Shown here: positions 1-64,000 of the stretch, one piece after another
Layout of the letters: the number at the start of each line of letters is the position of its first letter
Numbering within the stretch: the first letter of the stretch is position 1
DNA from: Thermoplasmata archaeon
GTDB lineage: Archaea; Thermoplasmatota; Thermoplasmata; Lutacidiplasmatales; UBA184
Assembly (NCBI GenBank): GCA_052326305.1
Contig: JBKQPJ010000015.1
Coordinates: 35,208 to 99,207, forward strand
DNA length: 64,000 nucleotides
Direction of reading: 5' to 3'
Translations under genes and position numbers: made by a program
The notes under the pieces: generated by a model
Databases searched by the model: none
What the model was told of the DNA's origin: nothing
The model's input: the letters and a program-made list of their open reading frames with translations, nothing else

Positions 1-251
1 CCGATATCCGTCCCGGTCGACTCCTTCCATCGGGAGAAGATGTCGAGGCTCTGCTGACAGAGCCGGATCTTCGCCGGATCGGAGTGGGTCGCCCGCACGC
101 CCCCGATCGCGGCCTTGTTCTGCCCCTGCCCGGAGGACGGCCGCTCGTCGAGGACGAGGGTCCTAAGCCCCTCGCGCGCGAGGAAGTACGCCGTCGGGTT
201 GCCGACCGACCCCGCCCCGATGACGACGGCGTCAAACTCCGGACGCGCCAT
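1..251 (-). CDS. FAD-dependent oxidoreductase, DAO / sarcosine-oxidase-beta-like; only the 5' part is in the window
   Basis: Minus-strand translation from the ATG at 251 gives MARPEFDAVVIGAGSVGNPTAYFLAREGLRTLVLDERPSSGQGQNKAAIGG..., a Rossmann GxGxxG start typical of the DAO family. It overlaps the stop of the upstream alpha-type gene by about 20 bp. It is absent from the ORF track because it runs off the window edge. Confidence 0.6.
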   Translation of the reverse strand, partial: MARPEFDAVVIGAGSVGNPTAYFLAREGLRTLVLDERPSSGQGQNKAAIGGVRATHSDPAKIRLCQQSLDIFSRWKESTGTDI

Positions 252-2325
252 CGTCCACCGCCAGGAACGCCGCGATCGGGACCTCCTGGGTGAACGGGCG
301 GTGCACGGGCGGGGTCACCGTCCGGGCGTCCACCCCGAGCTCCCGGAAGACCCGCAGGATCAGCTCTTCGCAGGTCTTCCCACCGCACGGTCCCATTCCG
401 CTGCGGAGCCCCGCCTTCACGGCGTTCAGGTCCCGCGTCCCGGTCGTTTGAATGTAGTCGACGATCGTCTCCCGGGTGACGCGCTCGCACCGACAGATGA
501 CGGTCTCGGGCGGGATCGTCCCCGGGGCCTCGACGGAACGGACCAGCGGCTCCGGCTCGCGCATCCGGACGCCGGCCACGCGGTCCGCTTCCCCCACGGG
601 AACCTCGAGGACCATCATCCGGCGCTTGTGGAGGGCCTTCCCCGAGAGGATCCGGATCACCTTCCCGAAGCCGACCGGCTCCCCCTCGAAACCGGTGGTC
701 GGGACCGTCTGGCCGGCTTCGACCAGCCCCTCGGGCATCTCCCAGGGGATCGTCACCTTCGCCTGACCCGCCGTGCGGTCGTACCGGCGGTCGACCATGC
801 TGATCGCGAGGCCGGGGCAGATCGCGACGCACTTCAGGCAGCCCACGCAGTCCCCCACGAGCTTCGGGCGCCCGAGGATGTTCCCCTCCGGGATGACGAT
901 GCTATCCTCGGGGCAGACGGTCGTGCAGGGGTTGCAGGGGATCTCCTGGGCGCAGCGGATCACCGGGTAGACCTTCATCTCCGAGGGCACGGGATACGTT
1001 CCGAGCACCGGTCCCGGATGCGAGGCGAGCAGCGTGCCCATGGTGCGCCAGGCCTCCGGAATATCGGCCGGGAGGCCGAGGTCCTGTAGGATCGTGCGCG
1101 CCACGATCTTCCCGGAGAAGATCGCCGCCGACGCTTCCGCGATCTCGTGCGTGTCCCCCGCCGCGTAGGCCCGCAGGCCGAGCCGCTGAGCCTCCTCGAA
1201 CAGCTCCTTCACGGGAGAGAGTCCCACCGCGACGAGCACGGTATCGACCTCGAAGACGACCTCCGTGCCCGCGATCGGATGGAACTTCTCGTCGACGCGG
1301 GCGGCGATCACCCGTTCCACCTGGTCCCTTCCCTCGGCGCGCAGCACCGTGCACGAGGTGTACACGGGCACGCCCAGGCGGAGGATCTTGTCCCGATGCA
1401 CCCTGTATCCCCCGACCTGGGGCAGGATCTCCACCAGCGCGACGACGTCGATCCCCGCCTGTAGCGCCTGGTAGGCGACGATGAGGCCGACGTTCCCCCC
1501 TCCGATGATGAGCAGTCGCCGGGACGGCCGGATCAGGTCCCGGTTGACGAGCGTCTGGAAGGCGCCCCCGCCGTAGACCCCGGGGAGGTCCGCGCCCGGG
1601 AACGCCAGCGCCTTCTCGCGGGCGCCGGCCGCCACCAGGAGCGCCTTCGGCTTGACCACGGTGAAGCGGCCTTGCTTCACGACGCCGACCACGCCGTCCT
1701 GGAAGACGCCGACGACCGGCGAGTCGGTCCACACATCGACCTGGGGCTGGGCCCGGACCTGCTCCTCGAGCAACTGTCCGATCGCCGTGCCCCGGTGGCC
1801 AGCGTAGCAGTCCTCGACCGATCCGAAGAAGTTGTGCGTCTGCAGGCTCAGCTTGCCGCCGAGCGACGGCTTGTCGTCGCACAGGGTGACCGCGACGCCG
1901 TGCGAGGCCAGTTCGACGGCCGCGGTCAGGCCGGCCGGTCCGCCCCCGACGATCAGGACGTCGGTCTCGACCTGCCGGATCCGGGGGATCGCGTCGATCG
2001 GGACGTCGTCCGCTTCGAGCTCGGGATCCCCGGCGAGGGAGACGACGCGCATGCCGGGCCGGACCGGGGTGATGCAGGCCTTGACGGCGCGGCCGTCGGC
2101 GACGACGAGGCACTGGGAGCACTGTCCGTTGGCACAGAAGATCCCCTGCGGCGCGCCGTCCCGGGCGTGGCGACCGATGACGCGGATCCCGTTCGCGAAG
2201 AGCGCCGAGGAGATCACCTCGGACCTGCGCGCCGGCAGGACCTGCCCGTCGAAGGTGAACTCCACCATCTCGGGGTGGGGGGGAACCTCCAGGATCGGAT
2301 GTTGAACGAGCCGGTCCGACGCCAT
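232..2325 (-). CDS. FAD/NAD(P) oxidoreductase alpha-type subunit with N-terminal 2Fe-2S, 4Fe-4S dicluster and BFD-like 2Fe-2S domains (sarcosine oxidase alpha / HcnB / OoxA-like; proline/opine-type dehydrogenase complex)
   Basis: ORF 232..2379. Motifs seen: CANGQCSQC (2Fe-2S), VLIVGGGPAGL and LLIIGGGNVGL (two Rossmann folds), CNPCTTVCP...CVGCLKCVAICP (ferredoxin), ICRCERVT...GPCGGKTC (BFD-like). Start is probably MASDRL at 2325, with a TTTAAA box at 2358-2363. Alternative starts are 2379 and 2268 (MVEFTFDG). Confidence 0.8.
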   Translation of the reverse strand: MASDRLVQHPILEVPPHPEMVEFTFDGQVLPARRSEVISSALFANGIRVIGRHARDGAPQGIFCANGQCSQCLVVADGRAVKACITPVRPGMRVVSLAGDPELEADDVPIDAIPRIRQVETDVLIVGGGPAGLTAAVELASHGVAVTLCDDKPSLGGKLSLQTHNFFGSVEDCYAGHRGTAIGQLLEEQVRAQPQVDVWTDSPVVGVFQDGVVGVVKQGRFTVVKPKALLVAAGAREKALAFPGADLPGVYGGGAFQTLVNRDLIRPSRRLLIIGGGNVGLIVAYQALQAGIDVVALVEILPQVGGYRVHRDKILRLGVPVYTSCTVLRAEGRDQVERVIAARVDEKFHPIAGTEVVFEVDTVLVAVGLSPVKELFEEAQRLGLRAYAAGDTHEIAEASAAIFSGKIVARTILQDLGLPADIPEAWRTMGTLLASHPGPVLGTYPVPSEMKVYPVIRCAQEIPCNPCTTVCPEDSIVIPEGNILGRPKLVGDCVGCLKCVAICPGLAISMVDRRYDRTAGQAKVTIPWEMPEGLVEAGQTVPTTGFEGEPVGFGKVIRILSGKALHKRRMMVLEVPVGEADRVAGVRMREPEPLVRSVEAPGTIPPETVICRCERVTRETIVDYIQTTGTRDLNAVKAGLRSGMGPCGGKTCEELILRVFRELGVDARTVTPPVHRPFTQEVPIAAFLAVDDGASGV

Positions 2326-2426
2326 CGCGGCCCTCTGCGTGGGTTTCAGGCGGAGCGGGCGTCTTAAATGCCGTATCAAGGCGACTTGACGGTAGCGTTA
2401 CCCTCGCACCGGCGCTGGCGCCGACC

Positions 2427-4046
2427 ATGAGCTGGAATATCGAGCGCCCGGTCAACGACGTCAACACCATCCGTGCCTACGCGACCGGTTCCGCCGACCG
2501 TCGGAAGCTCGAGGAGGAGCTCTCCGCCATGCGCCGGGCCAGCGTGGAAGTCCCGCTCGTCATCGGCGGCAAGGAGCTCCGCACGGGTACCGTCCTCGAG
2601 GTCCCGTGTCCCGACGACCACGGGGTGGTCCTCGCCCGGGCCCACCTCGCGGGGCCGGACGAGCTGCGTCGGGCGGCCGAGAGCGCGCTGGCCGCGCACG
2701 ACGCCTGGGCCCGGATGAACTGGTATCATCGGGCCGCGGTCTTCGTGAAGGCGGCGACGCTGCTCGCGGGCCCGCGTCGGACCCGGAACATCGCGGCGAT
2801 CATGCTCAATCACTCGAAGAACCCGTACGAGGCGGAGATCGATCTCGCCGAGCTCGTGGACTTCTGGAACTTCAACGCCTACTTCGCCCGGCAGATCTAC
2901 GAGATCCAGCCGAACCAGTACCCGGGGGAGACCAACCGGTTCGACTGGCGCCCGCTCGAGGGGTTCGTCCTCGCCATCCCGCCGTTCAACTTCTACTCGA
3001 TCGCGGGCAACCTGCCGACGGCGCCCGCCCTGGTCGGGAACGTGGCCCTGTGGAAGCCGGCGCGCTCGGTGATCCTGTCGAACTACGAGATCTTCAAGGT
3101 CCTCGTCGAGGCGGGTCTGCCGGCCGGGGTCATCAACTTCGTACCGTTCTCGAGCAAGGACGCGAACGTCCTCCTCGACCATCCCGACCTCGCCGGCATC
3201 CACTTCACCGGGAGCTACGACACCCTCGTGCACGTCTGGAAGCGGGTCGGGGCGAACCTCGAGAAGTACCGCAACTTCCCCCGGATCGTGGGGGAGACCG
3301 GCGGCAAGGACTTCATCTTCATGCACCCGTCGGCCGATGTCCGGGGCACCGCGATCAACCTCCTGCGCGGGGCGTTCGAGTACCAGGGCCAGAAGTGCTC
3401 GGCCTGCTCCCGCGCCTACATTCCCGCGAGCCGGTGGCCGGAAGTGGAGCGGATCCTGCGCGAGGAGGTCCCGAAGATCCCGGCCGGCCCGGTGCACGAC
3501 CTCGGCAACCTGATGGGCGCGGTGATTGACGAAGCGGCGTTCACCAGCATCCAGCGCTACCTCGACTTCGCCCACGCGCATTCCCAGGACTACGCGTTCG
3601 TCGTCGACGGCGGGACCGACCGCTCGAAGGGCTGGTTCGTACGCCCCACCGTGATCCGGTCGATGGACCCGCGCGGGAAGCTGATGTCCGAGGAGATCTT
3701 CGGACCGGTGCTGACGCTCTACGTCTACCCCGACGAGAAGTTCGAGGAGACCCTCACGCTCTGCGATACCACCTCCCCCTACGCCCTGACGGGCGCCGTC
3801 TTCGCCCGGGACACCGGGGCGGTGGCCCGGGCCGAGGAGGCGTTGCGCTGGAGCGCGGGGAACTTCTACATCAACGACAAGCCGACCGGGGCGATCGTCG
3901 CGCGCCAGCCGTTCGGAGGAGCCCGACGCTCGGGCACCAACGACAAGGCCGGCTCGATCCTCAACCTCTTGCGCTGGGTGACCCCGCGGAACATCAAGGA
4001 GACCGCGGTGCTGCCGGACGACTGGCGTCGCCCGTTCATGAGCTGA
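2427..4046 (+). CDS. 1-pyrroline-5-carboxylate (L-glutamate gamma-semialdehyde) dehydrogenase, aldehyde dehydrogenase family
   Basis: 539 aa ORF with an ATG start. The translation has the typical P5CDH/ALDH layout (…FTGSYDTLVHVW…GETGGKDF…EYQGQKCSACSRAYI…) with a catalytic Cys. It is divergent from the oxidase alpha gene. Confidence 0.9.
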   Translation: MSWNIERPVNDVNTIRAYATGSADRRKLEEELSAMRRASVEVPLVIGGKELRTGTVLEVPCPDDHGVVLARAHLAGPDELRRAAESALAAHDAWARMNWYHRAAVFVKAATLLAGPRRTRNIAAIMLNHSKNPYEAEIDLAELVDFWNFNAYFARQIYEIQPNQYPGETNRFDWRPLEGFVLAIPPFNFYSIAGNLPTAPALVGNVALWKPARSVILSNYEIFKVLVEAGLPAGVINFVPFSSKDANVLLDHPDLAGIHFTGSYDTLVHVWKRVGANLEKYRNFPRIVGETGGKDFIFMHPSADVRGTAINLLRGAFEYQGQKCSACSRAYIPASRWPEVERILREEVPKIPAGPVHDLGNLMGAVIDEAAFTSIQRYLDFAHAHSQDYAFVVDGGTDRSKGWFVRPTVIRSMDPRGKLMSEEIFGPVLTLYVYPDEKFEETLTLCDTTSPYALTGAVFARDTGAVARAEEALRWSAGNFYINDKPTGAIVARQPFGGARRSGTNDKAGSILNLLRWVTPRNIKETAVLPDDWRRPFMS

Positions 4047-4429
4047 TGGCGCGCCCCGCCGGGCGAGCGGGCCCGCGCCCCCGGGTCCGCCCGGCCGCCG
4101 TCGGGACCAACGTAAATAGCCGACGGCCGTCCGACCGCGCGATGCCACCCGCGGGCCGCCGCTCCTCTCGGCCGGAGCACCGGCCACCGCCCCGTCCCGT
4201 CGTGCAGGTCCCCGTGCGGCCCGCGGGGGTCGACCTCGGAGAGGAGCCGCACGCGCACATCGTCTGCCGCGTCTGCGGACGCATCCAGGGCCTCGAGCTG
4301 AACGAGCTCGACCGCCACCTCCTGACCGAGCTCGCGGCGCTCCACCCCGACGGTTGGAGCGTCGATCGGATCGCCTTCTCGCTCACCGGCGCGTGCCGCC
4401 GGTGCCGCGAGGGTCCCCCCGTCCGCTGA
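4046..4429 (+). CDS. Fur-family-like C-terminal metal-binding domain protein; the N-terminal DNA-binding domain appears to be missing (possible remnant)
   Basis: The C-terminal HAHIVCRVCGRI...TGACRRC pattern resembles the Fur/PerR dimerisation and metal-binding domain. The N-terminal 60 aa are Arg/Pro-rich low complexity. There is no room for a winged helix between the P5CDH stop and this motif. Confidence 0.25.
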   Translation: MARPAGRAGPRPRVRPAAVGTNVNSRRPSDRAMPPAGRRSSRPEHRPPPRPVVQVPVRPAGVDLGEEPHAHIVCRVCGRIQGLELNELDRHLLTELAALHPDGWSVDRIAFSLTGACRRCREGPPVR

Positions 4430-4442
4430 GATCCGACCCGGG

Positions 4443-5609
4443 ATGACCGCGTACTTCACCGGTCCGGCCGTCGCCTGGGGCCCCGGCGCGGTCGAGCAGC
4501 TGAGCGGGCTCGGCCTCCGCCGGGCGTTCGTCCTCGTCGACCCGGCGGTCGCTCGCGTCGACGGCGCCCGCCGCGTGCTCGAGGAGCTCGAGAAGATCGG
4601 CGCCGCCGTCGAGACCTCCACCGACGCCGTCGATCCGGACCACGTGCCGTCCCTGAACCTCCTGCGGGAGAGCGTGCGGCAGCTCGACCCCGACGGGATC
4701 GTGGCGGTCGGGGGCGGCCGGACGATCGACGCCGCGAAGGGCGTCCGGCTCGCCTTCGAATGTCCGGAGCTCTCGCTCGATGAAACCCCGGCGCTGCTTC
4801 CGCTCCCGGAGCGCCCGAGGTCGCAGCTGGTCGCCATCCCGACCACGAGCGGCAGCGGGGCGGAGGCGAGCTGGACCGCCGACCTCGTCAGGTCGGACGG
4901 GACGCTCCTCGAGATCTCCGACCGACGGCTCGTTCCCGACTGGGCGCTCGTCGACCCGACGTTCGCCTCGTCGACCCCTCCCTCCGAGATCGTTCCGCAA
5001 GCGCTCGAGGTCGCGGCCCTGGCCGCCGAGGCGTATCTGTCGGCCTGGTCGAACCCGTTCTCGGACGCGCTCGCCCTCGACGCCGTCGCGACCGTCGTCC
5101 GCCGGCTTCCGCACGCGGTCAAGTGGAGCGACGACCCGGACGCGCGCTCGGCGGTCCACTACGCGGCCACCGGCGCCGGCCTCGCCGCGTCGAACGCGCA
5201 GCGCGGGATCGCCCACGCCCTCGCGCGGGCCCTCGTCACCCCGACCGGGCTCGCCTACGCGACGCTCGTCGGGATCCTCCTTCCGTACGCCCTGGAGTTC
5301 GACCGGCCCGCCGCGCGCGACCGCGTCGAGATCCTCGCGCGGGCGGCGGCCTCCCCCGACGACCGGGCCGCGACCCCGCTCTCGGGCCGTCTCCGGAAGC
5401 TCTACGAGACCCTTCGGTTCCCGGCGAGCCTTCCCGCGGCCGGAGTTCCGGCCGAGCGACTCGCGAGCGCCCGGAAGGCCGTGATCGACGCCACGCTCCG
5501 GTCGCCGGCGATCCTCGCCAACCCCCGGGTCCCGAGCGCCGCGGACGTCGCGGCGCTGCTCGACGCGGTCTCGGGACAGGCCCCGGAACGCGGACCGACG
5601 ACGCCCTAG
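4443..5609 (+). CDS. Iron-containing alcohol dehydrogenase family protein
   Basis: 388 aa. It has the GGGRTIDAAKG (GGGSxxD) motif and the overall Fe-ADH layout. Confidence 0.85.
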   Translation: MTAYFTGPAVAWGPGAVEQLSGLGLRRAFVLVDPAVARVDGARRVLEELEKIGAAVETSTDAVDPDHVPSLNLLRESVRQLDPDGIVAVGGGRTIDAAKGVRLAFECPELSLDETPALLPLPERPRSQLVAIPTTSGSGAEASWTADLVRSDGTLLEISDRRLVPDWALVDPTFASSTPPSEIVPQALEVAALAAEAYLSAWSNPFSDALALDAVATVVRRLPHAVKWSDDPDARSAVHYAATGAGLAASNAQRGIAHALARALVTPTGLAYATLVGILLPYALEFDRPAARDRVEILARAAASPDDRAATPLSGRLRKLYETLRFPASLPAAGVPAERLASARKAVIDATLRSPAILANPRVPSAADVAALLDAVSGQAPERGPTTP

Positions 5610-6685
5610 GCCGCGGGACCCGCGGCGCCCCGACCGGTCCCCGACGGCGCCTCCGTCGGCCGGACGGGCGACTCGACGGCGCGGTTGATCGCGATCTCGG
5701 CGAGGTCGCTGGCATAGAACGCGGCCCGCTCGAGGCTCTCGAGCACGTAGGCGAGCCCCACGGCGAGCCGGCCGCGCTTCGACGTGATCTCGTGCAGGAT
5801 CTGGCCGCGCTCTTTCGCCAGCTGCTCCGCCGCGTCGATCACGGCGTTCGCCTTCTCGATGTTCCGGCTGTCGAGGCTCTCGAGGGCATCGACGAGGCCG
5901 CTCGCGGCGCGGGCGGCCATCCGCTCGAGCGACTCGACGATCCGCGGCGGCAGCGTCTCCTTCCCGATGATCTCGACCGTCTCGGCGATGCGGACCGCGT
6001 GGTCCGCGATCCGCTCGAGGACGCGGGAGGCGAGCATGTACGTCGAGCACTCGGGCAGCGTCAGGTCGAGCGTGGCCAGCATCCGGGCATCCCGGAGCGC
6101 GCTGATCACCTGCTTCTCGAGGAACCAGTGGAGCCGGTCGACCTCCCAGTCCCGCTCGATCACGTCGCGCGCGATCGACGCGTCGCCGTCGCGCAGCGCG
6201 GTCATCGCATCGGCCTGCATCGCGCGGACCATCTGGTGCATCCGGCGCACGATCGACGGGATCGGCAGCGGGTTCGCGCCCACGACGTCCTGCAGGACCA
6301 CCGACTCGGCGGTCTCCTCCAGGATCTCAGGGCCGATCATCCGCTGGGCGAAGCTCCGCACCACTTCCCGGGTGCGCGCGTTCATCCGCGCCGGCGTCCG
6401 CACCTCGAGGAGCGGGTGCCCGGCGATGTACTCCGCGATCAGGCGCCGGAAGAGGTGCTCCCGGTCCATGTCGTTGGTGACCTCGACCACGCGGCGCTCC
6501 CCTTCGGGAGCGCTCGACGCCTCGGGGAAGACGGTCAGCGACCCGTCGGCGCGCGGGGTGAAGAAGAGGATGTCCCCGGGGCCGAGCCCCCGGGTGACGA
6601 CCCAGTTCTTCGGCAGGGAGATGATGTAGGTCGAGCCCCCGGTCTTCTGGATCCGACGCCCGTGGAATCCCCCGCTCGTTCGCAT
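5606..6685 (-). CDS. Phosphate-uptake regulator-like protein: N-terminal AbrB/SpoVT swapped-hairpin domain plus PhoU domains
   Basis: From the ORF 5606..6814, the internal ATG at 6685 gives MRTSGGFHGRRIQKTGGSTYIISLPKNWV... (AbrB-like) followed by PhoU-like helical repeats. The palindromic TATA CTATATAG at 6715-6722 lies about 30 bp upstream. Confidence 0.8.
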   Translation of the reverse strand: MRTSGGFHGRRIQKTGGSTYIISLPKNWVVTRGLGPGDILFFTPRADGSLTVFPEASSAPEGERRVVEVTNDMDREHLFRRLIAEYIAGHPLLEVRTPARMNARTREVVRSFAQRMIGPEILEETAESVVLQDVVGANPLPIPSIVRRMHQMVRAMQADAMTALRDGDASIARDVIERDWEVDRLHWFLEKQVISALRDARMLATLDLTLPECSTYMLASRVLERIADHAVRIAETVEIIGKETLPPRIVESLERMAARAASGLVDALESLDSRNIEKANAVIDAAEQLAKERGQILHEITSKRGRLAVGLAYVLESLERAAFYASDLAEIAINRAVESPVRPTEAPSGTGRGAAGPAA

Positions 6686-6714
6686 GGACCGGCCCCGGTC
6701 GGACCGAATGTACT

Positions 6715-6722
6715 CTATATAG
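6715..6722 (-). promoter_or_regulatory. TATA box for the PhoU-like gene
   Basis: ctatatag sits about 30 bp upstream of the ATG at 6685, inside a divergent intergenic region. Confidence 0.5.
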
Positions 6723-6774
6723 CTTGGGTCGCGCCGGCGGAGCGGCCGACCCGCCGCGCCGGCCGGGCCCGAGC

Positions 6775-6782
6775 GTAAATAC
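6775..6782 (+). promoter_or_regulatory. TATA box for oxidase alpha-like gene 2
   Basis: gtaaatac sits about 31-38 bp upstream of the ATG at 6813. Confidence 0.45.
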
Positions 6783-6812
6783 GTACGGCGGGGCTCCCGG
6801 ACCGAACGGACC

Positions 6813-8477
6813 ATGGTCTCGCCCGGCGTACGGCGGTTTCGTCACGTTGAGCGCGACCGGGAGGCGCTCGCCGGCGACACCCTGCTCGAGGCCCTGGCGC
6901 GGCAGGGCTTACCGAACCTCACCCGTTCGGTCCGATACCATCGCCCCCGCGGTCCGTTCTGCGGGACGGGCGACTGCACCGGCTGCCTCGCCCGGGTGAA
7001 CGGCCGCCCGAACGTGCGGGCGTGCCGCCACGTGGTGGCGGACGGCGACCTCGTTGACCGGGGGAACGCGTGGCCGACCCCGGGACTCGACTTCCTCGGG
7101 GCGGTCGACTTCCTCTTCCCGAGCGGGATCGACACGCTCCGCGGGTTTCGGCGGCCGACCTGGGCCCGCAACGTCTACCACTGGGTCAATCGTCGGCTCG
7201 CGGGATACGGGGCGGCCCCGGCACCCGGGGCGGCGGAGCCCCTCCGCGCGCCCCCTCGCACGTTCGACGTCGAGGCCGCGGTCGTCGGCGGGGGAGCCGC
7301 CGGGGCGGCCGCCGCGGCCCGGCTCGCGGGCCGCGGGCTCCGCCCGCTCCTCCTCGACCGTCGGAGCGACCTCCCCCCGGTACCCGGCGTCGAGATGCTG
7401 CTCCGCACCACCGTCACCTTCGTGCCGCCCCCCGATCCGGGCGCCGCCCGCCCGTTCACCGTCCTCGCCTTCGAAGAGCCCGGGCGGGGGGTCCGGGTCC
7501 GGTGCCGGGCGCTCGTCGTGGCGGCCGGGAGCTACGACGCCCAGCTCTTGTTCGGGGGCAACGACCGGCCCGGCATCGTCGCCGCGGATCTCGCGCTCCA
7601 GATGGCCCGGCCGGGTCGATCCTCGCCGCTTCGTCGGGCGGTCGTGGTCGGCGGAGGATCGCGGGCGGGCGAGGTCCTCGACCGGCTCGGCCGGACGGTC
7701 TGCGCGGTCGTTTCGCCGACCGACATCGGGCCGGAGGTCACCCGACGCGCCTCCGAACTCGGGGTCCCCCTCTATCCCCGGTCGCTCGTGCTCCACGCCG
7801 AGGGACGTTCGCGGGTCCGCTCGCTCCGGCTCCGGGGCCGCAGTCGCGGGCCCGGCTTCTCGATCGCGTGCGACTCGGTCGTCCTCGCCCACCGCCGCCT
7901 CCCCCTCGGCCAGTTGCTCTTCCAGGCCGGCGCCGCGCTCGCCTGGCGGCCGGATCCCGGGGCGTACTTCCCCCGCGTCACCGCCGGAGGAGCGACGACC
8001 GTTCCCGGACTCTTCGTCGCGGGCTCCGGCGCGGGGTTCGGCCGGGAGGAATCCGGGGCGAGCGGCGAGCGAGCGGCCGAGTCGCTCGTCGGCGGCGCGG
8101 CCCCGGCCCTTCCCTCGACGGACCCCCCGTCGTCGGAGGCCGGCCCCCTCGAGGGGTACTATCGGGAGCTGCTCCGCGAACCCCGGAGGGGCAAGTGGAT
8201 CGCCTGCGCCTGCGAGGATATCCTCCTCGAAGAGATCGAGAGCGCGGAGAAGCGGGGATACTCCGGCATCGAGGTCATCAAACGGTACACCGGGACCGGG
8301 AGCGGCCTCTGCCAGGGCCGGTACTGCCTGCCCGACGCGTTGCTGCTCCTCTCCATCCTCGAGGGTCGGCCTCCGCCCGAGGTCGGCTACATCACCCAGC
8401 GTCCCCCGGCGGTCCCGATGCCGCTGGCGGCCCTCGCCGCCCTCTCGGAAGGGTTCCCCGCCGAGGGGGCCGGATGA
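6813..8477 (+). CDS. FAD oxidoreductase alpha-type subunit 2 with N-terminal 2Fe-2S and C-terminal BFD-like 2Fe-2S (sarcosine oxidase alpha / HcnB-like)
   Basis: 554 aa. Motifs: CGTGDCTGCLARV (2Fe-2S); VVGGGAAGAAAAARLA and VVVGGGSRAGEV (dinucleotide binding); CACEDI...GLCQGRYC (BFD-like). Its stop overlaps the next start as ATGA. Confidence 0.8.
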   Translation: MVSPGVRRFRHVERDREALAGDTLLEALARQGLPNLTRSVRYHRPRGPFCGTGDCTGCLARVNGRPNVRACRHVVADGDLVDRGNAWPTPGLDFLGAVDFLFPSGIDTLRGFRRPTWARNVYHWVNRRLAGYGAAPAPGAAEPLRAPPRTFDVEAAVVGGGAAGAAAAARLAGRGLRPLLLDRRSDLPPVPGVEMLLRTTVTFVPPPDPGAARPFTVLAFEEPGRGVRVRCRALVVAAGSYDAQLLFGGNDRPGIVAADLALQMARPGRSSPLRRAVVVGGGSRAGEVLDRLGRTVCAVVSPTDIGPEVTRRASELGVPLYPRSLVLHAEGRSRVRSLRLRGRSRGPGFSIACDSVVLAHRRLPLGQLLFQAGAALAWRPDPGAYFPRVTAGGATTVPGLFVAGSGAGFGREESGASGERAAESLVGGAAPALPSTDPPSSEAGPLEGYYRELLREPRRGKWIACACEDILLEEIESAEKRGYSGIEVIKRYTGTGSGLCQGRYCLPDALLLLSILEGRPPPEVGYITQRPPAVPMPLAALAALSEGFPAEGAG

Positions 8478-9637
8478 CGCTCGCCCGCGACCGGTACCGG
8501 ACCGTGGTCGTCGGGGCCGGCATCGTCGGCCTGTTCACCGCCTATCGGCTGGCCCGCGCCGGTGCCGGACCGATCCTGGTCGTCGACCGCGGGTTCCTTT
8601 CGAGCGGCGCCTCCGGACGCAACGGCGGAGGCGTCCGGCAACAGTGGGAGACCCGGTCGACGGTGCGTCTGGCCCGCGAGAGCGTCCGGGACTACCGGGC
8701 CTTCGGACTCGAGTTCGGATACAACCTCTGGTTCCGCCAGGGCGGCTACCTGTTCCTCGCGGAGAGCCCCTCCGAGCTCGCCCGCCTCGGAGCGGTCCAC
8801 GACCTCGTACGGTCCGAGGGGCTCCCCAGCCGGCTCCTCGACCCGGAGGGAGTGGCACGGCTCGTCCCCGGGATGGCCCCGGGCGCGGTCGTCGGGGGCT
8901 CGTACCTCGGCTCGGATGGGACGCTGTACCCGTTCCCGGCGGTCTGGGGCGTCTTTGACGCGGACCGCTCCCTCGGGGTGGAGGTCGCGCTGCGCGTCGA
9001 GGCCCTCGGCGTGACGGCGCGCGACGGGAAGGTCGCGGCCGTCACCACCTCGAAGGGCACGGTAGCGACCGAGTCGGTCGTCAACGCCGCGGGCGGATGG
9101 TCCGGCGACTTCTCCCGTCGGGTCGGCCTCGACGTCCCGAACGTGGCGACCCGACACGAGATCCTGGCGACCGAACCGATGAAGACGTTCCTCGACCCGA
9201 TGGTGGTGCGGCCCCGGGACGGCCTCTACTTCAGCCAGACGCTGCGCGGAGAGCTCGTGGGCGGGCTGACGGTCCCCCATGCGACCGGAACGGCGCGGGG
9301 GGTCCCGAGCTCCCCCCGCTTCCTCACGACGATGGCGCGCGCCCTGGTCGGCCTGATCCCGCGGCTGGGGGCCCTCAACGTGCTCCGGGCCTGGACCGGG
9401 TTCTACGACGATACTCCCGATGGGTTCCCGGTGATCGGGGCGGACCCCCGCCTCCCCGGGTTCGTGCACGCGAACGGGTTCGGCGGCCACGGGTTCATGA
9501 TCGCTCCGGCGGCGAGCCGCCGGGTCGCCGCGGCCGTCCTCGGCGAACCGGTCGACCTCGACCCCGCGGAGTGCGCGCCGTCCCGGTTCCTTGGCTCCGC
9601 CGGCGAACGGCGCGTCGAGCGGCTGCAGCTCGGCTGA
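8474..9637 (+). CDS. FAD-dependent oxidoreductase beta-type subunit (DAO family; sarcosine oxidase beta / proline dehydrogenase beta-like)
   Basis: MTLARDRYRTVVVGAGIVGLFTAYRLA... begins at the ATG at 8474, which is the internal Met of the long ORF 7070..9637. The stop of the upstream gene at 8477 overlaps it. Confidence 0.85.
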   Translation: MTLARDRYRTVVVGAGIVGLFTAYRLARAGAGPILVVDRGFLSSGASGRNGGGVRQQWETRSTVRLARESVRDYRAFGLEFGYNLWFRQGGYLFLAESPSELARLGAVHDLVRSEGLPSRLLDPEGVARLVPGMAPGAVVGGSYLGSDGTLYPFPAVWGVFDADRSLGVEVALRVEALGVTARDGKVAAVTTSKGTVATESVVNAAGGWSGDFSRRVGLDVPNVATRHEILATEPMKTFLDPMVVRPRDGLYFSQTLRGELVGGLTVPHATGTARGVPSSPRFLTTMARALVGLIPRLGALNVLRAWTGFYDDTPDGFPVIGADPRLPGFVHANGFGGHGFMIAPAASRRVAAAVLGEPVDLDPAECAPSRFLGSAGERRVERLQLG

Positions 9638-11021
9638 TCCGAGCGGCCCGCCCGCCACCGTATTGACCCCGTCGCCCGGTCCGGTCCCCGTGATCGGCCG
9701 GCTCCCGTGGGACCCGTTCCCCCCCGGCACGCCCGACCCGAAGGGCCCCGATCCGCTCCAGGCGCTCGTCTACCGCTCGGCGGTCACCGGGGCGGACGCC
9801 TACCGCTCGGTGAGGTTCGCCCTGCGCCGCGAGCACGGGGTGTTGCGCGTGGGGAACCGGTTCGTCGCCGACGGCCGGTACCGGGAGGTCGCGTTCGTCG
9901 CGGCGGGGCACGCGTCGAACTCGATGGCCCTCGCCACCCTCGCGGTCCTCGACGACCGGGTCACGCAAGGGTTCCTGGCCGGTCCGGAACCGGTCTCGGA
10001 GGAGGTCCCCTTCCCGGGGATCCAGCTCCGACCGGGCTGGGGAGGCGACGAGAGCGCCCCCGAGGCCGTGCAGGCCGTCCGGGAGATCGCCGAGCGGCTC
10101 GGGGAGTCCGACCTCCTGATCCTGCTGCTCTCGCCCGGAGCGCTCCGCGCCTTCGGGACACCGCCCCCCGGGATGAGCGCCCCGGAGTTCTCACGGTTCC
10201 TCGAGACCGCGCACACCCGGGGAGCGTCCGGCCGGGAGGTCGGGCTGCTCTCGCGGGTGCTCGGTACGGAAGGCCGGGGGGGCGGCCTCCTTCCCCCCAC
10301 GATGCAGGCGGACGTCGAGACGTTCGTGGTCGAGCGGGGGGACGGGGCGGCGTACGTGGGGGGCGGGCCCACGGTGGCCGTCCGGCCGAACGAGCGGGCC
10401 GAGGCGCGAGCGACGCTCGAGCGGATCGGACTCGGGGACGAGCTCCCGACCGCGGCCCTGGAGGCGTTGCGACCCGACCCTGCCTCCGGACGCGCGCTTC
10501 CGACCTCGGTGCGACGCCCGGTCGTGATCGCGGGACCCCCGGACGCGGTGCGCTCCGCCGCCGACACGACGTTCGACAAGGGGTGGACCGCCCGTCTCGC
10601 CGCGCTCCAGCTGCGCGAACCGCCCGTCGCGGCCGCCGACCGGTTCCTCGACCTCGTCGACGGGATCGTGCGGACCGACCGACCAGGGGCGGATCGCCAC
10701 GCGAAGGGGATCGCGGCGTTCGCGATGCTGACCCTGGACCTTCCCGAAGGGATCGACGAAGGCCCCGCGATGACCGAGTTCCTCGAACGTGCCCGCTTGG
10801 GACTCCGCCGCCGGGAGATGAGCGTCGGACTGTTCCGCACCGCCGGAGCGATCGGCGCCCCCGAACATCCGGCCGGTGCCGTCGTCGGAGCGCCCGCGGA
10901 TCGTTCGGCCCCGGCGGAGCCGAGCGGCTCGCGAGCGCTCCGGATGCAGCCCGGGATCACGGACGTCGGCCTGATCGCGGCCGCCGTCATCCCCCGGCCG
11001 GCCGCCGCGGCGCCGCCGTGA
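9591..11021 (+). CDS. MOFRL-family glycerate kinase-like protein (divergent)
   Basis: 476 aa. It has degenerate versions of the MOFRL signatures (LILLLSPGALRAFG, GGGPTVAV). Start is uncertain because the N-terminal 40 aa are low complexity. Confidence 0.4.
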   Translation: MAPPANGASSGCSSADPSGPPATVLTPSPGPVPVIGRLPWDPFPPGTPDPKGPDPLQALVYRSAVTGADAYRSVRFALRREHGVLRVGNRFVADGRYREVAFVAAGHASNSMALATLAVLDDRVTQGFLAGPEPVSEEVPFPGIQLRPGWGGDESAPEAVQAVREIAERLGESDLLILLLSPGALRAFGTPPPGMSAPEFSRFLETAHTRGASGREVGLLSRVLGTEGRGGGLLPPTMQADVETFVVERGDGAAYVGGGPTVAVRPNERAEARATLERIGLGDELPTAALEALRPDPASGRALPTSVRRPVVIAGPPDAVRSAADTTFDKGWTARLAALQLREPPVAAADRFLDLVDGIVRTDRPGADRHAKGIAAFAMLTLDLPEGIDEGPAMTEFLERARLGLRRREMSVGLFRTAGAIGAPEHPAGAVVGAPADRSAPAEPSGSRALRMQPGITDVGLIAAAVIPRPAAAAPP

Positions 11022-11023
11022 GG

Positions 11024-11626
11024 TCAGCGAAGCCCGCCGGGCCCGGCCCCCTCGTTCTCGGCCGTCTCGAAATGGCGTTTGAGGGCCATGTACTCGGCGA
11101 ACGATATCTGACGGCGGGCCCGGACCGCCCCGGCCTGCTTGAGCGACGCGATCTGGTAGGTCCGCAACAGATCGGCGACGGGGCGCGCCGCCGGCAGCGC
11201 CTGGTCGGAGGCGACGGGCGCCGCGGCGATCGGATGCTCCGGCACGGGCTCCGGGGGGACCGCGGCGGGCGGTCGGTGCTGCTTCGCGAGGTGCTCGATG
11301 AGGCGATCGTGCTCGGCCAGCGTGATCTCTCCGTCCGAGAAGAGGAGGTCGACCAGGTCGCGCCGCCGGGGCCGGTAGGTCTCCACCAGTTCGGTGATGT
11401 CCCTCTCGGGCCGACCGAGCGGGGCCGCCGCCAGAGGCAATCCGAGCACGGCGTCCAGGTCGGCCGCTAGCCGCTCGAGGGCGGCCTTCAGCTCGGCGGG
11501 CGTCGGCCCGCTTCCGTCGGAGATCGGTTCGAAGCGCACGGTGAGCCGCGCGACACCCGCGCCGGACCCCGGCGGTCCGATCGGGCGCTCGACCGACAGT
11601 TCCACCTCACGGCGACGAGCCGCCAC
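11024..11626 (-). CDS. Hypothetical protein
   Basis: 200 aa ORF with non-repetitive composition and no recognisable motif. Confidence 0.4.
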   Translation of the reverse strand: MAARRREVELSVERPIGPPGSGAGVARLTVRFEPISDGSGPTPAELKAALERLAADLDAVLGLPLAAAPLGRPERDITELVETYRPRRRDLVDLLFSDGEITLAEHDRLIEHLAKQHRPPAAVPPEPVPEHPIAAAPVASDQALPAARPVADLLRTYQIASLKQAGAVRARRQISFAEYMALKRHFETAENEGAGPGGLR

Positions 11627-11735
11627 GGCGCCGGATGGGCTCGGCGGGAGAAAACGTACGCCGAACCGGGCGGTCCGCGACGCCCGGTAGACGGCGCATC
11701 GAAGTTACTGTGTTTCACCTGATATAGGGCAGTAA

Positions 11736-11743
11736 CTATAAAT
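11736..11743 (+). promoter_or_regulatory. TATA box (CTATAAAT) for the HxlR-type regulator
   Basis: It sits about 30 bp upstream of the ATG at 11772. Confidence 0.5.
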
Positions 11744-11771
11744 CCGCTCGCGGCGTTCCACCCTCGGAGCG

Positions 11772-12260
11772 ATGGCGATGGAGAGCGACCGGGGTCGGCG
11801 GCCCGCTGGCCCGGGCATGGAGGGTTCCGGGAGCTGCGACGAACGCGAAGGCGAGGCGATCTGCCCCGTACTCGCGGCGGTCGGGGTCATCGGCACGGAG
11901 TGGCGCCTCGCGATCGTGCACCGACTGCTCGAGGGTCCCCAGCGGTTCAGCGAGATCCTGAAGTCGAACCCCCGCCTCAATGCGAAGACGCTCAGTGCGA
12001 CGCTCAAATTCCTCGAGAGCCAAGGGGTCGTGCAGCGCACCGTTGTGAGCACCCGGCCGTTCTCGGTCGTCTACTCGCTCACGGAGATGGGGCTCGGGCT
12101 CGCCCCGGCGGCCCGGGAGCTCCGTCAGTGGGGAGAGCGTTGGCTCCTGCCGCGGCGGGCCGCGGCCCGCGCGGGGACGCCCGCCCGGCGGACCCCGGTG
12201 ATCCAAGGGGAGCTCCCCCGTATCGTCGTCGCCGAGACCGAGGGACGCGGGAAGCGCTGA
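11772..12260 (+). CDS. HxlR-family winged-helix transcriptional regulator
   Basis: The CPVLAAVGVIGTEWRLAIVHRLLEGPQRFSEI signature matches HxlR/DUF24. Confidence 0.8.
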   Translation: MAMESDRGRRPAGPGMEGSGSCDEREGEAICPVLAAVGVIGTEWRLAIVHRLLEGPQRFSEILKSNPRLNAKTLSATLKFLESQGVVQRTVVSTRPFSVVYSLTEMGLGLAPAARELRQWGERWLLPRRAAARAGTPARRTPVIQGELPRIVVAETEGRGKR

Positions 12261-12967
12261 CGGAGCGGCCGGGTCCCTCCGGCGCGATACGGTACTCCCT
12301 CCTGACCGTTTCAGGACCTCCCGTTCCGGGCCTCATATAGCCGGGACGGCGTCTTCTCCTTGCAGCCACCCCAGGAAAGGTATCCCCTACATCGCCCAAA
12401 GGAGACAGCACCGTGTCTCGGGCGTGCGGGGACCCTTTCCGTCCCTATCGATCTCGGCCCTACGTTCCATCGTTCAAGAGGGGCGCAACGAGCATCGGCC
12501 ACGACCGGGGTGAAAGGGCGACCTCGATGAACCGCCCACGACCGTCCGACCCGCCCCAGCGTCCGCCCGACCCCCAGGTCCGGCTCCGCGCTTCGACGGA
12601 ACCCGACGATCGAACCCTTCCGCCATCCCCGCCCGGACCCCGCGATCCCCGCGGACTCGCCGTCCGCCCCCGGATCCCCGGGACCGACATTACGGCCGAC
12701 TAGTCTCCGCCCCCGATCCGACCCCTCGGGTCCTCGTGCGGACGCTCGGTCGGCCCGGCGGGATCCCTTGCCCCACCCCGCGCCGAGTCCAGCCACCGGG
12801 TGGGACCGCGTCGGCTCGAGACGGGGGTCGACGGGCGGTGTGCTCGAGGTTGGAGTACCTGAGAAGATGGGAACACGACCGAGCGCGTCCTCGCGACCCC
12901 AGACCGACCGCCCCCAACCCGTTCCTCGCCGAACGCTGCCGTCGGCCCGCCCCCGAGGGTCACCGCC

Positions 12968-15589
12968 ATGACGCTCGAGGAGGCCGCCACCCTCCGTTGC
13001 CAAGGCCCCGAACCGCTGCGACGCCGCCTCTACCGGGCGCTGGCGCGGGCGCTCGAGGCGAGCCGGTCCACCGCCGTGGTCGCCTTCCTGACCACGTTGG
13101 AGACCCCCGAGCCGTGGGTCGTGGTTCGTCCCCGTGCCCTCGTCGACGTCGTCCGGTCGGAACCGGTGCTCGAGGCGGCCTGGAGCCCGGCCCGCGCCCC
13201 GTCGATCCTACCGCCGGCGAGTTGGTTCGGCCGGCTCGCGACCGGCGTTCCGCATCGGGGTAGCTTTGTACGTACCGACGCGGACCCGATCGACGTCCCT
13301 CTTGCCGGGCCGCTCGTAGGGCCCACGGGCTGGCTCGCCATCCAAACGTTCTGGGTCGGAGGGAACGGTGGAGGACCCTGGGTGGCCCGACGCTGGTGGT
13401 TCGCCGCCCCCTCGCGCCGACAATCGGCCGACCGCCTCGAAGCGGTCTCCACGGCGGTCGCCCACACCTGGGGCCTCGCGACGGGGCGGCCCGCGCGCCC
13501 GACCCGGCTCCGCCCCGGGGCGCGTCGCGACTGGGTCCGCCTTGGAACCGGTTCGTTCCCCCGACTCGCCTGGATCCCCATCGCCCCCGACCGAATCGAC
13601 GGCACCCCGGAGCCCCGATGGGCCCCGAACGCGCGGTTCGTTCCGGCCCGGGCGGGACACGCGGTCGTGCTCGGGGCGTCGGGCGCCGGGAAGACCTGGT
13701 TCCTCGCGGACCGGGCCGCCCACGCGATCGCGCGGGGAGAGCCGGTCGTCGCGCTCGATCTGCACGGAGACCTCACCCCCTCCATCGTCGCCCGTCTCGA
13801 CCCGGGGGCTCGCTCCCGAGCCGTATGCCTCGATCTGTCGGACCGGCCCGTGCCCGGTATCGCGGCGATCGCCCCGGGGGCCTCCCCCGAACGAGCGGCG
13901 GCCCATCTCGTCGCCGCCCTCAAGCGGTTGACCCCCGACGGCTCCGAGGTCTACTGGGGTTTCCGGCTCGAACGGATCTTCGATTCGTTCGTCCGGCTGG
14001 TCCAAGAGTCGGGGGGCTCGTTGCTCGACCTGCACGCGCTGCTCACGGACCCGGACCTCCGGGACGCGGCTCGGCTGGCCACGCGCGAGCCCGACCTCGC
14101 ACGGTTTCTCGAGGAACTTGGTCCGATCGTACGGCGGACCCCCGATTTCCTGTGGGCGGCGACGGCCCGGCTGGCGAAGGTCGCCGCGATCCCTTCGCTC
14201 GCCGAGCTCTTGGCCCCGGGGGACGGGGGCTTACCGGTCGAGGAGCTCCTGGGGGCCGGGCGCCCGCTCCTCGTCCGGATCCCGCTGGCGCTGCTCGGCC
14301 CGGAGGCGGCCGCGTTCGCCGGGACCCTCGTTCTGGCCCGGATCTACCTCGGGGTGGCCGCGGGGAGGTCGGAGGGCGTACGTCGACCGCCCGCCACGGT
14401 GGTCCTCGACGAGGTCCAGTGCCTCTCTCCCCGGTTGGTCGCGGAGATGCTCGCCGACGGGAGGAAGTTTGGGTTCCGACTCCTCGTCGCGACCCAGTTC
14501 CCCGAGCGGCTGGCCCCCGACCTCCGGTCGGCCGTCGCCGGGGTGGTGCGGGACTTCGTCGCGTTCCGGATCCCCCGACCGAGCGTGGCGGTCGCCGGGG
14601 AATGGCTCGGACTGACCCCCGCCGATTCCGAACGCTGGCTGACCGACCTGCCGGCAGGGCACGGGCTCGCAAGGAATCCGGACGTGCCGGCGATCCAGCC
14701 GATCGGTCCGGTCCCGGGGTCGGCCCTCCCGGAAGAGGAGACCTGGGCGCAGGCGGTGCGCGCCACGCGCGAGGAGTTCGGTCCGTCCGCCTCGAGCGAC
14801 CTCGGCCCGGTGCCGGACGACCCCGCGAGCGAGCGGCTGCTGCTCGCCATCCTCGCCGCGGAAGAGCAGTCGCGGCCCCTCGGCGTGGCCGAGCTCGTCG
14901 GCGCGGCCGGGCGCCTTCCGGGCCCGGCGATCGACGGCGCGTTGTTGTCCGACCGCATCCTCCCGCTCGAGCGTCGCGGCTATTTCCGGCGGGCCGGGGA
15001 CGGCGTACGGCTCACTCCCGCGGGAGAACGGCGCCTCGGCCTGGGCGCTCCGTCCGGCGCTACCCGGGAGAGCGACGAGCATCGGGCCCTCGTCCTCCGA
15101 GCGTTCCGACTGTTCGCGCGCCGGGGGCACCTCCTCGAGGTCGTCCGCCAGGGTCGGTACGACACCCGGCTCCCCGACGCGTTCTACCGCCAGATTCCCG
15201 AACGCGTGCGGGTCGGCCCCCCGGGGGAGCTGGCCGAGACCCTGGACCGGGTCCGGGAGGGATGGGCCTGGCGATTCTTCCGCGGACGCGATGTCCACGT
15301 CGAGGCGGAGGTCTCGGGCGCGCTCCGGCCCGCCCGGATACGCCACGGTCTGGCCAAGGCCCAAGCCCGTCGCGCGTTCGCGCTCTTTCTCGTGACCGAC
15401 GGTCGTCGGGCGGCCCGGGTCCGCGCCACCTTGCGCGGGCTCGGGATCGGCATCGACCGGGCCCAGGTGTGGACCTTGGCCCCCCCCGGAGCCGGCGGCC
15501 CGTCCGGGAGCCCCCGGGACCCCGACCGGTTCGCCCGAGAGACCGCCCACCGGACCGCCGTAGCGGCCCCACCCGTGGATGCATCGTAA
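12968..15589 (+). CDS. Large P-loop NTPase of the FtsK/HerA/TraD (DUF87-like) type with a C-terminal winged-helix-like region
   Basis: 873 aa. Walker A VVLGASGAGKTWFL, Walker B VVLDEVQ, and an FtsK-like LLVATQFPERL motif are present. Confidence 0.7.
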   Translation: MTLEEAATLRCQGPEPLRRRLYRALARALEASRSTAVVAFLTTLETPEPWVVVRPRALVDVVRSEPVLEAAWSPARAPSILPPASWFGRLATGVPHRGSFVRTDADPIDVPLAGPLVGPTGWLAIQTFWVGGNGGGPWVARRWWFAAPSRRQSADRLEAVSTAVAHTWGLATGRPARPTRLRPGARRDWVRLGTGSFPRLAWIPIAPDRIDGTPEPRWAPNARFVPARAGHAVVLGASGAGKTWFLADRAAHAIARGEPVVALDLHGDLTPSIVARLDPGARSRAVCLDLSDRPVPGIAAIAPGASPERAAAHLVAALKRLTPDGSEVYWGFRLERIFDSFVRLVQESGGSLLDLHALLTDPDLRDAARLATREPDLARFLEELGPIVRRTPDFLWAATARLAKVAAIPSLAELLAPGDGGLPVEELLGAGRPLLVRIPLALLGPEAAAFAGTLVLARIYLGVAAGRSEGVRRPPATVVLDEVQCLSPRLVAEMLADGRKFGFRLLVATQFPERLAPDLRSAVAGVVRDFVAFRIPRPSVAVAGEWLGLTPADSERWLTDLPAGHGLARNPDVPAIQPIGPVPGSALPEEETWAQAVRATREEFGPSASSDLGPVPDDPASERLLLAILAAEEQSRPLGVAELVGAAGRLPGPAIDGALLSDRILPLERRGYFRRAGDGVRLTPAGERRLGLGAPSGATRESDEHRALVLRAFRLFARRGHLLEVVRQGRYDTRLPDAFYRQIPERVRVGPPGELAETLDRVREGWAWRFFRGRDVHVEAEVSGALRPARIRHGLAKAQARRAFALFLVTDGRRAARVRATLRGLGIGIDRAQVWTLAPPGAGGPSGSPRDPDRFARETAHRTAVAAPPVDAS

Positions 15590-15616
15590 ATCTGGGCCCT
15601 CTCTCACCGGCGCGGC

Positions 15617-16198
15617 ATGCGCGCGTTCGTCGCGGTCGAGGTCCCGCCGATCGGAGGGCCCGCCGAAGGCGGCGGTTCGGCCCCGGAGCACCTCACCCTC
15701 CTCTTCCTGGGCGAGGTGCGCGCGGAACGGGTCGGCCCGATCACCGAGCGTCTCGAGGAGGTGGCCCGGGGCCACGCTCCGTTCGACGTGCGGATCGAGG
15801 GGGTCGGCGCCTTCCCGTCGGCCGACGCCCCGCGCGTGCTCTGGATCGGGTCGACCCTCGGAACGGCGGAGCTCATCGGTCTCGCCGGGAAGGTCCGGGA
15901 GGCCCTGCGGGGGGAAGGGACCGCGACCCCGGAGCAAACGTTCGTTCCCCACGTCACCTGGTTTCGCGTGCGGTCGGCGGAGAGCCGGCGGGCGGCGGTC
16001 GATCTGCTCCGGGGCCGGCGACCCGTTCCGCCCCCGCGGCAGACCCGGATCGAGGAGTTCGTGCTGAAGGAGAGCCTCCTCAGCGCTCGAGGCGCGGTTC
16101 ACCGGACGGTCGCGGTCTTCCGCCTCGGGGGCCGGGGCTCCCCGGACGACATCGCCGATCCGCTGGCCCGGTCCTCGACGAGCTTCCGCCAGAGATAG
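15617..16198 (+). CDS. thpR: RNA 2',3'-cyclic phosphodiesterase / 2'-5' RNA ligase (LigT/ThpR family)
   Basis: It has the two H-x-T/S-x motifs, HLTLLFLG and HVTWFRV. It lies 27 bp downstream of the ATPase. Its 3' end overlaps the convergent AlkA gene by about 100 bp. Confidence 0.8.
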   Translation: MRAFVAVEVPPIGGPAEGGGSAPEHLTLLFLGEVRAERVGPITERLEEVARGHAPFDVRIEGVGAFPSADAPRVLWIGSTLGTAELIGLAGKVREALRGEGTATPEQTFVPHVTWFRVRSAESRRAAVDLLRGRRPVPPPRQTRIEEFVLKESLLSARGAVHRTVAVFRLGGRGSPDDIADPLARSSTSFRQR

Positions 16199-17055
16199 AG
16201 CGTGGCGTAACTCCCCCAGCCCGGGTAGTTCCGATCGGCCCAGGCCCGGGCCGCCTCCTCGGGGGCGGCGCGCGGCACGGCCCCGAACCGGTCCAGGGCG
16301 ACGCGCAGCCCGAGGTCCCCGGCGACGAAGACGTCCCGCCGGCCGACCCCGCGCAGCAGCGCGTTCTCCGCGGTCCAGCGCCCGACCCCGTCCAGCTGTT
16401 CCAGCAAGGCGCGCGCCGGGCCGAGCGGCAGACCCGCCAGGCGCGCGGCCGGGGGCGGTCGGCGCGAGGCCCAGGCGGCGAGACCGAGCAGGGCGCGCGA
16501 TTTGGCGGCGCTCAGCCCGACCGCGCGGAGCACCGGCGCTCCCGCCGCGAGGAGGCGGGACGGGGGCGGGACCCAGGGGACCGAGATCCCGTCCGCCTCG
16601 AGCCATCCGTCGAGGCGGGCCAACAGCCGGGCCTTGATCGCGTTCGCCGCGGCCACGGAGAGTTGCTGGCCGACGATCGCATGGAGCAGCGCCTCGTACA
16701 GGTTCGCATCCCGGGGGATGCGAAGACCTCGGAACGAACGTTCCGTGCCCCGAAGTGCCGGCTCCGCGCGCGTGAGGCGGTAGAACTCCTCGATCGGATG
16801 ATCGAGGGAGAATAGGGCGCGGGCTCCCGCCCGAGCCTCGGCCGGTCCGGCGCCCCAGGCCTCGACCCGCCAACGTCGTCCGTCGATCTCCACCCCGAGG
16901 ATCCAGGGCCGTTCGGGCGGGCCCCACGCGCGCAGCAACCGGCGACCGTCCTCCGCGAACACGAGCGCCCGCGAGGAGTACTCCAGCTGGGCGCGTTCTC
17001 CCGGAAGGGAGGAGAGCCGCGGGGGAGCGAGCGACGTCCGGACCGGTCGAGACAC
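16099..17055 (-). CDS. HhH-GPD superfamily DNA glycosylase (AlkA / 3-methyladenine glycosylase II-like)
   Basis: Contains LDGVGRWTAENALL (HhH-GPD) and a catalytic Asp region. GTG start. Confidence 0.8.
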   Translation of the reverse strand: MSRPVRTSLAPPRLSSLPGERAQLEYSSRALVFAEDGRRLLRAWGPPERPWILGVEIDGRRWRVEAWGAGPAEARAGARALFSLDHPIEEFYRLTRAEPALRGTERSFRGLRIPRDANLYEALLHAIVGQQLSVAAANAIKARLLARLDGWLEADGISVPWVPPPSRLLAAGAPVLRAVGLSAAKSRALLGLAAWASRRPPPAARLAGLPLGPARALLEQLDGVGRWTAENALLRGVGRRDVFVAGDLGLRVALDRFGAVPRAAPEEAARAWADRNYPGWGSYATLYLWRKLVEDRASGSAMSSGEPRPPRRKTATVR

Positions 17056-17193
17056 GTCCGATCGACCGGCACGCCGCTATGAGGAGATTGCGGGGGTCAT
17101 CGTTCAACGGCCCTCCGCCGTCAGGGAACGGTTAAACGTCCCGGGCCCGTTCGAGTCCGACCCGCGCCCGTCCCGGGGGTCCAGGCGGAGAGG

Positions 17194-19968
17194 ATGGCGG
17201 TCGGACGACTCGTCGGGCGGGCGGCCCTCGTTTGCTTGGTGGTCGGGGCGCTGATGTCGGTCGGCGTCATCGCGCCGTCCTCCCCGGCGCGGACGGACGC
17301 CCCGCCGGTCGTCGCGTTCGCGGGGCCGTGTTCCCATGCGACCGCGCCCGAAGCGCCCTCCGGCGTAGTGACGGTGGAGGGGGGGCCGCTCCCGGCGACG
17401 GCCGCCTCGGGAGTGACCGTCGACTACTCGTACAGCTACGAGCTGCGGCTGGTGAACAACGCGACCGGCGCGGTCCTCGCGGTCAACTGCGATCGGCGCA
17501 CGGTGACCGCGACGACCGACCCCACCGGGGCGTTCGAGCTGCTCGCGCAGATCCCGTCGAACGACTGCGGTTCCGTCCCCCGGTTCTGCACCTACACGAC
17601 CGGGCCCTTCGGGCCGTTCTCCGTCGGCCTGAGCGCCCCGCCGCCCGTCGGCTACGCTTCCTCGGTCTCGGGAGGCCCGAGCACGTTCGCGATATCGGAA
17701 GTGTACGAGCTGGCCGAGGTGCGCGTCTCGCCGGAAGGACCCACCCTTACCGTCGCCCCGGGGGCGCCGACCACGTTCACCGCGGAGGGGTTCATGGCGA
17801 ACGGGTCGGAGACCCCCCTCGAGGCCACCTTCTCCTGGTCGCTGAACGGGAGCGGATGGTCGTTCCCCTCCGCTCCGTCGGGACCCACCGCCACGGTCCT
17901 CGCCGTTCCGGGGGCCGGGGTCGGCGCTCTCGAGGTCGCGGCGACGGCCGGGGTCCCGGGGGCCACCCTCGCCCCGCCGCCGGTCCACCTCACGCTCCTC
18001 CAGCAGTCGACCGCGATCGAGGAGGCGGAGCTCGACCGTACGACCGTCGACGCGAACTCGACGATCGTCGCCCATCTTGTCGCCGTCGGGGCGGCCGGGT
18101 ACCCGTACTCCGCGACCGTCGCCCCCGGGTTGGGGCTTCGGCCGGTGGCCGCGTCGTGCGTCTCGGATCCCTCCGGGGCCGGGACGACGAACGTCAGCTG
18201 CTCGGCGAACCTCACGTACCCCTTCCCGGGGATCGCCCAACCGACCGCCCGGCTCACGAACGGCTATTCGTCGACCACCTGGCAGTACCCGGACGTGACG
18301 ATCGATCCTCCTCCGGTGCTGTCGGCGGAGCCGGGAGCTCCCGTCGGCTACGCCGCGTCCCCGCTGCCGATCGAGCTCGTCGCCGCGACCGGTTCGGGGG
18401 CGCCTCCCTACTCCCGCGCCTGCCTCGAGCTCGCGACCCAGCGGACGAGTTGTGAGATCGCGCCGGGCCCCACGTGGAGGTTCCTTCCCACGTTCCCCGC
18501 GCCCGGCGACTACGTCGCCCTGGGCTGGGCCTTCGATTCGGAGGGCGCCAACGCGTCGACCTCCTTCACCGTCACCGTCGTCCCTCCCCTCGCCGTGGGA
18601 TCGATCGGCGTCGACCCCGGGAACGTGACCGCGGGGACCGCCGTGGCGCTGACCGCCACGATCTCGGGGGGAGACCTTCCCCTGCGGTACTGGTGGAACG
18701 CCTCCGACCTCGGCGGATCGATCGTCGCCGGGACCTCCTACGAGGACGGCGTGATCTCGGTCGACCTCGTCGCGCCCGCGCCGGCCGCGGTGTCGGTATC
18801 GCTCACGGTCATCGACGCGCTCGGGACGTTCGCGGAGGCCGACCGGCTGCTCTCCGTCGGTCCGGAGGCGGCGATCACCCTCGCCGTCATCGACCCACCG
18901 CCGGCCACCACGGTCGTCGCGGGGTCCCCGTTCGATGTGGCGTGGGAGGCGATCGACCGGTCGGGGGCCCCGGTCCGAGGCTTCGGGTCGACGGCCGAGA
19001 TCCTCCTCTCGCTCTCCGGTACGCCGGCGGCCGGCCACGTCAACGCCTCCGGGCTCGGACCGCTTCCCTCGCTCGGGAACGGGTCGTACGGCGTCCCGAC
19101 GACCGGCTGGGTGGGCGGGGTCCTGAACCTTTCCGTCACGGTCACGACCGCGGGGGTCCTCACCGTCGCCCTCACGGGGCCGGGGCTCCCCGGGCCGGCC
19201 AGCTCGTTGGCGGTCGCGATCGCCCCGGACCGCGCCCACCTCCGGCTCCTCGACCCGGTCGTGGCGGTCCGCGGGAGCCGCACGAACTCTACGTTCTGGC
19301 ACGTCATGGATCGCTTCGGCAACCCCGCGACCGGTGCCCTCGTGACCGTCCGGCTCGACTGGGGACCGGCGAGCGAGACCGCCCTCGTCGCCACCGTCCC
19401 GGGGGCGAACGGCACGACGGGCGCGTGGGTGAACTTCTCCGCCCCGGGGCCGGGCGGCGGCCAGCTGACCGTTCTCGATTCCTCCGGCGAGGCGCTCCTC
19501 GGGCCGCTCGAGATACCCCCGGCCGCCGCTCCCTCCTCGGTCAGTGCGGCGACCGTGACGCTCGCCGCTGCCGTGCCCCTCGGCGCGATCGGGGCGGCGT
19601 GGGCCGGCCTCGTGCGACGCCGCTCCCGGCTGCGCTCCCACCCCCCGGGCGACGAGGCGGAGCTCCGGCGCCTGGCCGAGGGACGCGCCCAGGCCGTCGA
19701 GATCGTGCGACGGGCCGGGACGGCCGACCTCGCCGAGATCGAGGCGGCCTGGCGACCCCCGCCCGCCCCGACGGACCTACCCGAATGGATCGCCTCGCTC
19801 GTGACCGACGGAACCTTCGGTGCGACGCTCGGGAACGACGGCCACGCCCGGTTCTGCCTGGCGGCCGGGCCCCGCCCCGATCCCCAGGTGACGGTCGATC
19901 CCGAGGAACTCGACCGGGCCCTGCACCGCCGGGACGAGGTCCTCGGCGACGAAGGCCCCGGGCCCTAG
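17194..19968 (+). CDS. Cell-surface glycoprotein (S-layer-like) with N-terminal signal/TM segment, at least 15 N-X-S/T sequons and a C-terminal TM anchor plus cytoplasmic tail
   Basis: The N-terminal hydrophobic stretch is AALVCLVVGALMSVGVIA. Sequons seen include NAT, NGS (several), NST, NVS, NLT, NAS, NVT, NGT and NFS. The C-terminus has a TM helix (TVTLAAAVPLGAIGAAWAGLV) followed by RRRSR and a roughly 100 aa tail. Confidence 0.75.
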   Translation: MAVGRLVGRAALVCLVVGALMSVGVIAPSSPARTDAPPVVAFAGPCSHATAPEAPSGVVTVEGGPLPATAASGVTVDYSYSYELRLVNNATGAVLAVNCDRRTVTATTDPTGAFELLAQIPSNDCGSVPRFCTYTTGPFGPFSVGLSAPPPVGYASSVSGGPSTFAISEVYELAEVRVSPEGPTLTVAPGAPTTFTAEGFMANGSETPLEATFSWSLNGSGWSFPSAPSGPTATVLAVPGAGVGALEVAATAGVPGATLAPPPVHLTLLQQSTAIEEAELDRTTVDANSTIVAHLVAVGAAGYPYSATVAPGLGLRPVAASCVSDPSGAGTTNVSCSANLTYPFPGIAQPTARLTNGYSSTTWQYPDVTIDPPPVLSAEPGAPVGYAASPLPIELVAATGSGAPPYSRACLELATQRTSCEIAPGPTWRFLPTFPAPGDYVALGWAFDSEGANASTSFTVTVVPPLAVGSIGVDPGNVTAGTAVALTATISGGDLPLRYWWNASDLGGSIVAGTSYEDGVISVDLVAPAPAAVSVSLTVIDALGTFAEADRLLSVGPEAAITLAVIDPPPATTVVAGSPFDVAWEAIDRSGAPVRGFGSTAEILLSLSGTPAAGHVNASGLGPLPSLGNGSYGVPTTGWVGGVLNLSVTVTTAGVLTVALTGPGLPGPASSLAVAIAPDRAHLRLLDPVVAVRGSRTNSTFWHVMDRFGNPATGALVTVRLDWGPASETALVATVPGANGTTGAWVNFSAPGPGGGQLTVLDSSGEALLGPLEIPPAAAPSSVSAATVTLAAAVPLGAIGAAWAGLVRRRSRLRSHPPGDEAELRRLAEGRAQAVEIVRRAGTADLAEIEAAWRPPPAPTDLPEWIASLVTDGTFGATLGNDGHARFCLAAGPRPDPQVTVDPEELDRALHRRDEVLGDEGPGP

Positions 19969-21257
19969 GACGGCTCCCGGCCGACGAGGTCGTAGAACCG
20001 GTACGCCGCCTCGCCCGCGGCGAAGCAGTACTTTAGGGTCGTGAAACCGCGCTTGAGCTCCGCCGCCCCCGCGGCGACCTCTGCCGGGGGGCGGCCGCGG
20101 TGCAAAAGGTCGTCGAGCAACCCGGCGATCCGCTCCATCTCCCGCGGGCCCATGCCGAGCCGGGTCACCTCCGGCGTGCCGAGCCGGATCCCCCCCGGCT
20201 GCTTCGGGCTGCGGTCCCCGGGCAGCAGGTTCTTGTTCGAGATGATCCCGACGCCCGCGAGCCGGCGAGCGACCTCCGCCCCGCCGCCCTCGCGTTCTAC
20301 CCGGACCGCGAGCGTGTGGGAGCGGGTGAACCCTAGGTCGGCGGCGAGCACGTCGAACCCCCGGGCGTGGAGGGCCCCCGCGAGGGCCTGCGCGTTCTCC
20401 ACCGTGCGGTGGGCGTACTCCCGCCCGAACTCGAGGTGCTCGGCGAGGCTCACGGCGAGCGCCGCCATCGCGTTCAGGTGGTGGTTGCTCGTGACCCCGG
20501 GGAACGCCCCGGACTGGAGCCGTTGGGCGACCTCGGGAGGGAGCCCCTCGCCGAGGAGGATCCCGTGCTGCGGGCCGGGGAGGGTCTTGTGGGTCGAGGC
20601 GCTGATCACGGAGCACCCCTCGCGCAGCGGGTCCTGGAACTCGCCGCCCGCGATCAGGCCGAGGACGTGCGCGCCGTCATACCAGCCCCGCGCTCCGATC
20701 TCCTCGAGCGTCGGGCGCAGCTCGTCGATCGGCATCGGGAACAGGAACAGCGATAGCCCGAAGAGGCACGTCTTGGGGCGCACGGCCCGGAGGATCTCCC
20801 GGGTGCGGGGCACGTCGATCGTCATCCGCGATTCGTCCCAGGCGTAGTAGACCGGTTTCACCCCGCGCAGCCCGAACGCCCCGAACGCGGCGCTCGAGAT
20901 GTGCGCCCCGTCGGCGAGGCGGCTCGTTCCCACGAGGTCCCCGGGCTCGGCGAGCGCCTTCAGGACCGCGAGGTTCGCGACGGTCCCGGACGTCGGACGC
21001 ACGTCGGCGAACGAGCACCGGAACAGCCGGCGGGCGAGCTCCAGGCAGAGGATCTCGACCTCGTCGACCTGCTCGTTCCCTTCGTAGTACCGCTCCCCCG
21101 GCAATCCCTCGGCGTACCGGGAGTGGAGGTCGGAGATCAGGAGCTCCTTCGCGTACGGAGAGAGGAGGTTCTCGCTCGCGATCAGCGGGATCGCCCGCTC
21201 GAAGCGCTCGGTATGCCTTCGGACCGTCGCCCGGATCCGGGCCACGGTCTGGGCCAT
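19965..21257 (-). CDS. glyA: Serine hydroxymethyltransferase
   Basis: Contains IPLIASEN, the PLP-Lys region (TSTHKTLPGPQHG) and the full SHMT layout. I take the start as MAQTVARIRAT at 21257, an internal Met of the ORF 19965..21434. The Met at 21317 is an alternative start. Confidence 0.9.
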   Translation of the reverse strand: MAQTVARIRATVRRHTERFERAIPLIASENLLSPYAKELLISDLHSRYAEGLPGERYYEGNEQVDEVEILCLELARRLFRCSFADVRPTSGTVANLAVLKALAEPGDLVGTSRLADGAHISSAAFGAFGLRGVKPVYYAWDESRMTIDVPRTREILRAVRPKTCLFGLSLFLFPMPIDELRPTLEEIGARGWYDGAHVLGLIAGGEFQDPLREGCSVISASTHKTLPGPQHGILLGEGLPPEVAQRLQSGAFPGVTSNHHLNAMAALAVSLAEHLEFGREYAHRTVENAQALAGALHARGFDVLAADLGFTRSHTLAVRVEREGGGAEVARRLAGVGIISNKNLLPGDRSPKQPGGIRLGTPEVTRLGMGPREMERIAGLLDDLLHRGRPPAEVAAGAAELKRGFTTLKYCFAAGEAAYRFYDLVGREPS

Positions 21258-21370
21258 CTCGCCCGGCGCCGGTGGGGAGACCCCCACCCCCCCACTGCCA
21301 CTGGAACCCGGAGTCATCGAGGTCCTGCCGGACGGGCCACGCCGTCCGGCGGTTCCGCACCCGCTCGAGC

Positions 21371-21380
21371 CCATATATGG
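21371..21380. promoter_or_regulatory. Palindromic TATA element (CCATATATGG) shared by the divergent glyA and thioesterase genes
   Basis: It sits 24-33 bp upstream of the thioesterase ATG at 21404. On the other strand it lies upstream of the candidate glyA starts. Confidence 0.5.
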
Positions 21381-21403
21381 ACCCCGGGTCTCCCGACCCG
21401 GAC

Positions 21404-21862
21404 ATGGAGGAGCCGCCACCGGACCCGGTCCCATGGCGGGTCCGGCGCCGGTTCTACGTCCCGTACCACGACATCGACGTGCTAGGCCATCTCAACCACG
21501 TCGCGTACTTTCCGATGATGGAGACGCTCCGGTGCGACTACTACCTGCCGATGCTCGGTACCCCGGGACCGGCATCGCTCGACATCATCGTCGCCGAAGC
21601 GACGTGCCGGTACCTCGCACCGGTCGCCTACGGGGCCGAACTGCTCGGCGAGGTCGCCCCCGCCCGACCGATCGGCCGGACGAGCTTCGTCCTCCTCTAC
21701 CGGTTCCGGGACGTCGCCACCGGGACCCTCACAGCTCGGGGCCGGACCGTGATCGTCACCTATGACTACCCTGCCAAGGCGAAGGCCCCCATTCCCCCGG
21801 ACCGACGGGAACATATGGTCCGCGATGCGGTCGATCCGCGGCACGAAGGTTGGCCGTCCTAG
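21404..21862 (+). CDS. Hotdog-fold acyl-CoA thioesterase (4HBT/YbgC-like)
   Basis: Contains YHDIDVLGHLNHVAYFPMMETL...IVAEATCRYLAPV. I place the start at the internal ATG at 21404, about 27 bp downstream of the TATA. Confidence 0.7.
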   Translation: MEEPPPDPVPWRVRRRFYVPYHDIDVLGHLNHVAYFPMMETLRCDYYLPMLGTPGPASLDIIVAEATCRYLAPVAYGAELLGEVAPARPIGRTSFVLLYRFRDVATGTLTARGRTVIVTYDYPAKAKAPIPPDRREHMVRDAVDPRHEGWPS

Positions 21863-22310
21863 GCTCCACTGGAAATGGAGGGGTGGGGGTCGGGCGGAGG
21901 GCCGCCGCGGGACCGGGCCTCGGCCCGGCGGCGTGCTAGGCCAGCAGGATTGCCGTCCGGACGGACCGCGCGGAACCCTCGCAGGCTCCTCAGCCCCGTT
22001 GCCCCGCCAGCGTCGACGGGTCACGGTAAGGCTGCTCCCGTCAGGACCTGACCCGATGCCCGTGATGGATACCCGCTAGGGCGCTCCTCCGAGCGCTCGT
22101 CGCGGAGCCCGCGGCCCGGCGGAACAGGACGTCTACGAAGCCACGCGAGGCGCGTGATTCGTCCGGACGTCGCTCCTGCCTGTCACCCCCGCTAAGGACG
22201 GTTTCGGTGTGTAAGGGGACGCCCAACCCCCCGGTCTAGCCTAGCGAAGGTACGACGCCCCGGCTCCTACATAGCCCTTGGCGTGCCGGCCCGGACGCCT
22301 CCGGCCCGCC

Positions 22311-24545
22311 CTAGCGGATGTGTTCGAGGCTGAACGAGCCGAGGTTGAAGGAGCGTTTCGTGAACGTGTAGCCGACCCAGCTGCGGGCCTGGGCCTCGCC
22401 GATCCCGCGCACCGAAAGGAACGTCTTCATCTGCTCGACCTTGAGGTTCAGCGAGCCGTCGACCATGTGCTCGAGGGTCTCCATGTCCGACTCCGAGTGC
22501 ATGCCGCTGTCGAGGATGTAGTACCCGACCGCCGTGTCGAGCTTGCGGCGTCCGATGAACGGCTGCAGGAATCGGAACGTCGACGCCGAGTCCATGTAGG
22601 CCGTGATCGTCGAGACCGATTCGAAGATCAGGCGGTACGTCGAGTGCTTTTCCTTGAGCTCCTCCGCGATCCCGTTGACCGACTGGCCGAGCTGCTCGAG
22701 GACCCCCTTGTCGGTGGAAGAGAGGAGGCGAACGCCGGGGCCCGAGATCGTAGAGCCGACCGACCGGGAGTACAGGTCGACGTACCGGATCATCCCGTTC
22801 TTCTCCGCCTCCGCGTAGGCGGGGTAGAGGGCCACGAGGTCGTCCCGGACCTGGCCGAAGGTCTTGTCCGTCACGACCCAGATCGACGGGATGCCCACGC
22901 GGAGCCCCTCGACGCTGAAGAGGCGCGCGAGCACGTCCTTCCCCGTGTGCGCCGGACCGTTCACCATGACCTGGACCCCCGGGGGGAATCCGCCGAACAG
23001 CAGGTCGTCGAGCCGTCGGACCCCGCTCTTCACCTTGCTCGATTGCGCAGCGGTGACGCTCTCCTCGTGCATCCGGTCCGCCTCGGCCTCCGCCGTCTTT
23101 CCCGAGAGGCGCTCGAGCTCCTGGATCCGCTCCAGCATCTGGCCCTCCCGGGCCTTCAGTTCGGCCTCCTTCTGGGAGAGCTCGTGCCGCAGGTCCTCGA
23201 GCCGCTGGGCCTCGCTGACGGCGACCACCGAACCGCTCGCGTTCAGCCCGCGTCGGATCTCCTCGAGGCGACGGGCCTCGATGTCGAGCGCCTGCCGTCG
23301 GGTCTGGAGCTGCTGGTCGTAGGCGGCGAGCTCCCGCTCCTTGAACTCGATCGGGCCCCGGCGCCGTTCGACCTCCTCGGCGCTGATCCGGATCTCCTCG
23401 AACTTGGCCCGCAGCTCGTTCTCCCGGCCGACGAGGTCGCGCTGGCGCTGGGCGATCTCCTCGAGGCGTTTGGCCGTCTCGGCATCGATCTGCCCGGCGC
23501 GCGAACTGACCATCGATTCGCGTTCCTTGGCCTGCTCGGTCTCGCCGACGAGGCGTCGGACGTCCCCTTCGAGCTGGACGACCCGGCGGCGCAGCTCCGT
23601 CTCCCGCTCGATGTACTCGTGCTCCCGGTCGGCGAACTCCTCGCGAAGGCGGGTGTCGCCCTCCCCCGGCCGGGCCGCCGGGGCGGCGGGCCCCGGGGGG
23701 GCCCCGGCCCCGTCGATCCCGGGGGCCGGGCGGGGCGTCGTCTCGCCCAGGGCGGAGAGGCGGAGCCGGAGCTCCTCGAGCTCCTTTTCCTTCTCGCGGA
23801 CGGCCGTCTCGCGCTCCTTGGCCTCGCGCGAACGAACGTACTTGATCACGGCGATCGAGCCCCGCTTGACGTGCTCGACCTGGTCCTCGAGCGTCTTGCG
23901 CCGGGTGCGCTCGTCGTAGAGCTGGCGCTGGAGGTCCTGGACCTCCTGGATCATCGCGGCCGGATCGAACTGGTCCGACTTCACCCGGTCGAGCAGCCCG
24001 GTGAGCCAGCGGACGACCGTCTCCTCCCGGTCGCTCACCGCCGGGCCGGCGGCGATCTCCGCGCCGGACCGGTGCCCTCCGTCCTCCGACCGGGCGGACG
24101 ACGGTCGCACCGGGGCGGCGATCCCCCCGCCGGCCCCTTCGGAGGACTGGATCCAGTCCTCCATCGCCCGATCGTCGCCGCCGACCCACTTGCGGAGGAC
24201 GTCGGCCGAGTCCTTCGGGGCGGAGGCGACCTTCCGACGACGGGGTCGGTCCGTCTGCCGCACCATGCCGGCCCACCGCTCGACGAGCTGTTCGCTCTGG
24301 GCGGCCGCCGTGGGGTCGGAACCGCCGGCGGGCGGGGCGGCGTGGATCGCGGAGCGTTCCTGGACGTCCGCGCCGAGGCGTTCGAGATCCTCGACCGAGA
24401 GGCCGCGGACCGCCTCCGGGGTCGGGAAACCGGCCTCGACGAAGCGCCGGGCGGTCTCCGGACGGATCCCGAGCGACCGGGCGAGCTCCTGCTCCGGCGA
24501 CGACGGACCGGGCGCGGCAGGCACGATCTCCGTCGAGCCGTCCAT
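22311..24545 (-). CDS. KaiC/RadA-like RecA-superfamily ATPase with N-terminal HhH-like segment and long coiled-coil
   Basis: The C-terminal domain reads RLDDLLFGGFPPGVQVMVNGPAHTGKDVLARLF (KaiC-type Walker A). The middle roughly 350 aa are heptad-rich, charged E/R/K/L coiled-coil. The N-terminus has SLGIRPETARRFVEAGFPTPEAVRGLSVEDLERLG. I take the start as the Met at 24545. Confidence 0.7.
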   Translation of the reverse strand: MDGSTEIVPAAPGPSSPEQELARSLGIRPETARRFVEAGFPTPEAVRGLSVEDLERLGADVQERSAIHAAPPAGGSDPTAAAQSEQLVERWAGMVRQTDRPRRRKVASAPKDSADVLRKWVGGDDRAMEDWIQSSEGAGGGIAAPVRPSSARSEDGGHRSGAEIAAGPAVSDREETVVRWLTGLLDRVKSDQFDPAAMIQEVQDLQRQLYDERTRRKTLEDQVEHVKRGSIAVIKYVRSREAKERETAVREKEKELEELRLRLSALGETTPRPAPGIDGAGAPPGPAAPAARPGEGDTRLREEFADREHEYIERETELRRRVVQLEGDVRRLVGETEQAKERESMVSSRAGQIDAETAKRLEEIAQRQRDLVGRENELRAKFEEIRISAEEVERRRGPIEFKERELAAYDQQLQTRRQALDIEARRLEEIRRGLNASGSVVAVSEAQRLEDLRHELSQKEAELKAREGQMLERIQELERLSGKTAEAEADRMHEESVTAAQSSKVKSGVRRLDDLLFGGFPPGVQVMVNGPAHTGKDVLARLFSVEGLRVGIPSIWVVTDKTFGQVRDDLVALYPAYAEAEKNGMIRYVDLYSRSVGSTISGPGVRLLSSTDKGVLEQLGQSVNGIAEELKEKHSTYRLIFESVSTITAYMDSASTFRFLQPFIGRRKLDTAVGYYILDSGMHSESDMETLEHMVDGSLNLKVEQMKTFLSVRGIGEAQARSWVGYTFTKRSFNLGSFSLEHIR

Positions 24546-24637
24546 GGGTCCCGGACCCGTCCTAGCGCTACGTAAGGTCATAATATGTCCCTCGGACGGT
24601 CGCCGGAACGGGCGCCGGCGCCGGCGGTACGTTACGG

Positions 24638-24647
24638 GATAAATACC
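24638..24647 (+). promoter_or_regulatory. TATA box (GATAAATACC) for tyrS
   Basis: It sits about 25 bp upstream of the GTG start at 24667. Confidence 0.5.
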
Positions 24648-24666
24648 GGCCGGCCTCAGGCTAACC

Positions 24667-25737
24667 GTGGACATCGACGAGCGCGTCGACCGGGTCGTTC
24701 GCTACACCGTCGAGGTGCTGACGCCCGACGAGGTCCGCGCGCTCTTCGAGCGGACCGACCGTCCGAGGGCGTACATCGGGTTCGAGCCGTCCGGCGCACT
24801 CACCGTCGCCCACCTGATCACCGCCCGGAAGATCCGCGACCTCGCCGAGGCCGGATGTGACGTCACCATCCTCCTCGCCGACTGGCACGCCTGGATCAAC
24901 GACAAGCTCGGAGGAAGCCTCGAGCGAATCGACGCGGCGGGTCGGTACATGCAGGCGACCTTCGAGGCGCTCGGAGCCGACCCGGGGCGCGTCCGGTTCC
25001 GGTGGGCCCACGAGCTCTCCGGCGATTCCGACTACTGGGCCCGGGTCGTGCGCGTGGCGAAAGCGACCACGCTCGCCCGCACGAAGCGGGCGATGTCGAT
25101 CATGGGTCGGTCCGAGGAGGAGTCGAACCTCGACACGTCGAAGCTCTTCTATCCGGCCATGCAGGCCGCCGACATCTTCGAGCTCCCCGTCGACCTCGCC
25201 TACGGAGGGATCGACCAGCGACGCGCGCACGTCCTCGCGCGGGAGGTCGCGCACCATTACTCCTGGCCGGTGCCGGCCGCCGTGCACACGCCCCTCCTCT
25301 CGTCGTTGAAGGGCGGTGCCCGGATGGACCCGGTCGAGGGGCTCATCGAAGGAAAGATGTCGAAGTCCGACCCGGGCACGGGGATCCCGATCCCGGCCGA
25401 GCGGTCCGAGATCGCATCGCGGATCGCCTCGGCGTTCTGCGAGGCGAAGACGGTCGAGGGGAACCCGATCGTCGAGGTCGTCCGGTACATCGTCTTCCCG
25501 TGGGAGGGGCGCCTCGCGATCGAGCGCGCCGAGAAGCACGGCGGTCCGGTGGCGTTCGAATCGGTCGACGAATTCCTCTCGGCGTGGCGGGACGGAAAGC
25601 TCCACCCGCAGGATCTCAAGTTGGCCGTCACGGCGGCGCTCGACCGGCTGGTCGAGCCGGCGCGACGGCATTTCCGGGCCCATCCCGATCTCTCGCCCGC
25701 TTCGTTCGCCCCGCGCCCGGAGGCGCGGGCCGGCTGA
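24667..25737 (+). CDS. tyrS: Tyrosine--tRNA ligase, archaeal type
   Basis: Matches IGFEPSGALTVAHL...ILLADWHAWINDK and KMSKS, i.e. a class I aaRS with an archaeal TyrRS N-terminus. GTG start. Confidence 0.9.
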   Translation: MDIDERVDRVVRYTVEVLTPDEVRALFERTDRPRAYIGFEPSGALTVAHLITARKIRDLAEAGCDVTILLADWHAWINDKLGGSLERIDAAGRYMQATFEALGADPGRVRFRWAHELSGDSDYWARVVRVAKATTLARTKRAMSIMGRSEEESNLDTSKLFYPAMQAADIFELPVDLAYGGIDQRRAHVLAREVAHHYSWPVPAAVHTPLLSSLKGGARMDPVEGLIEGKMSKSDPGTGIPIPAERSEIASRIASAFCEAKTVEGNPIVEVVRYIVFPWEGRLAIERAEKHGGPVAFESVDEFLSAWRDGKLHPQDLKLAVTAALDRLVEPARRHFRAHPDLSPASFAPRPEARAG

Positions 25738-25747
25738 GGACCGATCG

Positions 25748-26455
25748 ATGGCCGCCGGCGAACCCGACCTCTACGCGGCCGAGGGCCCGGTGGGCGTCGT
25801 CGTCATCCATGAGGTGTTCGGGCGAGACGAGTACGTCGGCTCGGTCGGGCGCGCGCTCGCCACCGCCGGCTTCGCCGCCGCGACGGTCGACCTGTACCAC
25901 GGGCGCCACGCCGGGACCCTCGACGAGGCGCTCGCCCTCCGCGGGGCCCTCGACGAAGGCACGGTCCTCTCCCAGCTCGACGCCGCGGGGGCGGCCCTGC
26001 GCTCGATGCCGCGGCCACCGACGCGCGTCGGCCTCCTCGGGTTCTGCATGGGCGGCGGGTTCGCGCTGCTCGGGGCGTGCCGGCGGCCGTTCGACTTCGC
26101 CGTCGACTACTACGGGCGGATCGACCGGGCGGAGGAGATCGACGGGGCCGTGGGGCCCGTCCTCCTGCTCCTCGCCTCCGAGGACGAGCGCGTCACGCCG
26201 TGGGCGTTCTCGGAGCTCCTTCCGGCGGCACGGAAGTCGAAGAAGCGGGTCACGGTCGAACTGTACCCCGGGGTCCGGCATGCTTTCCACCGACCGGGCT
26301 GGGAGGGGCACGATCCCTCGGCGGCGCGGGATGCGTGGAGCCGCACCCTGGGTTTCCTGCGGGAGCAGCAGCCCGGCGGCGGGAGCGGCCGTTCCGGACG
26401 CGACGGCCCGCGCCGCTCGGCGCGCCAGAGCGTGCGGCACGGGCATCGTAGTTAA
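25748..26455 (+). CDS. Dienelactone hydrolase family protein
   Basis: MAAGEPDLYAAEGPVGVVVIHEVFGRDEYV... matches DLH layout with a GFCMGGG nucleophile elbow. I place the start at the internal ATG at 25748 of ORF 25316..26455. Confidence 0.75.
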   Translation: MAAGEPDLYAAEGPVGVVVIHEVFGRDEYVGSVGRALATAGFAAATVDLYHGRHAGTLDEALALRGALDEGTVLSQLDAAGAALRSMPRPPTRVGLLGFCMGGGFALLGACRRPFDFAVDYYGRIDRAEEIDGAVGPVLLLLASEDERVTPWAFSELLPAARKSKKRVTVELYPGVRHAFHRPGWEGHDPSAARDAWSRTLGFLREQQPGGGSGRSGRDGPRRSARQSVRHGHRS

Positions 26456-26479
26456 ATCCTCCCTGGACGGGCCATTCTC

Positions 26480-27838
26480 CTACTGCCCTGCCGATTCCCC
26501 TACAAGCATAGCGGATGGGGCTCCGGCAGGGGCCGGACCGCTGAGGAAGTCGGGCATGACTCCGTGCTCGAAAATCTCGTGGATTAGGACGGTCAGGTTG
26601 TAGGCCAGGATCTTCGCCAACAGCTCGTTGACCTGGGCTGTGGGATTCTTGGATCGTAGCGTCTCCCCGAACTTCCGCTTGAGGGCCGAGAAGACTGACT
26701 CCACATTCGACCGAGCATGGTACTTGGCCTCGAACTCCTCCCGGTGCATCTGGAAGAACAGGTACGCCTTGCGCCATAGAAGCGAATGGCTGCGGGCGCG
26801 CGCCTCCGGTGTTCCGCTCCTCAACGTTGTGCGACCGGTTTGATTGGACCGGAACGGAACGTAGAGGTCGAAACCCATCTCTTCAGCGAGTGCGTAGTTC
26901 GCCCGCGCCGAATACGCCTTGTCACCGAAGACTTCCTTGAGGCAAAGACCCGCCTTCGCTGCCTGCCGGATGAGCGGCTCGAACTGTGGATTGTCCGCTC
27001 CCTCCTTTCCTGTCACGGAAACCGCGGCGATGATGTGTGTCTTGACGCCGGCGAGGGCATGGGCCTTGATCCAGAGGTGTTCCCGCTTCTCCCCGTGCTT
27101 TTCCTCTCTCCACGCGCCGAACGAGGTCGTTTGGATGCCCGTCGAGTCAGGGGCGAAGCCACTTTCCAATGCCGCGACCGGGAGGGCCGACCGTGTGATG
27201 AGTTCGTGCAGTATCGGGGTCACATCCTCCCTATTCAGGACTTCCGAGGAGATCGTGTAGTGCGGGGCCTTCGGCAACTGACCCCGCTCGACGGCGAAGC
27301 CGAAAAGACCCCTCGCCCGCCGGCACGAAAGCTGCGAATAGACTTTCTGGACTGAGCAAAAGAGTTGATCCGCGAGCGCAATCGGCGGCCGCCCGGCGTG
27401 GTGGGGATCCCTCTCCGGCTCGGGGATACCCACGACGAGGTCCCGGAGAAGAATGTCGAAGAGACGAATCTCCTCTGTTTGCGCCCGGTCGTACGCCGCC
27501 CATGCCTGGGGGTAGGTGAGCGGAACTCGCTCGGAGACCGTCTCGCCCGAGGGGAGAGTTGTCTGCTTTTCGAGGTAGAACCGAACGGATGCTGCATGCT
27601 TGCAGGGCAGGCCACGCGAGGAGTAGTCCTGGCAGGAACACTCGGGACCCTTCTCGGCGAGATGCACTCGGTACGAACCCGGTCCGCTCTGAGACTTGAC
27701 CAGGAAGAGATCATCACGCACTTGTTCAATGGCTCCGGGAGTCGCTGCGATGAGCCTGCCCTTCGCGACCCGATCAGCGTCGATACTCCAGCCCCCCCAC
27801 CCCGAGGCTGGACTCGGCGGGCCCTCCAGACTCTGCAT
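26480..27838 (-). CDS. DDE transposase (IS4/IS5-like DDE_Tnp_1) with N-terminal SWIM-type zinc finger
   Basis: Contains CSCQDYSSRGLPCKHAASV (SWIM CxCx(n)CxH), DKAYSARANYALAEEMG, and YHARSNVESVFSALKRKFGETL (R..VE..F..LK). Start is uncertain: the Met at 27838 is preferred and Mets at 28000 and 28231 are alternatives. Confidence 0.75.
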   Translation of the reverse strand: MQSLEGPPSPASGWGGWSIDADRVAKGRLIAATPGAIEQVRDDLFLVKSQSGPGSYRVHLAEKGPECSCQDYSSRGLPCKHAASVRFYLEKQTTLPSGETVSERVPLTYPQAWAAYDRAQTEEIRLFDILLRDLVVGIPEPERDPHHAGRPPIALADQLFCSVQKVYSQLSCRRARGLFGFAVERGQLPKAPHYTISSEVLNREDVTPILHELITRSALPVAALESGFAPDSTGIQTTSFGAWREEKHGEKREHLWIKAHALAGVKTHIIAAVSVTGKEGADNPQFEPLIRQAAKAGLCLKEVFGDKAYSARANYALAEEMGFDLYVPFRSNQTGRTTLRSGTPEARARSHSLLWRKAYLFFQMHREEFEAKYHARSNVESVFSALKRKFGETLRSKNPTAQVNELLAKILAYNLTVLIHEIFEHGVMPDFLSGPAPAGAPSAMLVGESAGQ

Positions 27839-27886
27839 CGTTCCTCCCCACCTACCGTTGCCTACGTGTAGGCTATGGGCCTGCCG

Positions 27887-27893
27887 ATATAAA
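27887..27893 (-). promoter_or_regulatory. Strong TATA (ATATAAA) upstream of the transposase, flanked by two gcctacgtg direct repeats
   Basis: The sequence reads gatataaagg. cgcctacgtg occurs at 27859-27868 and 27902-27911. The first copy is part of the palindrome GCCTACGTGTAGGC at 27860-27873. Confidence 0.45.
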
Positions 27894-27971
27894 GGTGTAT
27901 CGCCTACGTGGGCGCCAACCCATAGGCTATAGTTAAGTAGCCGACCCCCCGTCAAGGAGATTGGAGAGTCC

Positions 27972-28178
27972 GTGCCGGGAATCTTCAGGTCCCCAATCAT
28001 TCTCGTCCGCGAGAAGTCACCCTCGGTCCGCGTGACGATCCCCGAGGGTGTCGCCAAGGCCCTCGGAGCAGAGCCCGGTAAGGACTTGGTTTGGACGCTC
28101 GACCTCAAGGCAGGTTGGGTTACGGTCTCGGCGGAGCCGCCTGAATTTGCTCCCAAGAATGCGTCCAAGCGACGCTGA
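27972..28178 (+). CDS. AbrB/MazE-like (SpoVT/AbrB swapped-hairpin) small DNA-binding protein
   Basis: 68 aa with a GTG start. VRVTIPEGVAKALGAEPGKDLVWTLDLKAGWVTV matches the AbrB-type pattern. Confidence 0.45.
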   Translation: MPGIFRSPIILVREKSPSVRVTIPEGVAKALGAEPGKDLVWTLDLKAGWVTVSAEPPEFAPKNASKRR

Positions 28179-28319
28179 ACCCAAGCCCGACCCGCGGGCC
28201 CTTGGCGCCGCCGATTCCCGTCAGAGCGCACGAAGAACTAGCTCGGAGGCATTGAAAGGACTTTCCTTCCAAAGGAAAGTGCCTAATAGGAAGGTTGTGT
28301 TAGGAATGTCGATTAGAAC

Positions 28320-28676
28320 ATGTCAGCCTCGACAGGAGCGCAGAGACTATTCTCCCAGACGTTCCTTCAAGAAGCGTTGGCTCAGGAAGTTCATCGACTA
28401 CTGTCACTTCAGTACGCCCGAGGGATTCTCGAGGCGCTAGACGAACATCACGAGGGGCTGGACGTCAGGTGGTTTGATGTCAAGGTTGTCGGCGTTGAAG
28501 GGTCGGGCAGGACTGCGTACGTAGTGGTCAAGAAGCTCTCCGCCGCCGGTTGGATATCTTCTAGGGCAGGCACCAAGCCCCAGCGTTGGCTTCTAACCCC
28601 GAAGGGGAAGGAAGCACTGGATCTCGCTCGTCAGGGAGATTCCATAGGAAACGGGGGGCGGGGGCCCGCTAGATGA
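28320..28676 (+). CDS. Putative winged-helix regulator translationally coupled to the C5-methyltransferase
   Basis: 118 aa. Its stop overlaps the methyltransferase start as ATGA. The C-terminal WISSRAGTKPQRWLLTPKGKEAL looks like a wing. Confidence 0.4.
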   Translation: MSASTGAQRLFSQTFLQEALAQEVHRLLSLQYARGILEALDEHHEGLDVRWFDVKVVGVEGSGRTAYVVVKKLSAAGWISSRAGTKPQRWLLTPKGKEALDLARQGDSIGNGGRGPAR

Positions 28677-29923
28677 GGGGGAATCGGTTCGGGTTCGTCG
28701 ACCTCTTTTGTGGAGCGGGCGGGTTTGCCGAGGGGTTCCTACAGGCCGGGACCGACCGTTCGGAGTTCCAACTGCTCGCGGCCTCGGATGTGCATCGCCA
28801 CGCGCAGGCAACTCACGAGTACCGATTCGGCACTCAGCTCGGTATCCCGTACCGGTTCATCCGGAAGGACATCAGGGACCCGGGCCTCCTTCCTGAGGTC
28901 CGCGAAGCGGTTTCATTAGGGTCCGAAGTCGATGTGGTTTGCGGTGGCCCACCCTGCCAGGGATTCTCGGTCTTCGGCGCAAGGCGCCGGGACGACCCGA
29001 GGAACGATCTGTTCCACCCCTACCTACAGATAGTGCATGCGCTCAGGCCGCGATACTTCGTCATGGAGAACGTGCCCGGCTTCGTCTACATGTATCGGGG
29101 TATGGCCGAGCAACGCATCCGCGAGGCGGTCGATAGCCTGAGGCGGCCTGGTTACACCCTAGCGGGACCGATCTTCGTCAATGCGGCGTCGTTTGGGGTT
29201 CCCCAGTCTCGGGAGCGGGTCATCTTCCTGGGATCGCGCGATGACCAACCGAGGATCGGCTCGGTGCCGGTGCCCGAGGGCATCCACTCCCCATCGGTGG
29301 GGGAGGCGATTTCGGACCTCGCGTTTCTCGGGTCGGGCATGAAGGCAATCGACTATGATCCCCGGTTCCCCCCGGCTTCCGATTACCAGAGGGACTCCCG
29401 TCTCGGCCGGTCCAAGACGCGACCGACTTGGGACGGCAGGCTCCAAAACCACGAGTCCTCGCGGCACACTTCCAGGGTCCTGACACGGTTTCGGCTCGTT
29501 CCGAAAGGGCACTCGACCAAGGATGTGAAAGAGGTGCTGGTCCGCGAAGGGGTCGACTCCGGCAAGAAATGGTGCGTGCGCATTGACGATGCCGACCCGT
29601 CCTTCACGCTCACGACCATTCCGGACGACTTCATCCACTACTCGCAGGACAGGAGCCTGACCGTGCGTGAGTGTGCGCGCCTCCAGTCCTTCGATGATTC
29701 GTTCGTGTTCCTCGGTCCCCGGACAACGGGTGGCGGAGGCGCGGGAAACAAGGTGCGGAACACCGATCTTCCCCAGTATACACAAGTCGGAAACGCCGTG
29801 CCACCGCTAATGGCGCGGGGCATCGCGTTGACGCTTCTCAGGAATCTGGAGAAGACATCCGCTCACCCAGATGGGCCCGAACGACCTTCAGGAACCGCGC
29901 GAGTTCCTTTGGTCGCGGTCTGA
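28673..29923 (+). CDS. DNA (cytosine-5)-methyltransferase
   Basis: Motif I FCGAGGF, motif IV PPCQGFS, motif VI ENVPGF, and a C-terminal QVGNAVPP are present. Confidence 0.9.
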   Translation: MRGNRFGFVDLFCGAGGFAEGFLQAGTDRSEFQLLAASDVHRHAQATHEYRFGTQLGIPYRFIRKDIRDPGLLPEVREAVSLGSEVDVVCGGPPCQGFSVFGARRRDDPRNDLFHPYLQIVHALRPRYFVMENVPGFVYMYRGMAEQRIREAVDSLRRPGYTLAGPIFVNAASFGVPQSRERVIFLGSRDDQPRIGSVPVPEGIHSPSVGEAISDLAFLGSGMKAIDYDPRFPPASDYQRDSRLGRSKTRPTWDGRLQNHESSRHTSRVLTRFRLVPKGHSTKDVKEVLVREGVDSGKKWCVRIDDADPSFTLTTIPDDFIHYSQDRSLTVRECARLQSFDDSFVFLGPRTTGGGGAGNKVRNTDLPQYTQVGNAVPPLMARGIALTLLRNLEKTSAHPDGPERPSGTARVPLVAV

Positions 29924-30623
29924 CGTTCCCCTCCTGACCGTCGCCGAACAGGAAGAACAGGTCGCGTGCCTGGGCGGCCTCCACGATGTCAAAGTCCATT
30001 TCCTTGCGAAGGGCAGCCTGCGTTGAGAGGCAGTGGGGGTGGCCCTTCGACATCAACATCGTCCGTCCCATGAAATCGAAGAACTCCGACTGGGAAATCC
30101 TCACCTTGCTGTTGACGAGAAGAAGGGGCACGATTGACGAACCCGGCGGGAGATGGGTGACGACGTCGGCCGGCCACCGGGCAGTTTGTCTATTTACCAC
30201 CCCATCCGCACCGAGAATGTACCCGATGGCGACGTCGGTCTTCTCCGAAGGTTCTGATTGAGTCGGCTCTCCGGCCTTCCATAGCGTGTAAGTCCCGTAA
30301 GTCGTGGAGACCTCATTGAAGACGAAGAGGGAGGGCCAATCGTGCACGAACTCGAACGCCAAGTGGGTCAGGTAGTCCTGGAAGAGGGCACCGACGATGT
30401 TGCGGGACAGGTTCTGATTGAGGGAGAACTCCGTCTTCGTATTCCTCCGCCCTAGCCAGTTGTAGCCGTCCACGAGTTCCGTCAAGTGTTCTGAAGGTGC
30501 GCGCCCTGCTCGGACATCGTAGCATGATTGGATCTTGGCGAGCCTCATCGCTAGCTCGTCATGTCCGGGCGTCCCGTCATTGACGAGCACCTCGCGAATA
30601 TACACCGACAGCAGATGGGCCAT
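29838..30623 (-). CDS. Putative type II restriction endonuclease, cognate of the adjacent methyltransferase (the enzymatic call is speculative)
   Basis: 261 aa unique ORF. It is convergent with the M gene and its 3' end overlaps it by 86 bp. It has a possible D...(N/E)xK core (TDVAIGY...LLLVNSK). The call rests on position alone. Confidence 0.35.
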   Translation of the reverse strand: MAHLLSVYIREVLVNDGTPGHDELAMRLAKIQSCYDVRAGRAPSEHLTELVDGYNWLGRRNTKTEFSLNQNLSRNIVGALFQDYLTHLAFEFVHDWPSLFVFNEVSTTYGTYTLWKAGEPTQSEPSEKTDVAIGYILGADGVVNRQTARWPADVVTHLPPGSSIVPLLLVNSKVRISQSEFFDFMGRTMLMSKGHPHCLSTQAALRKEMDFDIVEAAQARDLFFLFGDGQEGNVRPRPKELARFLKVVRAHLGERMSSPDS

Positions 30624-30750
30624 CCGGGGTCCATCTGCGAATCTGTAGATAGTCGTTCACACGCCTTAGCGGCCGGTTCTGTGTCCATGTGGCAATTCGC
30701 CGGCAGGGGTGGCGGTGCGGTTACCTATCGTGCTAGACTGACCTGAAAGT

Positions 30751-31224
30751 GTGGCGGATCGGTTGACTCACGCCCAGAGGAGCCGACTGATGTCTCGAAT
30801 ACGGGGTAGGGACACGTTTCCGGAGCTGGCACTCCGGAAAGCCCTGCGCAGACGGGGAGTGCGGTACCGGTCAAACCAGCGGGTCCACGGCATCCGTGTC
30901 GATTTGGTCCTGCGGGGAACGAAGACCCTCGTGATGGTCCAGGGCTGTTTCTGGCACGGCTGCCCCCGTCACTATATCGCTCCGAAATCCAACTCCCGAT
31001 TCTGGAAGAAGAAGATTGTAGCGAACAGAGAGAGGGACCGGTGGCAGGCGGCAATCCTCAGCGCGATGGGGTGGCAGGTGGTCGTGTTGTGGGAGCACGC
31101 CCTCAGGACCGACCCGGCCCGCGCCGTGGAACGATTGATAACCACCGCGCCTCTCCCGTGTAGGGCGGCCCGGCAGGGGGATGCCGGTTACCTGTCAGAT
31201 GAGCGGGGAATGGAGATCCGATAA
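30751..31224 (+). CDS. vsr: Very-short-patch repair endonuclease Vsr
   Basis: TFPELALRKALRRRGVRYR...MVQGCFWHGCPRHY gives a full Vsr signature. Confidence 0.85.
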   Translation: MADRLTHAQRSRLMSRIRGRDTFPELALRKALRRRGVRYRSNQRVHGIRVDLVLRGTKTLVMVQGCFWHGCPRHYIAPKSNSRFWKKKIVANRERDRWQAAILSAMGWQVVVLWEHALRTDPARAVERLITTAPLPCRAARQGDAGYLSDERGMEIR

Positions 31225-33337
31225 GCAGGGCGCGGAGGTCTTCCGCCCCCGAGCCCGCGTCATCAACGTCCTCGGCCGCGACCTGATCCAGAACCCGGTG
31301 GTCGCGATCCAGGAGCTGGTCAAGAACGCGTACGACGCGGACTCCCACCGCATCCGGCTCACTTTCGAGGGACCGCTGGAGAAGGGGCTCGGCGGCCTCA
31401 CCATCGAGGACGACGGGGATGGGATGACCCTCGAGACCGTCCGCACCGCGTGGATGGAACCGGCGACGATCGCGAAGCGCCGCCAGACCCGGACCCGGGC
31501 GGGCCGTCGGGTTACCGGGGAGAAGGGGATTGGCCGGTTCGCTTCCGCCCGCATAGCCAGCCAGCTCGAACTCGACTCCGTTGCCCGGGAGAACGGTCGC
31601 CGGGTTATGGCGCATTTCAACTGGGGAGAGTTCGAGGGCGAGGACCGGTACCTCGACGAGATCCGATGCCGCTGGGAAGAAGGGGCTGCTCCTAGGGGGC
31701 GCGGCCACGGGACGATCCTTCGACTCCGGCAGTTCACCCAGAAGTGGAACGAGGAGAACCTGAGGAATCTGCGGGTCCAGTTATCGAGGTTGCTGCCTCC
31801 CACCGGACCGAAGGCAGACTTCGAGATCGGGTTCGCGGTCGGGGGAACTCTGGGGAAGCGCCTCTCGGGCCCGATCGAGAGGCCCACGTTCATCGAGCAC
31901 GCCCGCTACCAACTACGAGGTCGCGTCGAAGCCGACGGCTCGGTGACGGCGGAGGTATCGTACCGGTCGAGAAGCGAGCCGTTCGTCGAGAAGGGGGGAG
32001 CCCCAGTCCGTGTTGTCATCGAGCGGGAGGGGGAGGAGGACCGACCGCCGACATGCGGTCCGTTCGAGTTCGACATCCGTGTTTGGGACCGCGAGCCCGA
32101 GGACATGAGGGAGCTCGCCAAAGCGGCCGGGTCGACCCTCAGGGACGTGAGGATGGACCTCGACGAGCTGAGCGGGCTCCAAGTCTACCGGGACCGGTTC
32201 CGCATCGTCATGCAAACGCGGGATTGGCTGGGCCTCGACCTTCGCCGGGTCCAGAATCCTAGCCTACGCCTGAGCAACAACCAGATCGTAGGTCACGTCC
32301 AGATCGAATCCGACCGGAACACCGGGCTCGTGGACCAGTCCAACCGCCAGGCGCTCGTAGACAGCCCGCAGCTCGACGACTTCGAGGAAGCAATCCTGTT
32401 CCTGCTCAACCGCCTGGAGGTGTTCCGGCGCCTCAAGAGGCGGAGCCCTGAGAGACCGCCGCCCCGTGCCAGCCTGCTCGAAAAGTTCAACCTGACCGAA
32501 CTCCAAGACTACGTAGCGAAGTCGGACCACTCCAAGGACGAGAAGCTCACCTCCATCATCCAGTCGACGGCGGCCGGAATCAAGACCGGCCTCGGCCAGG
32601 TCCGGGAGATTGTATCACGCTACCGACGCCTGGCAACCCTCGGTACCCTCGTCGACGTGATTCTGCACGAAGGGCGGACGCCCATCGCCGCGATCTCCAA
32701 TTCCGTGGAGATTCTGAAGAAGAGCCTGGCCGGAGGACTCCCCGCACGCGAGGCCGCCGAGGTCAAGCACCAGCTCGATGTGGTCGACCACCAGGTCCAA
32801 GTCCTAACCCAACTCTTCGACCGGGTGGCTCCGTTCAGCGGACGGGCCCGGGGCCGCGTCGAGGTAGCCCCCCTGGAGGACATCATCGCTCGGGCGTTCG
32901 CGGTTCACGCCGGTAGGATCGAGAAGGAGGGGGTGCGGGTCGAACTGCCGTCGGGGCAGACAACCATCCGGATGGACCCCATCGATTTGGAGCTCCTCTT
33001 CCTGAATCTCATCGACAACGCCCTCTACTGGCTACAGAAGGTCCCTGCGGGAAAGCGAGCCATCCGGGTAGAGGTGGCCCGAACCGATGGTAGGGTCGAG
33101 GTCGTGTTCTCAGACAGTGGACCAGGGGTCCAACCGGAGATTGCTGACATGATCTGGGACCCCTGGTTCACCACGAAGCCGGGGGGGATCGGCCTCGGGC
33201 TTACCATCGCCGGGGAGACGGCCGCCGAGCACGACGCGACCCTAGGTCTCTCCGAGAAGGGCCCGCTCCCGGGCGCGACGTTCGTTGTCACCTTCAACTC
33301 TCCCGGCGGTGAAGCCACCCGCGAAGGAGTGGAGTAG
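31181..33337 (+). CDS. Fusion protein: N-terminal paraMORC/MutL-like GHKL ATPase (HATPase_c_3-type) plus C-terminal histidine kinase (HisKA + HATPase_c)
   Basis: The N-terminal GHKL has an N-box (IQELVKNAYDAD), G1 (IEDDGDGM) and G2 (GEKGIGRFASA). The C-terminal region has an H-box (HEGRTPIAAISNSVEIL) and a classical kinase ATPase (FSDSGPGV...GGIGLGLTIA). It overlaps the vsr 3' end by 44 bp. Confidence 0.8.
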   Translation: MPVTCQMSGEWRSDKQGAEVFRPRARVINVLGRDLIQNPVVAIQELVKNAYDADSHRIRLTFEGPLEKGLGGLTIEDDGDGMTLETVRTAWMEPATIAKRRQTRTRAGRRVTGEKGIGRFASARIASQLELDSVARENGRRVMAHFNWGEFEGEDRYLDEIRCRWEEGAAPRGRGHGTILRLRQFTQKWNEENLRNLRVQLSRLLPPTGPKADFEIGFAVGGTLGKRLSGPIERPTFIEHARYQLRGRVEADGSVTAEVSYRSRSEPFVEKGGAPVRVVIEREGEEDRPPTCGPFEFDIRVWDREPEDMRELAKAAGSTLRDVRMDLDELSGLQVYRDRFRIVMQTRDWLGLDLRRVQNPSLRLSNNQIVGHVQIESDRNTGLVDQSNRQALVDSPQLDDFEEAILFLLNRLEVFRRLKRRSPERPPPRASLLEKFNLTELQDYVAKSDHSKDEKLTSIIQSTAAGIKTGLGQVREIVSRYRRLATLGTLVDVILHEGRTPIAAISNSVEILKKSLAGGLPAREAAEVKHQLDVVDHQVQVLTQLFDRVAPFSGRARGRVEVAPLEDIIARAFAVHAGRIEKEGVRVELPSGQTTIRMDPIDLELLFLNLIDNALYWLQKVPAGKRAIRVEVARTDGRVEVVFSDSGPGVQPEIADMIWDPWFTTKPGGIGLGLTIAGETAAEHDATLGLSEKGPLPGATFVVTFNSPGGEATREGVE

Positions 33338-33340
33338 ACG

Positions 33341-34432
33341 ATGGCGGCCGCACCCATCCCGGCTCCCGCCGGCGATTCCTGGCGGATCGCAGTCGTGGAG
33401 GATGAGGAGGATATCCGGGGGCAGATTTGTCACTGGCTGGGGAGGATGGACCCGGTCGAGGGCAAGTCGTTCCAACCCACCCCGTTCCCGGACTTCGACG
33501 GGGCCTGGGCTGGGCTCATGGATTGGAAGTTCGACATTGTCATCCTCGACATCTTCCGAGGACACGGGGGAGTGCCTGCCAGCCCGGGGCTCGATATCAT
33601 GGAGCGAATCAAGCGGACCGCCTTCGTCCCGCTCATCGTCTACACCGCGCTCCCGGAGCGGGTCACGGGACTTCGTTCTCCCATGGTTCGCGTTGTGGGC
33701 AAGGTCTCGGGCCTGGGTGCCCTAGAAGGCGAGGTCCGGCAGTTCCTCGCGTGGCGATTACCCCAGCTCGCGCGGGCGCTGAGAGCCACGTTCGATGACA
33801 CGCTTCGGGACTACATGTGGAGGTTCGTGGACGCCCACTGGGATCGGTTCGAGTCGATGGTCGACAAACCGGACTTCGGACGATTGGTAGTACAACGCCT
33901 CTCGGAGGCATACACCGCTGACGGCTCGAGGGGAGTCCTAGGTGCAGCCTACGGCCCGGTGGCTACGACCGGGCCCCCCGCGGACAAGGTCCATCCCGCC
34001 TCGGTCTACGTCATGCCGGTCCCTACCGGCGTCCTCCGTCTGGGAGACATCCGCGTGCGCCGGGCAGGTGAGAGCCCACCGAAGTATCTCGTGGTCCTTC
34101 AACCGAGCTGCGATACCGTCCGGATCGCACCCGACGCAGAAGGGCAGGGTGCGAGGGACCCCAACGTCGACCGTGTCCTCTGCGCGCGGGCGTACCCACG
34201 GCCCCCGCACAAGTCGGATCACGATTATCCACTTCCGGCGTTCCTCGCGGTTCCGGACCTGATGGTCGAGTTCCACGACCTCGAGATTGCTCCGATCGAT
34301 GACCTGTTGAGTCTCGACTGTGTAGCGAGGGTGGCGAGCCCGTTCGCCGAGCAGCTCGCCGCCAAGTTCGCTGCCTACATCGGACGTATCGGAACGCCAG
34401 AGATAGAAGCGCCCCCGGCCCCTGCGACGTAG
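33341..34432 (+). CDS. Response-regulator receiver (REC) domain fused to an uncharacterised C-terminal effector domain (about 240 aa)
   Basis: The REC region reads IAVVEDEEDIRGQ...FDIVILDIFRGHGG...PLIVYTALPE, with the phospho-acceptor Asp. The C-terminal domain matches nothing I recognise. It starts 3 bp after the HK stop. Confidence 0.75.
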   Translation: MAAAPIPAPAGDSWRIAVVEDEEDIRGQICHWLGRMDPVEGKSFQPTPFPDFDGAWAGLMDWKFDIVILDIFRGHGGVPASPGLDIMERIKRTAFVPLIVYTALPERVTGLRSPMVRVVGKVSGLGALEGEVRQFLAWRLPQLARALRATFDDTLRDYMWRFVDAHWDRFESMVDKPDFGRLVVQRLSEAYTADGSRGVLGAAYGPVATTGPPADKVHPASVYVMPVPTGVLRLGDIRVRRAGESPPKYLVVLQPSCDTVRIAPDAEGQGARDPNVDRVLCARAYPRPPHKSDHDYPLPAFLAVPDLMVEFHDLEIAPIDDLLSLDCVARVASPFAEQLAAKFAAYIGRIGTPEIEAPPAPAT

Positions 34433-34471
34433 TCCAAGTTCCGAGCATAGCAGATTGTCACGTTCCGTTGC

Positions 34472-35764
34472 GTGTGGCAAACCTATTACCAGGAAGCGAG
34501 TATCAACCCCGGCGTGCGCTCTTCCGCCGATGAATGTCGCCGCCCGATTCCCTGCGGTATTGACTTGTTTTCGGGTGCCGGCGGGTTCGGCCTGGGATTC
34601 GAAGCGGCGGGCTTACCCGTCGTGGCCTCCCTAGACAAGGATGCGGATGCCGTAGCCACCCTCGCCGCGAACCCCCCCATTGGCCCCCGGCTTGTCTTCC
34701 ACACCGACATCCGTTCGTTTGGCCCATTAGCGATGGACAAAGCAATCGAGGGCCTTTCTCCCCGTTACCGAGTCGACTTCCTCATCGGCGGGCCGCCATG
34801 CCAGGGCTGGAGCAGGGTCGGACGAGGGAAGCTACGGTCACTCGGGCGTATCGGGTCCACTCCCGCGCCCTTCGCCGAGGAGCGGAACAGGTTGTATCGT
34901 CCGTTCCTCCGGTATGTGTCCCACTTCCGGCCGCGCGTCGTCCTCCTGGAGAACGTGCGGGGAATGGAGTGCTACTACGGGCACGATGGAACGAAGGCGA
35001 TCACGACAGCACTGGACTCTCTGGGGTACCGGACTAAGGTGGTTCCCCTCGACGCCGCCGACTTCGGGGTGCCCCAGCAGAGAAGGCGACTCGTTATTGT
35101 GGGCGTTAGAGAGGACCTGGGACTGGAGCTGGACACACCGATTGGCCCACCCGCCGGATTGGGCATGGATGGCGCCGCACCGACAGTCCGCGACGCGATC
35201 GGCGATCTCCCGTGGGTCCCGTCGGGGAACCAGAGGGATGTGATGCCTTACCGGAAGCTGGAGGATGCCTCTGCGTACCTCAGCCTCCTCCGCCCCGGAT
35301 GGATGAACGGCTCGGTCACTGCCCATATCACCCGGCCCCACCGCCCGGAGGACCGCGAGGCGTTCCGATCGATGAAACAAGGCGGGATCTACTCTGACCT
35401 ACCCGACCGTCTCAAGCGGTATCGCGACGACATATTTGCCGACAAATATCGGAGGTTGGAGTGGGACAAGCCCAGCCCGTGCCTGACGGCCCACCTCGCG
35501 AAGGACGGCTACTCGCACATCCACCCGAGTCAGACGAGGACGATCTCTGTACGGGAGGCGGCGAGGATTCAGGGGTTCCCCGATTGGTACGTCATAGCCG
35601 GGTCGATGGGGAGCCAATTCCGCCAGATTGGAAACTCAGTCCCCCCTCTGCTAGCGTACGCGCTCGCGATTGCTGTACGGAATTTCCTCGGAGTGAAGTC
35701 GGAAATCTCGTGGGACGTTCTATCGTGTTCCGTCTTGCAGACTGGTACGGTCACGAACGAGTGA
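34472..35764 (+). CDS. DNA (cytosine-5)-methyltransferase (second copy)
   Basis: Contains FSGAGGFGLGF, PPCQGWS, ENVRGM and QIGNSVPP. Confidence 0.9.
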   Translation: MWQTYYQEASINPGVRSSADECRRPIPCGIDLFSGAGGFGLGFEAAGLPVVASLDKDADAVATLAANPPIGPRLVFHTDIRSFGPLAMDKAIEGLSPRYRVDFLIGGPPCQGWSRVGRGKLRSLGRIGSTPAPFAEERNRLYRPFLRYVSHFRPRVVLLENVRGMECYYGHDGTKAITTALDSLGYRTKVVPLDAADFGVPQQRRRLVIVGVREDLGLELDTPIGPPAGLGMDGAAPTVRDAIGDLPWVPSGNQRDVMPYRKLEDASAYLSLLRPGWMNGSVTAHITRPHRPEDREAFRSMKQGGIYSDLPDRLKRYRDDIFADKYRRLEWDKPSPCLTAHLAKDGYSHIHPSQTRTISVREAARIQGFPDWYVIAGSMGSQFRQIGNSVPPLLAYALAIAVRNFLGVKSEISWDVLSCSVLQTGTVTNE

Positions 35765-36089
35765 ACTTGTCGCTATCATCCTGCGCGTCCAGGATCTCGT
35801 CTCCAAGTAGGAAGACAACAACGCGGCCGGTTCCAAGGTCGCGTCGTTCCCCATCGTCCAGCTCCCGCCCGAGTGCTTCGTGGGCGGAGTCGACAATGGT
35901 GTGACTCAAGACCTGCCGGCGATGGACTTGGCCGCCGCAGACAAAAACCGCCTCGCTAGGTCCGCCATTCGCGGTCGTAATCCACTTTGGTGTTGCCTTT
36001 CGCACCTCCACACGCTTGAAACCGACTCGAATCAGATCGAAGTACTTCCGACGCACCATGAAGAGGACCTTCCCGGTAACTGTGCTCAC
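35751..36089 (-). CDS. ASCH-domain protein (PUA-like fold; a candidate reader of modified nucleic acid)
   Basis: FDLIRVGFKRVEVRK matches the ASCH GxKxxExR motif. It is convergent with methyltransferase 2 and overlaps it by 14 bp. Confidence 0.55.
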   Translation of the reverse strand: MSTVTGKVLFMVRRKYFDLIRVGFKRVEVRKATPKWITTANGGPSEAVFVCGGQVHRRQVLSHTIVDSAHEALGRELDDGERRDLGTGRVVVFLLGDEILDAQDDSDKFTRS

Positions 36090-36263
36090 CCCCCTACGTC
36101 CTATCTACAGACCGGGCGTAGTTAGGGTGATTGGGGAGACACTCCAATGACGGGGGTGGGGGGGTCGGTGCGCCGGCCCCCGAAGTTCTTCTCGGAAGTT
36201 CGAACATTCTTAGTCCAATCATTCGTTTCATCTACCGCCTCGACCCGAGGCGGGAGGTGGTGA

Positions 36264-36443
36264 ATGGGAAAGGGAAGCAAGGGCGGACCGACTCCGAACG
36301 ACCAGCGATCGCGTGCGATGAACTCGCAGGACGTTGTCGGCAAGATGGCGATAGACCACCGTGCCGGACAGCTTGATCCACGCAATCCTGATTTTTCTAA
36401 GGCTCGGGCTCCGCCCGACCAAACCACTGAATCCACACAGTAG
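36264..36443 (+). CDS. Small protein (59 aa) with Shine-Dalgarno-like site; below the ORF-track cutoff
   Basis: GGAGGTG sits 6 nt upstream of the ATG. The product is MGKGSKGGPTPNDQRSRAMNSQDVVGKMAIDHRAGQLDPRNPDFSKARAPPDQTTESTQ. A hairpin+T-run (possible terminator) lies 19 nt downstream. Confidence 0.3.
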   Translation: MGKGSKGGPTPNDQRSRAMNSQDVVGKMAIDHRAGQLDPRNPDFSKARAPPDQTTESTQ

Positions 36444-36461
36444 GGGCACCGTAGCCCTACC

Positions 36462-36492
36462 GGCCCCCGGCCTTGGCCGGGGGCCTCTTTTT
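36462..36492 (+). terminator. Possible terminator: perfect 11-bp GC hairpin followed by a T-run (bacterial intrinsic-terminator-like signal)
   Basis: The sequence is ggcccccggcc-tt-ggccgggggcc-tcttttt. Confidence 0.4.
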
Positions 36493-36994
36493 CGTCAGAG
36501 ATTCGAGAGTAGGTCCCGACCCGTTACAGCGCAATTTTGACGGCCGGTAGGCCGCGACTTGTTGCAGAACCCGCGGGTAGGAAGGGTTTAGCGGTGGGGG
36601 CGCGTGTCATTGCCCTCGAATGCCGTCTAAGAAGCGCCGCGACTTGACGAGTCAGTGGCTCGTCAAGCAGGACAAGAAATCGCAGAGGCTCATCCCCGTT
36701 GGGCTGTTCGGTTTGGTTGGGGCTTGCCGCCACTTCACCATCGATTGTAAGTCAGACCGCCTTACCAACAAGGGTCCCGGAGTCGTCGCCATCGAAATCG
36801 TAAGGCTGGTGGGCCGGCGTATCGAGGTGACGCTTGAGAACCTTCCTGCTGGGCAGACCTCGGCGGTCAGTCCCTATGCGGTCCGAAACGTGGTTTGTGC
36901 GTTAGATGGATTGAGCTATGCTCTCCCGACCTTCCGAAACCCGCGAACCAAGCGTGCCTCCGACTGAGGGCGGAACTGTACCGCTATCGCGGCA

Positions 36995-38074
36995 TCACAA
37001 TTCTTGATTTTCTCTTGTAACAGCTCGTGGCTTTTGTTTCGGGTCCATCGATATCGTTGTAGCCGATTCGACTTTCACTGCCGTCGCCGGAGGCGGTGGA
37101 CGAAGCACCGGGCGTTCGATTAGGCCGACCAGGGCGCTGCCGAACATCGCTTCGAGGTCCAGGGCGTTGATTCTCTCCTGAGCGGTACTCTCGAACTCCT
37201 TGAGCGCAGGGTCCTCGGAGAACTTCTTGAGATCCCGGAAGAAGTCGCCTAGGCCGGCCTCTTCCGCCAGTCCCTCTAGCTCGGCGTCGCTCGGGAAAGT
37301 GATCATGACTCCGCCGTACGTCCGGAGTTGCGCTAGCGCGGCCTCAATGGTCAGTTTCAGCACCCCTGCGGAGGGGACTTCCTTGGGAAGGTGCTCGAAA
37401 TCTTCACTCTCAAAGACGTTGATGAAGACAGTGCGCCGCTCGTTCCCATCCACAGAGAGTATCACCATCGACTGCCGCCGAATTAGACCTCGCGCTCTCA
37501 ACCACGCTAGGTCCGAGGCAAGCCGGTCGGTGTTCTCGAACTCAACCTGTTGGATCGATTCTGCGAGTCGATCCGCAGGAATTTCCACTCGGGTCTTTTC
37601 CTCCCGGACCATGTCAGAGAACTCGGGCGGTACAATCACGCCCAACGCCCTTTTCCCCGGCTCAGGCGTTCGAAGCAGCTTGACGAAGGTGGAGTCCAAA
37701 GAACCGGTAAGTAGGCCCGAGACGACACGCTGAAGGTCGATTCTGGCGACTGTTTCGAAATCCCTTCCCTTTAGGTGAATCTCACCGGAGGGATGGAACG
37801 AGATGTGTAGACCTGCCGGCAGGAGGCCGGGCATCGGAATGACGTACTTTCCGCCATCGGTGGCCGTCACGGTTTTCAATACGCGCAGACCCGGCGAAGT
37901 AGCCCCCGGCGCGGCCGTCGTGGGCACAACCCGAAGTTCCTTCTCCCTGGACGGCATTTGCTGGGGGAAGGAATCGGACCTAAAGGATAGCTCGGAGTCG
38001 CAATACGGCTTCACTTGTCGAATCTGTTCAGTTCTCGGGATATGGCCGCCATCGGAAGCCAAGCCGTACAACAC
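36995..38074 (-). CDS. Hypothetical protein (359 aa), last gene of a three-gene island operon
   Basis: Unique composition with no motif I recognise. It lies 30 bp downstream of the preceding gene. Confidence 0.5.
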   Translation of the reverse strand: MLYGLASDGGHIPRTEQIRQVKPYCDSELSFRSDSFPQQMPSREKELRVVPTTAAPGATSPGLRVLKTVTATDGGKYVIPMPGLLPAGLHISFHPSGEIHLKGRDFETVARIDLQRVVSGLLTGSLDSTFVKLLRTPEPGKRALGVIVPPEFSDMVREEKTRVEIPADRLAESIQQVEFENTDRLASDLAWLRARGLIRRQSMVILSVDGNERRTVFINVFESEDFEHLPKEVPSAGVLKLTIEAALAQLRTYGGVMITFPSDAELEGLAEEAGLGDFFRDLKKFSEDPALKEFESTAQERINALDLEAMFGSALVGLIERPVLRPPPPATAVKVESATTISMDPKQKPRAVTRENQEL

Positions 38075-38104
38075 AACCCGAAGGGCTGAGAGGCACCGGG
38101 CATT

Positions 38105-38895
38105 TCATGCATGGGCCGTTAGGTGCTCCAAGAAGTCCTCCTTTTCCTCCCAGAAGCCAACGATGTCGGCCCGCCTCTTGAGGGTGGATACTATCGGTCC
38201 CGTCCAAACGTCGTCTTCTACTGAATCGTCCAGTAGGCAAGCAGACCGGAACTGGAGCCCCGTATCCCGAATTTCGAGGAACGCGACGATGGCCTTGTTA
38301 ACCAGTGTGCTAGCCCAACCGGAACTCAATGACGAGAAGGCATACATCAACGTCCGTGGCTGCGAAGCACTCAGAGGTTCAAGGTCGAAATCAAAGACCC
38401 AGTGTTTCCCACCGGCTCCTGTATAGTCCCTCCAACGTGCGTGCTCGATATGGGCCGAAGTCAGCCATCCCGCAACGTCGTCAGCGAACCCAAGTTTAGA
38501 TCGAGCCTTCGCCGTCATTGCGATGTGCTGGGCTGACCTCGCCGCCTCGGTGACCCGGGTGAGTGCTTCGGACAGATCACCTATCGGCGCCCTTGCTACA
38601 ATCTCACTGCCATGCGCCGACACTCCGAGCCTCCTCAGAGTGGTTTCAAAGAACCAGTTCTGGCGCGATCCCTCCTTGAGTTCCACTCCGTGGAGGAATA
38701 GGAAGCCGACTGATTCGCCCATGTCGGACAGTTCGACGGTCTGGCCACGAATCGAAATGCGCACCTGTATCGGGTCGTTGTCCTGGTTTAGGAACGGCGT
38801 GGTGAGCACACAGTCCTCCCCATCCTGCTCGACTGAGAACACGGCCTCCAAGTGAGAGAGGTACTGGCCGAGGACGCGCGTACAGTCAGTCACGG
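38105..38895 (-). CDS. Hypothetical protein (about 263 aa), middle gene of the operon
   Basis: GTG start (VTDCTRV...) preceded by GGAGGA at -8. It overlaps the upstream stop as GTGA. I do not use the track ORF's N-terminal extension out to 39115. Confidence 0.5.
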
Positions 38896-39363
38896 GAAAT
38901 CCTCCATTGACGTCTGAGTGTGGATTGGGTATGGGCCGGGAGCGATCCTGCACTCCTTTAGAAAGTCCACGAGCGCCCCGTCGGGGTCGCCCGACCTGAC
39001 TTCGGAAACCGGATAGGAGGGGCTGTCTGCGAACCTCTCGTCTGGATAGTGCTTGTGCGGTCCCTTCATACGGGAGTTCGTAACGGGGTCGAGATGGCCT
39101 GGCTTGTAATCCCACCGGCGAATAATCACGCTGTTACGAACCACCAGAGCGAATCCGTAACGATTCGGCTTGCCCGGGCTGAATTTCCTGCTTACCCAGC
39201 CTCGAATCGTCATCGGGGTTCCATCCTCACCGATGACCGGGAGCACGAGGTACCTGCTGCCGTCGGCCCTCGAATCCCATTGGACCGGACCGGCAAGCTG
39301 TTTGGGCAGCTCGTAGAGGTAGTCAGCCTCTCCCTTGCTGATAGGGGCCGCTCCCTCTGCCAT
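38890..39363 (-). CDS. Hypothetical protein (157 aa), first gene of the operon
   Basis: Non-repetitive ORF translationally coupled to the next gene. Confidence 0.45.
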   Translation of the reverse strand: MAEGAAPISKGEADYLYELPKQLAGPVQWDSRADGSRYLVLPVIGEDGTPMTIRGWVSRKFSPGKPNRYGFALVVRNSVIIRRWDYKPGHLDPVTNSRMKGPHKHYPDERFADSPSYPVSEVRSGDPDGALVDFLKECRIAPGPYPIHTQTSMEDFP

Positions 39364-39537
39364 ATCGGTTCGCCGGACGCTTCCGCTGTCTCTGAGCGCT
39401 GTTGAGCACTGGAGACATAAAGCGAGGGGTCGGAGGGGTATCGAAACGGTTTCAGTTCGGAACCAGTTCGATTTCGGGGTAGCGGCTCTTCGGCTGCGGC
39501 GCGGCCCGCTTGAGCAGCTAGTGCCACCAGAACCCCC

Positions 39538-39604
39538 GATTCTCCTACAGCCGCCAAATCCAGGCGGGAATTCTCCTACTGCCGAGGATTATCCCTACAA
39601 AGCC
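39538..39604 (+). repeat. Right-hand copy of the island-flanking direct repeat (tandem 1.5 copies); its left partner is at 26474-26510
   Basis: gattctcctacagcc...attctcctactgccgaggattatccctacaaagc is compared with attctcctactgccctgccgattcccctacaagc at 26474. Confidence 0.5.
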
Positions 39605-39698
39605 TGCGGCACGCGCACCGTTAAATAGCGGGGGCCGTACCTCGGCCCTACCCGTGAGCCGAGGATCCCCTCTGGGGGTTCCGCTGACGCGAGGCACC

Positions 39699-40070
39699 AT
39701 GGCGCGACCGATTTACGTGCGATTCGAGACCCCGAGCGACCTCGCCGACAAGGCCCTGCAGCTCGTCCAGATCGCGAGCGAGACCGGCAAGGTCCGGGTC
39801 GGGACGAACGAAGTGACGAAATCGAGCGAGCGCGCGGAAGCGAAGCTCGTCGTCATGGCGGAGGACGTCGACCCGGTCGAGATCCTCGTCCACATCCCGA
39901 TGCTCTGCGAGGAGAAGCGGATCCCGTACGTCTACGTGCCGAAGAAGCAGCGGCTCGGCCAGTCGGCCGGGCTGTCGAAGTCCGCGGCGAGCGTGGCGAT
40001 CGTGGAGGCCGGCGACGCGAAGGCGCTTCTCGACGAGATCGCGGCCACCTTCCCCACGCTGAAGAAGTGA
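39699..40070 (+). CDS. rpl7ae: Ribosomal protein L7Ae (K-turn binding)
   Basis: [12 protein letters not shown]...[12 protein letters not shown]...[10 protein letters not shown]...[12 protein letters not shown]. is a 123 aa canonical L7Ae. GTTAAATAG at 39620-39628 is a likely TATA, which leaves a 5' leader of about 50 nt. Confidence 0.9.
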
Positions 40071-40095
40071 GGGGAGGCCGGGACGGGGGCGCGCC

Positions 40096-40308
40096 ATGCC
40101 GGAAGAGAAGGGCTCGCCCGCCGAGGTCGTGGAGCTGGTCGGCCGGACGGGCATGGCCGGCGAGGCGACCCAGGTGAAGGTCCGCGTGCTCGCGGGGCGG
40201 GACCGGGGCAAGATCATCACCCGCAATGTCGCCGGCCCGATCCGCCTCGGCGACATCCTGATCCTGCGCGAGACGGCGCGCGAGGCGCGCAAGCTCTCCG
40301 TCCGCTGA
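40096..40308 (+). CDS. rps28e: Ribosomal protein S28e
   Basis: [57 protein letters not shown] matches S28e. Confidence 0.9.
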
Positions 40309-40318
40309 GGGTGGGTCG

Positions 40319-40723
40319 ATGGTCGTCAAGCGGCAGTGCTCGTTCTGCGCCCGGGAGATCGAACCCGGCACCGGCACGATGTTCGTCAAGCGCGACGGCA
40401 CGGTCTTCCATTTCTGCACCTCGTCGTGCCGCAAGCAGCAGCTCCACCTCGGCCGCGTCGGCCACCGGTTCAAGTGGACGCGGGCCCACGAGCTGAAACG
40501 GGCGGCCGAACGCTCGAGCGCCGAGCGCGCGCCCGCCGCCGCGGCCCCGTCGAAGAGGTCGTCGCGCCCGGCCCGACGCCCGCCGGCCGAGAAGCTCCCT
40601 GCCCCGGCCGTGGCCGAGACGACCCCCGCGACCCCTCCGCCGGCCGCTCCCGCCTCGGCGCCGCGGACCCGGGCGCGAAAGCCCCGGGCCGCCGCTCCTC
40701 CCCCTCCCGCGCCCGAGACGTAG
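40319..40723 (+). CDS. rpl24e: Ribosomal protein L24e with Ala/Pro-rich C-terminal extension
   Basis: CSFCAREIEPGTGTMFVKRDGTVFHFCTSSC is the L24e zinc-ribbon motif. It carries an extra low-complexity tail of about 70 aa. Confidence 0.85.
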   Translation: MVVKRQCSFCAREIEPGTGTMFVKRDGTVFHFCTSSCRKQQLHLGRVGHRFKWTRAHELKRAAERSSAERAPAAAAPSKRSSRPARRPPAEKLPAPAVAETTPATPPPAAPASAPRTRARKPRAAAPPPPAPET

Positions 40724-40790
40724 GCCCGCTCTCCGCCCCGATTCCTGTCGAGCGGAATCCGTAAGCGTCCGTCCGGCGCGCCGAAGCTTC

Positions 40791-41557
40791 GTGAGCTCGC
40801 CGCCCGCCTGGGCATCGGCCTCGGACCTCGCCGAGTACGCCTACTGTCCCCGGGCGCTCCACTACCGCGCCCGTTTCCCCGACGCCCCGGACACGCCGGC
40901 GGCCGCGGGGGGCCGTCGCTACCACGAGCGGGTCCTCGGGGCCGAGCGGCGCCGGGCAGAGCATCCCACCGCCTATTGGGCGGGGGTGCTGGTGGGGATC
41001 CTGCTCGCCGTGGCCGGGGTCGCGGGAGCTCTCCGTCCTTGAACGTCTGGGCCGCGGCGCTCCTGCTGGCGGTCGGGATCGGCGTCGCGGCGCTGAGCGC
41101 CCGCGCGCTCTACCGGCGGAGTGGCGAGGCGCGGTGGGGCACGCTCGAGGCGATCGACGCGGGGCGCCCCGAGACGCTGCGCTCGGAACGGTTCCGCCTG
41201 GTCGGCCGCCCCGACGTCGTCCGACGCGGAAAGGACGGCCGGCGCGTTCCCGTCGAGGTCAAGCGACGACCGGCGCCGCGAGGGGGTCCGTTCCGCTCGC
41301 ACCTCGTACAGGTATGGACGTACTGCCTCCTGGTCGAGGAGGTCGACGGGCGTTCCCCCCCGTTCGGGGTCGTTCGATACTCCGACCGGGAGTTCCGTGT
41401 CCCGTGGAACTCGAGCGCGCGCGGGGAGCTCCTCGCGATCCGCCGGGCGGTGGCCGCGCCGTACGACGGCCGCGCGACGCCGAGCCCGGCCCGCTGCGGG
41501 CGTTGCCGGTGGGCTCCCCGCTGCGACGCCCGCCTCGACGCGGCCTCCCCGGGCTAG
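40791..41557 (+). pseudogene. Cas4/DUF83-like PD-(D/E)xK nuclease with Fe-S Cys motif, split by a frameshift (or sequencing error) near 41040; contains two TM-like segments
   Basis: Frame A (40791-41042) has EYAYCPR (N-terminal Cys) and a TM-like stretch. Frame B (40976-41557) has a second TM-like stretch, a D...EVK core (RPDVVRRGKDGRRVPVEVKR), QVWTYCLL (QxxxY), and C-terminal CGRCRWAPRC (Cx2Cx5C). There is no CRISPR array or other cas genes nearby. Confidence 0.5.
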
Positions 41558-42363
41558 CAGCGCGGGGCCCAGTACGCGTCCGTCCAGTACGGGAGCTCGA
41601 TCGACCGACGGCCTCGGGTGGCGGGATCCTCCTCGAGGAGGACGCGCACCTCCCGGGTGATCTTGCGCCGCTCGGACGCGGGAAGCACGGCGATCACGCT
41701 GACCGAAAGGACCCGGTCCACGATCCCGTCGGGGTCGAGCCGCTGACGGTGCGAGAACCGGCGGTGATGCAGCCGACCGAACGGTCCCCCGGGCCGGTCG
41801 AACGCGGCCTGCCATCGTCTCCTTCCCCCCGCCGAGCCCCCCCGTTCCGGTCCCGGCGTCCCCGGAACGGACCCGCGGTAGCGGCGCATGATCTCCGAGA
41901 GCCGGTGGGAGTAGGGGACCGTCTCGTCCCGGAGGTTCCAAACGAGCCCGAGCCTGCCGCCCGGGCGCAGCACCCGGGCGATCTCCTCGAGGGCCGCGCG
42001 GGGGCGGAACCAGTGGAACGCCTGCGCGGCGACGACCGCGTCGGCGAACGCCTCCGGGAGCGGGATCGCCTCCGCCGTCCCCGCGACGACCGCCACGTCG
42101 GGGACCGTCCGCTCGAACACTGCGCGCATGCCGGCCGTCGGCTCGACACCGACGATCGCCGCCCCCACCGGCCGCAGGGCCCGGGTGAACTTCCCGGTCC
42201 CGCTCGCCAGCTCGACGACCGTCCGTCCGGGACCGAGGTCGAGGGCGCGGGCCAGCCACCCGACCGCCGCGGCCGGATAGCCAGGCCGGGCCCGCTCGTA
42301 CGTCTCGGCGGCCCGGTCGAAGCCGCGGACCGCGGCATGGGTCCGCCATCGCGGCGCGCTCAC
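41554..42363 (-). CDS. Class I SAM-dependent methyltransferase
   Basis: VVELASGTGKFTRAL (motif I), LRPGGRLGL and a Methyltransf_11-like layout are present. Confidence 0.75.
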   Translation of the reverse strand: MSAPRWRTHAAVRGFDRAAETYERARPGYPAAAVGWLARALDLGPGRTVVELASGTGKFTRALRPVGAAIVGVEPTAGMRAVFERTVPDVAVVAGTAEAIPLPEAFADAVVAAQAFHWFRPRAALEEIARVLRPGGRLGLVWNLRDETVPYSHRLSEIMRRYRGSVPGTPGPERGGSAGGRRRWQAAFDRPGGPFGRLHHRRFSHRQRLDPDGIVDRVLSVSVIAVLPASERRKITREVRVLLEEDPATRGRRSIELPYWTDAYWAPRC

Positions 42364-43034
42364 GACCGTCCCCTCCGGCGGAGGGGGCTGGGGCGTTCGA
42401 CCCGGCGGGGACGGGGCAGGATGAGCAGTCCCTCGGTCGGGTCGCCGAGCGCCGTCGTGCGGCCGGCGAGGTGCTCGCGCCCGGTGTACGCGCAGACGAC
42501 GGCGTCCATCTCGTCGTGGGTGATACTGCGGTGGGCGACCGACCCGGTGAACCCGAACCGCACGAGCGCCCGTCGAAGCCGCTCCTCGCCCGCCCCCTTC
42601 CGCGGGATCCCGAGGACGTCCTGGGCGCCGCCGGGGTACGCTTCGATGACGGGGTAGCCCTCCCCGCGCAGCCGGGCCGCGAGGTCGATCCCGCGCCGGG
42701 TGAGAAGCCGCATCGGTCCGAGGGTGATCGGGAAGAACCGGATCCCGAGATCGAACAGCGCCCGGTCGCAGGCCCGGAAGTGCGGCGGGCTCGGCACATC
42801 GAGGGAGAGGCGCCCGCGGGGCAGCGAGAGCGGCGCATCGACGGCGACGATGCTCGGCCGGGCGTCGCGGACCGCGTTGAGGATCTCCTCGTCGGAGCCG
42901 AGGACGCGCGTCTCGGCCGCGAGCCCGGGGCCGAGGAGGCAGAATCCGGTGCGTCGATGGGGGCTGCCCGCAAGATCGATTCCCGCGGCCCGCCGGCGCA
43001 CGGGACGGTTCACGGGGGGAGGCTGCGGGGTCAC
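42360..43034 (-). CDS. DUF429-like protein (predicted RNase H-like fold)
   Basis: 224 aa. IDLAGSP...IVAVDAPLSLP resembles DUF429 layout. It overlaps the downstream methyltransferase start. Confidence 0.45.
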   Translation of the reverse strand: MTPQPPPVNRPVRRRAAGIDLAGSPHRRTGFCLLGPGLAAETRVLGSDEEILNAVRDARPSIVAVDAPLSLPRGRLSLDVPSPPHFRACDRALFDLGIRFFPITLGPMRLLTRRGIDLAARLRGEGYPVIEAYPGGAQDVLGIPRKGAGEERLRRALVRFGFTGSVAHRSITHDEMDAVVCAYTGREHLAGRTTALGDPTEGLLILPRPRRVERPSPLRRRGRS

Positions 43035-43111
43035 CTCCGCCCCAGCCTCGCCTCGGCCATACCGCTGTCCCCGCGCGATAACGTTACCCGCCGGACCGCC
43101 TCCGCGACCCG

Positions 43112-43570
43112 ATGGCAGAAGGGAACGTCGAGCGAACCTTGGTGCTGGTCAAGCCCGACGGGGTCCGGCGCGGGGTCGTCGGCGAGATCCTCTCCCGGCT
43201 CGAACGCAAGGGGCTCAAGCTGCTCGCCGCGAAGACGCTCCGGGTCGCCCCCGAGCTGGCCCAGCGGCACTACGCCGAGCATCAGGGCAAGCCGTTCTAT
43301 CCCGCGCTCATCCAGCACATCACGAGCGGGCCGATCGTGGCGCTCGCCCTCGAGGGCCGCTCGGCGATCGCGGTCGTCCGACTGCTGACCGGCGCGACGA
43401 ACCCCCAGCTCGCGGCCCCGGGTACGATCCGCGGGGACCTGGGCCTCGGGATCACTCCCAATCTCGTCCATGCGTCCGACTCCCCGGAGTCCGCCGCGCG
43501 CGAGCTGGCGCTCTACTTCCGCCCGGAGGAGTTCCTCGCGTACTCCCGGGTCGGCGAGGAGTACTTCTAG
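43112..43570 (+). CDS. ndk: Nucleoside diphosphate kinase
   Basis: ERTLVLVKPDGVRRGVVGEI...NLVHASDS contains the catalytic His motif and spans 152 aa. Confidence 0.9.
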   Translation: MAEGNVERTLVLVKPDGVRRGVVGEILSRLERKGLKLLAAKTLRVAPELAQRHYAEHQGKPFYPALIQHITSGPIVALALEGRSAIAVVRLLTGATNPQLAAPGTIRGDLGLGITPNLVHASDSPESAARELALYFRPEEFLAYSRVGEEYF

Positions 43571-43574
43571 GCCG

Positions 43575-44138
43575 ATGGGCCCCTCGCTCGACCGCGCCGT
43601 GCGGGCGCTCGGCTCGGGGCAGCTCGTTGTCTACCCGACCGACACGCTGCTCGGGCTCGCGGCTCGCGCGGCCGATCCGGAGGCGGTCGCCCGCCTCGTT
43701 CGCGCGAAGGCGCGGCCAGGGGCTCAGCCCCTCTCCGCCGCCGTCAGTTCGGTGGACGAGATCGAGCCGCTCGGCCGCCTGTCCCGGACGGCCCGGCAGT
43801 TCGTCCGCCGTCACCTGCCGGGTCCCTACACGATCCTCCTGCGTCCGACGTCCGCGGCCCGACGCCTCCTCGCTCCGGCGGTCGCCGGAGGACGCACGAT
43901 CGGCCTCCGGGTGCCGGATCACCCGGTCGCGCGCGAGCTGGCGCGCCGGGCCGGCCCGATCGTCGCCACGTCGGCGAACCGGCATGGGGCGCGCCCCGCC
44001 CGGACCGTCGCCGAGGCCGAGCGCGCGTTCGGCCGGGAGGTACGGGTCTACCTCGCGGCGCGCCCGCCGCCGACCGGGCGCCCGTCCGAGCTCGTGGACT
44101 TCACCGGCACGCGCGCCGGGAGGGTGGTTCGCCGATGA
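43575..44138 (+). CDS. tsaC: L-threonylcarbamoyladenylate synthase (TsaC/YrdC/Sua5 domain)
   Basis: GQLVVYPTDTLLGLAA...IVATSAN matches. I place the start at the internal ATG at 43575 of ORF 43470..44138. Confidence 0.75.
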   Translation: MGPSLDRAVRALGSGQLVVYPTDTLLGLAARAADPEAVARLVRAKARPGAQPLSAAVSSVDEIEPLGRLSRTARQFVRRHLPGPYTILLRPTSAARRLLAPAVAGGRTIGLRVPDHPVARELARRAGPIVATSANRHGARPARTVAEAERAFGREVRVYLAARPPPTGRPSELVDFTGTRAGRVVRR

Positions 44139-45031
44139 CCTCCCCCGCCCGGTACCCGGAGCACCTCGAGCAGTGGCGCGAGGCGGCGCGGATCGCGGCC
44201 GGGGCCCGGGAGCTCGGGGTCCGGCTCGCCGTGCCCGGGGCGTCCCGGCGAGGGATCGCCGAGGCGGTCGAGGGGTACATCCGGGACGCCGGGGCGGAGC
44301 CGGCGTTCCCGGCGAACCTCTCCCGGAACGAGGAGGCGGCCCACTACACTCCGTACGCCGAGGATCCGTCCACGCTCGTCGAGGGCGACCTCTTGAAGGT
44401 CGACGTCGGGGCCCACATCGACGGAGCCGTCGCCGACACGGCCGACACGGTCGAGGTCGGGGGCCGCGGCCGCCACGCCCACCTGATCCGGGCCGTGCAC
44501 GACGCCGTGGAAGCGGGGATCCGCGCCGTTCGCCCGGGCGGCGCGGTCGACGACGTCAGCCGCGCGATCGCCCAGGCGATCCGGGCCCGCGGCCTGAAGC
44601 CGGTCGTCGACCTCACCGGTCACACGATCGAGCGGTACGTGCTCCACGCGGGGAAGTCGATCCCGAACGTCCCGGGGGCGACCGACGCCGTCTTCGTCGA
44701 GGGCGAGGTCGTGGCGATCGAGCCGTTCGCGACGAACGGCCTCGGTAGGATCGACAACGGTCCGTTCGGCCACATCCTGCGGTTCCGCCGTCCGCCCGGG
44801 CCGGACGACGCGGTCCTGGCCGAACTGTTCGGGCGGTTCCGAACGCTGCCGTTCACGGCCCGCTGGGCCCGGTCCCCCGAGGAGCGCGCGGCGCTCGAGC
44901 GCGCCCGGCGGACGCTCCAGTCGTACCCGATGTTCATCGAGCGCGGCGGCGGGCTCGTCGCCCAGGCGGAGCATACCGTGCTCGTCGGGCCGGAGCGCGC
45001 CGAGGTCCTGTCGGTCGCTCCCGCCGCCTGA
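44135..45031 (+). CDS. map: Methionine aminopeptidase, type 2 (archaeal, M24 family)
   Basis: The metal ligands VDVGAHIDGAVADTA...HTIERYVLHAGKSIP...EPFAT follow the M24A archaeal layout. The start overlaps the tsaC stop as ATGA. Confidence 0.85.
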   Translation: MTSPARYPEHLEQWREAARIAAGARELGVRLAVPGASRRGIAEAVEGYIRDAGAEPAFPANLSRNEEAAHYTPYAEDPSTLVEGDLLKVDVGAHIDGAVADTADTVEVGGRGRHAHLIRAVHDAVEAGIRAVRPGGAVDDVSRAIAQAIRARGLKPVVDLTGHTIERYVLHAGKSIPNVPGATDAVFVEGEVVAIEPFATNGLGRIDNGPFGHILRFRRPPGPDDAVLAELFGRFRTLPFTARWARSPEERAALERARRTLQSYPMFIERGGGLVAQAEHTVLVGPERAEVLSVAPAA

Positions 45032-45094
45032 TCGGGCCTTCCCCGCCGGCGGGGTCCGTCAATTGTCGAACGGTCGGCTCGTCTTCGGCAAAAT

Positions 45095-45103
45095 GTAAAT
45101 ACC
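45095..45103 (+). promoter_or_regulatory. TATA box (GTAAATACC) for the malic enzyme gene
   Basis: It sits about 29 bp upstream of the ATG at 45128. Confidence 0.45.
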
Positions 45104-45127
45104 TTGGTCCCCGGTCCACGGCTGGCC

Positions 45128-46567
45128 ATGTCCGAGAGCACGGCGGCGCCCGTGGCGCCCCCGCGCACCGGCCGCCGGAAGCCCCGCGTGGCGGCCCCGT
45201 CGCTCGCCCGTCGGAGCGAGGACGCGACGGACCAGCTGGGCCGTCGGGCCGTCGAACTGTCTCGGTTCTACGGCGGGAAGATCGAGACGGTCCCGAAGGT
45301 GCCGGTCCGATCGTTGCACGACTTCGCCCTCTGGTACTCCCCCGGCGTCGCGGAGGTCTCCCGGGCGATCCACCGCGAGGCGGAGCTGTCGTTCGAGCTG
45401 ACCGGGCGGTGGAACACGGTCGCCATCGTCACGGACGGCTCGCGCGTCCTCGGGCTCGGCGACATCGGCCCTACGGCCGCGCTCCCGGTCATGGAGGGGA
45501 AGGCCCTCCTCTTCAAGTTCCTGGGCGGGGTCGATGCCGTGCCGATCCCGATCCGGGTCGCTTCTCCGGACCAGTTCATGTCGACCGTCGAGGCGATCGC
45601 CCCCGCGTTCGGCGGCATCAACCTCGAGGACATCGCCTCCCCGAAGTGCTTCGGCATCCTCGAGGAGCTGTCGAAGCGCCTCGAGATCCCGGTCTGGCAC
45701 GACGATCAGCTCGGGACCGCCGCCGCGACGGTGGCGGGCCTGATCAACGCCCTCACCCTCACGGGGCGCTCGGTCCGCGAGATCCGTACCGTCCTCCTCG
45801 GGGCCGGCGCCGCGAACGTCGCGACGGCCCGGCTGCTGCTCGCCCTCGGCCAGGACCCCCGCCGGCTCTCGCTCGTCGACCGCGAGGGGATCCTGCACGC
45901 GGAACGCGACGACGTCGACGAGCTGATGGTCCGCAACCCGTGGAAGTACCGCCTCGCCCTCCGGACCAACGGGGGCGGCCGGACCGGGGACCTGTCGGCC
46001 GCGCTCGCGGAGGCGGACGTCCTCGTCGCGGCCTCCACGCCGACCCCGGGGTCGGTCCGGCCCGAGCAGATCCGGGCGATGGCGCACGACCCGATCGTCT
46101 TCGCCCTCGCGAACCCGGATCCCGAGATCTGGCCGGACGAGGCCCGCGCCGCGGGGGCGGCGATCGTCGCGACCGGTCGCAGTGACTTCCCGAACCAGGT
46201 GAACAACTCGCTGGTCTTCCCCGCGGTGTTCCGCGGGGTCCTCGACGCGCGCGCCAAGTCGATCCCGGACGAGATCGTGCTCTCCGCGGCCCGGGAGCTC
46301 GCCCGGGGGGCGGAGCGGCGGGGGCTGAGCTCCCATCACCTCCTCCCGACGATGGAGGAACCCGAGGTCTTTCCCGAGATCGCGGCGGCGGTCGGGGACG
46401 CGTCGGTCCGCCTCGGGATCGCCCGGCATCGCCTCTCGCACGACGAGTTCCTCGCGCGCGCCCGGAACCTGATGGGTCGGTCGGCGCGCCTGGTGCGGGC
46501 CCTCAGCCGGGCCGGGCTGACCTCTCCCATGCCCCGCGCGCCGGGCCCGCGAAGGAGGGCGGCATGA
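45128..46567 (+). CDS. NAD(P)-dependent malic enzyme
   Basis: YSPGVAEVSRAI...VTDGSRVLGLGDIG...GAGAANVATARLL...NPDPEI matches the malic enzyme family. I place the start at MSESTAAP, the internal ATG at 45128. Confidence 0.85.
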   Translation: MSESTAAPVAPPRTGRRKPRVAAPSLARRSEDATDQLGRRAVELSRFYGGKIETVPKVPVRSLHDFALWYSPGVAEVSRAIHREAELSFELTGRWNTVAIVTDGSRVLGLGDIGPTAALPVMEGKALLFKFLGGVDAVPIPIRVASPDQFMSTVEAIAPAFGGINLEDIASPKCFGILEELSKRLEIPVWHDDQLGTAAATVAGLINALTLTGRSVREIRTVLLGAGAANVATARLLLALGQDPRRLSLVDREGILHAERDDVDELMVRNPWKYRLALRTNGGGRTGDLSAALAEADVLVAASTPTPGSVRPEQIRAMAHDPIVFALANPDPEIWPDEARAAGAAIVATGRSDFPNQVNNSLVFPAVFRGVLDARAKSIPDEIVLSAARELARGAERRGLSSHHLLPTMEEPEVFPEIAAAVGDASVRLGIARHRLSHDEFLARARNLMGRSARLVRALSRAGLTSPMPRAPGPRRRAA

Positions 46568-47100
46568 CGGCGGACGAGGCCGCCCACCCCCCCGATCCGA
46601 CCGCCGCGAAGGCCCCGGCCGCCCCGATCCATCTCCGGCCCGCGCGGGAGGCCGATATCCCTGCGATCGTGCCCCTCCTGCTGCGGTTGAAGCGGCTCAA
46701 CGAAGAGTTCGACCCGCTCCTAAAGGTCCGCGAGGACGCCGAGGCCCAGGCCCGGCAGGTGCTCCACCAGCAGATCGGCGACCCGAAGGCGGTCCTCCTC
46801 GCGGCCGAGGGGATCGGCCCGGACATCGGCAAGGTCGTCGGGTTCGTGCGGGCGGTCGTCCGCGAGCGCCCGTTCTACGCCCCCGAGTTCGAAGGGGTGA
46901 TCCTCGACATCTATCTCCTGCCGCTCTACCGCCGCCGGAGCGTCGGCGAGTTCCTTCTCCGCGAGGTCTCCGCCGCCCTGAAAGCGAAAGGGGCCGGGAT
47001 CGTCACCGCCGAGTTCCCGGCGCAGAACGAGATCGCCCTCCGGTTCTACGCGAAGCGCGGGTTCCGCCCGGTCACGGCGATCCACGCCCGCACGCTCTAG
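46564..47100 (+). CDS. GNAT-family N-acetyltransferase
   Basis: IHLRPAREADIPAIVPL...LYRRRSVGEFLLREV...RFYAKRGF matches GNAT motifs A and B. Confidence 0.7.
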   Translation: MTADEAAHPPDPTAAKAPAAPIHLRPAREADIPAIVPLLLRLKRLNEEFDPLLKVREDAEAQARQVLHQQIGDPKAVLLAAEGIGPDIGKVVGFVRAVVRERPFYAPEFEGVILDIYLLPLYRRRSVGEFLLREVSAALKAKGAGIVTAEFPAQNEIALRFYAKRGFRPVTAIHARTL

Positions 47101-47121
47101 CGACCCCTTCGTCGATCGGGG

Positions 47122-47607
47122 TCACCGATCGGGCCCGGGGGGTCCGGTGACGATCGTCGGTTCGCACCGCACCGGGAAGTTGACCGAGTTGGCGATGAAG
47201 CACTTGCGATGCGCGGAATCGTGGAGCGACCGGGCCGTCGCCGGGTCGCCCTGCGAGATCCGCACCCGGGGACGGAGCACGACCTCGGTGAATCGCCCGC
47301 CGCCGTCGTCCCCCTCGACCATCGTCCCGGAGGCCGGGTCGACGTACTCGACGACCACCACGCCCCCCACGGAGCACAGGTGCAGGTACCACAACATGTG
47401 ACACGCCGAGAGCGCGGCCACGAGCAGTTCCTCGGGATCGTACCGGGAAGGATCGCCGCGGAACGCCGGGGCCGAGGAGCCCGGGATCGCGGGCTTGTCG
47501 GGGGACCGAACCGTGTGGGAGCGACTGTACGCCCGGTAGTCGCTCGTCCCGGTCCCCCGGTCGCCGGTCCAACGGACCTCCGCGCGGAACGAGTGGACCC
47601 GGGCCAC
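47122..47607 (-). CDS. OsmC/Ohr-family peroxiredoxin-like protein
   Basis: ELLVAALSACHMLWYLHLC...AHRKCFIANSV carries the two conserved Cys. I take the GTG at 47607 as start, giving a protein of about 161 aa. The upstream 90 aa of the track ORF are low complexity and I do not include them. Confidence 0.65.
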   Translation of the reverse strand: MARVHSFRAEVRWTGDRGTGTSDYRAYSRSHTVRSPDKPAIPGSSAPAFRGDPSRYDPEELLVAALSACHMLWYLHLCSVGGVVVVEYVDPASGTMVEGDDGGGRFTEVVLRPRVRISQGDPATARSLHDSAHRKCFIANSVNFPVRCEPTIVTGPPGPDR

Positions 47608-47728
47608 GAGGGGTGGACCTCCCGGCCCCCTACGACCGGGCGCGGAGAAGAGATCTACGGCGGTGCGCGCGGACCGCCGTCGGGGTCGGACCGACTCCCT
47701 CTTGCGCCGAGGAGGATAGGAGGCCGGC

Positions 47729-48415
47729 ATGCGGGTCATCCTGTTCGGCGCCTCTGGGATGGTCGGGCAGGGGGTCCTGAGGGAATGCCTGCTCGATCCG
47801 GCGGTCGAGACCGTCCTCTGCGTCGGACGCCGTCCGCTCGGGCAGTCGTCGGAAAAGCTACGGGAGCTCGTCCGGTCCGACCTCACCGACCTTTCCGAGG
47901 TGGAGGATCGGCTGCGGGGCTACGATGCGTGCTTCTTCTGCCTCGGGGCCTCTTCCGTCGGAATGGCCGAGGCCCAGTACCGCCGCGTCACCTACGGCCT
48001 CACGATTTCGGTCGCGCGGACGCTCGCGCGCCTCGATCCCGGGATGACGTTCGTTTACGTCTCCGGGGCCGGCACCGACCGCACCGAGCGCGGGCGGAGC
48101 ATGTGGGCGCGCGTCAAGGGGCAGACCGAGAACGCCCTCCTGCAGATGCCGTTCCGGGCCGCGTACATGTTCCGCCCGGGGATCATCCGGCCGCTCCACG
48201 GCATCCGGTCGAAGACGGCCGGCTACCGGGTCGCCTACCTCGTGCTGGGCCCGTTCCTCTGGGTCGTCCGGCAGGTCGCGCCGGGCTCGATGACCACGAC
48301 CGAGTCGGTCGGTCGCGCCATGATCCGGGTCGCGCAGCACGGCGCGCCGAAACCGCTCCTCGGCACATCGGAGATCAACCAGCTCGGGTCGACGGCGCCC
48401 GGTCCCGCCCCGTAG
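47729..48415 (+). CDS. NAD(P)H-binding (NmrA/atypical SDR-like) protein
   Basis: MRVILFGASGMVGQGVLRECL is the Rossmann fold of the NAD(P)-binding domain family. Confidence 0.7.
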   Translation: MRVILFGASGMVGQGVLRECLLDPAVETVLCVGRRPLGQSSEKLRELVRSDLTDLSEVEDRLRGYDACFFCLGASSVGMAEAQYRRVTYGLTISVARTLARLDPGMTFVYVSGAGTDRTERGRSMWARVKGQTENALLQMPFRAAYMFRPGIIRPLHGIRSKTAGYRVAYLVLGPFLWVVRQVAPGSMTTTESVGRAMIRVAQHGAPKPLLGTSEINQLGSTAPGPAP

Positions 48416-48465
48416 GGGCGGCGTTCTCCCGCGAACGTTAAGCGGGTCGGCACTCGTCGGTCGTC

Positions 48466-49425
48466 ATGCCGAAGCCGACCGCGGCGTCCGCTCCCGCCGC
48501 CCCCGTGTTCCTGCGACGGGGGAAGGTGAAGGAGGTCTACGAGCTGTCGCCGACCGAGCTCGAGTTCCGCTTCACGAACGACATCTCCGTCTTCGACAAG
48601 CACATCCCGAGCGAGATCCCGTTCAAGGGCGAGACGCTCGCCCGGACCGCGGCCCACTGGTTCAAGATGTGCTCCCGGCACGGGATCCCCCACCACTTCC
48701 TCGGTCTCTCGGGGCCGACCTCGATGCGGGTCCGGCGGGTACGGATCGTTCCCCGCCCCCGCACCCTCGGTCCGCATCCGACCGACTACCTGGTGCCGCT
48801 CGAGGTGATCGTCCGGTACTACCTCGCGGGGTCGCTCTGGGACCGCGTGCGCTCCGGCCAGGTGTCGGCCCGGGACCTCGGGTTCCCGACCGACCGCTCG
48901 CTCGCGTACGGCCTGCCGCTCCCCGCGCCGCGCTTCGAGGTGACGACCAAGCTCGAGCCGGTCGATCGACTGCTCACGATCCCCGACGCGCTCGAGCTCG
49001 CGGCCCTCGACCGGCCCCAGCTCGAGTCGATCCACGAGACGATCCTGAAGATCGACGCGGCGATGGAGGCGGAGATCGAGCCGCGGGGGTTGCTGCACGT
49101 CGACGGGAAGAAGGAGTTCGCCGTCGACGCGGAAGGCCAGTTGATGGTCGTCGACACCTTCGGCACGGCCGACGAGGACCGGTTCTGGGACAAGGACGAT
49201 TTCGCGCGGGGCCGCCAGGTCGACTTCTCGAAGGAGTTCGTCCGCCAGCACTACCGCCAGACCGGCTATTACGGCGAGCTCCAGCGCGCCCGCGAGGCCC
49301 ACGCCTCCGAACCCCCGATCCCGGCCCTTCCTCCCCTCCTGGTCGACGAGGTGAGCCGCCTCTACACGACGGTCTTCCAGCGGTTGACGGGCGAGCCGTT
49401 CGTCACGCAGGGCGCCCTGACGTAG
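48466..49425 (+). CDS. purC: Phosphoribosylaminoimidazole-succinocarboxamide synthase (SAICAR synthetase)
   Basis: GKVKEVYE...FTNDISVFD...LLHVDGKKEFA is the PurC signature. Confidence 0.85.
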   Translation: MPKPTAASAPAAPVFLRRGKVKEVYELSPTELEFRFTNDISVFDKHIPSEIPFKGETLARTAAHWFKMCSRHGIPHHFLGLSGPTSMRVRRVRIVPRPRTLGPHPTDYLVPLEVIVRYYLAGSLWDRVRSGQVSARDLGFPTDRSLAYGLPLPAPRFEVTTKLEPVDRLLTIPDALELAALDRPQLESIHETILKIDAAMEAEIEPRGLLHVDGKKEFAVDAEGQLMVVDTFGTADEDRFWDKDDFARGRQVDFSKEFVRQHYRQTGYYGELQRAREAHASEPPIPALPPLLVDEVSRLYTTVFQRLTGEPFVTQGALT

Positions 49426-49497
49426 CCGGGCCCATCGCCCACCGTTTCGCGACCTCTCCCCGCACCCTTATCTCCCGCGGGCCCGGTCCGTCCGGTC

Positions 49498-50496
49498 GTG
49501 CCCGCCAAATCGCCCTCACGCAACGCCGGTTCCGGATCCTCCGACGCCGAGCCCCGAGAGGAGGTCGCGCTCGAGGACCTCTCGGGTGTCGGCGAAACGA
49601 CCGCCACGAAGCTCCGCGAGGCCGGGTACACCGACCTGATGGAGCTCGCCGTCGCCTCCCCCGGCGACATCGCCGAGGCCGCGGAGATCGGGGTCGTCAT
49701 CGCGCAGAAGATTATCGGCGAGGCCCGCCGCCGGGCGGACGTCGGCGGCTTCGAGAGCGGCACGACGCTGCTCGAGCGGCGCAAGAAGCTCGGGCGGGTC
49801 ACGACGAACTCGAAGGCGCTCGACGAGCTGCTGGGCGGGGGCGTCGAGACCCAGGCGATCTCCGAGTTCTCCGGGGAGTTCGGGACCGGGAAGACCCAGC
49901 TGGGGCACCAGATCGCGGTGGATGTGCAGCTCCCGGCCGCGCAGGGAGGGCTCTCGGGGGAGGTCGTCTACATCGACACCGAGAGCACGTTCCGCCCCGA
50001 GCGCATCGTCGACATGGCGAAGGGCGCCGGCATCGACCCCGAGGCGGCGCTCGGCCACATCCACGTCGCGCGCGCGTTCAACTCGAACCACCAGATGCTC
50101 CTCGTCCAGAAGGCCCAGGAGCTCGCCCGCGAGAAGCCGATCCGACTTCTCGTCGTCGATTCCCTGACGGCCCATTTCCGCGCGGAGTACCTGGGCCGGG
50201 GCGAGCTGGCGCCGCGGCAGCAGATGCTCAACAAGCACCTCCACGAGCTCTTGCGCTTCTCGGACATGTACAACGCCGCGATCGTCGTGACGAACCAGGT
50301 CTCGTCGCGGCCGGACGTGCTCTTTGGGGACCCGACCCGCCCCATCGGCGGGAACATCGTCGCCCACGCGGCGACGTACCGGGTCTACCTGCGGAAGTCG
50401 AAGCCCCCGCGACGGATCGCCCGCCTGATCGATTCGCCGAACCTCCCCGAGGGGGAGGCGGTCTTCTCCCTCACGACCGAGGGGATCCGCGACTAG
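49498..50496 (+). CDS. radA: DNA repair and recombination protein RadA (archaeal Rad51/RecA homolog)
   Basis: The N-terminal HhH ([20 protein letters not shown]), Walker A ([13 protein letters not shown]) and Walker B ([15 protein letters not shown]) are present. GTG start. Confidence 0.9.
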
Positions 50497-51157
50497 CCCG
50501 CCCCGGGGACCGCCCGATGCGGCGGAGCGCGGTCGCCTTCACGTAGAGGAAGACCCGGCGCCCGGGGGCGAGGCCGAGCGTCCGGACCGGCTCGGCGGTG
50601 ACGGCGACCGTGAGTCGGATCGGACCGGCCCGGGCCACGACGAGCCGGCCGAACGGGACGGCCCCGGGTCGCACGGACTCTACCGTCGCCGCCACGACGT
50701 TGCGCGCGCTCGAGGGGAACCGCTCCCGGGCGACCACGATCGCCTCGGGCTCGAGGAGCAGGCGGAGGCGCTCCCCGTCGACGCCGGCGAACGCGACCCG
50801 GAGGGCGAGCGAGCCGTAGAGCTCGACCCGGGGGGGCGGCCCGGCGCGGTACGTCCCGGCCAGCAGGTTGACCGGCGCCGCCACGCGGCGGCGCGCGAGC
50901 AGCTCGAGGATGTCGAACCCCCCGTGGGCGATCCGGTCCCCGAGCGGGGTCAGGAGCGTCCCCCCGTGGCCCGTGCCGCCCCGCTCCGCCGCGACGACCG
51001 GGCCGCCGAACGCCCGCGCGAGGCGTCGAAGGTGGTAGTTCGCCCGGTCGCGCGAGATCCCGAGATCCCGGGCGGCGGCGACGACGGTCGTCGTCCGGCC
51101 GATCCGTTCGAGGAGCGCCACGTCGAGCGAGCTGATGACGTGCGGTCGGTCGGTCAC
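50471..51157 (-). CDS. ModE-like molybdate/tungstate-responsive transcriptional regulator (wHTH + TOBE domains)
   Basis: [35 protein letters not shown]...[17 protein letters not shown] matches the ModE N-terminal domain. The GTG start at 51157 overlaps the ABC ATPase stop as GTGA. Upstream parts of the track ORF 50471..52306 are antisense to the ATPase and I reject them. Confidence 0.6.
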
Positions 51158-52194
51158 GGCTCTCCCGGGGGGGTACGCCCGGACGCGCCGAGGGCGCATA
51201 GCTCGCCGGGGTCGAGGTCGAAGCCGATCGACGCCCCCGAGACCGGCGGTCGCACGTTCGGCGTGCGGGGGCAGCGCAGCGTGAGGGGGAGCCCGTCCGC
51301 GAGGACCTCGACGACGACTCCGTGGGGGGTCGGCCGCGCGCTCCGGACCACGCCGGTCCAGCGCCGGGGGCTCCGGTCGGCGGCCGCTCCCGGGGCGGCG
51401 AACGCCACTCCCTCCGGTCCGGCGTGACCGAGCAGCCAGGACGCGAGCCCCGACGCGGGGGCCGCCTCGAGCTGGGGCCGGTCGAAGACGTTCTCGAAGC
51501 CGACGAACCGCGCGGCGAACGCGTTCGGCGGGGCGTCGAGCAAGGTCGTGGCGTCGCTCGCGAACTCCACCCGACCCTGGCGGAGCAGGAGGAACCGGTC
51601 GGCGAGGGAGAACGCGAGGGACGGGTCGTGCGTCACCACCACCACGGGCACCCGTTCGGTCTCCCGTAGATCGTGCAGCACCCGCCCGAGGTCGTGGCGG
51701 GCCTCGACGTCGAGGGCCTGCCACGGTTCGTCCCAGAGGATCAGCTCCGGATCGGCCGCGAGGGTCCGGGCGAGCGCCACGCGCTGCGCTTCCCCGCCGC
51801 TCAGTTGGCCGGGGTGGCGGTCCGCGAGCCCTACGAGCGAGAAGCGCTCGAGCAGTTCCCGGGTCCGGGTCCGCGCGTCGGTCCGTTCCCGCAGCTCGAG
51901 GGGGTAGCGGACGTTCCGCTCGACCGTCCGGTGGGGGAAGAGGCCGAGCCCCTGGGGCACGTACCCGAGCCCCCGGCGCTCCGGGAACCAATCGGTGACC
52001 TCGGTGCCGTCGCGCAGGATCCGGCCCCGGTCGGCCGCCAGGAACCCGGCGAGCGTGCGCAAAAGGGTCGTCTTGCCGGCCCCGGAGCGTCCGAGCACCG
52101 CGACCGCGCCCCCGGGGGCGAGGGTGAGGTCGACCGGACCGAGGTGGAACCCTCCGAGGTCGCTTTCGAGCGACTCGATGACCCAGGAGCTCAT
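51154..52194 (-). CDS. ABC transporter ATP-binding protein, molybdate/tungstate/sulfate type with C-terminal TOBE
   Basis: Walker A GRSGAGKTT, the LSGGEAQRV signature, Walker B ILWDEP, and a C-terminal TOBE-like region are present. I place the start at the ATG at 52194 (MSSWVIE). Confidence 0.85.
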   Translation of the reverse strand: MSSWVIESLESDLGGFHLGPVDLTLAPGGAVAVLGRSGAGKTTLLRTLAGFLAADRGRILRDGTEVTDWFPERRGLGYVPQGLGLFPHRTVERNVRYPLELRERTDARTRTRELLERFSLVGLADRHPGQLSGGEAQRVALARTLAADPELILWDEPWQALDVEARHDLGRVLHDLRETERVPVVVVTHDPSLAFSLADRFLLLRQGRVEFASDATTLLDAPPNAFAARFVGFENVFDRPQLEAAPASGLASWLLGHAGPEGVAFAAPGAAADRSPRRWTGVVRSARPTPHGVVVEVLADGLPLTLRCPRTPNVRPPVSGASIGFDLDPGELCALGASGRTPPGEP

Positions 52195-53087
52195 CCGCCG
52201 AGCTCCCCCCGGCCCCACGGGAGCCGGCCGTAGCGTTCCGCGAGCCGAACCGCGAGGAAGAGCCCGAAGGCGAGGAGGAGGAACAGCGAGCTGATCGCCG
52301 CGGCACCCGGATAGTCCCCGAGCTGGACGATGTTGTAGACGTAGACGGAGATCGTCGTGGTGACCGGCCCGGAGTAGAGGCCGCTCGGGTAGACGACCCA
52401 CGCGAGGATCAACAGGCCGCCGATCTCGCTGACCGCCCGCGCCCAGGTGAGCAGGAGGCCCGCGACGATGCCGCGGAGCGCGATCGGCAGGGTCACCGTC
52501 ACGAACGCATCGGGGCCCCCCGCCCCCAGCGAGCGGGCGGCCTCGACGACGCGCCCGTCGACCGCGCGGAACGACAGATCGCTCGCGAGGACGGTGTACG
52601 GGGCGCTCACGAACACGAGGACCAGGACGACCCCGAGGACCGTGTCGTAGACCGGTAGGCCGAGGGCCGCCGTGACGTGGTGGAGGGTCGTTCCCGGGGC
52701 GAACAGGAGGAAGAGGCCGAACCCGACCAGGAGGTGGGGCACGACGACCGGGAGCGCGACCACCGATTCGACGATCGCGCGGCCCCGAAAGGCGCGCCGG
52801 GCGAGCAGGTATCCGAGCGGGATCCCGAAGACGGCGGCGACCAGGACCGCGACGCCCGAGGCATAGAAGGTCAGCCAGATCGACGCCCAGACGCCGGGGC
52901 TCCCCGCGGTCGCGAGGAATCGGGGGAGGGTCGCCTCGCGGAAGAGCGCGTAGATGGGAAGCAGGAACAGCAGCAGGAGCGACGCCGAGAGGATCGCCTG
53001 AACGAAGGTCCACGGCGATAGCCGGCGTCCCCGATGCGGACCCGAGGGCTTCGATCCGCCCGTCAAGGGAGGAGCGCGCTCGCCCAC
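52191..53087 (-). CDS. ABC transporter permease (ModB/WtpB/CysTW-type)
   Basis: It has multiple TM helices and an EAA-like loop (VEAARSLGAGGPDAFVTVTLPIA). Its stop overlaps the ATPase start as ATGA. Confidence 0.8.
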   Translation of the reverse strand: MGERAPPLTGGSKPSGPHRGRRLSPWTFVQAILSASLLLLFLLPIYALFREATLPRFLATAGSPGVWASIWLTFYASGVAVLVAAVFGIPLGYLLARRAFRGRAIVESVVALPVVVPHLLVGFGLFLLFAPGTTLHHVTAALGLPVYDTVLGVVLVLVFVSAPYTVLASDLSFRAVDGRVVEAARSLGAGGPDAFVTVTLPIALRGIVAGLLLTWARAVSEIGGLLILAWVVYPSGLYSGPVTTTISVYVYNIVQLGDYPGAAAISSLFLLLAFGLFLAVRLAERYGRLPWGRGELGG

Positions 53088-54187
53088 CCCGGCATGGGTA
53101 CCACGTCCGGGGCGAGTATGGAAGGCACCGGGGCCGGCGAGCTCGGCAGGATCCAGCCCGGGAAGATGGGGGTGAACGCACCGCCCGCGCTCAGGATCGC
53201 GCTCCCCTGCGGAGAGAGGAGCAGGTGAAGGAACGCGAGGCCGAGGGTCGGGTTGGGGGCGTCGTACGGCACGGTGACGGCGAACACGACCGGGGCCGCG
53301 TGGACGGCCGTCGTACCGCCGGTGGACGTCTCGATCGTGGTCGCCAGGCCGTGGTAGTAGGAGAGCGCCGTCGAATTGTTCGCCCCGAGACCGACGATCG
53401 GATTGAACGAGACGAAGCTCAGGTGGTTCGCGACCGCGTACGACCGGTAGGTGATCACCGCGGAGACGGTGCCTTTCGCGATCAGCGAGGCGGCCGCCGA
53501 CTCGTGCTCGGGGAGGATGAGGCTCGGGTTGGAGATCGGTCGGGCCAACCGCCAGGGGGAGTTCGAGTAGAAGTGGCTGTAGACCGAGAGGTTGCTACCG
53601 TTGTAGATCTCGCCCTGAAGCTCCAGGCTGAAGATCTCGTTGTAGCCGTTCGGGTCGGTCGAAGCGTTCCAGACGCCGAACGGAGCGGCGCCGCCCGATA
53701 TCGCGTTGACGAGCTTCCAACCCCAGTTGGAGGTGTTGATCCCATCGAAGGCGGTGAGGATCGGGTTGTACGCGAGCACCTCCGGCGTCATTCCGAACGC
53801 CACCTCAAAGCCGGTGTACTGGGGCTCGAGGTCCTGGGGGATCAGGCGGAAGTCGGCGACCGCCGCCACGTCGGCCTTGGCGGCGGATCCCGTGAAGGCG
53901 TTCACGACGTCGAGCGATCCTTCGTAATCCTGGGCCGCGACCGGGGCGGTGATCCCCGGGGTCTCGTTCACGAGGAGGCTGGCGAGGCTCGGGAAGAGGC
54001 CCACCGGCTGGCCCGAGGGGAGGTCGTGGCCGCCGAGGGTGCCGGCCGCGAGGATCGAGAGCGTCGAGTTGGCGACCGTGGAGGAGGACGCCGCGGCATG
54101 GTAGTGCCCTACGAAGTAGCCCACGCCCCCCGCTCCGGCTCCGACCACGACGACGACCACGACCCACGCTAGGGTTTTGGCGAGCAT
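53063..54187 (-). CDS. Periplasmic-type substrate-binding protein of the ABC transporter, anion (molybdate/tungstate-like) binding, with N-terminal TM anchor
   Basis: MLAKTLAWVVVVVVVGAGAGG is the anchor. It is Ser/Thr/Asn-rich with several N-X-S/T sequons. Assignment rests on operon position with the permease and ATPase. Confidence 0.65.
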   Translation of the reverse strand: MLAKTLAWVVVVVVVGAGAGGVGYFVGHYHAAASSSTVANSTLSILAAGTLGGHDLPSGQPVGLFPSLASLLVNETPGITAPVAAQDYEGSLDVVNAFTGSAAKADVAAVADFRLIPQDLEPQYTGFEVAFGMTPEVLAYNPILTAFDGINTSNWGWKLVNAISGGAAPFGVWNASTDPNGYNEIFSLELQGEIYNGSNLSVYSHFYSNSPWRLARPISNPSLILPEHESAAASLIAKGTVSAVITYRSYAVANHLSFVSFNPIVGLGANNSTALSYYHGLATTIETSTGGTTAVHAAPVVFAVTVPYDAPNPTLGLAFLHLLLSPQGSAILSAGGAFTPIFPGWILPSSPAPVPSILAPDVVPMPGWASALLP

Positions 54188-54239
54188 CGATGTGCCATAA
54201 TGACACATCGGATAACGGCTTGGGGGGGGGCCTCGGGCG

Positions 54240-54695
54240 CTAGAGCTCCCCGCGGCGGCCCGCGGGCGCGTAGCGCCAGTAGACCTTCCCGATCAGCTTC
54301 TCGACCGGCACCGGTCCGAACCTCCGGCTGTCTCGGGCCGGCCCGGGGGCGTCCGATGCGACGAGCACCATCCCCGGCGGGGCCTCCGGGGAGGGGTGGC
54401 CGATGTCGGTGAGATCCGGCCCCGAGGGGACGGATCCCGGCCCGACGGCCGCGACCCGTTTCACGAGCCATCGGGTGGGCGCTTCGGGGTCGACGAGCAC
54501 CACCAGGTCCCCGACCCTCGGTCCCCGGTTCCGGTACGCCCGCCGGTCCACCAGGAGCCGGTCGCCCGGTCGAAGCGTCGGCCACATGCTCTCGTCGTGC
54601 ACCACGACGCGTTGCCTCCACCACCACCGTACGCGGCGGGGGACCTCCGCCGCCGTGCCCGCCACCGCTCGGGCGGCGGCGTTGGCGTCCGGCAT
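54240..54695 (-). CDS. sodX: Ni-SOD maturation protease SodX (S26/S24 signal-peptidase-like)
   Basis: HDESMWPTLRPGDRLLVD...GDLVVL...WLVKRVAA is the Ser/Lys peptidase signature. It is divergent from sodN. I place the start at the ATG at 54695, an internal Met of ORF 54240..55067. Confidence 0.65.
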   Translation of the reverse strand: MPDANAAARAVAGTAAEVPRRVRWWWRQRVVVHDESMWPTLRPGDRLLVDRRAYRNRGPRVGDLVVLVDPEAPTRWLVKRVAAVGPGSVPSGPDLTDIGHPSPEAPPGMVLVASDAPGPARDSRRFGPVPVEKLIGKVYWRYAPAGRRGEL

Positions 54696-54725
54696 CTTTA
54701 TCCTACCTCCGTGGCTCGCGGGGAC

Positions 54726-55259
54726 ATGTCCGTCCGCGACACATCCCGCGCGCTCGTAGAACGTCTCCGGGACGCCGTGCATCCCCCCCATCCCGTCTAC
54801 GCCCATTGCGACATCCCGTGCGGCATCTACGACCCCCACGAGGCCCAGATCTCGGCGCTGACCGTCCTGCGGATGGACCAGCTGATCGCGGAGCTTCCCG
54901 CGCCTGCGGCCGACGCGAAGCCGGAAGACCGCGCGACGTACGTTTCGAAGCTGGCCCGCTACGGCGCGGTCAAGGAGTCCCACGCGGAGCGGGTGAAGGC
55001 CGAGGTCCGGGTCATCTGGGGCGATTACTTCACCCCGGATCACGCGAAGCAGTTCCCCCATCTCCACGAGCTCACCTGGAAGATCCTGAAGCAGGCGTCG
55101 AAGGCCCGCCAGGGGACCACGCTCGCGGACGCCCAGGAACTGCTGAAGCTCGTCCAGGAGTTCTCGGAACTGTTCTGGCAGTCCAAGGGAGCGAAGACCC
55201 GTCGGCAGCCGTCGCTGCAGAAGTCGGGCGGCGACCTCGTCGTCCCGATCCCGGCCTGA
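54726..55259 (+). CDS. sodN: Nickel-containing superoxide dismutase precursor
   Basis: A 26 aa propeptide is followed by HCDIPCGIYDP (the Ni-hook). Downstream, WGDYFTPDHAKQFPHLHELTWKILKQAS and LFWQSK align with Streptomyces NiSOD. Confidence 0.8.
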   Translation: MSVRDTSRALVERLRDAVHPPHPVYAHCDIPCGIYDPHEAQISALTVLRMDQLIAELPAPAADAKPEDRATYVSKLARYGAVKESHAERVKAEVRVIWGDYFTPDHAKQFPHLHELTWKILKQASKARQGTTLADAQELLKLVQEFSELFWQSKGAKTRRQPSLQKSGGDLVVPIPA

Positions 55260-55302
55260 CGTCGTTCGAGACCTTCGCCCCCGTCATCGGCCTTCGGAAA
55301 CG

Positions 55303-56832
55303 ATGACCGAGACGCTCCCGCTCGACGGCCGGTCGCTGACCCTCGAGCAGTTCCTCGCCGTAGTGCGCCAGGGCTGCGGGGTCTCGCTGCTGCCCGAGGC
55401 GCTCGGGGCCGTCGCCGCGGGCGGGCGAGCGGTCGAACGGGCCGTGGCCTCCGGCCGACCCGTGTACGGCGTCACGACGGGGTTCGGGGCGTTCTCCGAT
55501 CGGACCATCCCGACCGACCGCTCCCGGGAGCTCCAGCTCTCCCTCGTTCGGAGCCACGCCTGCGGCACCGGACCTCCCCTCGCGCGCGACGTCGTCCGCG
55601 GGATGCTCCTTCTGCGCCTCAACTCCCTCCTCCGGGGCGTCTCCGGCGTCCGACCGGCGCTGGTGGAACGCCTCGCCGACCTCCTGAATCGGGGCCTCGT
55701 CCCCTGGATCCCCGAGCAGGGGTCGGTCGGCGCCTCCGGGGACCTGGCGCCGCTCGCGCACCTCGCGCTGGCCCTCATCGGGGAGGGCGCGTTCCTCGGG
55801 CCGAGATCGTCCGACCCGGAGCCGGCCCGCGACGTGCTCGCTCGGGAGGGCCTCCCGCCGATCTCGCTCGTGGAGAAGGAAGGGGTCGCGCTCCTGAACG
55901 GCACGTCGCTGATGGCGTCGTACCTCGCCCTCGCGGTCGCGGACGCCCGGGAGCTGCTCTCCGCGGCCACGATCGCGTGCGCCCTCTCGTTCGACGCGCT
56001 GGAGGGCGACCCGGAGTCCCTCGACGATCGCCTCGGCGAGGTGCGCAACTCGCCCGAGCAGCGACAGAGCGCCCGATCGATGCGGGTGCTGCTCGAGCGG
56101 AGCGAGCTCGCCGCGCCCCGGACGGCCTGGAAGGGCCAGGACCCGTACACGCTCCGCTGCATCCCCCAGGTCCTCGGCGCCGTTCGGCTCGGGACGGAGC
56201 TGGCCGAGGGGGTCGCCTCCCGCGAACTGAACGCGGTGACCGACAATCCGCTGGTGTTCGAGGGGGACCAGTTCGTGAACGGCGGGAACTTCCACGGCCA
56301 GCCGCTCGCCTTTGCCCTCGACGCGCTGGCGCTGAGCGTTCAGTACATCTCCGGATTCGCCGAACGCCGGGTCGCCCGGATCCTTCACCCCGCCCTGAAC
56401 CGGGGTCTCCCCGCCTTCCTGGCGCCCGAGCCGGGGATCAGCTCGGGGTTCATGATCCTCCAGTACCTGGCGGCGGCCCTCGTGAACGAGAACGCGACCC
56501 TCGTGCACCCGGCCAGCGGCACGAGCCTATCGACCTCGGCCGACCAGGAGGATTTCGTCAGCATGGGGGCCTGGGCCGGCGCGAAGTTGTTCCGGATGCT
56601 CGAGAACGCGCGTCGGGTGGTCGCGGTCGAGTGGATCGTGGCCGGCCAGGCGCTCGAGCTCCGCCGGCCCCGCTCGGGGGGGCGCGGCAGCGAGGCTGCG
56701 GTCCGCTCGTTGCGGGCGAGGGTCGCCCCGTGGTCGCACGACCGCAGCCCGGCGCCCGACGTCGCGCGCGTCGCCCAGGCGATCGCCGACGGCACCCTGG
56801 TCGGCGAGGTGCGGGCGGCGGTGCCGTTCTAG
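55303..56832 (+). CDS. hutH: Histidine ammonia-lyase
   Basis: GSVGASGDLAPLAHL contains the MIO-forming ASG triad and matches the aromatic amino acid lyase family signature. Confidence 0.85.
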   Translation: MTETLPLDGRSLTLEQFLAVVRQGCGVSLLPEALGAVAAGGRAVERAVASGRPVYGVTTGFGAFSDRTIPTDRSRELQLSLVRSHACGTGPPLARDVVRGMLLLRLNSLLRGVSGVRPALVERLADLLNRGLVPWIPEQGSVGASGDLAPLAHLALALIGEGAFLGPRSSDPEPARDVLAREGLPPISLVEKEGVALLNGTSLMASYLALAVADARELLSAATIACALSFDALEGDPESLDDRLGEVRNSPEQRQSARSMRVLLERSELAAPRTAWKGQDPYTLRCIPQVLGAVRLGTELAEGVASRELNAVTDNPLVFEGDQFVNGGNFHGQPLAFALDALALSVQYISGFAERRVARILHPALNRGLPAFLAPEPGISSGFMILQYLAAALVNENATLVHPASGTSLSTSADQEDFVSMGAWAGAKLFRMLENARRVVAVEWIVAGQALELRRPRSGGRGSEAAVRSLRARVAPWSHDRSPAPDVARVAQAIADGTLVGEVRAAVPF

Positions 56833-57503
56833 GACGAGTGGATCACCGCGGCGGCCCCCGGCTCGGCGGCCTTGGGGAAGCGCACCGACTGCCCGCAGCT
56901 GGGGCAGCCGTACTCGGCGAGACCGCGGTGGCGGAGCGGGGTACGGCATTTCGGGCACGGGATCGGGCGTGACGTCACGTAGGCGGCGAACAGTTCCTGC
57001 GACCGCCGGTCGGTCCCGGGCTCCGCGGCCCGGGGCGGATCGACGGCGGTGGTGGGAGGCTCCGGGGCAGGGAGTACGGGGGCCTTCTCCGAGGAGAGTC
57101 GCCCGCACTCGGGGCAGACCGCCAGCTTGCCCGACCCGGTAGAGATCAGCGGGATGTGGCAGGAAGGACAGAGGATCTTCAGCGTGGTCCCCCGTAGGAC
57201 CGGCGGCGGCGCCGGGGGGGCCGCCCGGGGCTCCGCCGTCGGTGCCGGCGGGGGGCTCGGAGCGTCCGCGGTAGGGGCCGGAGGAGGCGGCAGGGGACGC
57301 TTCCAACGCACCAGCCGGCGGCTCGGTTCGTAGACGATCTGAGAATCGGCCCGGGCGAGCTCGTGCGCGAGCAGCTTCTCGGTCTTCCGTTCGCGCCAGG
57401 AGAGCGCGGCCGCGAGTCCCGGGACGCTCGTCACCCCGAGCGTACGGACGGTGGTCCGGAGTCGCTCATGCTCCTCTGCCGAACGGCCGAAAATCGATAC
57501 CAT
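56829..57503 (-). CDS. Double zinc-ribbon protein, hypothetical
   Basis: CPSCHIPL...CPECGRL and CPKCRTPL...CPSCGQSV are separated by a Pro/Ala-rich linker. Confidence 0.45.
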   Translation of the reverse strand: MVSIFGRSAEEHERLRTTVRTLGVTSVPGLAAALSWRERKTEKLLAHELARADSQIVYEPSRRLVRWKRPLPPPPAPTADAPSPPPAPTAEPRAAPPAPPPVLRGTTLKILCPSCHIPLISTGSGKLAVCPECGRLSSEKAPVLPAPEPPTTAVDPPRAAEPGTDRRSQELFAAYVTSRPIPCPKCRTPLRHRGLAEYGCPSCGQSVRFPKAAEPGAAAVIHSS

Positions 57504-57769
57504 CGGAGCTTCCTCCGACGCCGCGGCAAAAGAACCTATCGTTCAACGCGAACCGAAGGGAGGCACCGGCCGGATTCCCCGACCCAGTGGACGAAGCCGT
57601 CGGGGAGGGCTCGGCCGGTGCCCATGGCCGCTGGGGGAGCTTGCCGGCCGCCCAAAAAGGCCCGGGGGCCGCTGAACGGTGGGCGATGGGGCGTCGAGCC
57701 GGCCCCCTCCGTCGGTTGCTTCATTACCTCCCGGCGAGGTACATTACTGGGTCGTCAACGGAGAGCGGC

Positions 57770-58255
57770 ATGCCCGAACCTGCGCGCGCCCGCGGTGTTC
57801 CCGAGCGCCTCGCCCCAACTCCGGCATCCGAGCCCGCGATCCTCATCGGGGCGAACGAGGACCACCGGCGGATGCTTCGGGGGCTGCTCCTGATGCACCA
57901 TCAATCGATCGCGCTCGAAGCCTCGTCGCTCGAGGAGGTGCCCCAACTCCCCGCCGACGCGAAGGCACGCACCCTCGTCTTCGTCGCCCCCCGGGACGAC
58001 GCCCGGTGGGCGGACGACCTGCGCGGGACCCTCGTCGCGCGCCCCGAGCTCCACGCCCTCGTGCTCCTCCCCCTCGACAAAGCGTCGGTCCGGTCGTCGG
58101 CGGCGCGGGCGGGGGCCCGGGCCATCCTGAGCCAGCCGTTCACGAGCCGGGAGTTCCTCGAAGCGCTCGACAGCCTGGGCGCGGACGCGCCTCGACCGCG
58201 TCGGCGCGCCTCGGCCCGGCGCCCCTCCGGTACCCGTAAGTTGCGGGAAGGCTAG
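57770..58255 (+). CDS. Single-domain receiver-like (CheY-like, degenerate) protein
   Basis: AILIGANEDHRRMLRGLLLMHH...TLVFVAP...ALVLLPLD resembles a REC fold. I take the ATG at 57770 as start. Confidence 0.4.
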   Translation: MPEPARARGVPERLAPTPASEPAILIGANEDHRRMLRGLLLMHHQSIALEASSLEEVPQLPADAKARTLVFVAPRDDARWADDLRGTLVARPELHALVLLPLDKASVRSSAARAGARAILSQPFTSREFLEALDSLGADAPRPRRRASARRPSGTRKLREG

Positions 58256-58264
58256 CGCCGGGTC

Positions 58265-59674
58265 GTGCCGGAGGCGTCTTCCCTCCCCCTCGAGCGGGCG
58301 GTCCGCGGTCGGGTGCGGGTCGACCCGGCCTCCCTGCGGGCCCTCGGTCACGACGAATCCCACCTGGCCGGCGCTCCGCGGGCGATCGTCGCTCCCAAGG
58401 ATGCCGAGGACGTCGCGGCTCTGATCGGCTGGGCGCGCTCGCACCGCGTCCCGCTCGTGCCCCGCGGCGGGGGAACGTCGCTGGACGGGGAGTCGGTTCC
58501 GGAGGACGGAGGGATCGTCGTCGATATGTCGGAATGGTCGGAGGTCGGGGAGGTCTCCGCCGACGATCGATGGGCCCGGGTCGGGCCCGGGGTCGTCAAC
58601 CTCTCCCTTCAGGGCGCGGTTCGGCCCCACGGTCTGTTCTTCCCGCCGAACCCGGGGTCCTGGACGCGCTCCACGATCGGCGGGAACGTGGCCACCAACG
58701 CCTCCGGACCGCGCTCGTTCCGCTACGGGGCGACGCGGGGGTGGGTCCGCGAGCTCGAGGTCGTCCTCGGGAACGGCGGGCGCCTGCGCCTCGGAACCCG
58801 GTGCGCGAAGCGGTCGCTCGGTCCCGATCTTCTCTCCCTGATCGTCGGGAGCGAAGGGACCCTGGGGATCGTGACGGAGGTCACGGTGAAGCTGGCCCCG
58901 CTCCCGCCCGTCCGACGCGGCCTGGTCGTGCCGATCCCCGAGGGGACCCGCCTCGGCGCGCTCGCCGCCCGGCTGGCGAACGCCCCGATCGGCGGGCTTG
59001 CCGCGGTCGAGTACATCGACCGGGCCTGCGCGCAGGCGCTCTCCCAGGACGGCCGACCGATCGGACCGGAGGGCGCAGCCTGGTTGCTCCTCGAGCTCGA
59101 GGCGGCCGATCCCGCCGAGGCCGAACGCCGGACGGCCCACCTCGCCCGCGAGCTCGCCTCCGCCGGACTCCCCGCGGCGCCGGTCCCGTTCGACGACGCC
59201 GACGAGCTGTGGACGCGGCGCGGCGAGAGCAGCGTCGCCCTCGATCGCCGGCTCGGTCACCGGATCCGCGAGGACATCGCCGTGCCGGTCCGCCGGGTGG
59301 ACGAGCTATTGGCGGACCTCGCCCGCATCTCCGAGGAGGAACGGGTCCCGATGTTCCTCTTCGCCCATCTCGGCGAGGGGAGCCTCCATCCCAACTTCGC
59401 GGTGGACCCGACGACCCCCGCCGCCGGTCGGATCCGCGAACGTACGCTGCTCGCGGCGCTCGCGCTCGGCGGGACGATCAGCTCCGAGCACGGGATCGGC
59501 CGTCTCAAGCGTCCGTTCGTGGAGCGCGAGCTCGGGAGCGTCGCGGTCGCCTGGCTTGGGTCGGTGAAGCGATGGTGCGACCCCGACGGGATCCTGAACC
59601 CGGGGAAACTGTATCCACCGTCTCGAGGCGACGAACGATCTTCTCGGTCGCCCTCGGCAGCGGAAGTCTCCTGA
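58265..59674 (+). CDS. FAD-linked oxidase (GlcD / D-lactate dehydrogenase family)
   Basis: It has an FAD-binding PCMH domain (VAPKDAEDVAALIGWARSHRVPLVPRGGGTSLDG) and a C-terminal FAD-oxidase_C. Confidence 0.8.
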   Translation: MPEASSLPLERAVRGRVRVDPASLRALGHDESHLAGAPRAIVAPKDAEDVAALIGWARSHRVPLVPRGGGTSLDGESVPEDGGIVVDMSEWSEVGEVSADDRWARVGPGVVNLSLQGAVRPHGLFFPPNPGSWTRSTIGGNVATNASGPRSFRYGATRGWVRELEVVLGNGGRLRLGTRCAKRSLGPDLLSLIVGSEGTLGIVTEVTVKLAPLPPVRRGLVVPIPEGTRLGALAARLANAPIGGLAAVEYIDRACAQALSQDGRPIGPEGAAWLLLELEAADPAEAERRTAHLARELASAGLPAAPVPFDDADELWTRRGESSVALDRRLGHRIREDIAVPVRRVDELLADLARISEEERVPMFLFAHLGEGSLHPNFAVDPTTPAAGRIRERTLLAALALGGTISSEHGIGRLKRPFVERELGSVAVAWLGSVKRWCDPDGILNPGKLYPPSRGDERSSRSPSAAEVS

Positions 59675-60707
59675 GCTCCTCGCGCCGGACCCAGCGGCGG
59701 TTCCCGGGCAGCGACCCCGGGGGCGTACCGTGGAACCGGCCCCGGAACACGTGGAGCTCGACCGAGAAGTGGCTGTACGACTGGCGCACCACGCCGATCG
59801 GAGCCAGCCGACGGACCCGGAAGCCCGTCTCCTCCGCCAGCTCGCGACGGGCGGCCCTCTCGGGCGGCTCGCCGGGTCCGATCTTGCCGCCGGGGAACTC
59901 CCAGAGACCTCCCAGCAGGCCCCGAGGAGGTCGGCGCTGGAGGAGCCAGCGGCCGCCCGGGTCGACGAGCACGACCACTGCCGCCCTCACGTGGGGTCGG
60001 GGAGGTCGTCGGGCACGGTGGGGCAGGGTGCCCGGGTCCGCGAGCTCGTGGCGGGCCCGGCAGGCGAACGCCACGGGGCAGGTCCCGCACCGCGGGGCGA
60101 CGGGCGTGCAGACGGTCTCGCCGAGCTCCATGACGGCCTCGTTGAACTCTCCGGGCCGGCGCGGCGGCAGAAGTTCGACGAGCGTGCGCTCGAGTCGGTC
60201 CCGGACGGGGGCGGACGCTAGGTCCCCCTCCTCGCGGGTCCAACGTGCCGCGACGCGCAGGCCGTTCGCCTCGAGCGCGACGACCGGTCGATCGAACGCC
60301 AGGCTCGCGATCGCGCGCGCGATGTAGGGCCCTACACCGGGGAGGCGCTCGAGTTCCTCGACGGTGTCGGGAAGCGCTCCCTTCCGCTCGGCCACGAGGA
60401 TCCTCGCCGACGCGTGGAGGTGGCGGGCCCGTGCGTAGTAACCGGCGCCCTCCCACGCCTTGAGAACCTGCGACAGGGGGGCGTCGGCGAGCGCCCGGAC
60501 GCTCGGGAACCGGCCGACGATCCGTTCGAAGTAGGGGATCGCCTGGGCGACCCGGGTCTGCTGCAGCAGCGCCTCGGCTACCCAGATGCGGTACGGGTCC
60601 CGGTCCCGGCGCCACGGGAGCGGGCGCGCGTGGCGCGCGAACCAGCGGAGCAGCGCGGTCGGGATCTTGGGGGCGGAGGCCGCCGCCGGAGAGGCCCGCC
60701 CGACCAT
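59505..60707 (-). CDS. mutY: A/G-specific adenine DNA glycosylase MutY (HhH-GPD + 4Fe-4S + NUDIX-like C-terminus)
   Basis: LLQQTRVAQAIPYF, LPGVGPYIARAI, the Cys cluster CTPVAPRCGTCPVAFAC, and C-terminal GLWEFPGGKI...ELAEETG are present. The 3' end overlaps the convergent oxidase gene by 170 bp. Confidence 0.8.
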   Translation of the reverse strand: MVGRASPAAASAPKIPTALLRWFARHARPLPWRRDRDPYRIWVAEALLQQTRVAQAIPYFERIVGRFPSVRALADAPLSQVLKAWEGAGYYARARHLHASARILVAERKGALPDTVEELERLPGVGPYIARAIASLAFDRPVVALEANGLRVAARWTREEGDLASAPVRDRLERTLVELLPPRRPGEFNEAVMELGETVCTPVAPRCGTCPVAFACRARHELADPGTLPHRARRPPRPHVRAAVVVLVDPGGRWLLQRRPPRGLLGGLWEFPGGKIGPGEPPERAARRELAEETGFRVRRLAPIGVVRQSYSHFSVELHVFRGRFHGTPPGSLPGNRRWVRREELRRLPLPRATEKIVRRLETVDTVSPGSGSRRGRTIASPTQARRPRRSRARAPRTDA

Positions 60708-60733
60708 CGAGGGGTCGCCAGACGAAGGTCATG

Positions 60734-60742
60734 CTTAAAACA
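60734..60742 (+). promoter_or_regulatory. TATA box (CTTAAAACA) for thioredoxin
   Basis: It sits about 30 bp upstream of the GTG at 60768. Confidence 0.45.
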
Positions 60743-60767
60743 GGGGACGAGTTCGAATCGCCGCGGG

Positions 60768-61148
60768 GTGGTTCAGCTGACGGGCCGGTCGGAATTGGTG
60801 CGCGTCGATGACGCGACGTTCGATGCCGAGGTGATCCGATCGCCGGTGCCGGTGGTGGTCGATTTCTACGCCGATTGGTGCGCACCGTGCCGGGTCGCCG
60901 AGCCGGTGCTCCTCGAGCTCTCGAACCGCCTGGCGGGGAAGATCAAGTTCGCCCGGGTCAACGTCGACGAGGCCACGGTCGTCACGCAATCGTTCGGCAT
61001 CCAATCGATCCCCACGTACCTCTTCGTGGCCTCGGGCACCGAGCGCGGTCGGGAGATCGGTCCGCTCGACCCGGTGGCGATCCGCGCGATGCTGAAGCGC
61101 TACTTCCCCGCCCGATCGGCTAGTGGCGGAACACCCGCCACCCGGTGA
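60768..61148 (+). CDS. trxA: Thioredoxin
   Basis: VPVVVDFYADWCAPCRV is the CxxC active site, and the product spans about 126 aa. GTG start inside track ORF 60414..61148. Confidence 0.8.
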   Translation: MVQLTGRSELVRVDDATFDAEVIRSPVPVVVDFYADWCAPCRVAEPVLLELSNRLAGKIKFARVNVDEATVVTQSFGIQSIPTYLFVASGTERGREIGPLDPVAIRAMLKRYFPARSASGGTPATR

Positions 61149-62688
61149 AGTACATCGCCATCCCATGCCGCTCGGCGGCCTCGATCGCATCGGGGTCGCG
61201 CACGCTCCCGCCCGGCTGAAGGACCGCGCGGACCCCAGCGCGGCCGGCGACCTCGAGCCCGTCGGCGAACGGGAAGAACGCATCGGAAGCGAGCACCGAG
61301 CCGCGGGCACTCTCGCCTGCGACCTCGACCGCGAGTTCGGCGGCCTTCACGCGGGTCGGCTGCCCGGAGCCGATCCCGACCGTCCGGGTGCCCCGCGCGA
61401 GGACGATCGCGTTCGACTTGGCATGCCGCACGACGCGCCAGGCGAACTCGAGGGTGCCGCGCTCCTCGGGCGACGCGGCCCGCGAGGTGACGAGGCGGAA
61501 CTCCTCGGGAGCGAGCTGGCGGCGGTCCGCCTCCTGCAGGAGGAGGCGTCCGAACGCGCTCTTCGCCTCCCATCGCGGAATCGTCGGGTCGGGCGGGTCG
61601 GCGCGGACGAGCCGGATCTTCGGCCGGCGACCGAGGTGCTCGAGGGCGAGCGCGTCGAAGGCGGGGGCCGCGAGGAGGTCGACGAACACCCCGTGGAGCG
61701 TCGTCGGGTCGTCCGGGCCCAGGGGGCGGTTGACGGCGATCGCGCACCCGTACCGCGCGACCGGGTCGGTCGCGATCGCGCCCTCGAGCGCTTCGCGGAT
61801 CGTCCCCGCTGTCGCCACGCCGCAGGGGGTCGCGTGCTTCACGACCGCGGCCGTGGGCTCCGAGAACTCGGCGACGATCCCCAGCGCGGTGTCCAGGTCG
61901 AGGAGGTTCGTGAACGAGAGGCCGTTCCCCTTGAGGAGGTCGACCGGCGCGGGGGTGAGCCCGGAGCCCCCCGGGAGGACCCCTCCGAAGACGGCGGCGG
62001 CCTGGTGGGGGTTCTCCCCGTACCGGAGCGTCATGGGCTCCCGGCGGAAGAGCAGCTGCGCGGGGAACGGTTCGGTCGGCCCGAGGGGGGTCCGGAGGCC
62101 GAACGCGATCGCGGCGTCGTACTCGGTGCACCGCTCGAACGCCCGAACGGCCAGGTGTCGGCGCGTCCCGGCCGAGACCGTGCCGTCGTGGCCCCCGAGC
62201 TCCTCGAGGAAGGGTCCGTACTCGGCCGGGTCGGTCAGCACCGCGACGTCCGCGTGGTTCTTGGCCGCGGCGCGGGCGAGCGTCACCCCGCCGATGTCGA
62301 TGAACTCCTCCCGATCGGGGGCGCGAGGGGCCTCGGCCAGGTGCTGCTCGAACGGGTAGAAGTTCACGACGACCAGATCGAACGGCAGAAGGCCCCGTTC
62401 GGCGAGCTCCCGCCGTCCGGCGTCGGTCCGCGGGGCGAGAACGCCCCCGAGGATCCCCGGGTGGAGGGTCTTGATCCGGCCCCCGAACCACGATCCGATG
62501 CCCGTGAGCTCCTCGGCCGCGCGGACGGTGTAGGCGCCTCCCCCGAGACCGCGGCGGGTCCCCTCCGTCGCCCAGAGCTCGACCCGCGCCTCGGCGAGGC
62601 CCTGGGCCAGCGTCGCGAGCCCGGTCTTATCGTGGACCGATAGGAGCGCGCGCCGGATCGGTGCCCACCGCTCCTCCGCCGGCGTCAC
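61120..62688 (-). CDS. purH: Bifunctional AICAR transformylase / IMP cyclohydrolase
   Basis: ALLSVHDKTGL near the N-terminus, the MGS-like domain, and a C-terminal AICARFT region are present. The GTG start at 62688 gives a normal PurH N-terminus. The track ORF extends to 62904. Confidence 0.85.
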   Translation of the reverse strand: MTPAEERWAPIRRALLSVHDKTGLATLAQGLAEARVELWATEGTRRGLGGGAYTVRAAEELTGIGSWFGGRIKTLHPGILGGVLAPRTDAGRRELAERGLLPFDLVVVNFYPFEQHLAEAPRAPDREEFIDIGGVTLARAAAKNHADVAVLTDPAEYGPFLEELGGHDGTVSAGTRRHLAVRAFERCTEYDAAIAFGLRTPLGPTEPFPAQLLFRREPMTLRYGENPHQAAAVFGGVLPGGSGLTPAPVDLLKGNGLSFTNLLDLDTALGIVAEFSEPTAAVVKHATPCGVATAGTIREALEGAIATDPVARYGCAIAVNRPLGPDDPTTLHGVFVDLLAAPAFDALALEHLGRRPKIRLVRADPPDPTIPRWEAKSAFGRLLLQEADRRQLAPEEFRLVTSRAASPEERGTLEFAWRVVRHAKSNAIVLARGTRTVGIGSGQPTRVKAAELAVEVAGESARGSVLASDAFFPFADGLEVAGRAGVRAVLQPGGSVRDPDAIEAAERHGMAMYFTGWRVFRH

Positions 62689-62834
62689 TCCTCGTACCCC
62701 TGCACGGGAGGGGAGGCCCAAGATAAGAACGGCGGGCGGGCCGGCGCGGCGGGCGGTCTCCCGCCGAGTCGAAGCACGCCCGAAACCATACGAATAAATA
62801 CCGGGAACCGGGCTAGTGACAATTCTCTCTGACG

Positions 62835-63812
62835 ATGAGTCTGCATGCCCGTGGGCACCGTGTCTGCCGGGCCCGAGCGACCGCGGTCCGGACCGGCCGG
62901 TCACGCCATTCCGTGCCGCGCCGTTCGTGGCGCCACCGGGGCCGCAAGGCCCAGGTATCGGCCGTGGCGACGATCCTCGCGCTCATGCTTCTCGTGACGT
63001 TCATCGCGAACTACCTGACGACGACCCTCCCGCAGACGATGTCGGTGAACGACATCAACCACGACCTCGTCGTCCAGAACGAGGTCGGTCGGTTCGCCGC
63101 CCTCCTCTCCCAAGCCGCGTCGAACGGCGCGGTCGGCGCGGAGCTCACCCAGCCGTTCGTCCTCGGTTCGGTCGGCCAACCGCCGTTCGCCCAGCAGGAC
63201 GGGAGCTCGATCGCCCCGGTGATCACCGGCTCGAAGGAGACGGTCGGCTTCGCGCTCGCCGGCGCGACCGGGGCATCGATCTTCCAGGTCTCGACCGGGG
63301 CGGCGTTCTTCGTCCAGCTCCACAACACGTACGCCCCCATCGCGGAGGTCGCGTTCGACTACGGCGGCGTCATCTTCACCCAGCAGAGCGGGATCCCGGC
63401 CATGATCGACCCCCCACCGATCACGGTCACCGGCACCGGTTCCGCCAAGGCGGCGACGATCTGGATGCCCGTCTTCACGTCGGCGCTCGCTACCGAGGGG
63501 GGCATCGGCACCGCGATTCTCACCGTGCGGCTGACCTCCGTCACTACCCAGAGCTTCCCCGCGGGCGGTCTGACGCTCACCTCCGCCGGGGTCACGGTCA
63601 CCGTCACGACCCCGTTCTCCGCCGCTTGGATGGCGTACCTCCACTCGAACAGCGCGTTCGCCGGCGATGCGACGTGCACCCCGGCCGCCTCGTCGGTCTG
63701 TTCGACCTCGGGAACCTTCTCGCTGTACGGCCCGCTCGGGACGGTCAAGATCTCGTTGCCCGTGGCCAGCGTCACGCTCGAGGTCGCGACGTTCTCGATC
63801 TCCCTCTCCTAG
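62835..63812 (+). CDS. Archaeal type IV pilin-like / class III signal peptide protein
   Basis: RGRKAQVSAVATILALMLLVTFIANYL has a basic stretch, a KAQ-like cleavage context and a hydrophobic helix. The rest is Thr/Ser/Ala/Gly-rich and beta-like. The true start may be the internal GTG near 62913, which would give an 11 aa leader. AATAAATA at 62794-62801 is an upstream TATA. Confidence 0.5.
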   Translation: MSLHARGHRVCRARATAVRTGRSRHSVPRRSWRHRGRKAQVSAVATILALMLLVTFIANYLTTTLPQTMSVNDINHDLVVQNEVGRFAALLSQAASNGAVGAELTQPFVLGSVGQPPFAQQDGSSIAPVITGSKETVGFALAGATGASIFQVSTGAAFFVQLHNTYAPIAEVAFDYGGVIFTQQSGIPAMIDPPPITVTGTGSAKAATIWMPVFTSALATEGGIGTAILTVRLTSVTTQSFPAGGLTLTSAGVTVTVTTPFSAAWMAYLHSNSAFAGDATCTPAASSVCSTSGTFSLYGPLGTVKISLPVASVTLEVATFSISLS

Positions 63813-64000
63813 AGACGGGCCTCCGGGCGCCGCGCTCGCCGGCAGGGTCGGGCCGAGGACCCGCCCTTCCCCCCCTCACCCACACTCACCCGATCCGAAG
63901 GGCCCGGGGGGGCGTTCGGCCGGCCCCCGGCGGGACTCGCACCGCGACCTCTCGGGGATCCCCGGCCCATCTCCCCCGGTGGGAGGAGCGGCGGCCCCAT

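Follow-up and report, generated by a model that had tools for sequence, protein, structure and literature searches.

A KaiC-like domain with a remodelled nucleotide pocket is joined to a long coiled coil and an (HhH)2 domain in a Thermoplasmata protein family

Results

The window, the whole 64,000-nucleotide stretch of contig JBKQPJ010000015.1 that we analysed (assembly GCA_052326305.1, Thermoplasmata archaeon), carries a gene that runs on the minus strand from 24545 to 22311 and reads as 744 codons followed by a stop codon. The gene lies within a longer single ORF (22311-24674, minus strand) of 787 aa counted from the first ATG, in which position 24545 corresponds to Met44. This start agrees with the deposited 744-aa protein (NCBI MAG protein P0001, identical to the window protein) and with the N-termini of the orthologues, which mostly begin at the MDGS... 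position; the ORF picked out in an earlier note on this DNA is a real gene. Two starts further upstream were rejected: Met1 at 24674 overlaps the TyrRS start, and Met32 at 24581 falls within an AT-rich box. This box (ATATTA) lies about 39 nt upstream of the start codon in a genome with a GC content of 72%, and we infer from its sequence that it is a candidate archaeal TATA box. A second AT-rich box, TATTTAT at 24639-24645, is positioned to serve the divergent TyrRS gene. The gap downstream of the gene, previously described as a 450 bp ORF-free region, is not empty, since an archaeal SRP RNA gene occupies positions 21934-22246 (Rfam RF01857, 136.8 bits). The features of the gene and its product are as follows.

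24581..24586, minus strand: AT-rich box ATATTA, candidate archaeal TATA box
22311..24545, minus strand: complete gene, 744 aa plus stop codon, starting at Met44 of the longer ORF
24342..24497, minus strand: (HhH)2 domain of five helices, aa 17-68 (AF2, HHH_5 score and family-profile matches)
24225..24311, minus strand: first Trp helix LVERWAG (aa 79-95; AF2 helix 79-95), then the conserved Arg-rich patch DRPRRRK (aa 98-107)
24138..24212, minus strand: double-Trp helical hairpin VLRKWVGGDDRAMEDWI, aa 112-136 (AF2 helices 112-121 and 126-136)
23751..24041, minus strand: third Trp helix VVRWLTGLLDRVK..FDP, then a long helix, aa 169-265 (conservation and AF2)
23664..23750, minus strand: Pro/Ala-rich variable linker, aa 266-294 (29 aa), predicted to be disordered (pLDDT <50)
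23043..23663, minus strand: main coiled-coil stalk, aa 295-501 (predicted helices and periodicity)
22314..23033, minus strand: KaiC-like RecA-fold domain, aa 505-744 (Pfam, profile alignment, AF2 and Foldseek)
22935..22958, minus strand: deviant P-loop GPAHTGKD, aa 530-537, as read from the sequence
22860..22883, minus strand: strand IWVVTDKT, aa 555-562 (profile alignment to KaiC)
22608..22637, minus strand: Walker B strand YRLIFESVST, aa 637-646

The HhH-like character proposed earlier for the N-terminus is borne out by an AF2 model with a pLDDT of about 90 and by profile matches, which identify residues 17-68 as an (HhH)2 domain of five helices. The window protein itself scores 25.3 bits against Pfam HHH_5, slightly under the cut-off of 27, but the orthologous domains score 32-49 bits (49.3 bits in the relative P0139). 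The family profile of this domain matches the N-terminal domains of RadA/Rad51 proteins end to end at 1e-10 to 1e-12 (P. furiosus Rad51, 8.5e-12; M. voltae RadA, 2.3e-10; whole domain covered in both), and it also matches Topo V, NusA, Pol X and eL32 N-terminal extensions, with Topo V, eL32 and NusA matching equally well or better than RadA/Rad51. In the clade of the window protein the HhH motifs have eroded GIG hairpins (LGIRP and LGADV); any binding of DNA may therefore be weak, or protein binding may have taken its place.

Beyond the (HhH)2 domain, the N-terminal region bears three or four invariant Trp-helix motifs. Comparison of 64 orthologues showed that W91 in the first Trp helix and W120 and W131 in the double-Trp hairpin are invariant, and that R100 and R102 in the Arg-rich patch are conserved in at least 90%. 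The hairpin contains the hallmark motif of the family, LxxWLxG(D/E)(D/E)..LxxWL, which recurs in the majority of 29 distant relatives, frequently duplicated at a spacing of 11 aa. Inside the long helix at aa 169-265 lies HVKRGSIAVIKYVR, the N-terminal block with the highest conservation. For block C, 21 cluster representatives were matched at a whole-sequence E-value <= 1e-4.

AF2 predicts helices at residues 169-189, 195-265, 295-348, 355-436 and 443-501, in a full-length model that is poor overall (pLDDT 62.6, pTM 0.26) and in which the C-terminal domain is mis-modelled. Glu, Arg and Lys together make up 37-45% of each of the four long helices, and the heptad a/d score is 0.508, compared with 0.369 +/- 0.023 in shuffled sequences (z = 6). 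A 3.5-residue periodicity as strong as that observed was matched by 2.2% of shuffles for helix 295-348, by 3.4% for helix 355-436 and by 8.8% for helix 443-501. The linker between the two parts of the coiled coil differs in length and sequence among orthologues. Comparison of the orthologues and of the wide family revealed a charged coiled coil of about 300 aa that is unusually conserved, with K402, E405, E460 and E467 near-invariant over the wide family. A Gly-Pro pair lies at 397-398, inside stalk helix 355-436. The coiled coil of roughly 350 aa described in the earlier note is accordingly recovered as charged heptad helices over about 330 aa, but not as a continuous structure, since the 29-aa linker interrupts it.

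The C-terminal part of the protein is, as proposed earlier, a single KaiC-type domain. It scores 52.1 bits against Pfam KaiC (PF06745, cut-off 26.6), and residues 567-741 of the 787-aa ORF reach 44.4 bits against DUF7504 (PF24336, gathering cut-off 27). When modelled alone with a diverse alignment, the domain gave an AF2 model with a pLDDT of 93.3 and a pTM of 0.91, for which the best Foldseek match was PH0284 (TM 0.78-0.83), followed by KaiC; TM values ranged from 0.72 to 0.83 across PH0284, KaiC CI/CII and PH0186. Profile comparison with known proteins gave E-values of 1.9e-33 for KaiC, 6e-26 for PH0284, 5e-21 for PH0186, 8e-18 for SSO2452, 4e-11 for FlaH structures, 5.2e-5 for RadB, 1e-4 for bacterial RadA and 1.9e-4 for Rad51. 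We conclude that the domain belongs to the KaiC-like branch of the RecA superfamily (PF06745, COG0467) by both sequence and fold. It is closed by an invariant tail, GSFSLEHIR.

The nucleotide pocket of this domain is remodelled. The P-loop lacks the canonical Walker A signature GxxxxGK[S/T], because Asp replaces the Mg-binding Ser/Thr; the subfamily-wide form is GPxFxGK[E/D], in which the Gly and Lys are kept. Among 147 cluster representatives the residue after the P-loop Lys is Glu in 106, Asp in 16 and Ser or Thr in 7, so that an acidic residue stands there in 122/147. In the profile alignment, D560-K561 sit where KaiC has its two catalytic glutamates, a pair following strand beta-2 (E77/E78 in S. 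elongatus CI). The window protein has no Glu pair at these positions, and across the same 147 representatives the first is mostly Asp (84), Ser (25) or Asn (12), and the second is Lys (60) or Arg (36), that is, basic in 96. The motif VVTDKTF within this region had been taken for Walker B, which proved wrong: it aligns with the catalytic-glutamate strand of KaiC (VTFEES), and the true Walker B strand is YRLIFESVST, which aligns with KaiC KRVVIDSIT. The window protein has Glu in place of Asp at the Walker B position (LIFES; E642), a conservative change, and in the wider family the position is occupied by Arg (34), Leu (29), Glu (14) or Asp (13), the acid being missing in about 80%.

Since the Mg-binding Ser/Thr, the catalytic glutamates and, family-wide, the Walker B acid are replaced, canonical hydrolysis is doubtful, and the earlier designation of the protein as an ATPase is unsupported as written. 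With the residues that split ATP replaced in the KaiC-like domain, a role as a nucleotide-sensing scaffold is more probable for the protein than one as a working ATPase. Judged from the residue counts, the active site is rewritten and conserved in its new form rather than decayed. Mg might in principle be bound by the acidic residue that follows the P-loop Lys, and some residual ATPase or autokinase activity is conceivable, because in this clade Walker B still has a Glu and the first catalytic position an Asp.

Searches of a species-representative genome collection revealed 274 confirmed matching stretches, showing that the family is common in Thermoplasmata. Hundreds of uncultured Thermoplasmata have a full-length orthologue, always encoded by a gene that stands alone, and the entire architecture is preserved down to 26-30% identity, the more distant members often having an additional zinc ribbon at the N-terminus. 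Using tblastn with the window neighbours against 80 orthologous loci, we found the order TyrRS, gene, SRP RNA and SHMT in most of them. The neighbourhood conservation that the earlier note had proposed to check is indeed there as housekeeping synteny, but it yields no partner gene: this comparison returned only TyrRS, SRP RNA, SHMT and a surface protein, and no operon partner. The gene behaves as a core, single-copy, vertically inherited, lineage-specific gene of soil and peat Thermoplasmata. One locus (L035) has an insert of about 4 kb between the gene and the SRP RNA that carries ABC-transporter permeases on the opposite strand, a spacing common to many loci. The most distant locus (L080) has unrelated neighbours (DAO oxidoreductase and TruD), and a canonical KaiC is encoded on the opposite strand at a distance of about 2.3 kb. 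A defence role was dismissed, as PADLOC gave no match and a nearby low-GC island is an insertion absent from the shared synteny; this island contains methylases, Vsr and a transposase.

The closest relatives that consist of the domain only (30-44% identity) lie in operons with Roadblock/LC7 proteins and fusions of a KaiC-like domain with a Ras-like GTPase. Three of these loci are flanked by two-component genes. Pilin genes come next in two of the loci, joined in one case by a gene for a T2SSE ATPase. By analogy, these nearest paralogues point to signal transduction.

Discussion

The layout of the window protein and its distant scores support the earlier view that it has no standard KaiC, RadB or ArlH architecture. 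The PH0284 and PH0186 proteins of Pyrococcus and SSO2452 (COG0467, PF06745) resemble its C-terminal domain in fold and size, and it shares with them the N-terminal TG..RLDDLL.GG.P motif and the P-loop Gly and Lys. These proteins, however, are the domain alone, whereas the window protein adds about 500 preceding residues (HhH, Trp motifs and coiled coil) and has a catalytic set changed to GK-D, D-K and E. The best precedent for a stalk on a KaiC ring is the KaiC of Rhodobacter sphaeroides (KaiC-RS), whose KaiC fold is joined to a coiled coil that stabilises the oligomer and acts as an allosteric element, signalling by register shift (PMC10076222; PDB 8DBA, 8FWI). In KaiC-RS, which works with KaiB, there are two domains, both active as ATPase/kinase, and the coil is C-terminal, formed by an extension of about 50 aa (PMC10076222). 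The window protein differs in having a single, remodelled domain, a coil of about 300 aa on the N-terminal side and an HhH domain, and in lacking a kaiB neighbour. Circadian KaiC proper was rejected on the single domain, on NCBIfam circ_KaiC scores of 15-27 bits against cut-offs of 408-546, and on the lack of a KaiB-like gene among the neighbours.

ArlH (FlaH) shares with the window protein a single KaiC-like domain. Its P-loop is the canonical GK[S/T], and it is a stand-alone protein of about 230 aa whose gene belongs to the arl operon. By contrast, the window protein has a GK-D P-loop and no arl or T2SSE gene nearby, and ArlH was rejected at 12.3 bits against the NF052589 cut-off of 215 and for lack of T2SSE or T2SSF homologues in the window and the 80 orthologous loci. 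RadA/Rad51 proteins likewise have an (HhH)2 domain at the N-terminus and, after it, a core of the RecA superfamily, but the window protein has some 440 aa of linker and coiled coil in place of their short polymerisation linker, its catalytic residues are not conserved, and its core is of the KaiC rather than the Rad51 type. An assignment to bacterial RadA/Sms was rejected far under the NCBIfam cut-offs. SMC/Rad50 proteins were rejected in view of the RecA/KaiC head and the absence of a hinge domain, the SMC models matching the coil only (8-13 bits against cut-offs of 567-729).

Functional schemes drawn from these systems have to be weighed against the same evidence. The protein might act in the cytoplasm as an accessory to a type IV pilus or to a machine resembling the archaellum, with a KaiC-like ring lying under a T2SSE ATPase as ArlH lies under ArlI and with the coiled coil as an ArlX-like scaffold. 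The FlaH profile match and the pilin and T2SSE genes beside the domain-only relatives fit this scheme, and so does the position of P0284, a distant homologue with the full architecture (30% identity): some 1 kb away is a locus containing two T2SSE and two T2SSF genes. Roadblock proteins and ATPases of the KaiC family have also been reported as associated with type IV pilus loci of archaea, and a regulatory role in these pilus systems has been proposed for the KaiC-family ATPases (PMC4858521). Two opposite-strand genes separate P0284 from the pilus genes, however, and the T2SSE, T2SSF and pilin-like queries taken from that locus matched neither the 64-kb window nor the flanks (up to 6 kb) of the 80 orthologous loci. 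As KaiC and PH0284 are also much closer to the domain than FlaH, and as the HhH domain would be left unexplained, we regard a pilus role as unlikely. A nucleoid-organising or DNA-tethering machine of the SMC/Rad50 kind, in which DNA-binding tips, coiled-coil arms and a nucleotide-dependent head bridge or compact DNA, would make good use of the (HhH)2 domain, the conserved Arg-rich patch and the coiled coil of about 300 aa, and would suit a core, single-copy gene in housekeeping synteny. Yet the head has a RecA/KaiC rather than an ABC fold, neither a hinge nor a zinc hook is present, the hydrolysis residues are missing, and the weak SMC-model matches (E = 0.019) fall far under the cut-offs and reflect coiled-coil composition only, all of which makes this arrangement improbable in our estimate.

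An active KaiC-type autokinase or ATPase, serving as a timer or phospho-switch and using the acidic residue after the P-loop Lys as Mg ligand, would account for the conserved P-loop Gly and Lys, for a site that is remodelled but not decayed, and for the retention in the clade of E642 and of D560 near the gamma-phosphate position; both Pfam and the source annotation also say ATPase. We doubt this reading, given the single domain, the missing kaiB-like neighbour, the basic residue at the second catalytic position in 96/147 representatives and the loss of the Walker B acid in most of the family. Lower still in probability, and very unlikely overall, is a mediator role in recombination, with the protein as a Rad55/RadB-type paralogue of RadA in which an inserted coiled coil splits a RadA-like layout. 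Domain order and the full-length match of the HhH profile to RadA/Rad51 speak for it, as do source names such as 'RAD55 family ATPase' or 'recombinase RecA' for some relatives. These names are generic COG0467 labels, though, the HhH profile has matches at least as good in Topo V, eL32 and NusA, the conserved neighbourhood has no repair genes, and the core is far closer to KaiC than to RadB or RadA.

The reading we favour, at a probability of roughly 40%, is that of a hub that forms a ring, is a pseudo-ATPase or a slow ATPase, and carries coiled-coil stalks with tips that bind nucleic acid. The C-terminal domains of such a hub would form a ring, as suggested by the closest structures, which include the ring hexamers of PH0284 and KaiC (the PDB entry of PH0284 contains six chains). 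The ring may bind a nucleotide or another phosphate ligand with slow or no hydrolysis and so act as a switch or sensor. The coiled coils would bundle as stalks and might, like that of Rhodobacter KaiC, relay the state of the head. The HhH tips would anchor the assembly to nucleic acid, with DNA the most likely target, and short docking motifs for partners may be provided by the Trp hairpins. A bolder version of this hub, which we consider quite unlikely as a whole, is an undescribed archaeal machine that is universal in a large uncultured Thermoplasmata lineage: a hexameric pseudo-ATPase ring with a P-loop rebuilt for ligand sensing rather than ATP hydrolysis, and with long coiled-coil arms, each tipped by (HhH)2 and Trp-hairpin docking motifs, would serve to organise the nucleoid or to link it with the envelope or with signalling.

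The family unites rewritten catalysis (GK[E/D], a basic residue for the catalytic Glu and no Walker B acid), a conserved long coiled coil, a domain of the nucleic-acid-binding type and core inheritance. If the pocket binds a specific ligand, this would be a new type of sensor within the RecA superfamily, and the Trp-hairpin motif may be a new docking module. Practical value is limited at present, as the analysis turned up no cultured host and the genomic context offers no partner. To our knowledge, archaeal KaiC-like proteins are abundant, yet few have been characterised experimentally. The earlier note had allowed that homologues might prove to be a common, already characterised family; common they are, but our literature searches found no characterised member, no mention of DUF7504 and no paper on the combination of KaiC, HhH and coiled coil in archaea. 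DUF7504, to which the degenerate RecA-like domains DUF7090 and MEDS are related, is a domain label without a known function, and although the window protein passes its cut-off, the label covers neither the layout of HhH domain, Trp motifs and coiled coil nor the GK[E/D] signature. Some of the relatives are now named 'DUF7504 family protein' by NCBI.

Gene model and genomic neighbourhood

A single long minus-strand ORF (22311-24674) gives 787 aa from its first ATG. The start at 24545 (Met44, 744 aa) chosen in the earlier note is preferable, since the 744-aa product is identical to a deposited Thermoplasmata MAG protein (P0001, contig JBKQRB010000003.1), most orthologues start with 'MDGSTE' at this same position, and an ORF begun at the first ATG would overlap the divergent TyrRS gene (start at 24667). 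Residue numbers refer to the 744-aa protein. Other long ORFs over the gene (e.g. 22278-24575, plus strand) were rejected as shadow ORFs usual in a 72% GC genome. Against this base composition, the 121-bp divergent intergenic region carries two AT-rich boxes (24581-24645), and the placement of the one facing TyrRS suggests that the TyrRS mRNA would be leaderless.

Features flanking the gene
24639-24645, plus strand: AT-rich box ATAAATA, ~25 nt ahead of the TyrRS GTG
24581-24586, minus strand: AT-rich box ATATTA, ~39 nt ahead of the ATG of the window gene
21934-22246, minus strand: archaeal SRP (7S) RNA gene, complete (Rfam RF01857, 136.8 bits, E = 4e-31)

The downstream region, previously described as an ORF-free gap, is thus occupied by the SRP RNA gene, which begins 64 nt past the stop codon on the same strand and is retained next to most orthologues. 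We compared the best 80 genomic stretches encoding relatives. The divergent TyrRS gene flanks the gene in most of them, usually immediately upstream, and the same-strand downstream order in most is SRP RNA gene, SHMT, then a large surface-type protein lacking any Pfam match; the window follows this order. Some loci have an insert of ~4 kb between gene and SRP RNA, which in L035, the one such locus inspected, carries ABC permease genes on the opposite strand. No conserved operon partner was found across the 80 loci, and the neighbourhood is housekeeping synteny by descent. A PADLOC defence search gave no match.

The C-terminal domain is KaiC-like with a rewritten active site

The C-terminal domain scored over the curated Pfam cut-offs for both KaiC (PF06745, 52.1 bits) and DUF7504 (PF24336, 44.4 bits). 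A single-sequence search of the PDB matched PH0284 and KaiC at ~1e-8 to 1e-9, and a domain profile matched KaiC (1.9e-33), PH0284 (5.9e-26), PH0186 (4.5e-21), SSO2452 (7.7e-18) and FlaH (4e-11), as against just 1e-4 to 5e-5 for RadB, RadA and Rad51. The domain is poorly modelled in the full-length AF2 prediction; modelled alone from a diverse 71-sequence alignment, it reached pLDDT 93.3 and pTM 0.91, and Foldseek placed this model on PH0284 (TM 0.78-0.83) and also superposed it on KaiC CI/CII. These scores and models firmly assign the domain to the KaiC-like RecA-superfamily fold, bearing out the single KaiC-type domain read from the sequence alone. The protein accordingly falls in the KaiC-like/COG0467 superfamily by predicted fold and Pfam score, and in DUF7504 by score.

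The P-loop reads GPAHTGKD (22958-22935, minus strand), with Asp at the Mg-binding position that is Ser/Thr in every working Walker A. 'VVTDKTF', which the earlier note took for a Walker B-like strand, pairs in the profile alignment with KaiC 'VTFEES' and is really the catalytic-glutamate strand, so that D560 and K561 fill both catalytic-glutamate positions; Walker B proper is the strand 'YRLIFES', paired with KaiC 'RVVIDS'. We counted these positions in aligned C-domains of 147 representatives of 50% identity clusters. The P-loop is kept (Gly in 137-140, Lys in 132), and the next residue is Glu in 106, Asp in 16 and Ser/Thr in 7. The first catalytic position is Asp in 84, Ser in 25 and Asn in 12; the second is Lys in 60 and Arg in 36; and the Walker B acid position holds Arg (34), Leu (29), Glu (14) or Asp (13). 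Judged from the alignment, the change is a conserved rewriting with no sign of random decay. Such a pocket would bind a nucleotide or phosphate ligand with little or no canonical hydrolysis. In the clade of the window protein an acidic residue persists both at Walker B (Glu) and at the first catalytic position (Asp), so some activity may remain there.

The tail GSF[ST]L[DE]HIR (22314-22340, minus strand; here GSFSLEHIR) is invariant throughout the full-architecture family and flexible in the AF2 model; it may be a docking tail or supply a trans-acting Arg.

The N-terminal half carries a helix-hairpin-helix domain, Trp motifs and a coiled coil

Residues 17-68 form five short helices (AF2, pLDDT ~90) in an (HhH)2 layout. 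The HHH_5 score of the window protein (25.3 bits) is slightly below the cut-off of 27; more distant members still have canonical 'PGIG' hairpins, with scores of 32-49 bits. A family profile built from 13 sequences matched the HhH repeats of Topo V, the N-terminal extension of haloarchaeal eL32 (7e-16), NusA, Pol X, Hel308 and XPF, as well as the N-terminal domains of Rad51/RadA (8.5e-12, 2.3e-10). The HhH-like N-terminus proposed earlier therefore stands.

Short helices built on invariant Trp follow ('LVERWAG', 'VLRKWVGGDDRAMEDWI', 'VVRWLTGLLD'), and all four Trp of the first 500 aa belong to one repeated motif:

24138-24311 and 23985-24041, minus strand: Trp motif LxxWLxG(D/E)(D/E)..LxxWL, also in relatives P0121-P0158

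Most of 29 distant relatives have the motif too, often twice at an 11-residue spacing. With 1-4 copies per protein, it accounts for practically all Trp residues of the N-terminal half. It is predicted to form a helix-turn-helix, and no Pfam model matches it.

Four long helices (195-265, 295-348, 355-436 and 443-501 in AF2) are interrupted at 266-294 by a disordered Pro/Ala-rich break. Glu, Arg and Lys make up 37-45% of them, the best-register a/d hydrophobic score over residues 169-501 is 0.508 versus 0.369 +/- 0.023 for shuffles (z = 6), and 3.5-residue periodicity is significant in two of the helices; these values justify speaking of a charged coiled coil of roughly 350 aa. Conservation along the coil is unusually high: the block 'HVK(K/R)GSxAVIKYV' and K402, E405, E460 and E467 persist at 26-30% overall identity.

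Distribution of the family

An initial protein search yielded 387 hits, of which the best 120 have lengths of 693-799 aa, with at least 62% identity and coverage of at least 88% of the 787-aa query (at least 92% except for one partial protein); those named all come from Thermoplasmata MAGs. An exhaustive representative search with the C-domain gave 1361 clusters at E <= 1e-3, of which 123 reached E <= 1e-30, with N-terminal extensions of 0 to ~1000 aa. The N-terminal blocks are also present in about 20-30 of the best 150 representatives, several of which add an N-terminal zinc ribbon. The tail pattern, used to scan a species-representative genome collection, gave 294 matches, of which 274 were confirmed; a relative is encoded in 274 stretches. 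The best 80 of these, sampled from soil, peat and similar sources, are uncultured Thermoplasmata/Thermoplasmatota, with Candidatus Lutacidiplasma/Lutacidiplasmatales among them; the single exception is titled only 'Methanobacteriota archaeon'.

The literature searched held no description of the architecture or of the GK[E/D] signature (an acidic residue after the P-loop Lys); the main archaeal KaiC-like ATPase survey lies outside this coverage and may have one. The protein is notable for its conservation, odd active site and unusual architecture; its interest is limited by the lack of a cultured host, of a partner and of a direct tie to an open question.

Operons of the relatives

The closest domain-only relatives are P0353 and P0358 (42-44% identity), then P0354, P0361, P0362 and P0405 (30-39%). 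We looked up their gene neighbourhoods in four places, and in all four the gene is preceded by a Roadblock/LC7 gene and a ~390-aa protein that fuses a KaiC-like region to an Arf/Ras-like GTPase. Pilin_N genes come next in two, joined in one case by another KaiC-like gene plus a T2SSE ATPase, and PAS-histidine kinases and/or response regulators flank three. This recurring operon of other Thermoplasmatota (loci L088-L090, L093 and L094), in the order Roadblock/LC7, KaiC-like/GTPase fusion, KaiC-like GK[E/D] protein, resembles an MglA/MglB-type polarity module tied to a type IV pilus and seems to merit separate study. A third, short GK[E/D]-type subfamily (P0432, P0412, P0436) always directly follows an archaeal GAPDH gene (L086, L087, L091, L092), and these genes adjoin large cadherin-like or beta-helix surface proteins. 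In a 43%-identical subclade (L070), a DUF835 protein (3861-5213, plus strand) is encoded on the same strand as the orthologue, ~700 bp upstream of it; we take DUF835 to be perhaps another degenerate KaiC/RecA-like domain. KaiC-family ATPases and Roadblock proteins have been reported to accompany archaeal type IV pilus loci (Makarova et al., PMC4858521), which, with these operon contents, supports signalling or regulation as the role of the domain subfamily.

A model for the protein and its alternatives

We tentatively propose (probability about 0.4 for the whole mechanism) that the C-domains would assemble as a ring, like their closest solved relatives, and that the rebuilt pocket would hold nucleotide with hardly any turnover, as a switch. 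The coiled coils would bundle into stalks, perhaps relaying the state of the heads; a precedent is Rhodobacter KaiC, where a coiled coil makes the oligomer more stable and changes its register according to phosphorylation state (PMC10076222). The (HhH)2 tips and an Arg-rich patch would anchor the assembly on nucleic acid, with Trp hairpins and the invariant tail as docking elements. Of this picture, the analysis shows the fold, the motifs, the architecture, their conservation and the synteny; the oligomer, its ligand, DNA binding, the partners and the process served are inferred.

The features that define circadian KaiC, ArlH, RadA and SMC are lacking in this protein. An ArlH/ArlX-type pilus or archaellum accessory has the operons of the relatives to recommend it, and P0284, a full-architecture relative at 30% identity, lies ~1 kb from a locus with two T2SSE and two T2SSF genes, two opposite-strand genes intervening. 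No pilus function of the window protein follows from these contexts, since T2SSE and T2SSF queries matched nothing near the gene, whether in the 80 loci or in the window itself; we consider this role unlikely. An SMC-like nucleoid organiser, suggested by the coiled coil and HhH domain, appears no better placed. Much the same doubt attaches to a still active KaiC-type ATPase or autokinase: the clade keeps two acidic residues, and the P-loop Ser/Thr and both catalytic glutamates of working KaiC proteins are replaced. Least probable by some way is a recombination mediator paralogous to RadA, whose N-terminal domain the HhH profile matches; the C-domain profile is much closer to KaiC than to RadA.

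Other features of the window

At 17194-19968 (plus strand) lies a 924-aa protein with a signal-like N-terminus, many NxS/T sequons, a C-terminal membrane anchor and no Pfam match. Its place beside SHMT is syntenic across many orthologous loci, and it probably represents a surface or S-layer-type glycoprotein. GC content falls from ~0.72 to 0.59-0.65 over ~26400-40000, a stretch that adjoins a DLH gene, also holds unknown genes and has the look of a restriction-modification or defence island that was inserted.

Genes in the low-GC stretch
26480-28231, minus strand: DDE transposase with SWIM finger
28673-29923, plus strand: C5 DNA methylase
30751-31224, plus strand: Vsr endonuclease
31181-33337, plus strand: 718-aa HATPase_c_3 protein
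34472-35764, plus strand: C5 DNA methylase

Follow-up and report, generated by a model that had tools for sequence, protein, structure and literature searches.

IS903, an insertion sequence of enterobacteria, is 1 kb long and has one gene, which encodes a DDE_Tnp_1 transposase with D, D, E and Y-R-E-K residues; its termini read GGCTTTG... and ...CAAAGCC, and its target duplication measures 9 bp. In ISfinder usage, an element in which passenger genes lie between one pair of inverted repeats, together with a single transposase, is a transporter IS (tIS) or unit transposon. Integrase-type islands are also compositionally distinct accessory blocks that are absent from relatives and sit beside a conserved gene, and they are characterized by an integrase, an att core and often a tRNA target. 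TnGBS, ISLre2 and ISKra4, which are bacterial Mutator-like DDE elements, insert at a fixed distance of 15-17 bp from a core promoter element, on its upstream side, without damaging the promoter; some of them are large and cargo-bearing, and their inverted repeats are asymmetric (PMC3942029). Archaeal transposons with cargo genes have been described as the aloposons of Heimdallarchaeia (Wu et al. 2022, cited in PMC11529989), and the part of PMC11529989 that describes them mentions neither IS903-type ends nor promoter targeting. We found no published report of TATA-proximal transposon targeting in archaea.

Here, we analyze a lower-GC block in a 64,000-nucleotide stretch of a Thermoplasmata genome (the window). 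An earlier note had described it as an accessory island of about 13 kb between core genes, bounded by imperfect direct repeats and possibly a decayed integrative element. We find that positions 26442-39604 are very probably a single cut-and-paste-type IS5-family (IS903-like) transposon with passengers, i.e., a transporter IS or unit transposon.

The conserved genes around the block are as follows:

24667-25737: tyrS
25748-26455: dienelactone hydrolase (DLH)
39699-40070: L7Ae, with S28e and L24e next

Composition is not uniform across the window: GC content is 61.7% in the island and 72.8% in the rest, and the tetranucleotide distance between island and host is 0.0437, compared with 0.0088 +/- 0.0016 (max 0.0116) for 13-kb host chunks. 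Within the island, GC is itself uneven (left part, ~0.59-0.62; middle, ~0.64-0.67; right part, ~0.57-0.60). The flanks are core genes, with a KaiC-like gene, tyrS and DLH on one side and L7Ae, S28e and L24e on the other. The earlier note had offered the search for an empty site in relatives as its own refutation test, and the island passes it: in most of 80 related Thermoplasmata species, DLH or tyrS lies ~100-140 bp from L7Ae, and none of the 80 carries island genes at this locus. In several relatives and in the reconstructed empty site, the upstream gene ends with a stop codon, TAA, that is part of GTTAAATAG. What is borne out is an accessory block of lower GC that was gained horizontally, lies between DLH and the L7Ae cluster and has no integrase. 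Both junctions also occur in other, independent assemblies (L084, L002), which excludes an assembly artefact as the origin of the island. In the assemblies compared, the element is present as one copy only, always at the L7Ae site, and we saw no same-species empty-site allele or excision junction; its current mobility is therefore putative.

The ends of the island are defined by the following features:

26433..26441, unstranded: left copy of the target site duplication, TGCGGCACG, the same as 39605-39613, touching the left tip and within the last DLH codons
26442..26461, + strand: left (tnp-proximal) terminal inverted repeat (TIR), GGCATCGTAGTTAAATCCTC, in inverted alignment with 39584-39604
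39584..39604, - strand: right (tnp-distal) TIR, GAGGATTATCCCTACAAAGCC, ending with the family tip CAAAGCC
39605..39613, unstranded: right copy of the target site duplication, TGCGGCACG, touching the right tip

Judged by its sequence, the island is one IS903-like transposon of 13,163 bp with imperfect TIRs of roughly 21 bp (GGCATCGTAG… / …CCCTACAAAGCC) and a perfect 9-bp duplication. The two TIRs match at 12/22 positions ungapped, or at ~15/21 with one gap. At the right end (...CCCTACAAAGCC, 39604) the tip is exact, and beyond the same tip the flanks of homologous elements (L087, L088, L089) diverge. Terminal CAAAGCC / GGCTTTG is common to the right tip, IS903B and family members; read directly, the ends of IS903B are GGCTTTGTTGAATAAATC / ...CAACAAAGCC, and the element's tip matches them. 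The left TIR departs from the family consensus GGCTTTGTAGG, with 2 mismatches to the family tip in the terminal 8 nt: it reads GGCATCG, keeping the GGC of GGCTTTG. Its 42-nt register is exactly that of the tnp-proximal end of the P0002 element, which is 81% identical. In a blind scan for TIRs and target duplications, chance GC-rich pairs with 8-bp repeats outrank the element's pair; given this and the degenerate left TIR, the case draws on family comparison and not on the repeats by themselves.

That comparison covers relatives in Thermoplasmata MAGs and in soil and wetland metagenome contigs, which have GGCTTTG tips and 9-bp duplications. TIRs paired with a 9-bp duplication are found in eight other family members (L095, 4,545 bp; L098, 4,700 bp; L122; L124; L138; L140; L151; and L150). 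The element also has protein homologues annotated in Methanothrix and Methanoregula.

The direct repeats of the earlier note lie close to these ends:

26474..26504, - strand: subterminal motif copies of the left end, AGTAGGAGAAT (26474-26484) and TGTAGGGGAAT (26494-26504), flipped relative to the tip; these are the left repeat of the earlier note
39539..39580, - strand: subterminal motif copies of the right end, TGTAGGAGAAT (39539-39549) and AGTAGGAGAAT (39570-39580), oriented as the right tip; these belong to the right repeat of the earlier note

The repetition itself is real: ATTCTCCTACTGCC has two exact copies, at 26474 and 39570, and a third, at 39539, that differs at one position, giving 3 matches in 64 kb where 0.09 are expected and none of 100 shuffles reaches 3, and a gapped alignment lengthens the repeat (26474-26514 versus 39570-39609). 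The repeats do not bound the island, however, but lie inside both ends; the left boundary is 32 bp to the left of the left repeat, and the true ends are 26442 and 39604. They are subterminal copies of a 10-11-nt motif, ATTCYCCTAC, as at the ends of related elements. The motif is confined to the two ends, and the left-end layout of a tip plus two flipped motifs recurs in L091, L093, L094, L095, L104 and L150. The overlap of the left repeat with the last transposase codons, raised earlier as a caveat, is a family feature as well, since the tnp ORF of homologues also enters the subterminal repeats.

These observations bear on the proposal that the block is a decayed integrase-type element whose direct repeats are attL and attR and whose integrase was lost. 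Direct repeats near both ends, lower GC and the adjoining conserved gene fit such an element. The boundaries, on the other hand, are inverted repeats with a 9-bp duplication, as is typical of DDE transposition, and the repeats are internal and correspond to a motif that recurs subterminally in family transposons. The earlier statement that there is no integrase agrees with our scans (Pfam, NCBIfam, PHROGs and PADLOC, with short ORFs partly scanned), which detected no tyrosine or serine recombinase domain or fragment in the ORFs scanned, and no tRNA genes were found in the window. There are no att repeats at the exact boundaries, as an integrase-type element would have, and conserved catalytic residues, the presence of both tips and the perfect duplication speak against decay; we consider the decayed-element model contradicted and extremely unlikely. 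The transposon looks intact rather than decayed.

Its core consists of two divergent genes:

26480..27838, - strand: transposase, 452 aa, DDE_Tnp_1 (IS5 family, IS903-like) with an N-terminal SWIM zinc finger (Pfam 5.8e-25 and 4.4e-06, respectively)
27972..28178, + strand: AbrB/MazE-like protein, 68 aa, divergent from tnp, with a weak Pfam MazE_antitoxin match that is firmer in L094

An alignment of the transposase with IS903B and 17 family members shows no variation at D231, D306, E380, Y373, R376 or K387, so that the DDE triad and the Y-(2)-R-(3)-E-(6)-K motif of the IS903 group are both present. The score against the curated NCBIfam IS5 model (NF033579) is 128.1 bits, under its cut-off of 140, and identity to the IS903 protein is only ~24%; in contrast to IS903, the archaeal protein has an extra ~100-aa N-terminal region with the SWIM finger. 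From its sequence, we place the transposase in a divergent branch of IS5. It has 1433 homologues at E<=1e-20. The small gene beside it is a conserved core partner: AbrB-like copies 46-85% identical adjoin tnp in L091, L093, L104, L150, L115, L122, L126 and L137. The arrangement of tnp, the small AbrB-like gene and methylase cargo is repeated in close homologues elsewhere.

The earlier note had counted the IS among the accessory genes of the island. The transposase is instead the element's own, belonging to the full 13.2-kb unit, whose tnp-proximal end it occupies. An unrelated IS could have inserted by chance at the left margin of an older island, the right tip being a solo remnant of another IS copy; the single transposase gene at the extreme left of the island and the degenerate left tip are compatible with this. 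We regard it as very unlikely, as an identical 9-bp sequence flanks both tips 13 kb apart, fitting one insertion event, no tnp-distal tip is found near the transposase, and close homologues share the layout described above. A composite transposon with two flanking IS copies is ruled out by the single transposase gene and the lack of internal tips in the element.

The remaining ~11 kb is cargo, comprising methylases, Vsr, a kinase fusion with a receiver-like protein, PDC-M24A/B and other ORFs:

28320..28676, + strand: 118-aa ORF, possibly winged-helix, called as a gene in independent assemblies; no significant family match in Pfam scans
28673..29923, + strand: C5 cytosine DNA methyltransferase 1 (Pfam DNA_methylase 3.1e-50; PADLOC MTase_II 4e-86)
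29838..30623, - strand: 261-aa ORF, a called gene; no family match in Pfam, PADLOC, NCBIfam or PHROGs
30751..31224, + strand: Vsr very-short-patch mismatch endonuclease (Pfam Vsr 2.6e-19; PADLOC Vsr 5.4e-19)
31181..33337, + strand: 718-aa protein, HgiDII/BbrUII-type GHKL ATPase N-terminus (HATPase_c_3 5.7e-19; restrict_BbrUII 4e-18, residues 26-203) fused to HisKA and HATPase_c (residues 488-706)
33341..34432, + strand: 363-aa ORF, weakly receiver-like in its N-terminal region (PhoB 1.4e-4, NCBIfam; Response_reg 0.045, Pfam; phrog_731 5.5e-5)
34472..35764, + strand: C5 cytosine DNA methyltransferase 2 (Pfam DNA_methylase 6.7e-56; PADLOC DrmMII/MTase_II)
36620-36967, + strand: 115-aa ORF, a called gene
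36995-37957, - strand: 320-aa ORF, a called gene
38105-38893, - strand: PDC-M24B (DUF1828), candidate defence (PADLOC 6.8e-24; Pfam DUF1828 2.1e-9)
38890-39363, - strand: PDC-M24A (DUF6978), candidate defence (PADLOC 9.7e-4; Pfam DUF6978 7.1e-6)

With at least 12 passenger genes, the element differs from a simple insertion sequence, which holds its own transposition genes only in ~0.7-2.5 kb. Pfam and PADLOC agree with the earlier note on two C5 methylases and Vsr, whereas its ASCH call for 36620-36967 is without Pfam support; neither this ORF nor the 320-aa ORF has a match in Pfam, NCBIfam or PHROGs. The two methylases, Vsr, the HgiDII-like GHKL domain and PDC-M24A/B form a putative cluster of defence genes, whose functions are read from domain matches only and whose antiviral role is predicted. 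At the position of the 118-aa ORF, L091 has a 114-aa ORF with a faint HVO_A0261_N match.

The cargo may also have grown in place: a small IS903-like element (tnp and the AbrB-like gene) would have come first and the 11-kb defence cargo later, through further insertions or recombination with other elements that came to this hot spot, so that the 13 kb never moved as a unit. The uneven internal GC suggests that the cargo is a mosaic, the L7Ae promoter has been targeted repeatedly, and none of the element's cargo genes was found in the other family members compared. Against this, the element lacks internal tips and any additional transposase or recombinase to account for secondary insertions, and other cargo-bearing family members of 3.6-8.9 kb carry their cargo between tips with intact 9-bp duplications, which means that cargo-bearing units do transpose. 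We judge growth in place to be unlikely. Cargo varies among family elements, and most contain DNA methylase or RM genes.

If the island moved as one transposon, its transposase would bind the imperfect TIRs and the subterminal GTAGGAGAAT repeats, synapse both ends and join them to a 9-bp staggered target cut, with gap repair producing the duplication TGCGGCACG. Like its relatives, the element landed just ahead of a TATA box, here that of the L7Ae-S28e-L24e operon, with 15 bp between tip and box, and this promoter is intact. In the host genes, the change is limited to the replacement of the last three DLH codons, and the left TIR now provides the final DLH codons and the stop TAA (26453-26455). 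The cargo probably stabilises the element by benefiting or addicting the host.

The position of the tip relative to the promoter is not peculiar to this locus:

39619..39627, + strand: TATA box of the L7Ae promoter, GTTAAATAG, starting 15 bp from the transposon tip

This box is kept in the 80 relatives, ~75-80 nt upstream of the L7Ae ATG. At family insertions, which keep a fixed distance from TATA boxes, the tip is followed by the 9-bp duplication, 6 bp and then [G/C]TTAAATA, and the TATA box begins 15-17 bp downstream of the tip; these boxes were recognized by sequence and conservation, not from mapped transcription starts. The L7Ae promoter has a tip at the identical offset in 4/81 species (the window, L065, L024 and L051), in L065 in the opposite orientation with the transposase C-terminus visible. 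For 11 insertions of the close clade, the combined p (Fisher) is 1.4e-8, with a post hoc statistic that was defined after seeing the data, and several of the insertions used for targeting have one flank only visible. Among elements fetched after the statistic was fixed, 2/4 pass (L150, and L153 at the promoter of the TBP gene); insertions without the TATA-spacing motif include L151 and L140. Across 1.82 Mb, CAAAGCC occurs 155 times, and in 29 cases an AT-rich heptamer lies downstream at +16 to +18, compared with a control rate of 2.6% for 40 composition-matched 7-mers (binomial p 1e-16). Target choice is not random, and the family has a positional bias towards TATA boxes.

Compared with IS903, then, the archaeal family has an AbrB-like partner, asymmetric subterminal repeats, 2-11 kb of passengers and TATA-proximal insertion. 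It matches the fixed 15-17 bp promoter spacing of the TnGBS/ISLre2 type, which is analogous behaviour and not membership: the TnGBS/ISLre2/ISKra4 transposase belongs to the p-MULT superfamily, whereas the catalytic domain here is DDE_Tnp_1 (Pfam); their target is the bacterial sigma-A -35 box instead of a TATA box; and TnGBS carries conjugation genes, none of which is present in the 13-kb element. It resembles a tIS or unit transposon with a large load, in that the passengers are many (at least 12 genes) and cargo in the family is dominated by methylase, RM and defence genes. With slightly less than even confidence, we propose that these elements are an undescribed, widespread archaeal family of IS903-like cargo transposons that home to a fixed position upstream of TATA boxes, and would be the first promoter-targeting transposons known in Archaea. 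What their SWIM or AbrB-like modules recognize may be TBP/TFB-bent DNA or a TATA-like sequence, and the elements may act as dedicated vehicles that carry RM and defence genes from lineage to lineage and spare host genes.

On this evidence, what looked like a decayed integrative island would be a complete transposon whose ends are defined and which may still be mobile, and the annotation of "integrase-less islands" in archaeal MAGs should change accordingly. In archaea, the precise TATA spacing would be the equivalent of the targeting of sigma-A promoters by TnGBS/ISLre2, but through an unrelated transposase, and it raises the question of whether the transposase reads the archaeal pre-initiation complex or DNA sequence only. 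A site-directed, promoter-sparing archaeal transposon could serve as a genetic tool. Methylase, restriction and candidate defence genes occur in the family almost everywhere it is seen, and the family may be a significant route of defence-gene exchange in soil archaea.

The island is very probably an IS903-like cargo transposon that occupies 26442-39604 (13,163 bp) and carries a 9-bp target duplication, and not a decayed integrase-type element. The window belongs to a soil archaeon of the Thermoplasmata, not to a haloarchaeon, although its GC content is ~73%. The setting of the island is as follows.

Genes of the island site
22311-24674, minus strand, KaiC-like ATPase, left of the island
24667-25737, tyrS, left of the island
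25748-26455, dienelactone hydrolase (DLH), directly left of the island
26480-27838, minus strand, transposase of the element
39699-40070, L7Ae, right of the island, followed by S28e and L24e

An archaeal SRP RNA (Rfam RF01857, 136.8 bits) is encoded on the minus strand at 21934-22246, just left of the KaiC-like gene. The earlier note had described a lower-GC block flanked by core genes, and both points hold: GC content is 61.7% in the island versus 72.8% in the remainder of the window, the tetranucleotide distance between island and host (0.0437) falls outside the values for equal-size host chunks (0.0088 +/- 0.0016), and the flanks consist of tyrS and DLH on the left and ribosomal proteins on the right. 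Both junctions recur in other assemblies of the locus (the left in L084, the right in L002), which excludes an assembly artefact.

The same note had proposed a comparison with empty sites, which we made with one genome per species, giving 80 related Thermoplasmata loci. None of the island genes was found in these loci, most of which keep the order KaiC-like gene, tyrS, DLH (optional) and L7Ae, with about 100-140 bp between the end of the upstream gene and the start of L7Ae. DLH is present at that place in about 25 species, at most about 0.3 kb from L7Ae in all but three, and in the closest relatives tyrS adjoins L7Ae without DLH. Given these empty sites, the 13 kb is an insertion. The last ~95 nt before L7Ae, from caccGTTAAATAGC on, are conserved in all 80 loci and divergent further upstream; in several relatives, the TAA within the L7Ae TATA box is the stop codon of the upstream gene.

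The island had been thought to be bounded by direct repeats. The repeat itself is real, ATTCTCCTACTGCC being exact at 26474 and 39570 and present with one mismatch at 39539 (three matches in the window versus 0.09 expected, with 0 shuffles reaching three), and by gapped alignment the similarity extends over 26474-26514 versus 39570-39609. The bounds lie elsewhere, as comparison with the family (the elements with homologous transposases, together with the window element) reveals. In fetched flanking DNA, the close homologues all reach a common terminus, ...CAAAGCC, just past the transposase stop codon, and the flanks of otherwise identical copies (L087, L088, L089) diverge beyond it. The element of a close homologue, P0002 (81% identical), terminates as ...GTGTAGGAGAAC...GTGTAGGAGAACCCACGGTTCTAAGGAGGTTCACCTACAAAGCC, with GTAGGAGAA present twice and then, at the tip, the motif once more in inverted orientation. 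The right end of the window element, ...ATTCTCCTACTGCCGAGGATTATCCCTACAAAGCC, stops at 39604 with the tip of P0002, and at the transposase side of the element the stretch GTAGGAGAATGGCCCGTCCAGGGAGGATTTAACTACGATGCC equals the P0002 end in length and register, which places the left tip at 26442 (GGCATCGTAGTTAAATCCTC on the plus strand). A 9-bp target site duplication (TSD), TGCGGCACG in both copies, abuts the two tips, at 26433-26441 and 39605-39613. The two tips form imperfect terminal inverted repeats (TIRs; 12/22 ungapped, ~15/21 with one gap), the left one, GGCATCGTAGTTAAAT, being degenerate relative to the consensus GGCTTTGTAGGAGAAT. No internal tips were found within the window element.

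The subterminal repeats of these ends are GTAGGAGAAT; outside the ends the window has no further occurrence of the motif ATTCYCCTAC, and ~1.1 Mb of related loci contain it only in L065. Since the motif copies lie within the transposon ends, the direct repeats are subterminal motif copies rather than boundaries. The tip and the two subterminal motifs point the same way at the transposase-distal end; at the proximal end both motifs run opposite to the tip. The same asymmetry recurs in L091, L093, L094, L095, L104 and L150. This explains why direct and not inverted repeats had been seen and why the left one, as had been cautioned, extends into the end of the transposase ORF. Around the transposase gene, at 26300-28800, a naive search for IS-sized inverted repeats gave nothing convincing, so that the IS at first seemed to be without ends. 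A blind TSD/TIR search in the window alone places several GC-rich pairs that match by chance ahead of the true pair, and the assignment therefore depends on family comparison, not on repeats alone.

When the element and one TSD copy are removed in a reconstruction, the site reads ...CAGAGCG TGCGGCACG CGCACCGTTAAATAGC. The DLH protein of this site terminates in VRHAHR*, its stop being the TAA of the TATA box, which is also the arrangement in relatives. In the occupied site the DLH C-terminus is VRHGHRS*, with a TAA supplied by the left terminal repeat. GGCATCGTAGTTAAAT (26442-26457) resembles the native CGCACCGTTAAAT to the right of the TSD (39614-39625), with the DLH TAA at nearly the same place, a likeness that could reflect coincidence, selection or end/target mimicry. 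Together with the TSD, these stretches (TGCGGCACG..GTTAAAT at 26433-26457 versus 39605-39625) were considered as an att core flanked by integrase arm-type sites; the ends of homologous elements rule this reading out, showing GGCATCGTAGTTAAAT to be the inverted terminal repeat itself. A tRNA scan of the window found no tRNA gene and, in agreement with the earlier note, no integrase domain was detected in the island ORFs scanned with Pfam, NCBIfam, PHROGs and PADLOC, at relaxed E-values too. What survives of the proposed decayed integrative element is a horizontally acquired insertion without an integrase; its decayed integrative nature does not, the ends being TIRs with a 9-bp TSD.

The transposase combines an IS5-like DDE_Tnp_1 domain with a SWIM finger at its N-terminus, and its NCBIfam IS5 score of 128, below the cut-off of 140, marks it as a divergent branch. 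At E<=1e-20 it matches 1433 homologues, several of which occur on multiple contigs; those with names are from MAGs of Thermoplasmata, Methanothrix and Methanoregula. An exact-protein look-up for further copies led back to this one locus, in other assemblies, and to no second site; nor was an empty allele seen in the same species. Searching a plasmid collection with the transposase gave only distant IS903/IS5 matches. The ends of IS903B, read from a Klebsiella plasmid (GGCTTTGTTGAATAAATC and ...CAACAAAGCC), have the same terminal bases as the family tips (GGCTTTG / CAAAGCC), and IS903 makes 9-bp duplications. IS903B aligns through the catalytic core, with D231, D306 and E380 as well as Y373, R376 and K387 invariant; unlike IS903B, the window transposase has ~100 extra N-terminal residues, including the SWIM finger. 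A blind search of other loci for 9-bp duplications with inverted tips recovered complete elements.

Complete elements in other loci
L095: 4,545 bp, TIR 17/22, duplication CGCTCGTAT
L098: 4,700 bp, duplication GAGAGCCCC
L122: 6,014 bp
L124: 4,620 bp
L138: 3,631 bp
L140: 2,270 bp
L151: 6,553 bp
L150: ~8.9 kb, 9-10-bp repeat

TIR/TSD candidates in L117 and L120 are without GGCTTTG and were treated as chance; the second end of the L152 element was not found.

Of the family members seen, the window element is the largest. Beside the transposase gene, and divergent from it, the family conserves a 68-aa AbrB/MazE-like ORF (79-85% identity in the closest members, 46-49% in distant ones, with a MazE match in L094). 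The remaining genes vary by element, and most cargo sets include DNA methylase or restriction-modification genes: Eco57I-like type IIG enzymes in L087-L090 and L152, and N6/N4 methylases, alone, Mrr-fused or with AlwI/NucS-like nucleases, in L091, L095, L098, L104, L124, L138 and L150. By domain matches, the window cargo includes two C5 methylases, Vsr and the candidate defence pair PDC-M24A/B, along with several ORFs without an assigned family; an ASCH assignment made earlier for one ORF was not reproduced. At 31181-34432, an HgiDII/BbrUII-type GHKL ATPase domain is fused to a HisKA + HATPase_c histidine-kinase module, and the protein encoded directly after it (363 aa) has a weak receiver domain. 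This pair, located between Vsr and the second C5 methylase, possibly forms a restriction or defence module of two-component type. In the L150 element, the cargo itself harbours a nested transposase of IS6 type (DDE_Tnp_IS240, 3741-5354).

In flank after flank, the sequence outward from the tip has the same layout: the 9-bp duplication, 6 bp, and a TATA-like sequence.

Flanks read outward from the tip (duplication; 6 bp; TATA-like sequence)
Window: TGCGGCACG; CGCACC; GTTAAATAGC
L065: GTCTCGGCC; GGCACC; GTTAAGTAGG
L095: ATACGAGCG; CGTACG; GTTAAATACT
L098: GGGGCTCTC; CAAATG; CTTAAGAGGA
L094: AGCCGAGGC; AGAGGC; TATTTATAGC
L087: TCTCCCGAC; CCCGGG; TGTTAAGTAC
L089: GGTGTTCAC; CCCTAG; ATACAAATAG

For 11 independent close-clade insertions, we first compared a heptamer starting at +16 to +18 with randomly chosen positions of the same loci in AT content, which gave a Fisher combined p of 1.4e-8; this statistic was set post hoc, after the data were seen. 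Four further elements, fetched after that statistic, served as a prospective test: L150 (TTTATA upstream of tatA) and L153 (GTTTTAAAG upstream of a TBP gene) passed, L151 failed, and L152 showed no TATA-like motif on its single visible flank. In a hypothesis-free count over 1.82 Mb, an AT-rich heptamer (>=6/7) stood at +16 to +18 after 29 of 155 distinct CAAAGCC occurrences, versus 131/5036 (2.6%) for 40 composition-matched control 7-mers (binomial p 1e-16), and the AT profile past CAAAGCC peaks at +17 to +23. A preference for intergenic DNA could be put down to survival bias, but a spacing this constant (within 1-2 bp) cannot. TATA-box targeting at the level of the family is statistically well supported, over a few dozen insertions at putative, sequence-derived promoters. 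The site could be read by direct recognition of sequence resembling the inner part of the tip (GTxxxAAAT) or by recognition of TBP/TFB-bent DNA.

A tip, 9 bp and then a second tip or tip-like sequence were observed at insertions in L123 (~11259), L122 (~5547), L124 (~116) and L151 (~55), for example GTTACAAAGCC, CTACGTTTT and GGCTTTGTAAC in succession; GGCTG[CT]GTCCCATAATTC is common to L124 and L151. Such sites possibly reflect tandem elements that re-use a single duplication, IR-IR junctions, or end-like target recognition.

The L7Ae promoter is a hot spot for the family, with a tip at the identical offset in 4/81 species (the window, L065, L024 and L051). The L065 tip has the opposite orientation, and the transposase C-terminus (IFEHGVVPDFLS) is readable at the contig edge. 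At this TATA-proximal offset, L051 holds a 1.6-kb element without a transposase (86-1678; tips GGCTTTGCCC, 7/9 duplication) that carries a 406-aa ORF and may be a non-autonomous family member. L034, where a transposase of 42% identity lies 1.1 kb upstream of L7Ae, was left uncounted: a zinc-finger ORF intervenes, and no clear tip stands at the TATA-proximal offset. Across the related loci (L003-L082), gene content directly upstream of L7Ae differs among species. A 1.2-3.7-kb gap is filled in several (L021, L067, L077) by a gene with a GST-like C-terminus, as read by eye, and the contig ends within ~150-260 bp of L7Ae in several (L012, L024, L050, L065); the varying content and contig breaks are consistent with a variable hot spot. 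In the L7Ae 5' leader (39640-39698), CCCGTGAGCCGAGGA, a GC hairpin and then TTCCGCTGACGCGAGG are conserved in all 80 relatives. By appearance the leader resembles the autoregulatory k-turn leader published for L7Ae (PMC5539422, PMC6298567); Rfam at the gathering threshold returned nothing in the island or this leader.

By analogy, the closest behavioural parallel to the family is TnGBS/ISLre2/ISKra4, bacterial Mutator-like DDE elements with asymmetric repeats whose insertion points lie 15-17 bp upstream of sigma-A promoters (PMC3942029), although the transposase superfamily differs and the target of the window element is an archaeal TATA box. The sole archaeal remark in that paper is that ISH6 duplicates an AT-rich motif. 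Aloposons provide a precedent for cargo transposons in archaea (PMC11529989). We found no description of an archaeal transposon with TATA-proximal targeting in the searchable literature, ISfinder being outside this scope, and family-level TATA-box targeting is the most novel part of the finding. In L153, a family member (8348-8944) lies 48 bp upstream of the start codon of a TBP gene: an apparently TATA-box-targeting transposon sits at the promoter of the gene for the TATA-binding protein.

Follow-up and report, generated by a model that had tools for sequence, protein, structure and literature searches.

A Vsr- and Dcm-linked histidine kinase with a MazF-fold response regulator in a Thermoplasmata archaeon: a possible methylation-coupled two-component toxin system

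Relatives of the system analysed here have been described twice. Orlowski & Bujnicki (2008) noted a putative restriction endonuclease (REase) of REBASE, R.EcoUTORF4938P, with an N-terminal GHKL domain and a C-terminal histidine-kinase domain (PMC2441816). [quoted passage not shown] The example in Escherichia coli UTI89 comprises Dcm, an ATP-binding protein (986 aa), and a response regulator receiver domain protein (555 aa); judging from architecture and locus number, its kinase is very likely R.EcoUTORF4938P. These accounts predate the first-pass annotation of the present DNA, which had considered a GHKL kinase/REC-effector pair between Vsr and Dcm undescribed. Our literature search found no experimental study of the kinase–response regulator system. 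A MutL/MORC-type GHKL ATPase at the N terminus, encoded in operons that include C5 methylase and vsr genes, is also found in the BbrUII/HgiDII restriction enzymes (NF050001), the MZA ATPase MzaB, and the paraMORC families (Iyer, Abhiman & Aravind 2008, PMC2292703). Unlike the GHKL restriction enzymes and MzaB, which continue into a C-terminal nuclease or an S5 domain with a partner helicase, the protein described here continues into a histidine-kinase core and works with a separate REC effector protein.

The locus belongs to a mobile island of low GC content that also contains an IS element, within a 64,000-nucleotide stretch of a Thermoplasmata metagenome-assembled genome (hereafter the window). 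It consists of four plus-strand genes: vsr, the first of the block, for a very-short-patch endonuclease that repairs T:G mismatches (30751-31224), a double-GHKL histidine kinase of 718 aa counted from M1 (31181-33337), a REC-effector gene or response regulator (RR) of 363 aa (33341-34432), and dcm2, a C5 cytosine DNA methyltransferase (34472-35764). All four open reading frames were recovered as first annotated, tightly packed and co-directional. The vsr stop codon (31224) overlaps the kinase ATG (31181) by 44 nt and the kinase stop codon (TAG, 33335-33337) is separated by 3 nt from the RR ATG (33341), both as previously read; the interval between the RR stop (34432) and the dcm2 GTG (34472) is 39 nt rather than the 40 bp given before. 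The upstream neighbour is divergent (29838-30623, minus strand) and the downstream neighbour convergent (35751-36089, minus strand), an arrangement that fits a four-gene operon. Vsr matches PF03852 (2.6e-19) and TIGR00632 (6.2e-33, above its cut-off), and Dcm2 matches PF00145 (6.7e-56) and TIGR00675 (2.8e-46). In the closest relative (L012/L013) a dcm2 orthologue (3e-220) occupies the same position after the RR gene, and the pair has dcm2 as its cognate modification gene.

Profile searches and family conservation divide the kinase into a MutL/MORC-type GHKL ATPase (aa 26-155; 31256..31645), a conserved middle region (~aa 156-487; 31646..32641), a HisKA dimerisation and phosphotransfer (DHp) domain (aa 488-549; 32642..32827), and a HATPase_c catalytic (CA) domain (aa 599-706; 32975..33298), all on the plus strand. 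Both halves of this fusion, as proposed at first pass, hold up: the N-terminal domain matches HATPase_c_3 (5.7e-19, aa 41-155), and the canonical core matches HisKA (PF00512, 1.5e-5, slightly under the gathering score) and HATPase_c (PF02518, 6.2e-21). In profile searches of the PDB, the N terminus resembles MutL (5e-6), as it also does with MutL family models, and the C-terminal half resembles FixL/HK853-type HisKA kinases (5e-30). Across an alignment of 36 homologues, the Bergerat motifs of the first ATPase are intact (E45/N49, D77-G-D-G81, and G113-x-K-G-x-G118), as are those of the second (N-box N613; G1 D645-x-G-x-G649; G2 G669/G671/G673), and the phospho-acceptor H496 in the H-box HEGRTP (codon 32666-32668) is invariant. 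The middle region carries many invariant residues, including W148/W189, D303, R337, R341, D348-W349, R356, Q368, and R389, and is presumed to be a transducer or a DNA-contacting part of the sensor. At one locus, a standalone 415-aa protein of GHKL plus middle region, matching kinase aa 14-432 (7e-70), adjoins Dcm and an AIPR gene. Neither a transmembrane segment nor a classical sensor domain was detected in the kinase. The NCBI annotation begins the protein at V40 (679 aa), which would cut off a conserved FRPRARxIxxLGRDLI motif; M1 or M7 is thus the likelier start.

The response regulator comprises a REC domain (aa 14-137; 33380..33751), a long helical hairpin (aa 140-204; 33758..33952; delimited from the secondary structure of the models and from conservation), and an effector domain (aa ~215-347; 33983..34381), again on the plus strand. 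As a single sequence its REC domain is matched weakly (PF00072, E=0.045; PhoB receiver, 7e-4), but all 40 of 40 family members match PF00072, the best at 7.5e-10. The family alignment conserves the acidic pair at D21, the phospho-acceptor D70 (codon 33548-33550), T102, and K121. With these four positions, H496, and both ATP sites conserved, the pair should be competent for phosphotransfer. The hairpin bears a conserved RDYMW..V...W motif, with W167 and R186 invariant, and may act as an intramolecular inhibitor or in dimerisation. A helical insert of ~35-40 aa, seen in bacterial members of the family alignment, is absent from the archaeal clade.

What is the output of this regulator? The annotation's REC domain was confirmed; the effector of about 240 aa that it left unnamed is a C-terminal module of ~225 aa that profiles do not recognise, Pfam and NCBIfam returning no match for the effector domain. 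In AlphaFold2 models (pLDDT 87.7 for the full length and 89.1 for aa 138-363), this domain has a predicted MazF/Kid/CcdB toxin fold, and, independently, the top 50 Foldseek matches to the model are all MazF. A comparison by hhalign with MazF/Kid/CcdB (E=0.64) places the relationship at the level of the fold only, and neither the type II toxins MazF, PemK, Kid, and CcdB nor the type III toxins ToxN, AbiQ, and CptN show sequence-profile similarity to it. Unlike those toxins, the domain is fused behind a REC domain and a helical hairpin and has no MazE-type or RNA antitoxin partner, no MazE-like gene lying beside it. Its family-specific conserved residues are H218-P219, G235-D236, R238, P255-x-C257-D258, C281, S333-P-F-x-E337, and R349-x-G351. 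The positions of the catalytic Arg and Thr of MazF are unconserved, whereas H218, D236, C257-D258, and R349 form an invariant set of its own; RNase activity is hence a candidate function only, and the domain may be a binding module. The effector is no recognisable REase-fold nuclease and no DNA-binding regulator, and its predicted MazF/Kid/CcdB fold shifts the likely output from nuclease or regulator to toxin. Of the DNA-sensing defence relay first proposed, the methylase-linked relay genes stand, but the nuclease or regulator at its end gives way to a predicted toxin fold.

It is nevertheless conceivable that kinase and RR together constitute the true restriction enzyme of an R-M system resembling Type II, with phosphorylation merely licensing the cutting of unmethylated sites by either the kinase middle region or the RR effector domain, in keeping with the REBASE 'putative REase' label of the UTI89 homologue. 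In most loci the pair, with Vsr, fills the slot of the restriction gene beside a C5-MTase; its N-terminal GHKL domain is homologous to the corresponding domain of two bona fide restriction enzymes, BbrUII and HgiDII; and the nuclease domain of R.HgiDII is itself of unassigned fold (PMC2441816). Titles of PDB entries also indicate that MazF-fold proteins bind single-stranded nucleic acid, DNA analogues included. Yet the kinase shares with the BbrUII/HgiDII family the GHKL domain alone, matching positions 8-185 of 659 in NF050001 (4e-18), where it scores 65 bits and the cut-off is 550. Profile searches of both proteins revealed no PD-(D/E)XK, HNH, GIY-YIG, or PLD signature, the structural neighbours of the effector are RNA-cleaving or gyrase-poisoning toxins and no DNA endonucleases, and pairs that lack a nearby Dcm (see below) appear intact. 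We regard a phosphorylation-licensed endonuclease as unlikely, though with an appreciable chance.

How close is the archaeal pair to the UTI89-type systems? The kinases have the same architecture (HATPase_c_3, middle region, DHp, HATPase_c) and are homologous over GHKL plus middle region (2e-30) and over DHp plus CA (3e-22). Both systems place the RR gene immediately downstream and a C5-MTase adjacent, frequently have Vsr, consist of cytoplasmic proteins, and are borne by mobile islands. The C-terminal domains of the two RRs share collinear G(D/T), QP-x-CD-x-VR, and R-x-G motifs (hhalign E=3e-4, probability 40%), but the UTI89 RR is undetected by RR profiles of the window branch. PF19191 and PF19192 match the UTI89 proteins (1.5e-25 and 1.8e-29) and miss those of the window, which match canonical HisKA and Response_reg instead and are shorter (718 versus 986 aa for the kinase; 363 versus 555 aa for the RR). 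By these sequence comparisons, the window pair forms a distinct branch. Its host is an archaeon, while the 2021 study covered bacteria only (PMC8011034), and the MazF/CcdB fold predicted here for the window branch concerns the RR C terminus that the same study left unassigned.

Gene neighbourhoods, whose profiling the first-pass annotation had proposed, were compared at 43 species-level loci that span more than 10 phyla, 37 of them informative for Dcm or Vsr within 8 kb. The kinase lies directly upstream of the RR at 42 of the 43, and also in every metagenomic locus inspected. Dcm occurs within 8 kb at 31/37 informative loci and Vsr at 14/37, in shuffled orders (M-H-R at 13 loci, M-H-R-V at 8, H-R-M and others). 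The same trio is carried on conjugative plasmids of Campylobacter and on plasmids of Bacillus, Acaryochloris, and Hymenobacter. The effector module forms 1,933 clusters at 50% identity, nearly all 370-400 aa long, and in these the module begins near residue 135; one short match that was inspected is a gene truncated by the end of its contig. Co-location of the pair with Dcm is far above chance, and the pair has a genuine genomic tie to a 5mC methylase, and often to Vsr, in bacteria and archaea, where it occupies mobile or defence islands. Vsr itself, present at only 14 of the loci and placed elsewhere in the closest relative, is probably a mere usual companion of Dcm, outside the signalling. 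An ordinary housekeeping two-component system, caught between vsr and dcm by accident, would account for the canonical C-terminal half of the kinase and the canonical REC domain, but the Dcm synteny is conserved across phyla and both domains of life, the island around the block is low in GC and carries an IS element, the N-terminal GHKL domain is of the R-M type, and neither a membrane or classical sensor domain nor a DNA-binding output is present. The neighbourhood statistics rule such a system out, leaving it a negligible chance.

Bound to their antitoxins, MazF and CcdB work as co-repressors. By this parallel, the RR C terminus could be a binding module rather than a toxin, and the pair a regulatory two-component system governing the expression of the neighbouring R-M genes or their activity. 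The unconserved MazF catalytic residues agree with this, as does the association with R-M genes, conserved in our neighbourhoods and in those of PMC8011034. However, Pfam, NCBIfam, and the model reveal no HTH or other DNA-binding domain in the RR, the strongly invariant polar residues of the effector (H, D, C-D, and R) suit an active site or ligand site better, and neighbours other than Dcm vary so widely that there is no constant target operon. Regulation of neighbouring genes seems to us decidedly unlikely.

We propose instead a methylation-coupled two-component toxin system, R-M-like but with a phospho-relay in place of the restriction nuclease, and give this model an even chance of being correct. 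GHKL domains of the kinase's type occur at the N termini of BbrUII/HgiDII-type restriction enzymes, which pair with m5C methylases. Dcm2 would mark host DNA, and Vsr would mend the T:G mismatches that arise from 5mC deamination. The cytoplasmic kinase would sense through its GHKL ATPase and middle region, most likely by reading DNA, such as target sites that lack modification or the DNA of an invader. Sensing would switch the HisKA/CA core, leading to autophosphorylation of H496 and transfer of the phosphate to D70 of the RR. Phosphorylation of the REC domain may then alter the helical hairpin and the MazF-fold domain, probably via dimerisation, given that MazF-type toxins act as dimers, and release a toxic activity, in all likelihood cleavage of RNA. 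The resulting growth arrest would abort phage replication; alternatively, loss of the island would be punished. We infer what the sensor reads, whether phosphorylation switches the effector on or off, which biochemical activity the effector has, and the defence phenotype. Dcm is absent within 8 kb at 6 of the 37 informative loci, and kinase and RR look intact at five of these, which argues against a strict logic of killing by unmethylated self DNA unless a methylase acts in trans.

The nearest parallel to the proposed relay is Detocs (DtcABC; Rousset et al. 2023), in which abortive infection works through a toxic effector gated by a His–Asp relay, and defence is lost in H-to-A and D-to-A mutants (10.1101/2023.01.24.525353). 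Both systems have a cytoplasmic sensor kinase and an effector in place of the DNA-binding output of the RR, toxic in Detocs and predicted to be so here, and by analogy we propose the same abortive logic. They differ in their other parts. In Detocs the sensor is of the TPR type, a third REC protein (DtcB) serves as a 'buffer', the effector is a PNP ATP-nucleosidase, and no methyltransferase takes part; in the window system the sensor is a GHKL domain of the MutL/MORC type, the effector has the MazF fold, Dcm is linked, and DtcB is lacking. The pair is not listed in PADLOC v2, of which only Type II REase models matched, at the kinase N terminus.

The toxin-fold effector without a protein antitoxin, carried on mobile islands and conjugative plasmids, also fits an addiction module as opposed to immunity: with the genome kept methylated by dcm2, the relay would leave the MazF-like domain off, and loss of the island would dilute methylation until the toxin is released. 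R-M systems do behave as selfish addiction modules (PMC8011034), but intact pairs exist without a nearby Dcm. Taken as the sole function, addiction strikes us as quite unlikely; it does not, however, exclude a role in defence. Were it to apply, release of the toxin upon loss would stabilise the island or plasmid that carries the system.

The vsr (30751-31224), histidine kinase (31181-33337), response regulator (33341-34432) and dcm2 (34472-35764) genes lie on the plus strand with the coordinates and in the order given by the first-pass annotation. Its spacing also stands for the 44-nt overlap of vsr with the kinase gene and for the 3-nt gap between the kinase and response regulator (RR) genes; the gap between the RR gene and dcm2 is 39 nt instead of the 40 bp given there. 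Vsr and dcm2 are assigned by TIGR00632 (6e-33) and PF00145 (6.7e-56), respectively.

The linkage of kinase, RR and Dcm is real and conserved. Eight RR homologues that were looked up all have a kinase gene immediately upstream and usually also a C5 methylase gene next to the two. When each species was represented by a single genome, scanning yielded 43 loci from the Acidobacteriota, Planctomycetota, Verrucomicrobiota, Chloroflexota, Actinomycetota, Cyanobacteriota, Bacteroidota, Elusimicrobiota, delta- and gammaproteobacterial lineages, and others; six-frame ORFs of these loci were then searched with the window's proteins. The kinase gene lies directly upstream of the RR gene in 42 of the 43, and the co-occurrence with Dcm and Vsr to which the first-pass annotation had drawn attention is conserved: among the 37 loci with enough flanking sequence, Dcm is found within 8 kb in 31 (84%) and Vsr in 14 (38%). 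That the pair is merely a chance neighbour of vsr and dcm is excluded by these synteny statistics. Dcm is absent nearby in six of the 37 loci, and in five of those the pair looks intact. A competing reading of the same neighbourhoods is that the pair regulates the restriction-modification (R-M) genes beside it.

Dcm-HK-RR is the commonest gene order (13 loci), followed by Dcm-HK-RR-Vsr (eight loci). The Vsr-HK-RR-Dcm order of the window is unusual, and its HK-RR-Dcm part is common to the closest relative (loci L012/L013), which carries a dcm2 orthologue (3e-220) in an island that also holds an integrase, the same IS type, a GmrSD-HNH gene and an AIPR gene. In two other archaeal, Thermoplasmata-like loci (L006 at 4810-11071 and L014 at 734-6998, in their own coordinates) the pair is preceded by an SRA-HNH gene, which is 5mC-dependent and type IV-like, and by an HhH-GPD glycosylase fused to Dcm; the glycosylase moiety of this fusion may substitute for Vsr.

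The family is also carried by plasmids. The HK-RR pair occurs in 41 records of Campylobacter plasmids, nearly all of which are typed as conjugative (~51-75 kb), where it adjoins vapD and type IV secretion genes, with a convergent dcm where the gene table lists one (for example locus L059, Campylobacter jejuni CP120305.1, 3792-8003 in its own coordinates). The complete HK-RR-Dcm trio was found on Bacillus, Acaryochloris and Hymenobacter plasmids, and an Enterobacter plasmid carries the pair with no Dcm listed. A blastn search of 5,426 E. coli genomes with a copy from an Enterobacterales MAG gave no match. A further rival explanation is that HK, RR and Dcm together form an addiction module. A small antitoxin ORF of the MazE/PemI/CcdA type was sought, and none lies inside the block or recurs across the related loci inspected.

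The proposed architecture of the kinase, an N-terminal GHKL ATPase fused to HisKA and HATPase_c, is borne out by Pfam matches to HATPase_c_3 (5.7e-19), HisKA (1.5e-5) and HATPase_c (6.2e-21). Across 36 homologues the two ATP sites are conserved and H496, the phospho-acceptor in the H-box (HEGRTP), is invariant; the boxes of the catalytic domain (N613, D645xGxG649 and G669/G671/G673) are conserved too. In PDB profile searches, HisKA kinases of solved structure match the C-terminal half at 5e-30, and phosphotransfer from H496 to D70 of the RR is predicted. The NCBI gene model, which starts at V40 and gives 679 aa, is probably mis-called, because it cuts off an N-terminal motif conserved in the family (FRPRARxIxxLGRDLI).

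In having an intact-motif N-terminal GHKL domain in an R-M neighbourhood, the kinase resembles the paraMORCs (PMC2292703). Its GHKL domain matches MutL as well as the BbrUII/HgiDII restriction-enzyme model (NF050001), and the middle region (aa 156-487) has no match in Pfam or PDB profile searches. We considered the kinase as a BbrUII/HgiDII-family enzyme and rejected this assignment, which demands a full-length match including the C-terminal cleavage part: NF050001 aligns only over positions 8-185 of 659, scoring 65.3 bits where the curated cut-off is 550 bits. Locus L004 (3902-6660 in its own coordinates) encodes a standalone 415-aa protein of GHKL and middle region, homologous to kinase residues 14-432 (7e-70), paired with Dcm and near an AIPR gene; at the same locus the HK of an adjacent HK-RR pair is divided between two ORFs. 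This shows that the sensor module circulates apart from the kinase core. Given its matches to MutL and the restriction-enzyme model and its standalone occurrence, the GHKL-plus-middle unit has the appearance of a movable sensor or engine of the R-M type, which may be coupled to different outputs; here the output is the kinase core.

What is the output of the RR? Its receiver has the (βα)5 fold, with the Asp residues of the acidic pocket and the conserved-position Thr and Lys present. AlphaFold2 models built from a 40-sequence alignment are confident (pLDDT 87.7 for that of the full-length protein and 89.1 for that of residues 138-363). In them the receiver (14-137) is followed by a long helical hairpin (140-204) and then by a β-rich domain (~215-347), the last forming an SH3-like β-barrel with a C-terminal helix of the MazF/CcdB type. 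The top 50 Foldseek matches for this effector domain are exclusively MazF-family chains, and on the predicted structure we regard its MazF/CcdB fold as established. The earlier suggestion that the relay gates a nuclease or regulator is modified in this respect, as no nuclease domain was found and the fold search gave MazF instead. Specifically, a PD-(D/E)XK or HNH nuclease at the RR C-terminus was sought in Pfam, NCBIfam, PADLOC and PDB sequence searches and was discarded when these returned nothing and the fold proved to be MazF-like. A rival account nonetheless holds that the HK-RR pair performs true DNA restriction; R.HgiDII, a real Type II enzyme, likewise has an N-terminal GHKL domain, followed by a C-terminal domain without assignment (PMC2441816).

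The likeness to MazF is one of fold only, and the chemistry of the effector as a toxin is putative. Unlike the MazF, PemK, Kid and CcdB toxins, the effector has no sequence-profile match (none to PF02452 PemK_toxin or PF01845 CcdB in Pfam at E<=10) and no adjacent cognate antitoxin gene. Aligned by hhalign with MazF, Kid, ChpBK and CcdB sequences it scores E=0.64, which is not significant, in a register that is the expected one (GD on β1, then β2, β3 and the C-terminal helix). In this low-confidence register, residues that vary within the family or differ from those of MazF stand where MazF has its catalytic Arg (β1-β2 loop) and Thr/Ser (end of β3); the invariant polar set of the family is H218, D236, R238, C257-D258 and R349. 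In bacterial members a helical insert of ~35-40 residues separates β3 from β4 in the MazF-like domain; it is absent from the five archaeal-clade sequences, that of the window among them (columns ~335-380 of the RR family alignment). A profile of the C-terminal module alone recovered 1,933 clusters at 50% identity, nearly all with the module starting at about residue 135 of a 370-400-aa protein, and the sole short match inspected as a possible standalone effector domain proved to be a gene truncated at the end of a contig. Since the position of the module is near-constant over the clusters and the short match is a cut gene, the combination of REC and effector module is, as judged from these profile matches, a fixed architecture.

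Relays of this kind have an experimental precedent in Detocs, in which a His-Asp relay gates a toxic effector in abortive infection (10.1101/2023.01.24.525353). Unlike Detocs (DtcABC), the block has no third REC gene that would stand as the buffer REC (DtcB), and its effector has the MazF fold instead of being a PNP. Among PADLOC models, the kinase matches only the N-terminal part of those for Type II REases and the RR matches none. In DefensePredictor, a predicted system that contains HATPase and REC domains is only depicted, without validation.

The first-pass annotation was right in its observation of the module and is partly supported in its interpretation, but the novelty that it suggested for such a pair does not hold. 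The REBASE putative REase R.EcoUTORF4938P was reported in 2008 to combine an N-terminal GHKL with a C-terminal histidine-kinase domain (PMC2441816), and in 2021 HK-like (HATPase_c_3+HEF_HK+HATPase_c) and RR-like (Response_reg_2) genes were found 91.6% linked in 644 regions of 628 bacteria, with a C5-MTase upstream and Vsr downstream of the pair (PMC8011034). That study was in silico only, related the kinases to paraMORCs and left the RR C-terminus without assignment. Searches of the literature turned up neither an experimental or functional study of the system nor any account of REC fused to MazF, and within the literature that could be searched the assignment of the effector to the MazF/CcdB fold is new.

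The published type is exemplified by E. coli UTI89, where the genes for a Dcm, an ATP-binding protein of 986 aa and a 'response regulator receiver domain' protein of 555 aa (locus L067, 19001-24693 in its own coordinates) sit in a pathogenicity island between cdiBAI and hly/cnf1. On its architecture and locus number the 986-aa kinase is very likely R.EcoUTORF4938P, and the RR is common in E. coli, since its cluster contains 913 sequences of the protein collection. The window pair resembles this type in that its kinase has HATPase_c_3 at the N-terminus and HATPase_c at the C-terminus flanking the DHp region and is homologous to the UTI89 protein over both halves, and in that kinase and RR genes are adjacent with a C5-MTase and often Vsr near. 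It differs in being shorter, in having canonical HisKA and REC domains and in its presence in archaea. Membership of the window pair in PF19191 (HEF_HK) and PF19192 (Response_reg_2) was rejected, as neither model matched it though both match the UTI89 proteins used as positive control (1.5e-25 and 1.8e-29). PF19191 is absent from the window kinase, from the 120 closest homologues listed and from ten plasmid or genome members scanned; PF19192 has no match at E<=10 in the window RR and matches none of 40 family members, whereas PF00072 matches all 40. Neither model matched the ten distant representatives or the nine HK/RR pairs drawn from genomes and plasmids. Conversely, neither of our RR search profiles (A1 and A3, hmmsearch) detects the UTI89 RR. 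When the two RR C-terminal domains alone were compared by hhalign, 147 columns aligned collinearly (E=2.9e-4, probability 40%), and the motifs G(D/T), QP-x-CD-x-VR and R-x-G occur in both. Because the kinases are clearly homologous, yet PF19191 and PF19192 are unmatched by the window's branch, we conclude from the sequence comparisons that the pair in the window belongs to a branch that is sister to the published system. This is a canonical-domain, archaeal branch of a kind of system that is known computationally and functionally uncharacterised.

The block is part of an island of ~13 kb (~26.4-39.6 kb) at 58-65% GC in a window of ~72-75% GC. The island starts with an IS element on the minus strand (26480-28231, SWIM and DDE_Tnp_1 transposase) and is directly flanked on the right by archaeal ribosomal protein genes, identified by eye as L7Ae/S28e/L24e (39654-40723); no tRNA gene and no convincing att-like direct repeats were found at its ends. 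A second, separate m5C system appears to occupy 28320-30623, made up of a small ORF that is a possible wHTH or controller (28320-28676, weak PadR match), the methylase gene dcm1 (28673-29923) and a convergent 261-aa ORF on the minus strand (29838-30623) overlapping the 3' end of dcm1 by 86 nt. The 261-aa ORF, a candidate orphan-fold restriction enzyme, has no match in any library searched. On the other side of the block, a 112-aa ORF (35751-36089, minus) overlaps the dcm2 stop by 14 nt and has no Pfam match even at E<=10; its N-terminus (KYFDLIRVGFKRVEVRK) resembles ASCH/PUA by eye. Both ORFs were left out of the system because neither has a homologue in any related locus. Also on the minus strand, a DUF1828 gene (38105-39115), matching the PADLOC candidate defence family PDC-M24B at 7e-24, may together with the unassigned ORFs on either side of it (359 aa, 36995-38074; 157 aa, 38890-39363) represent a further defence candidate in the island.

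In the best-supported account from our analysis, the block would be an R-M-like module, the restriction arm of which is a phospho-relay to a toxin. Dcm would mark self DNA, and the GHKL-kinase would sense the state of the DNA or an invasion. Phosphate would then pass from H496 to D70 of the RR, and phosphorylation of the receiver would switch the MazF-fold domain, probably via dimerisation and/or release from the helical hairpin, with growth arrest as the outcome. This account is to be read with the fold-level nature of the MazF likeness, the lack of an antitoxin gene and the six of 37 loci without a nearby Dcm. More tentatively, and with rather less than even confidence, we suggest that a single, widespread class of immune or addiction systems in bacteria and archaea has the window pair and the HEF_HK/Response_reg_2 pair as two of its branches, a class in which a MutL/MORC-like GHKL ATPase reads the 5mC state or foreign DNA and a His-Asp relay activates a MazF-fold toxin, the 'R' arm being signalling and abortive infection, not DNA cleavage.

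The family is large, with ~1,900 clusters at 50% identity in the window's branch alone, and tractable hosts exist because Campylobacter conjugative plasmids carry it and a uropathogenic E. coli pathogenicity island carries the sister branch; Campylobacter is a clinically relevant host as well. The MazF-fold assignment makes the ~240-aa effector directly testable. The system would bear on what prokaryotic MORC/paraMORC-type GHKL ATPases sense and on the mode of action of 'restriction enzymes' that contain GHKL but no recognisable nuclease. Its presence in archaea is a further case in which a whole cassette of signalling and modification genes has been transferred between domains. If our reading is right, it would represent a second, very widespread recruitment of two-component signalling for immunity, after Detocs, and the first with a trigger tied to DNA methylation, in which a MutL/MORC-like ATPase would read the self/non-self mark of R-M and the response would come from a toxin, not a nuclease.
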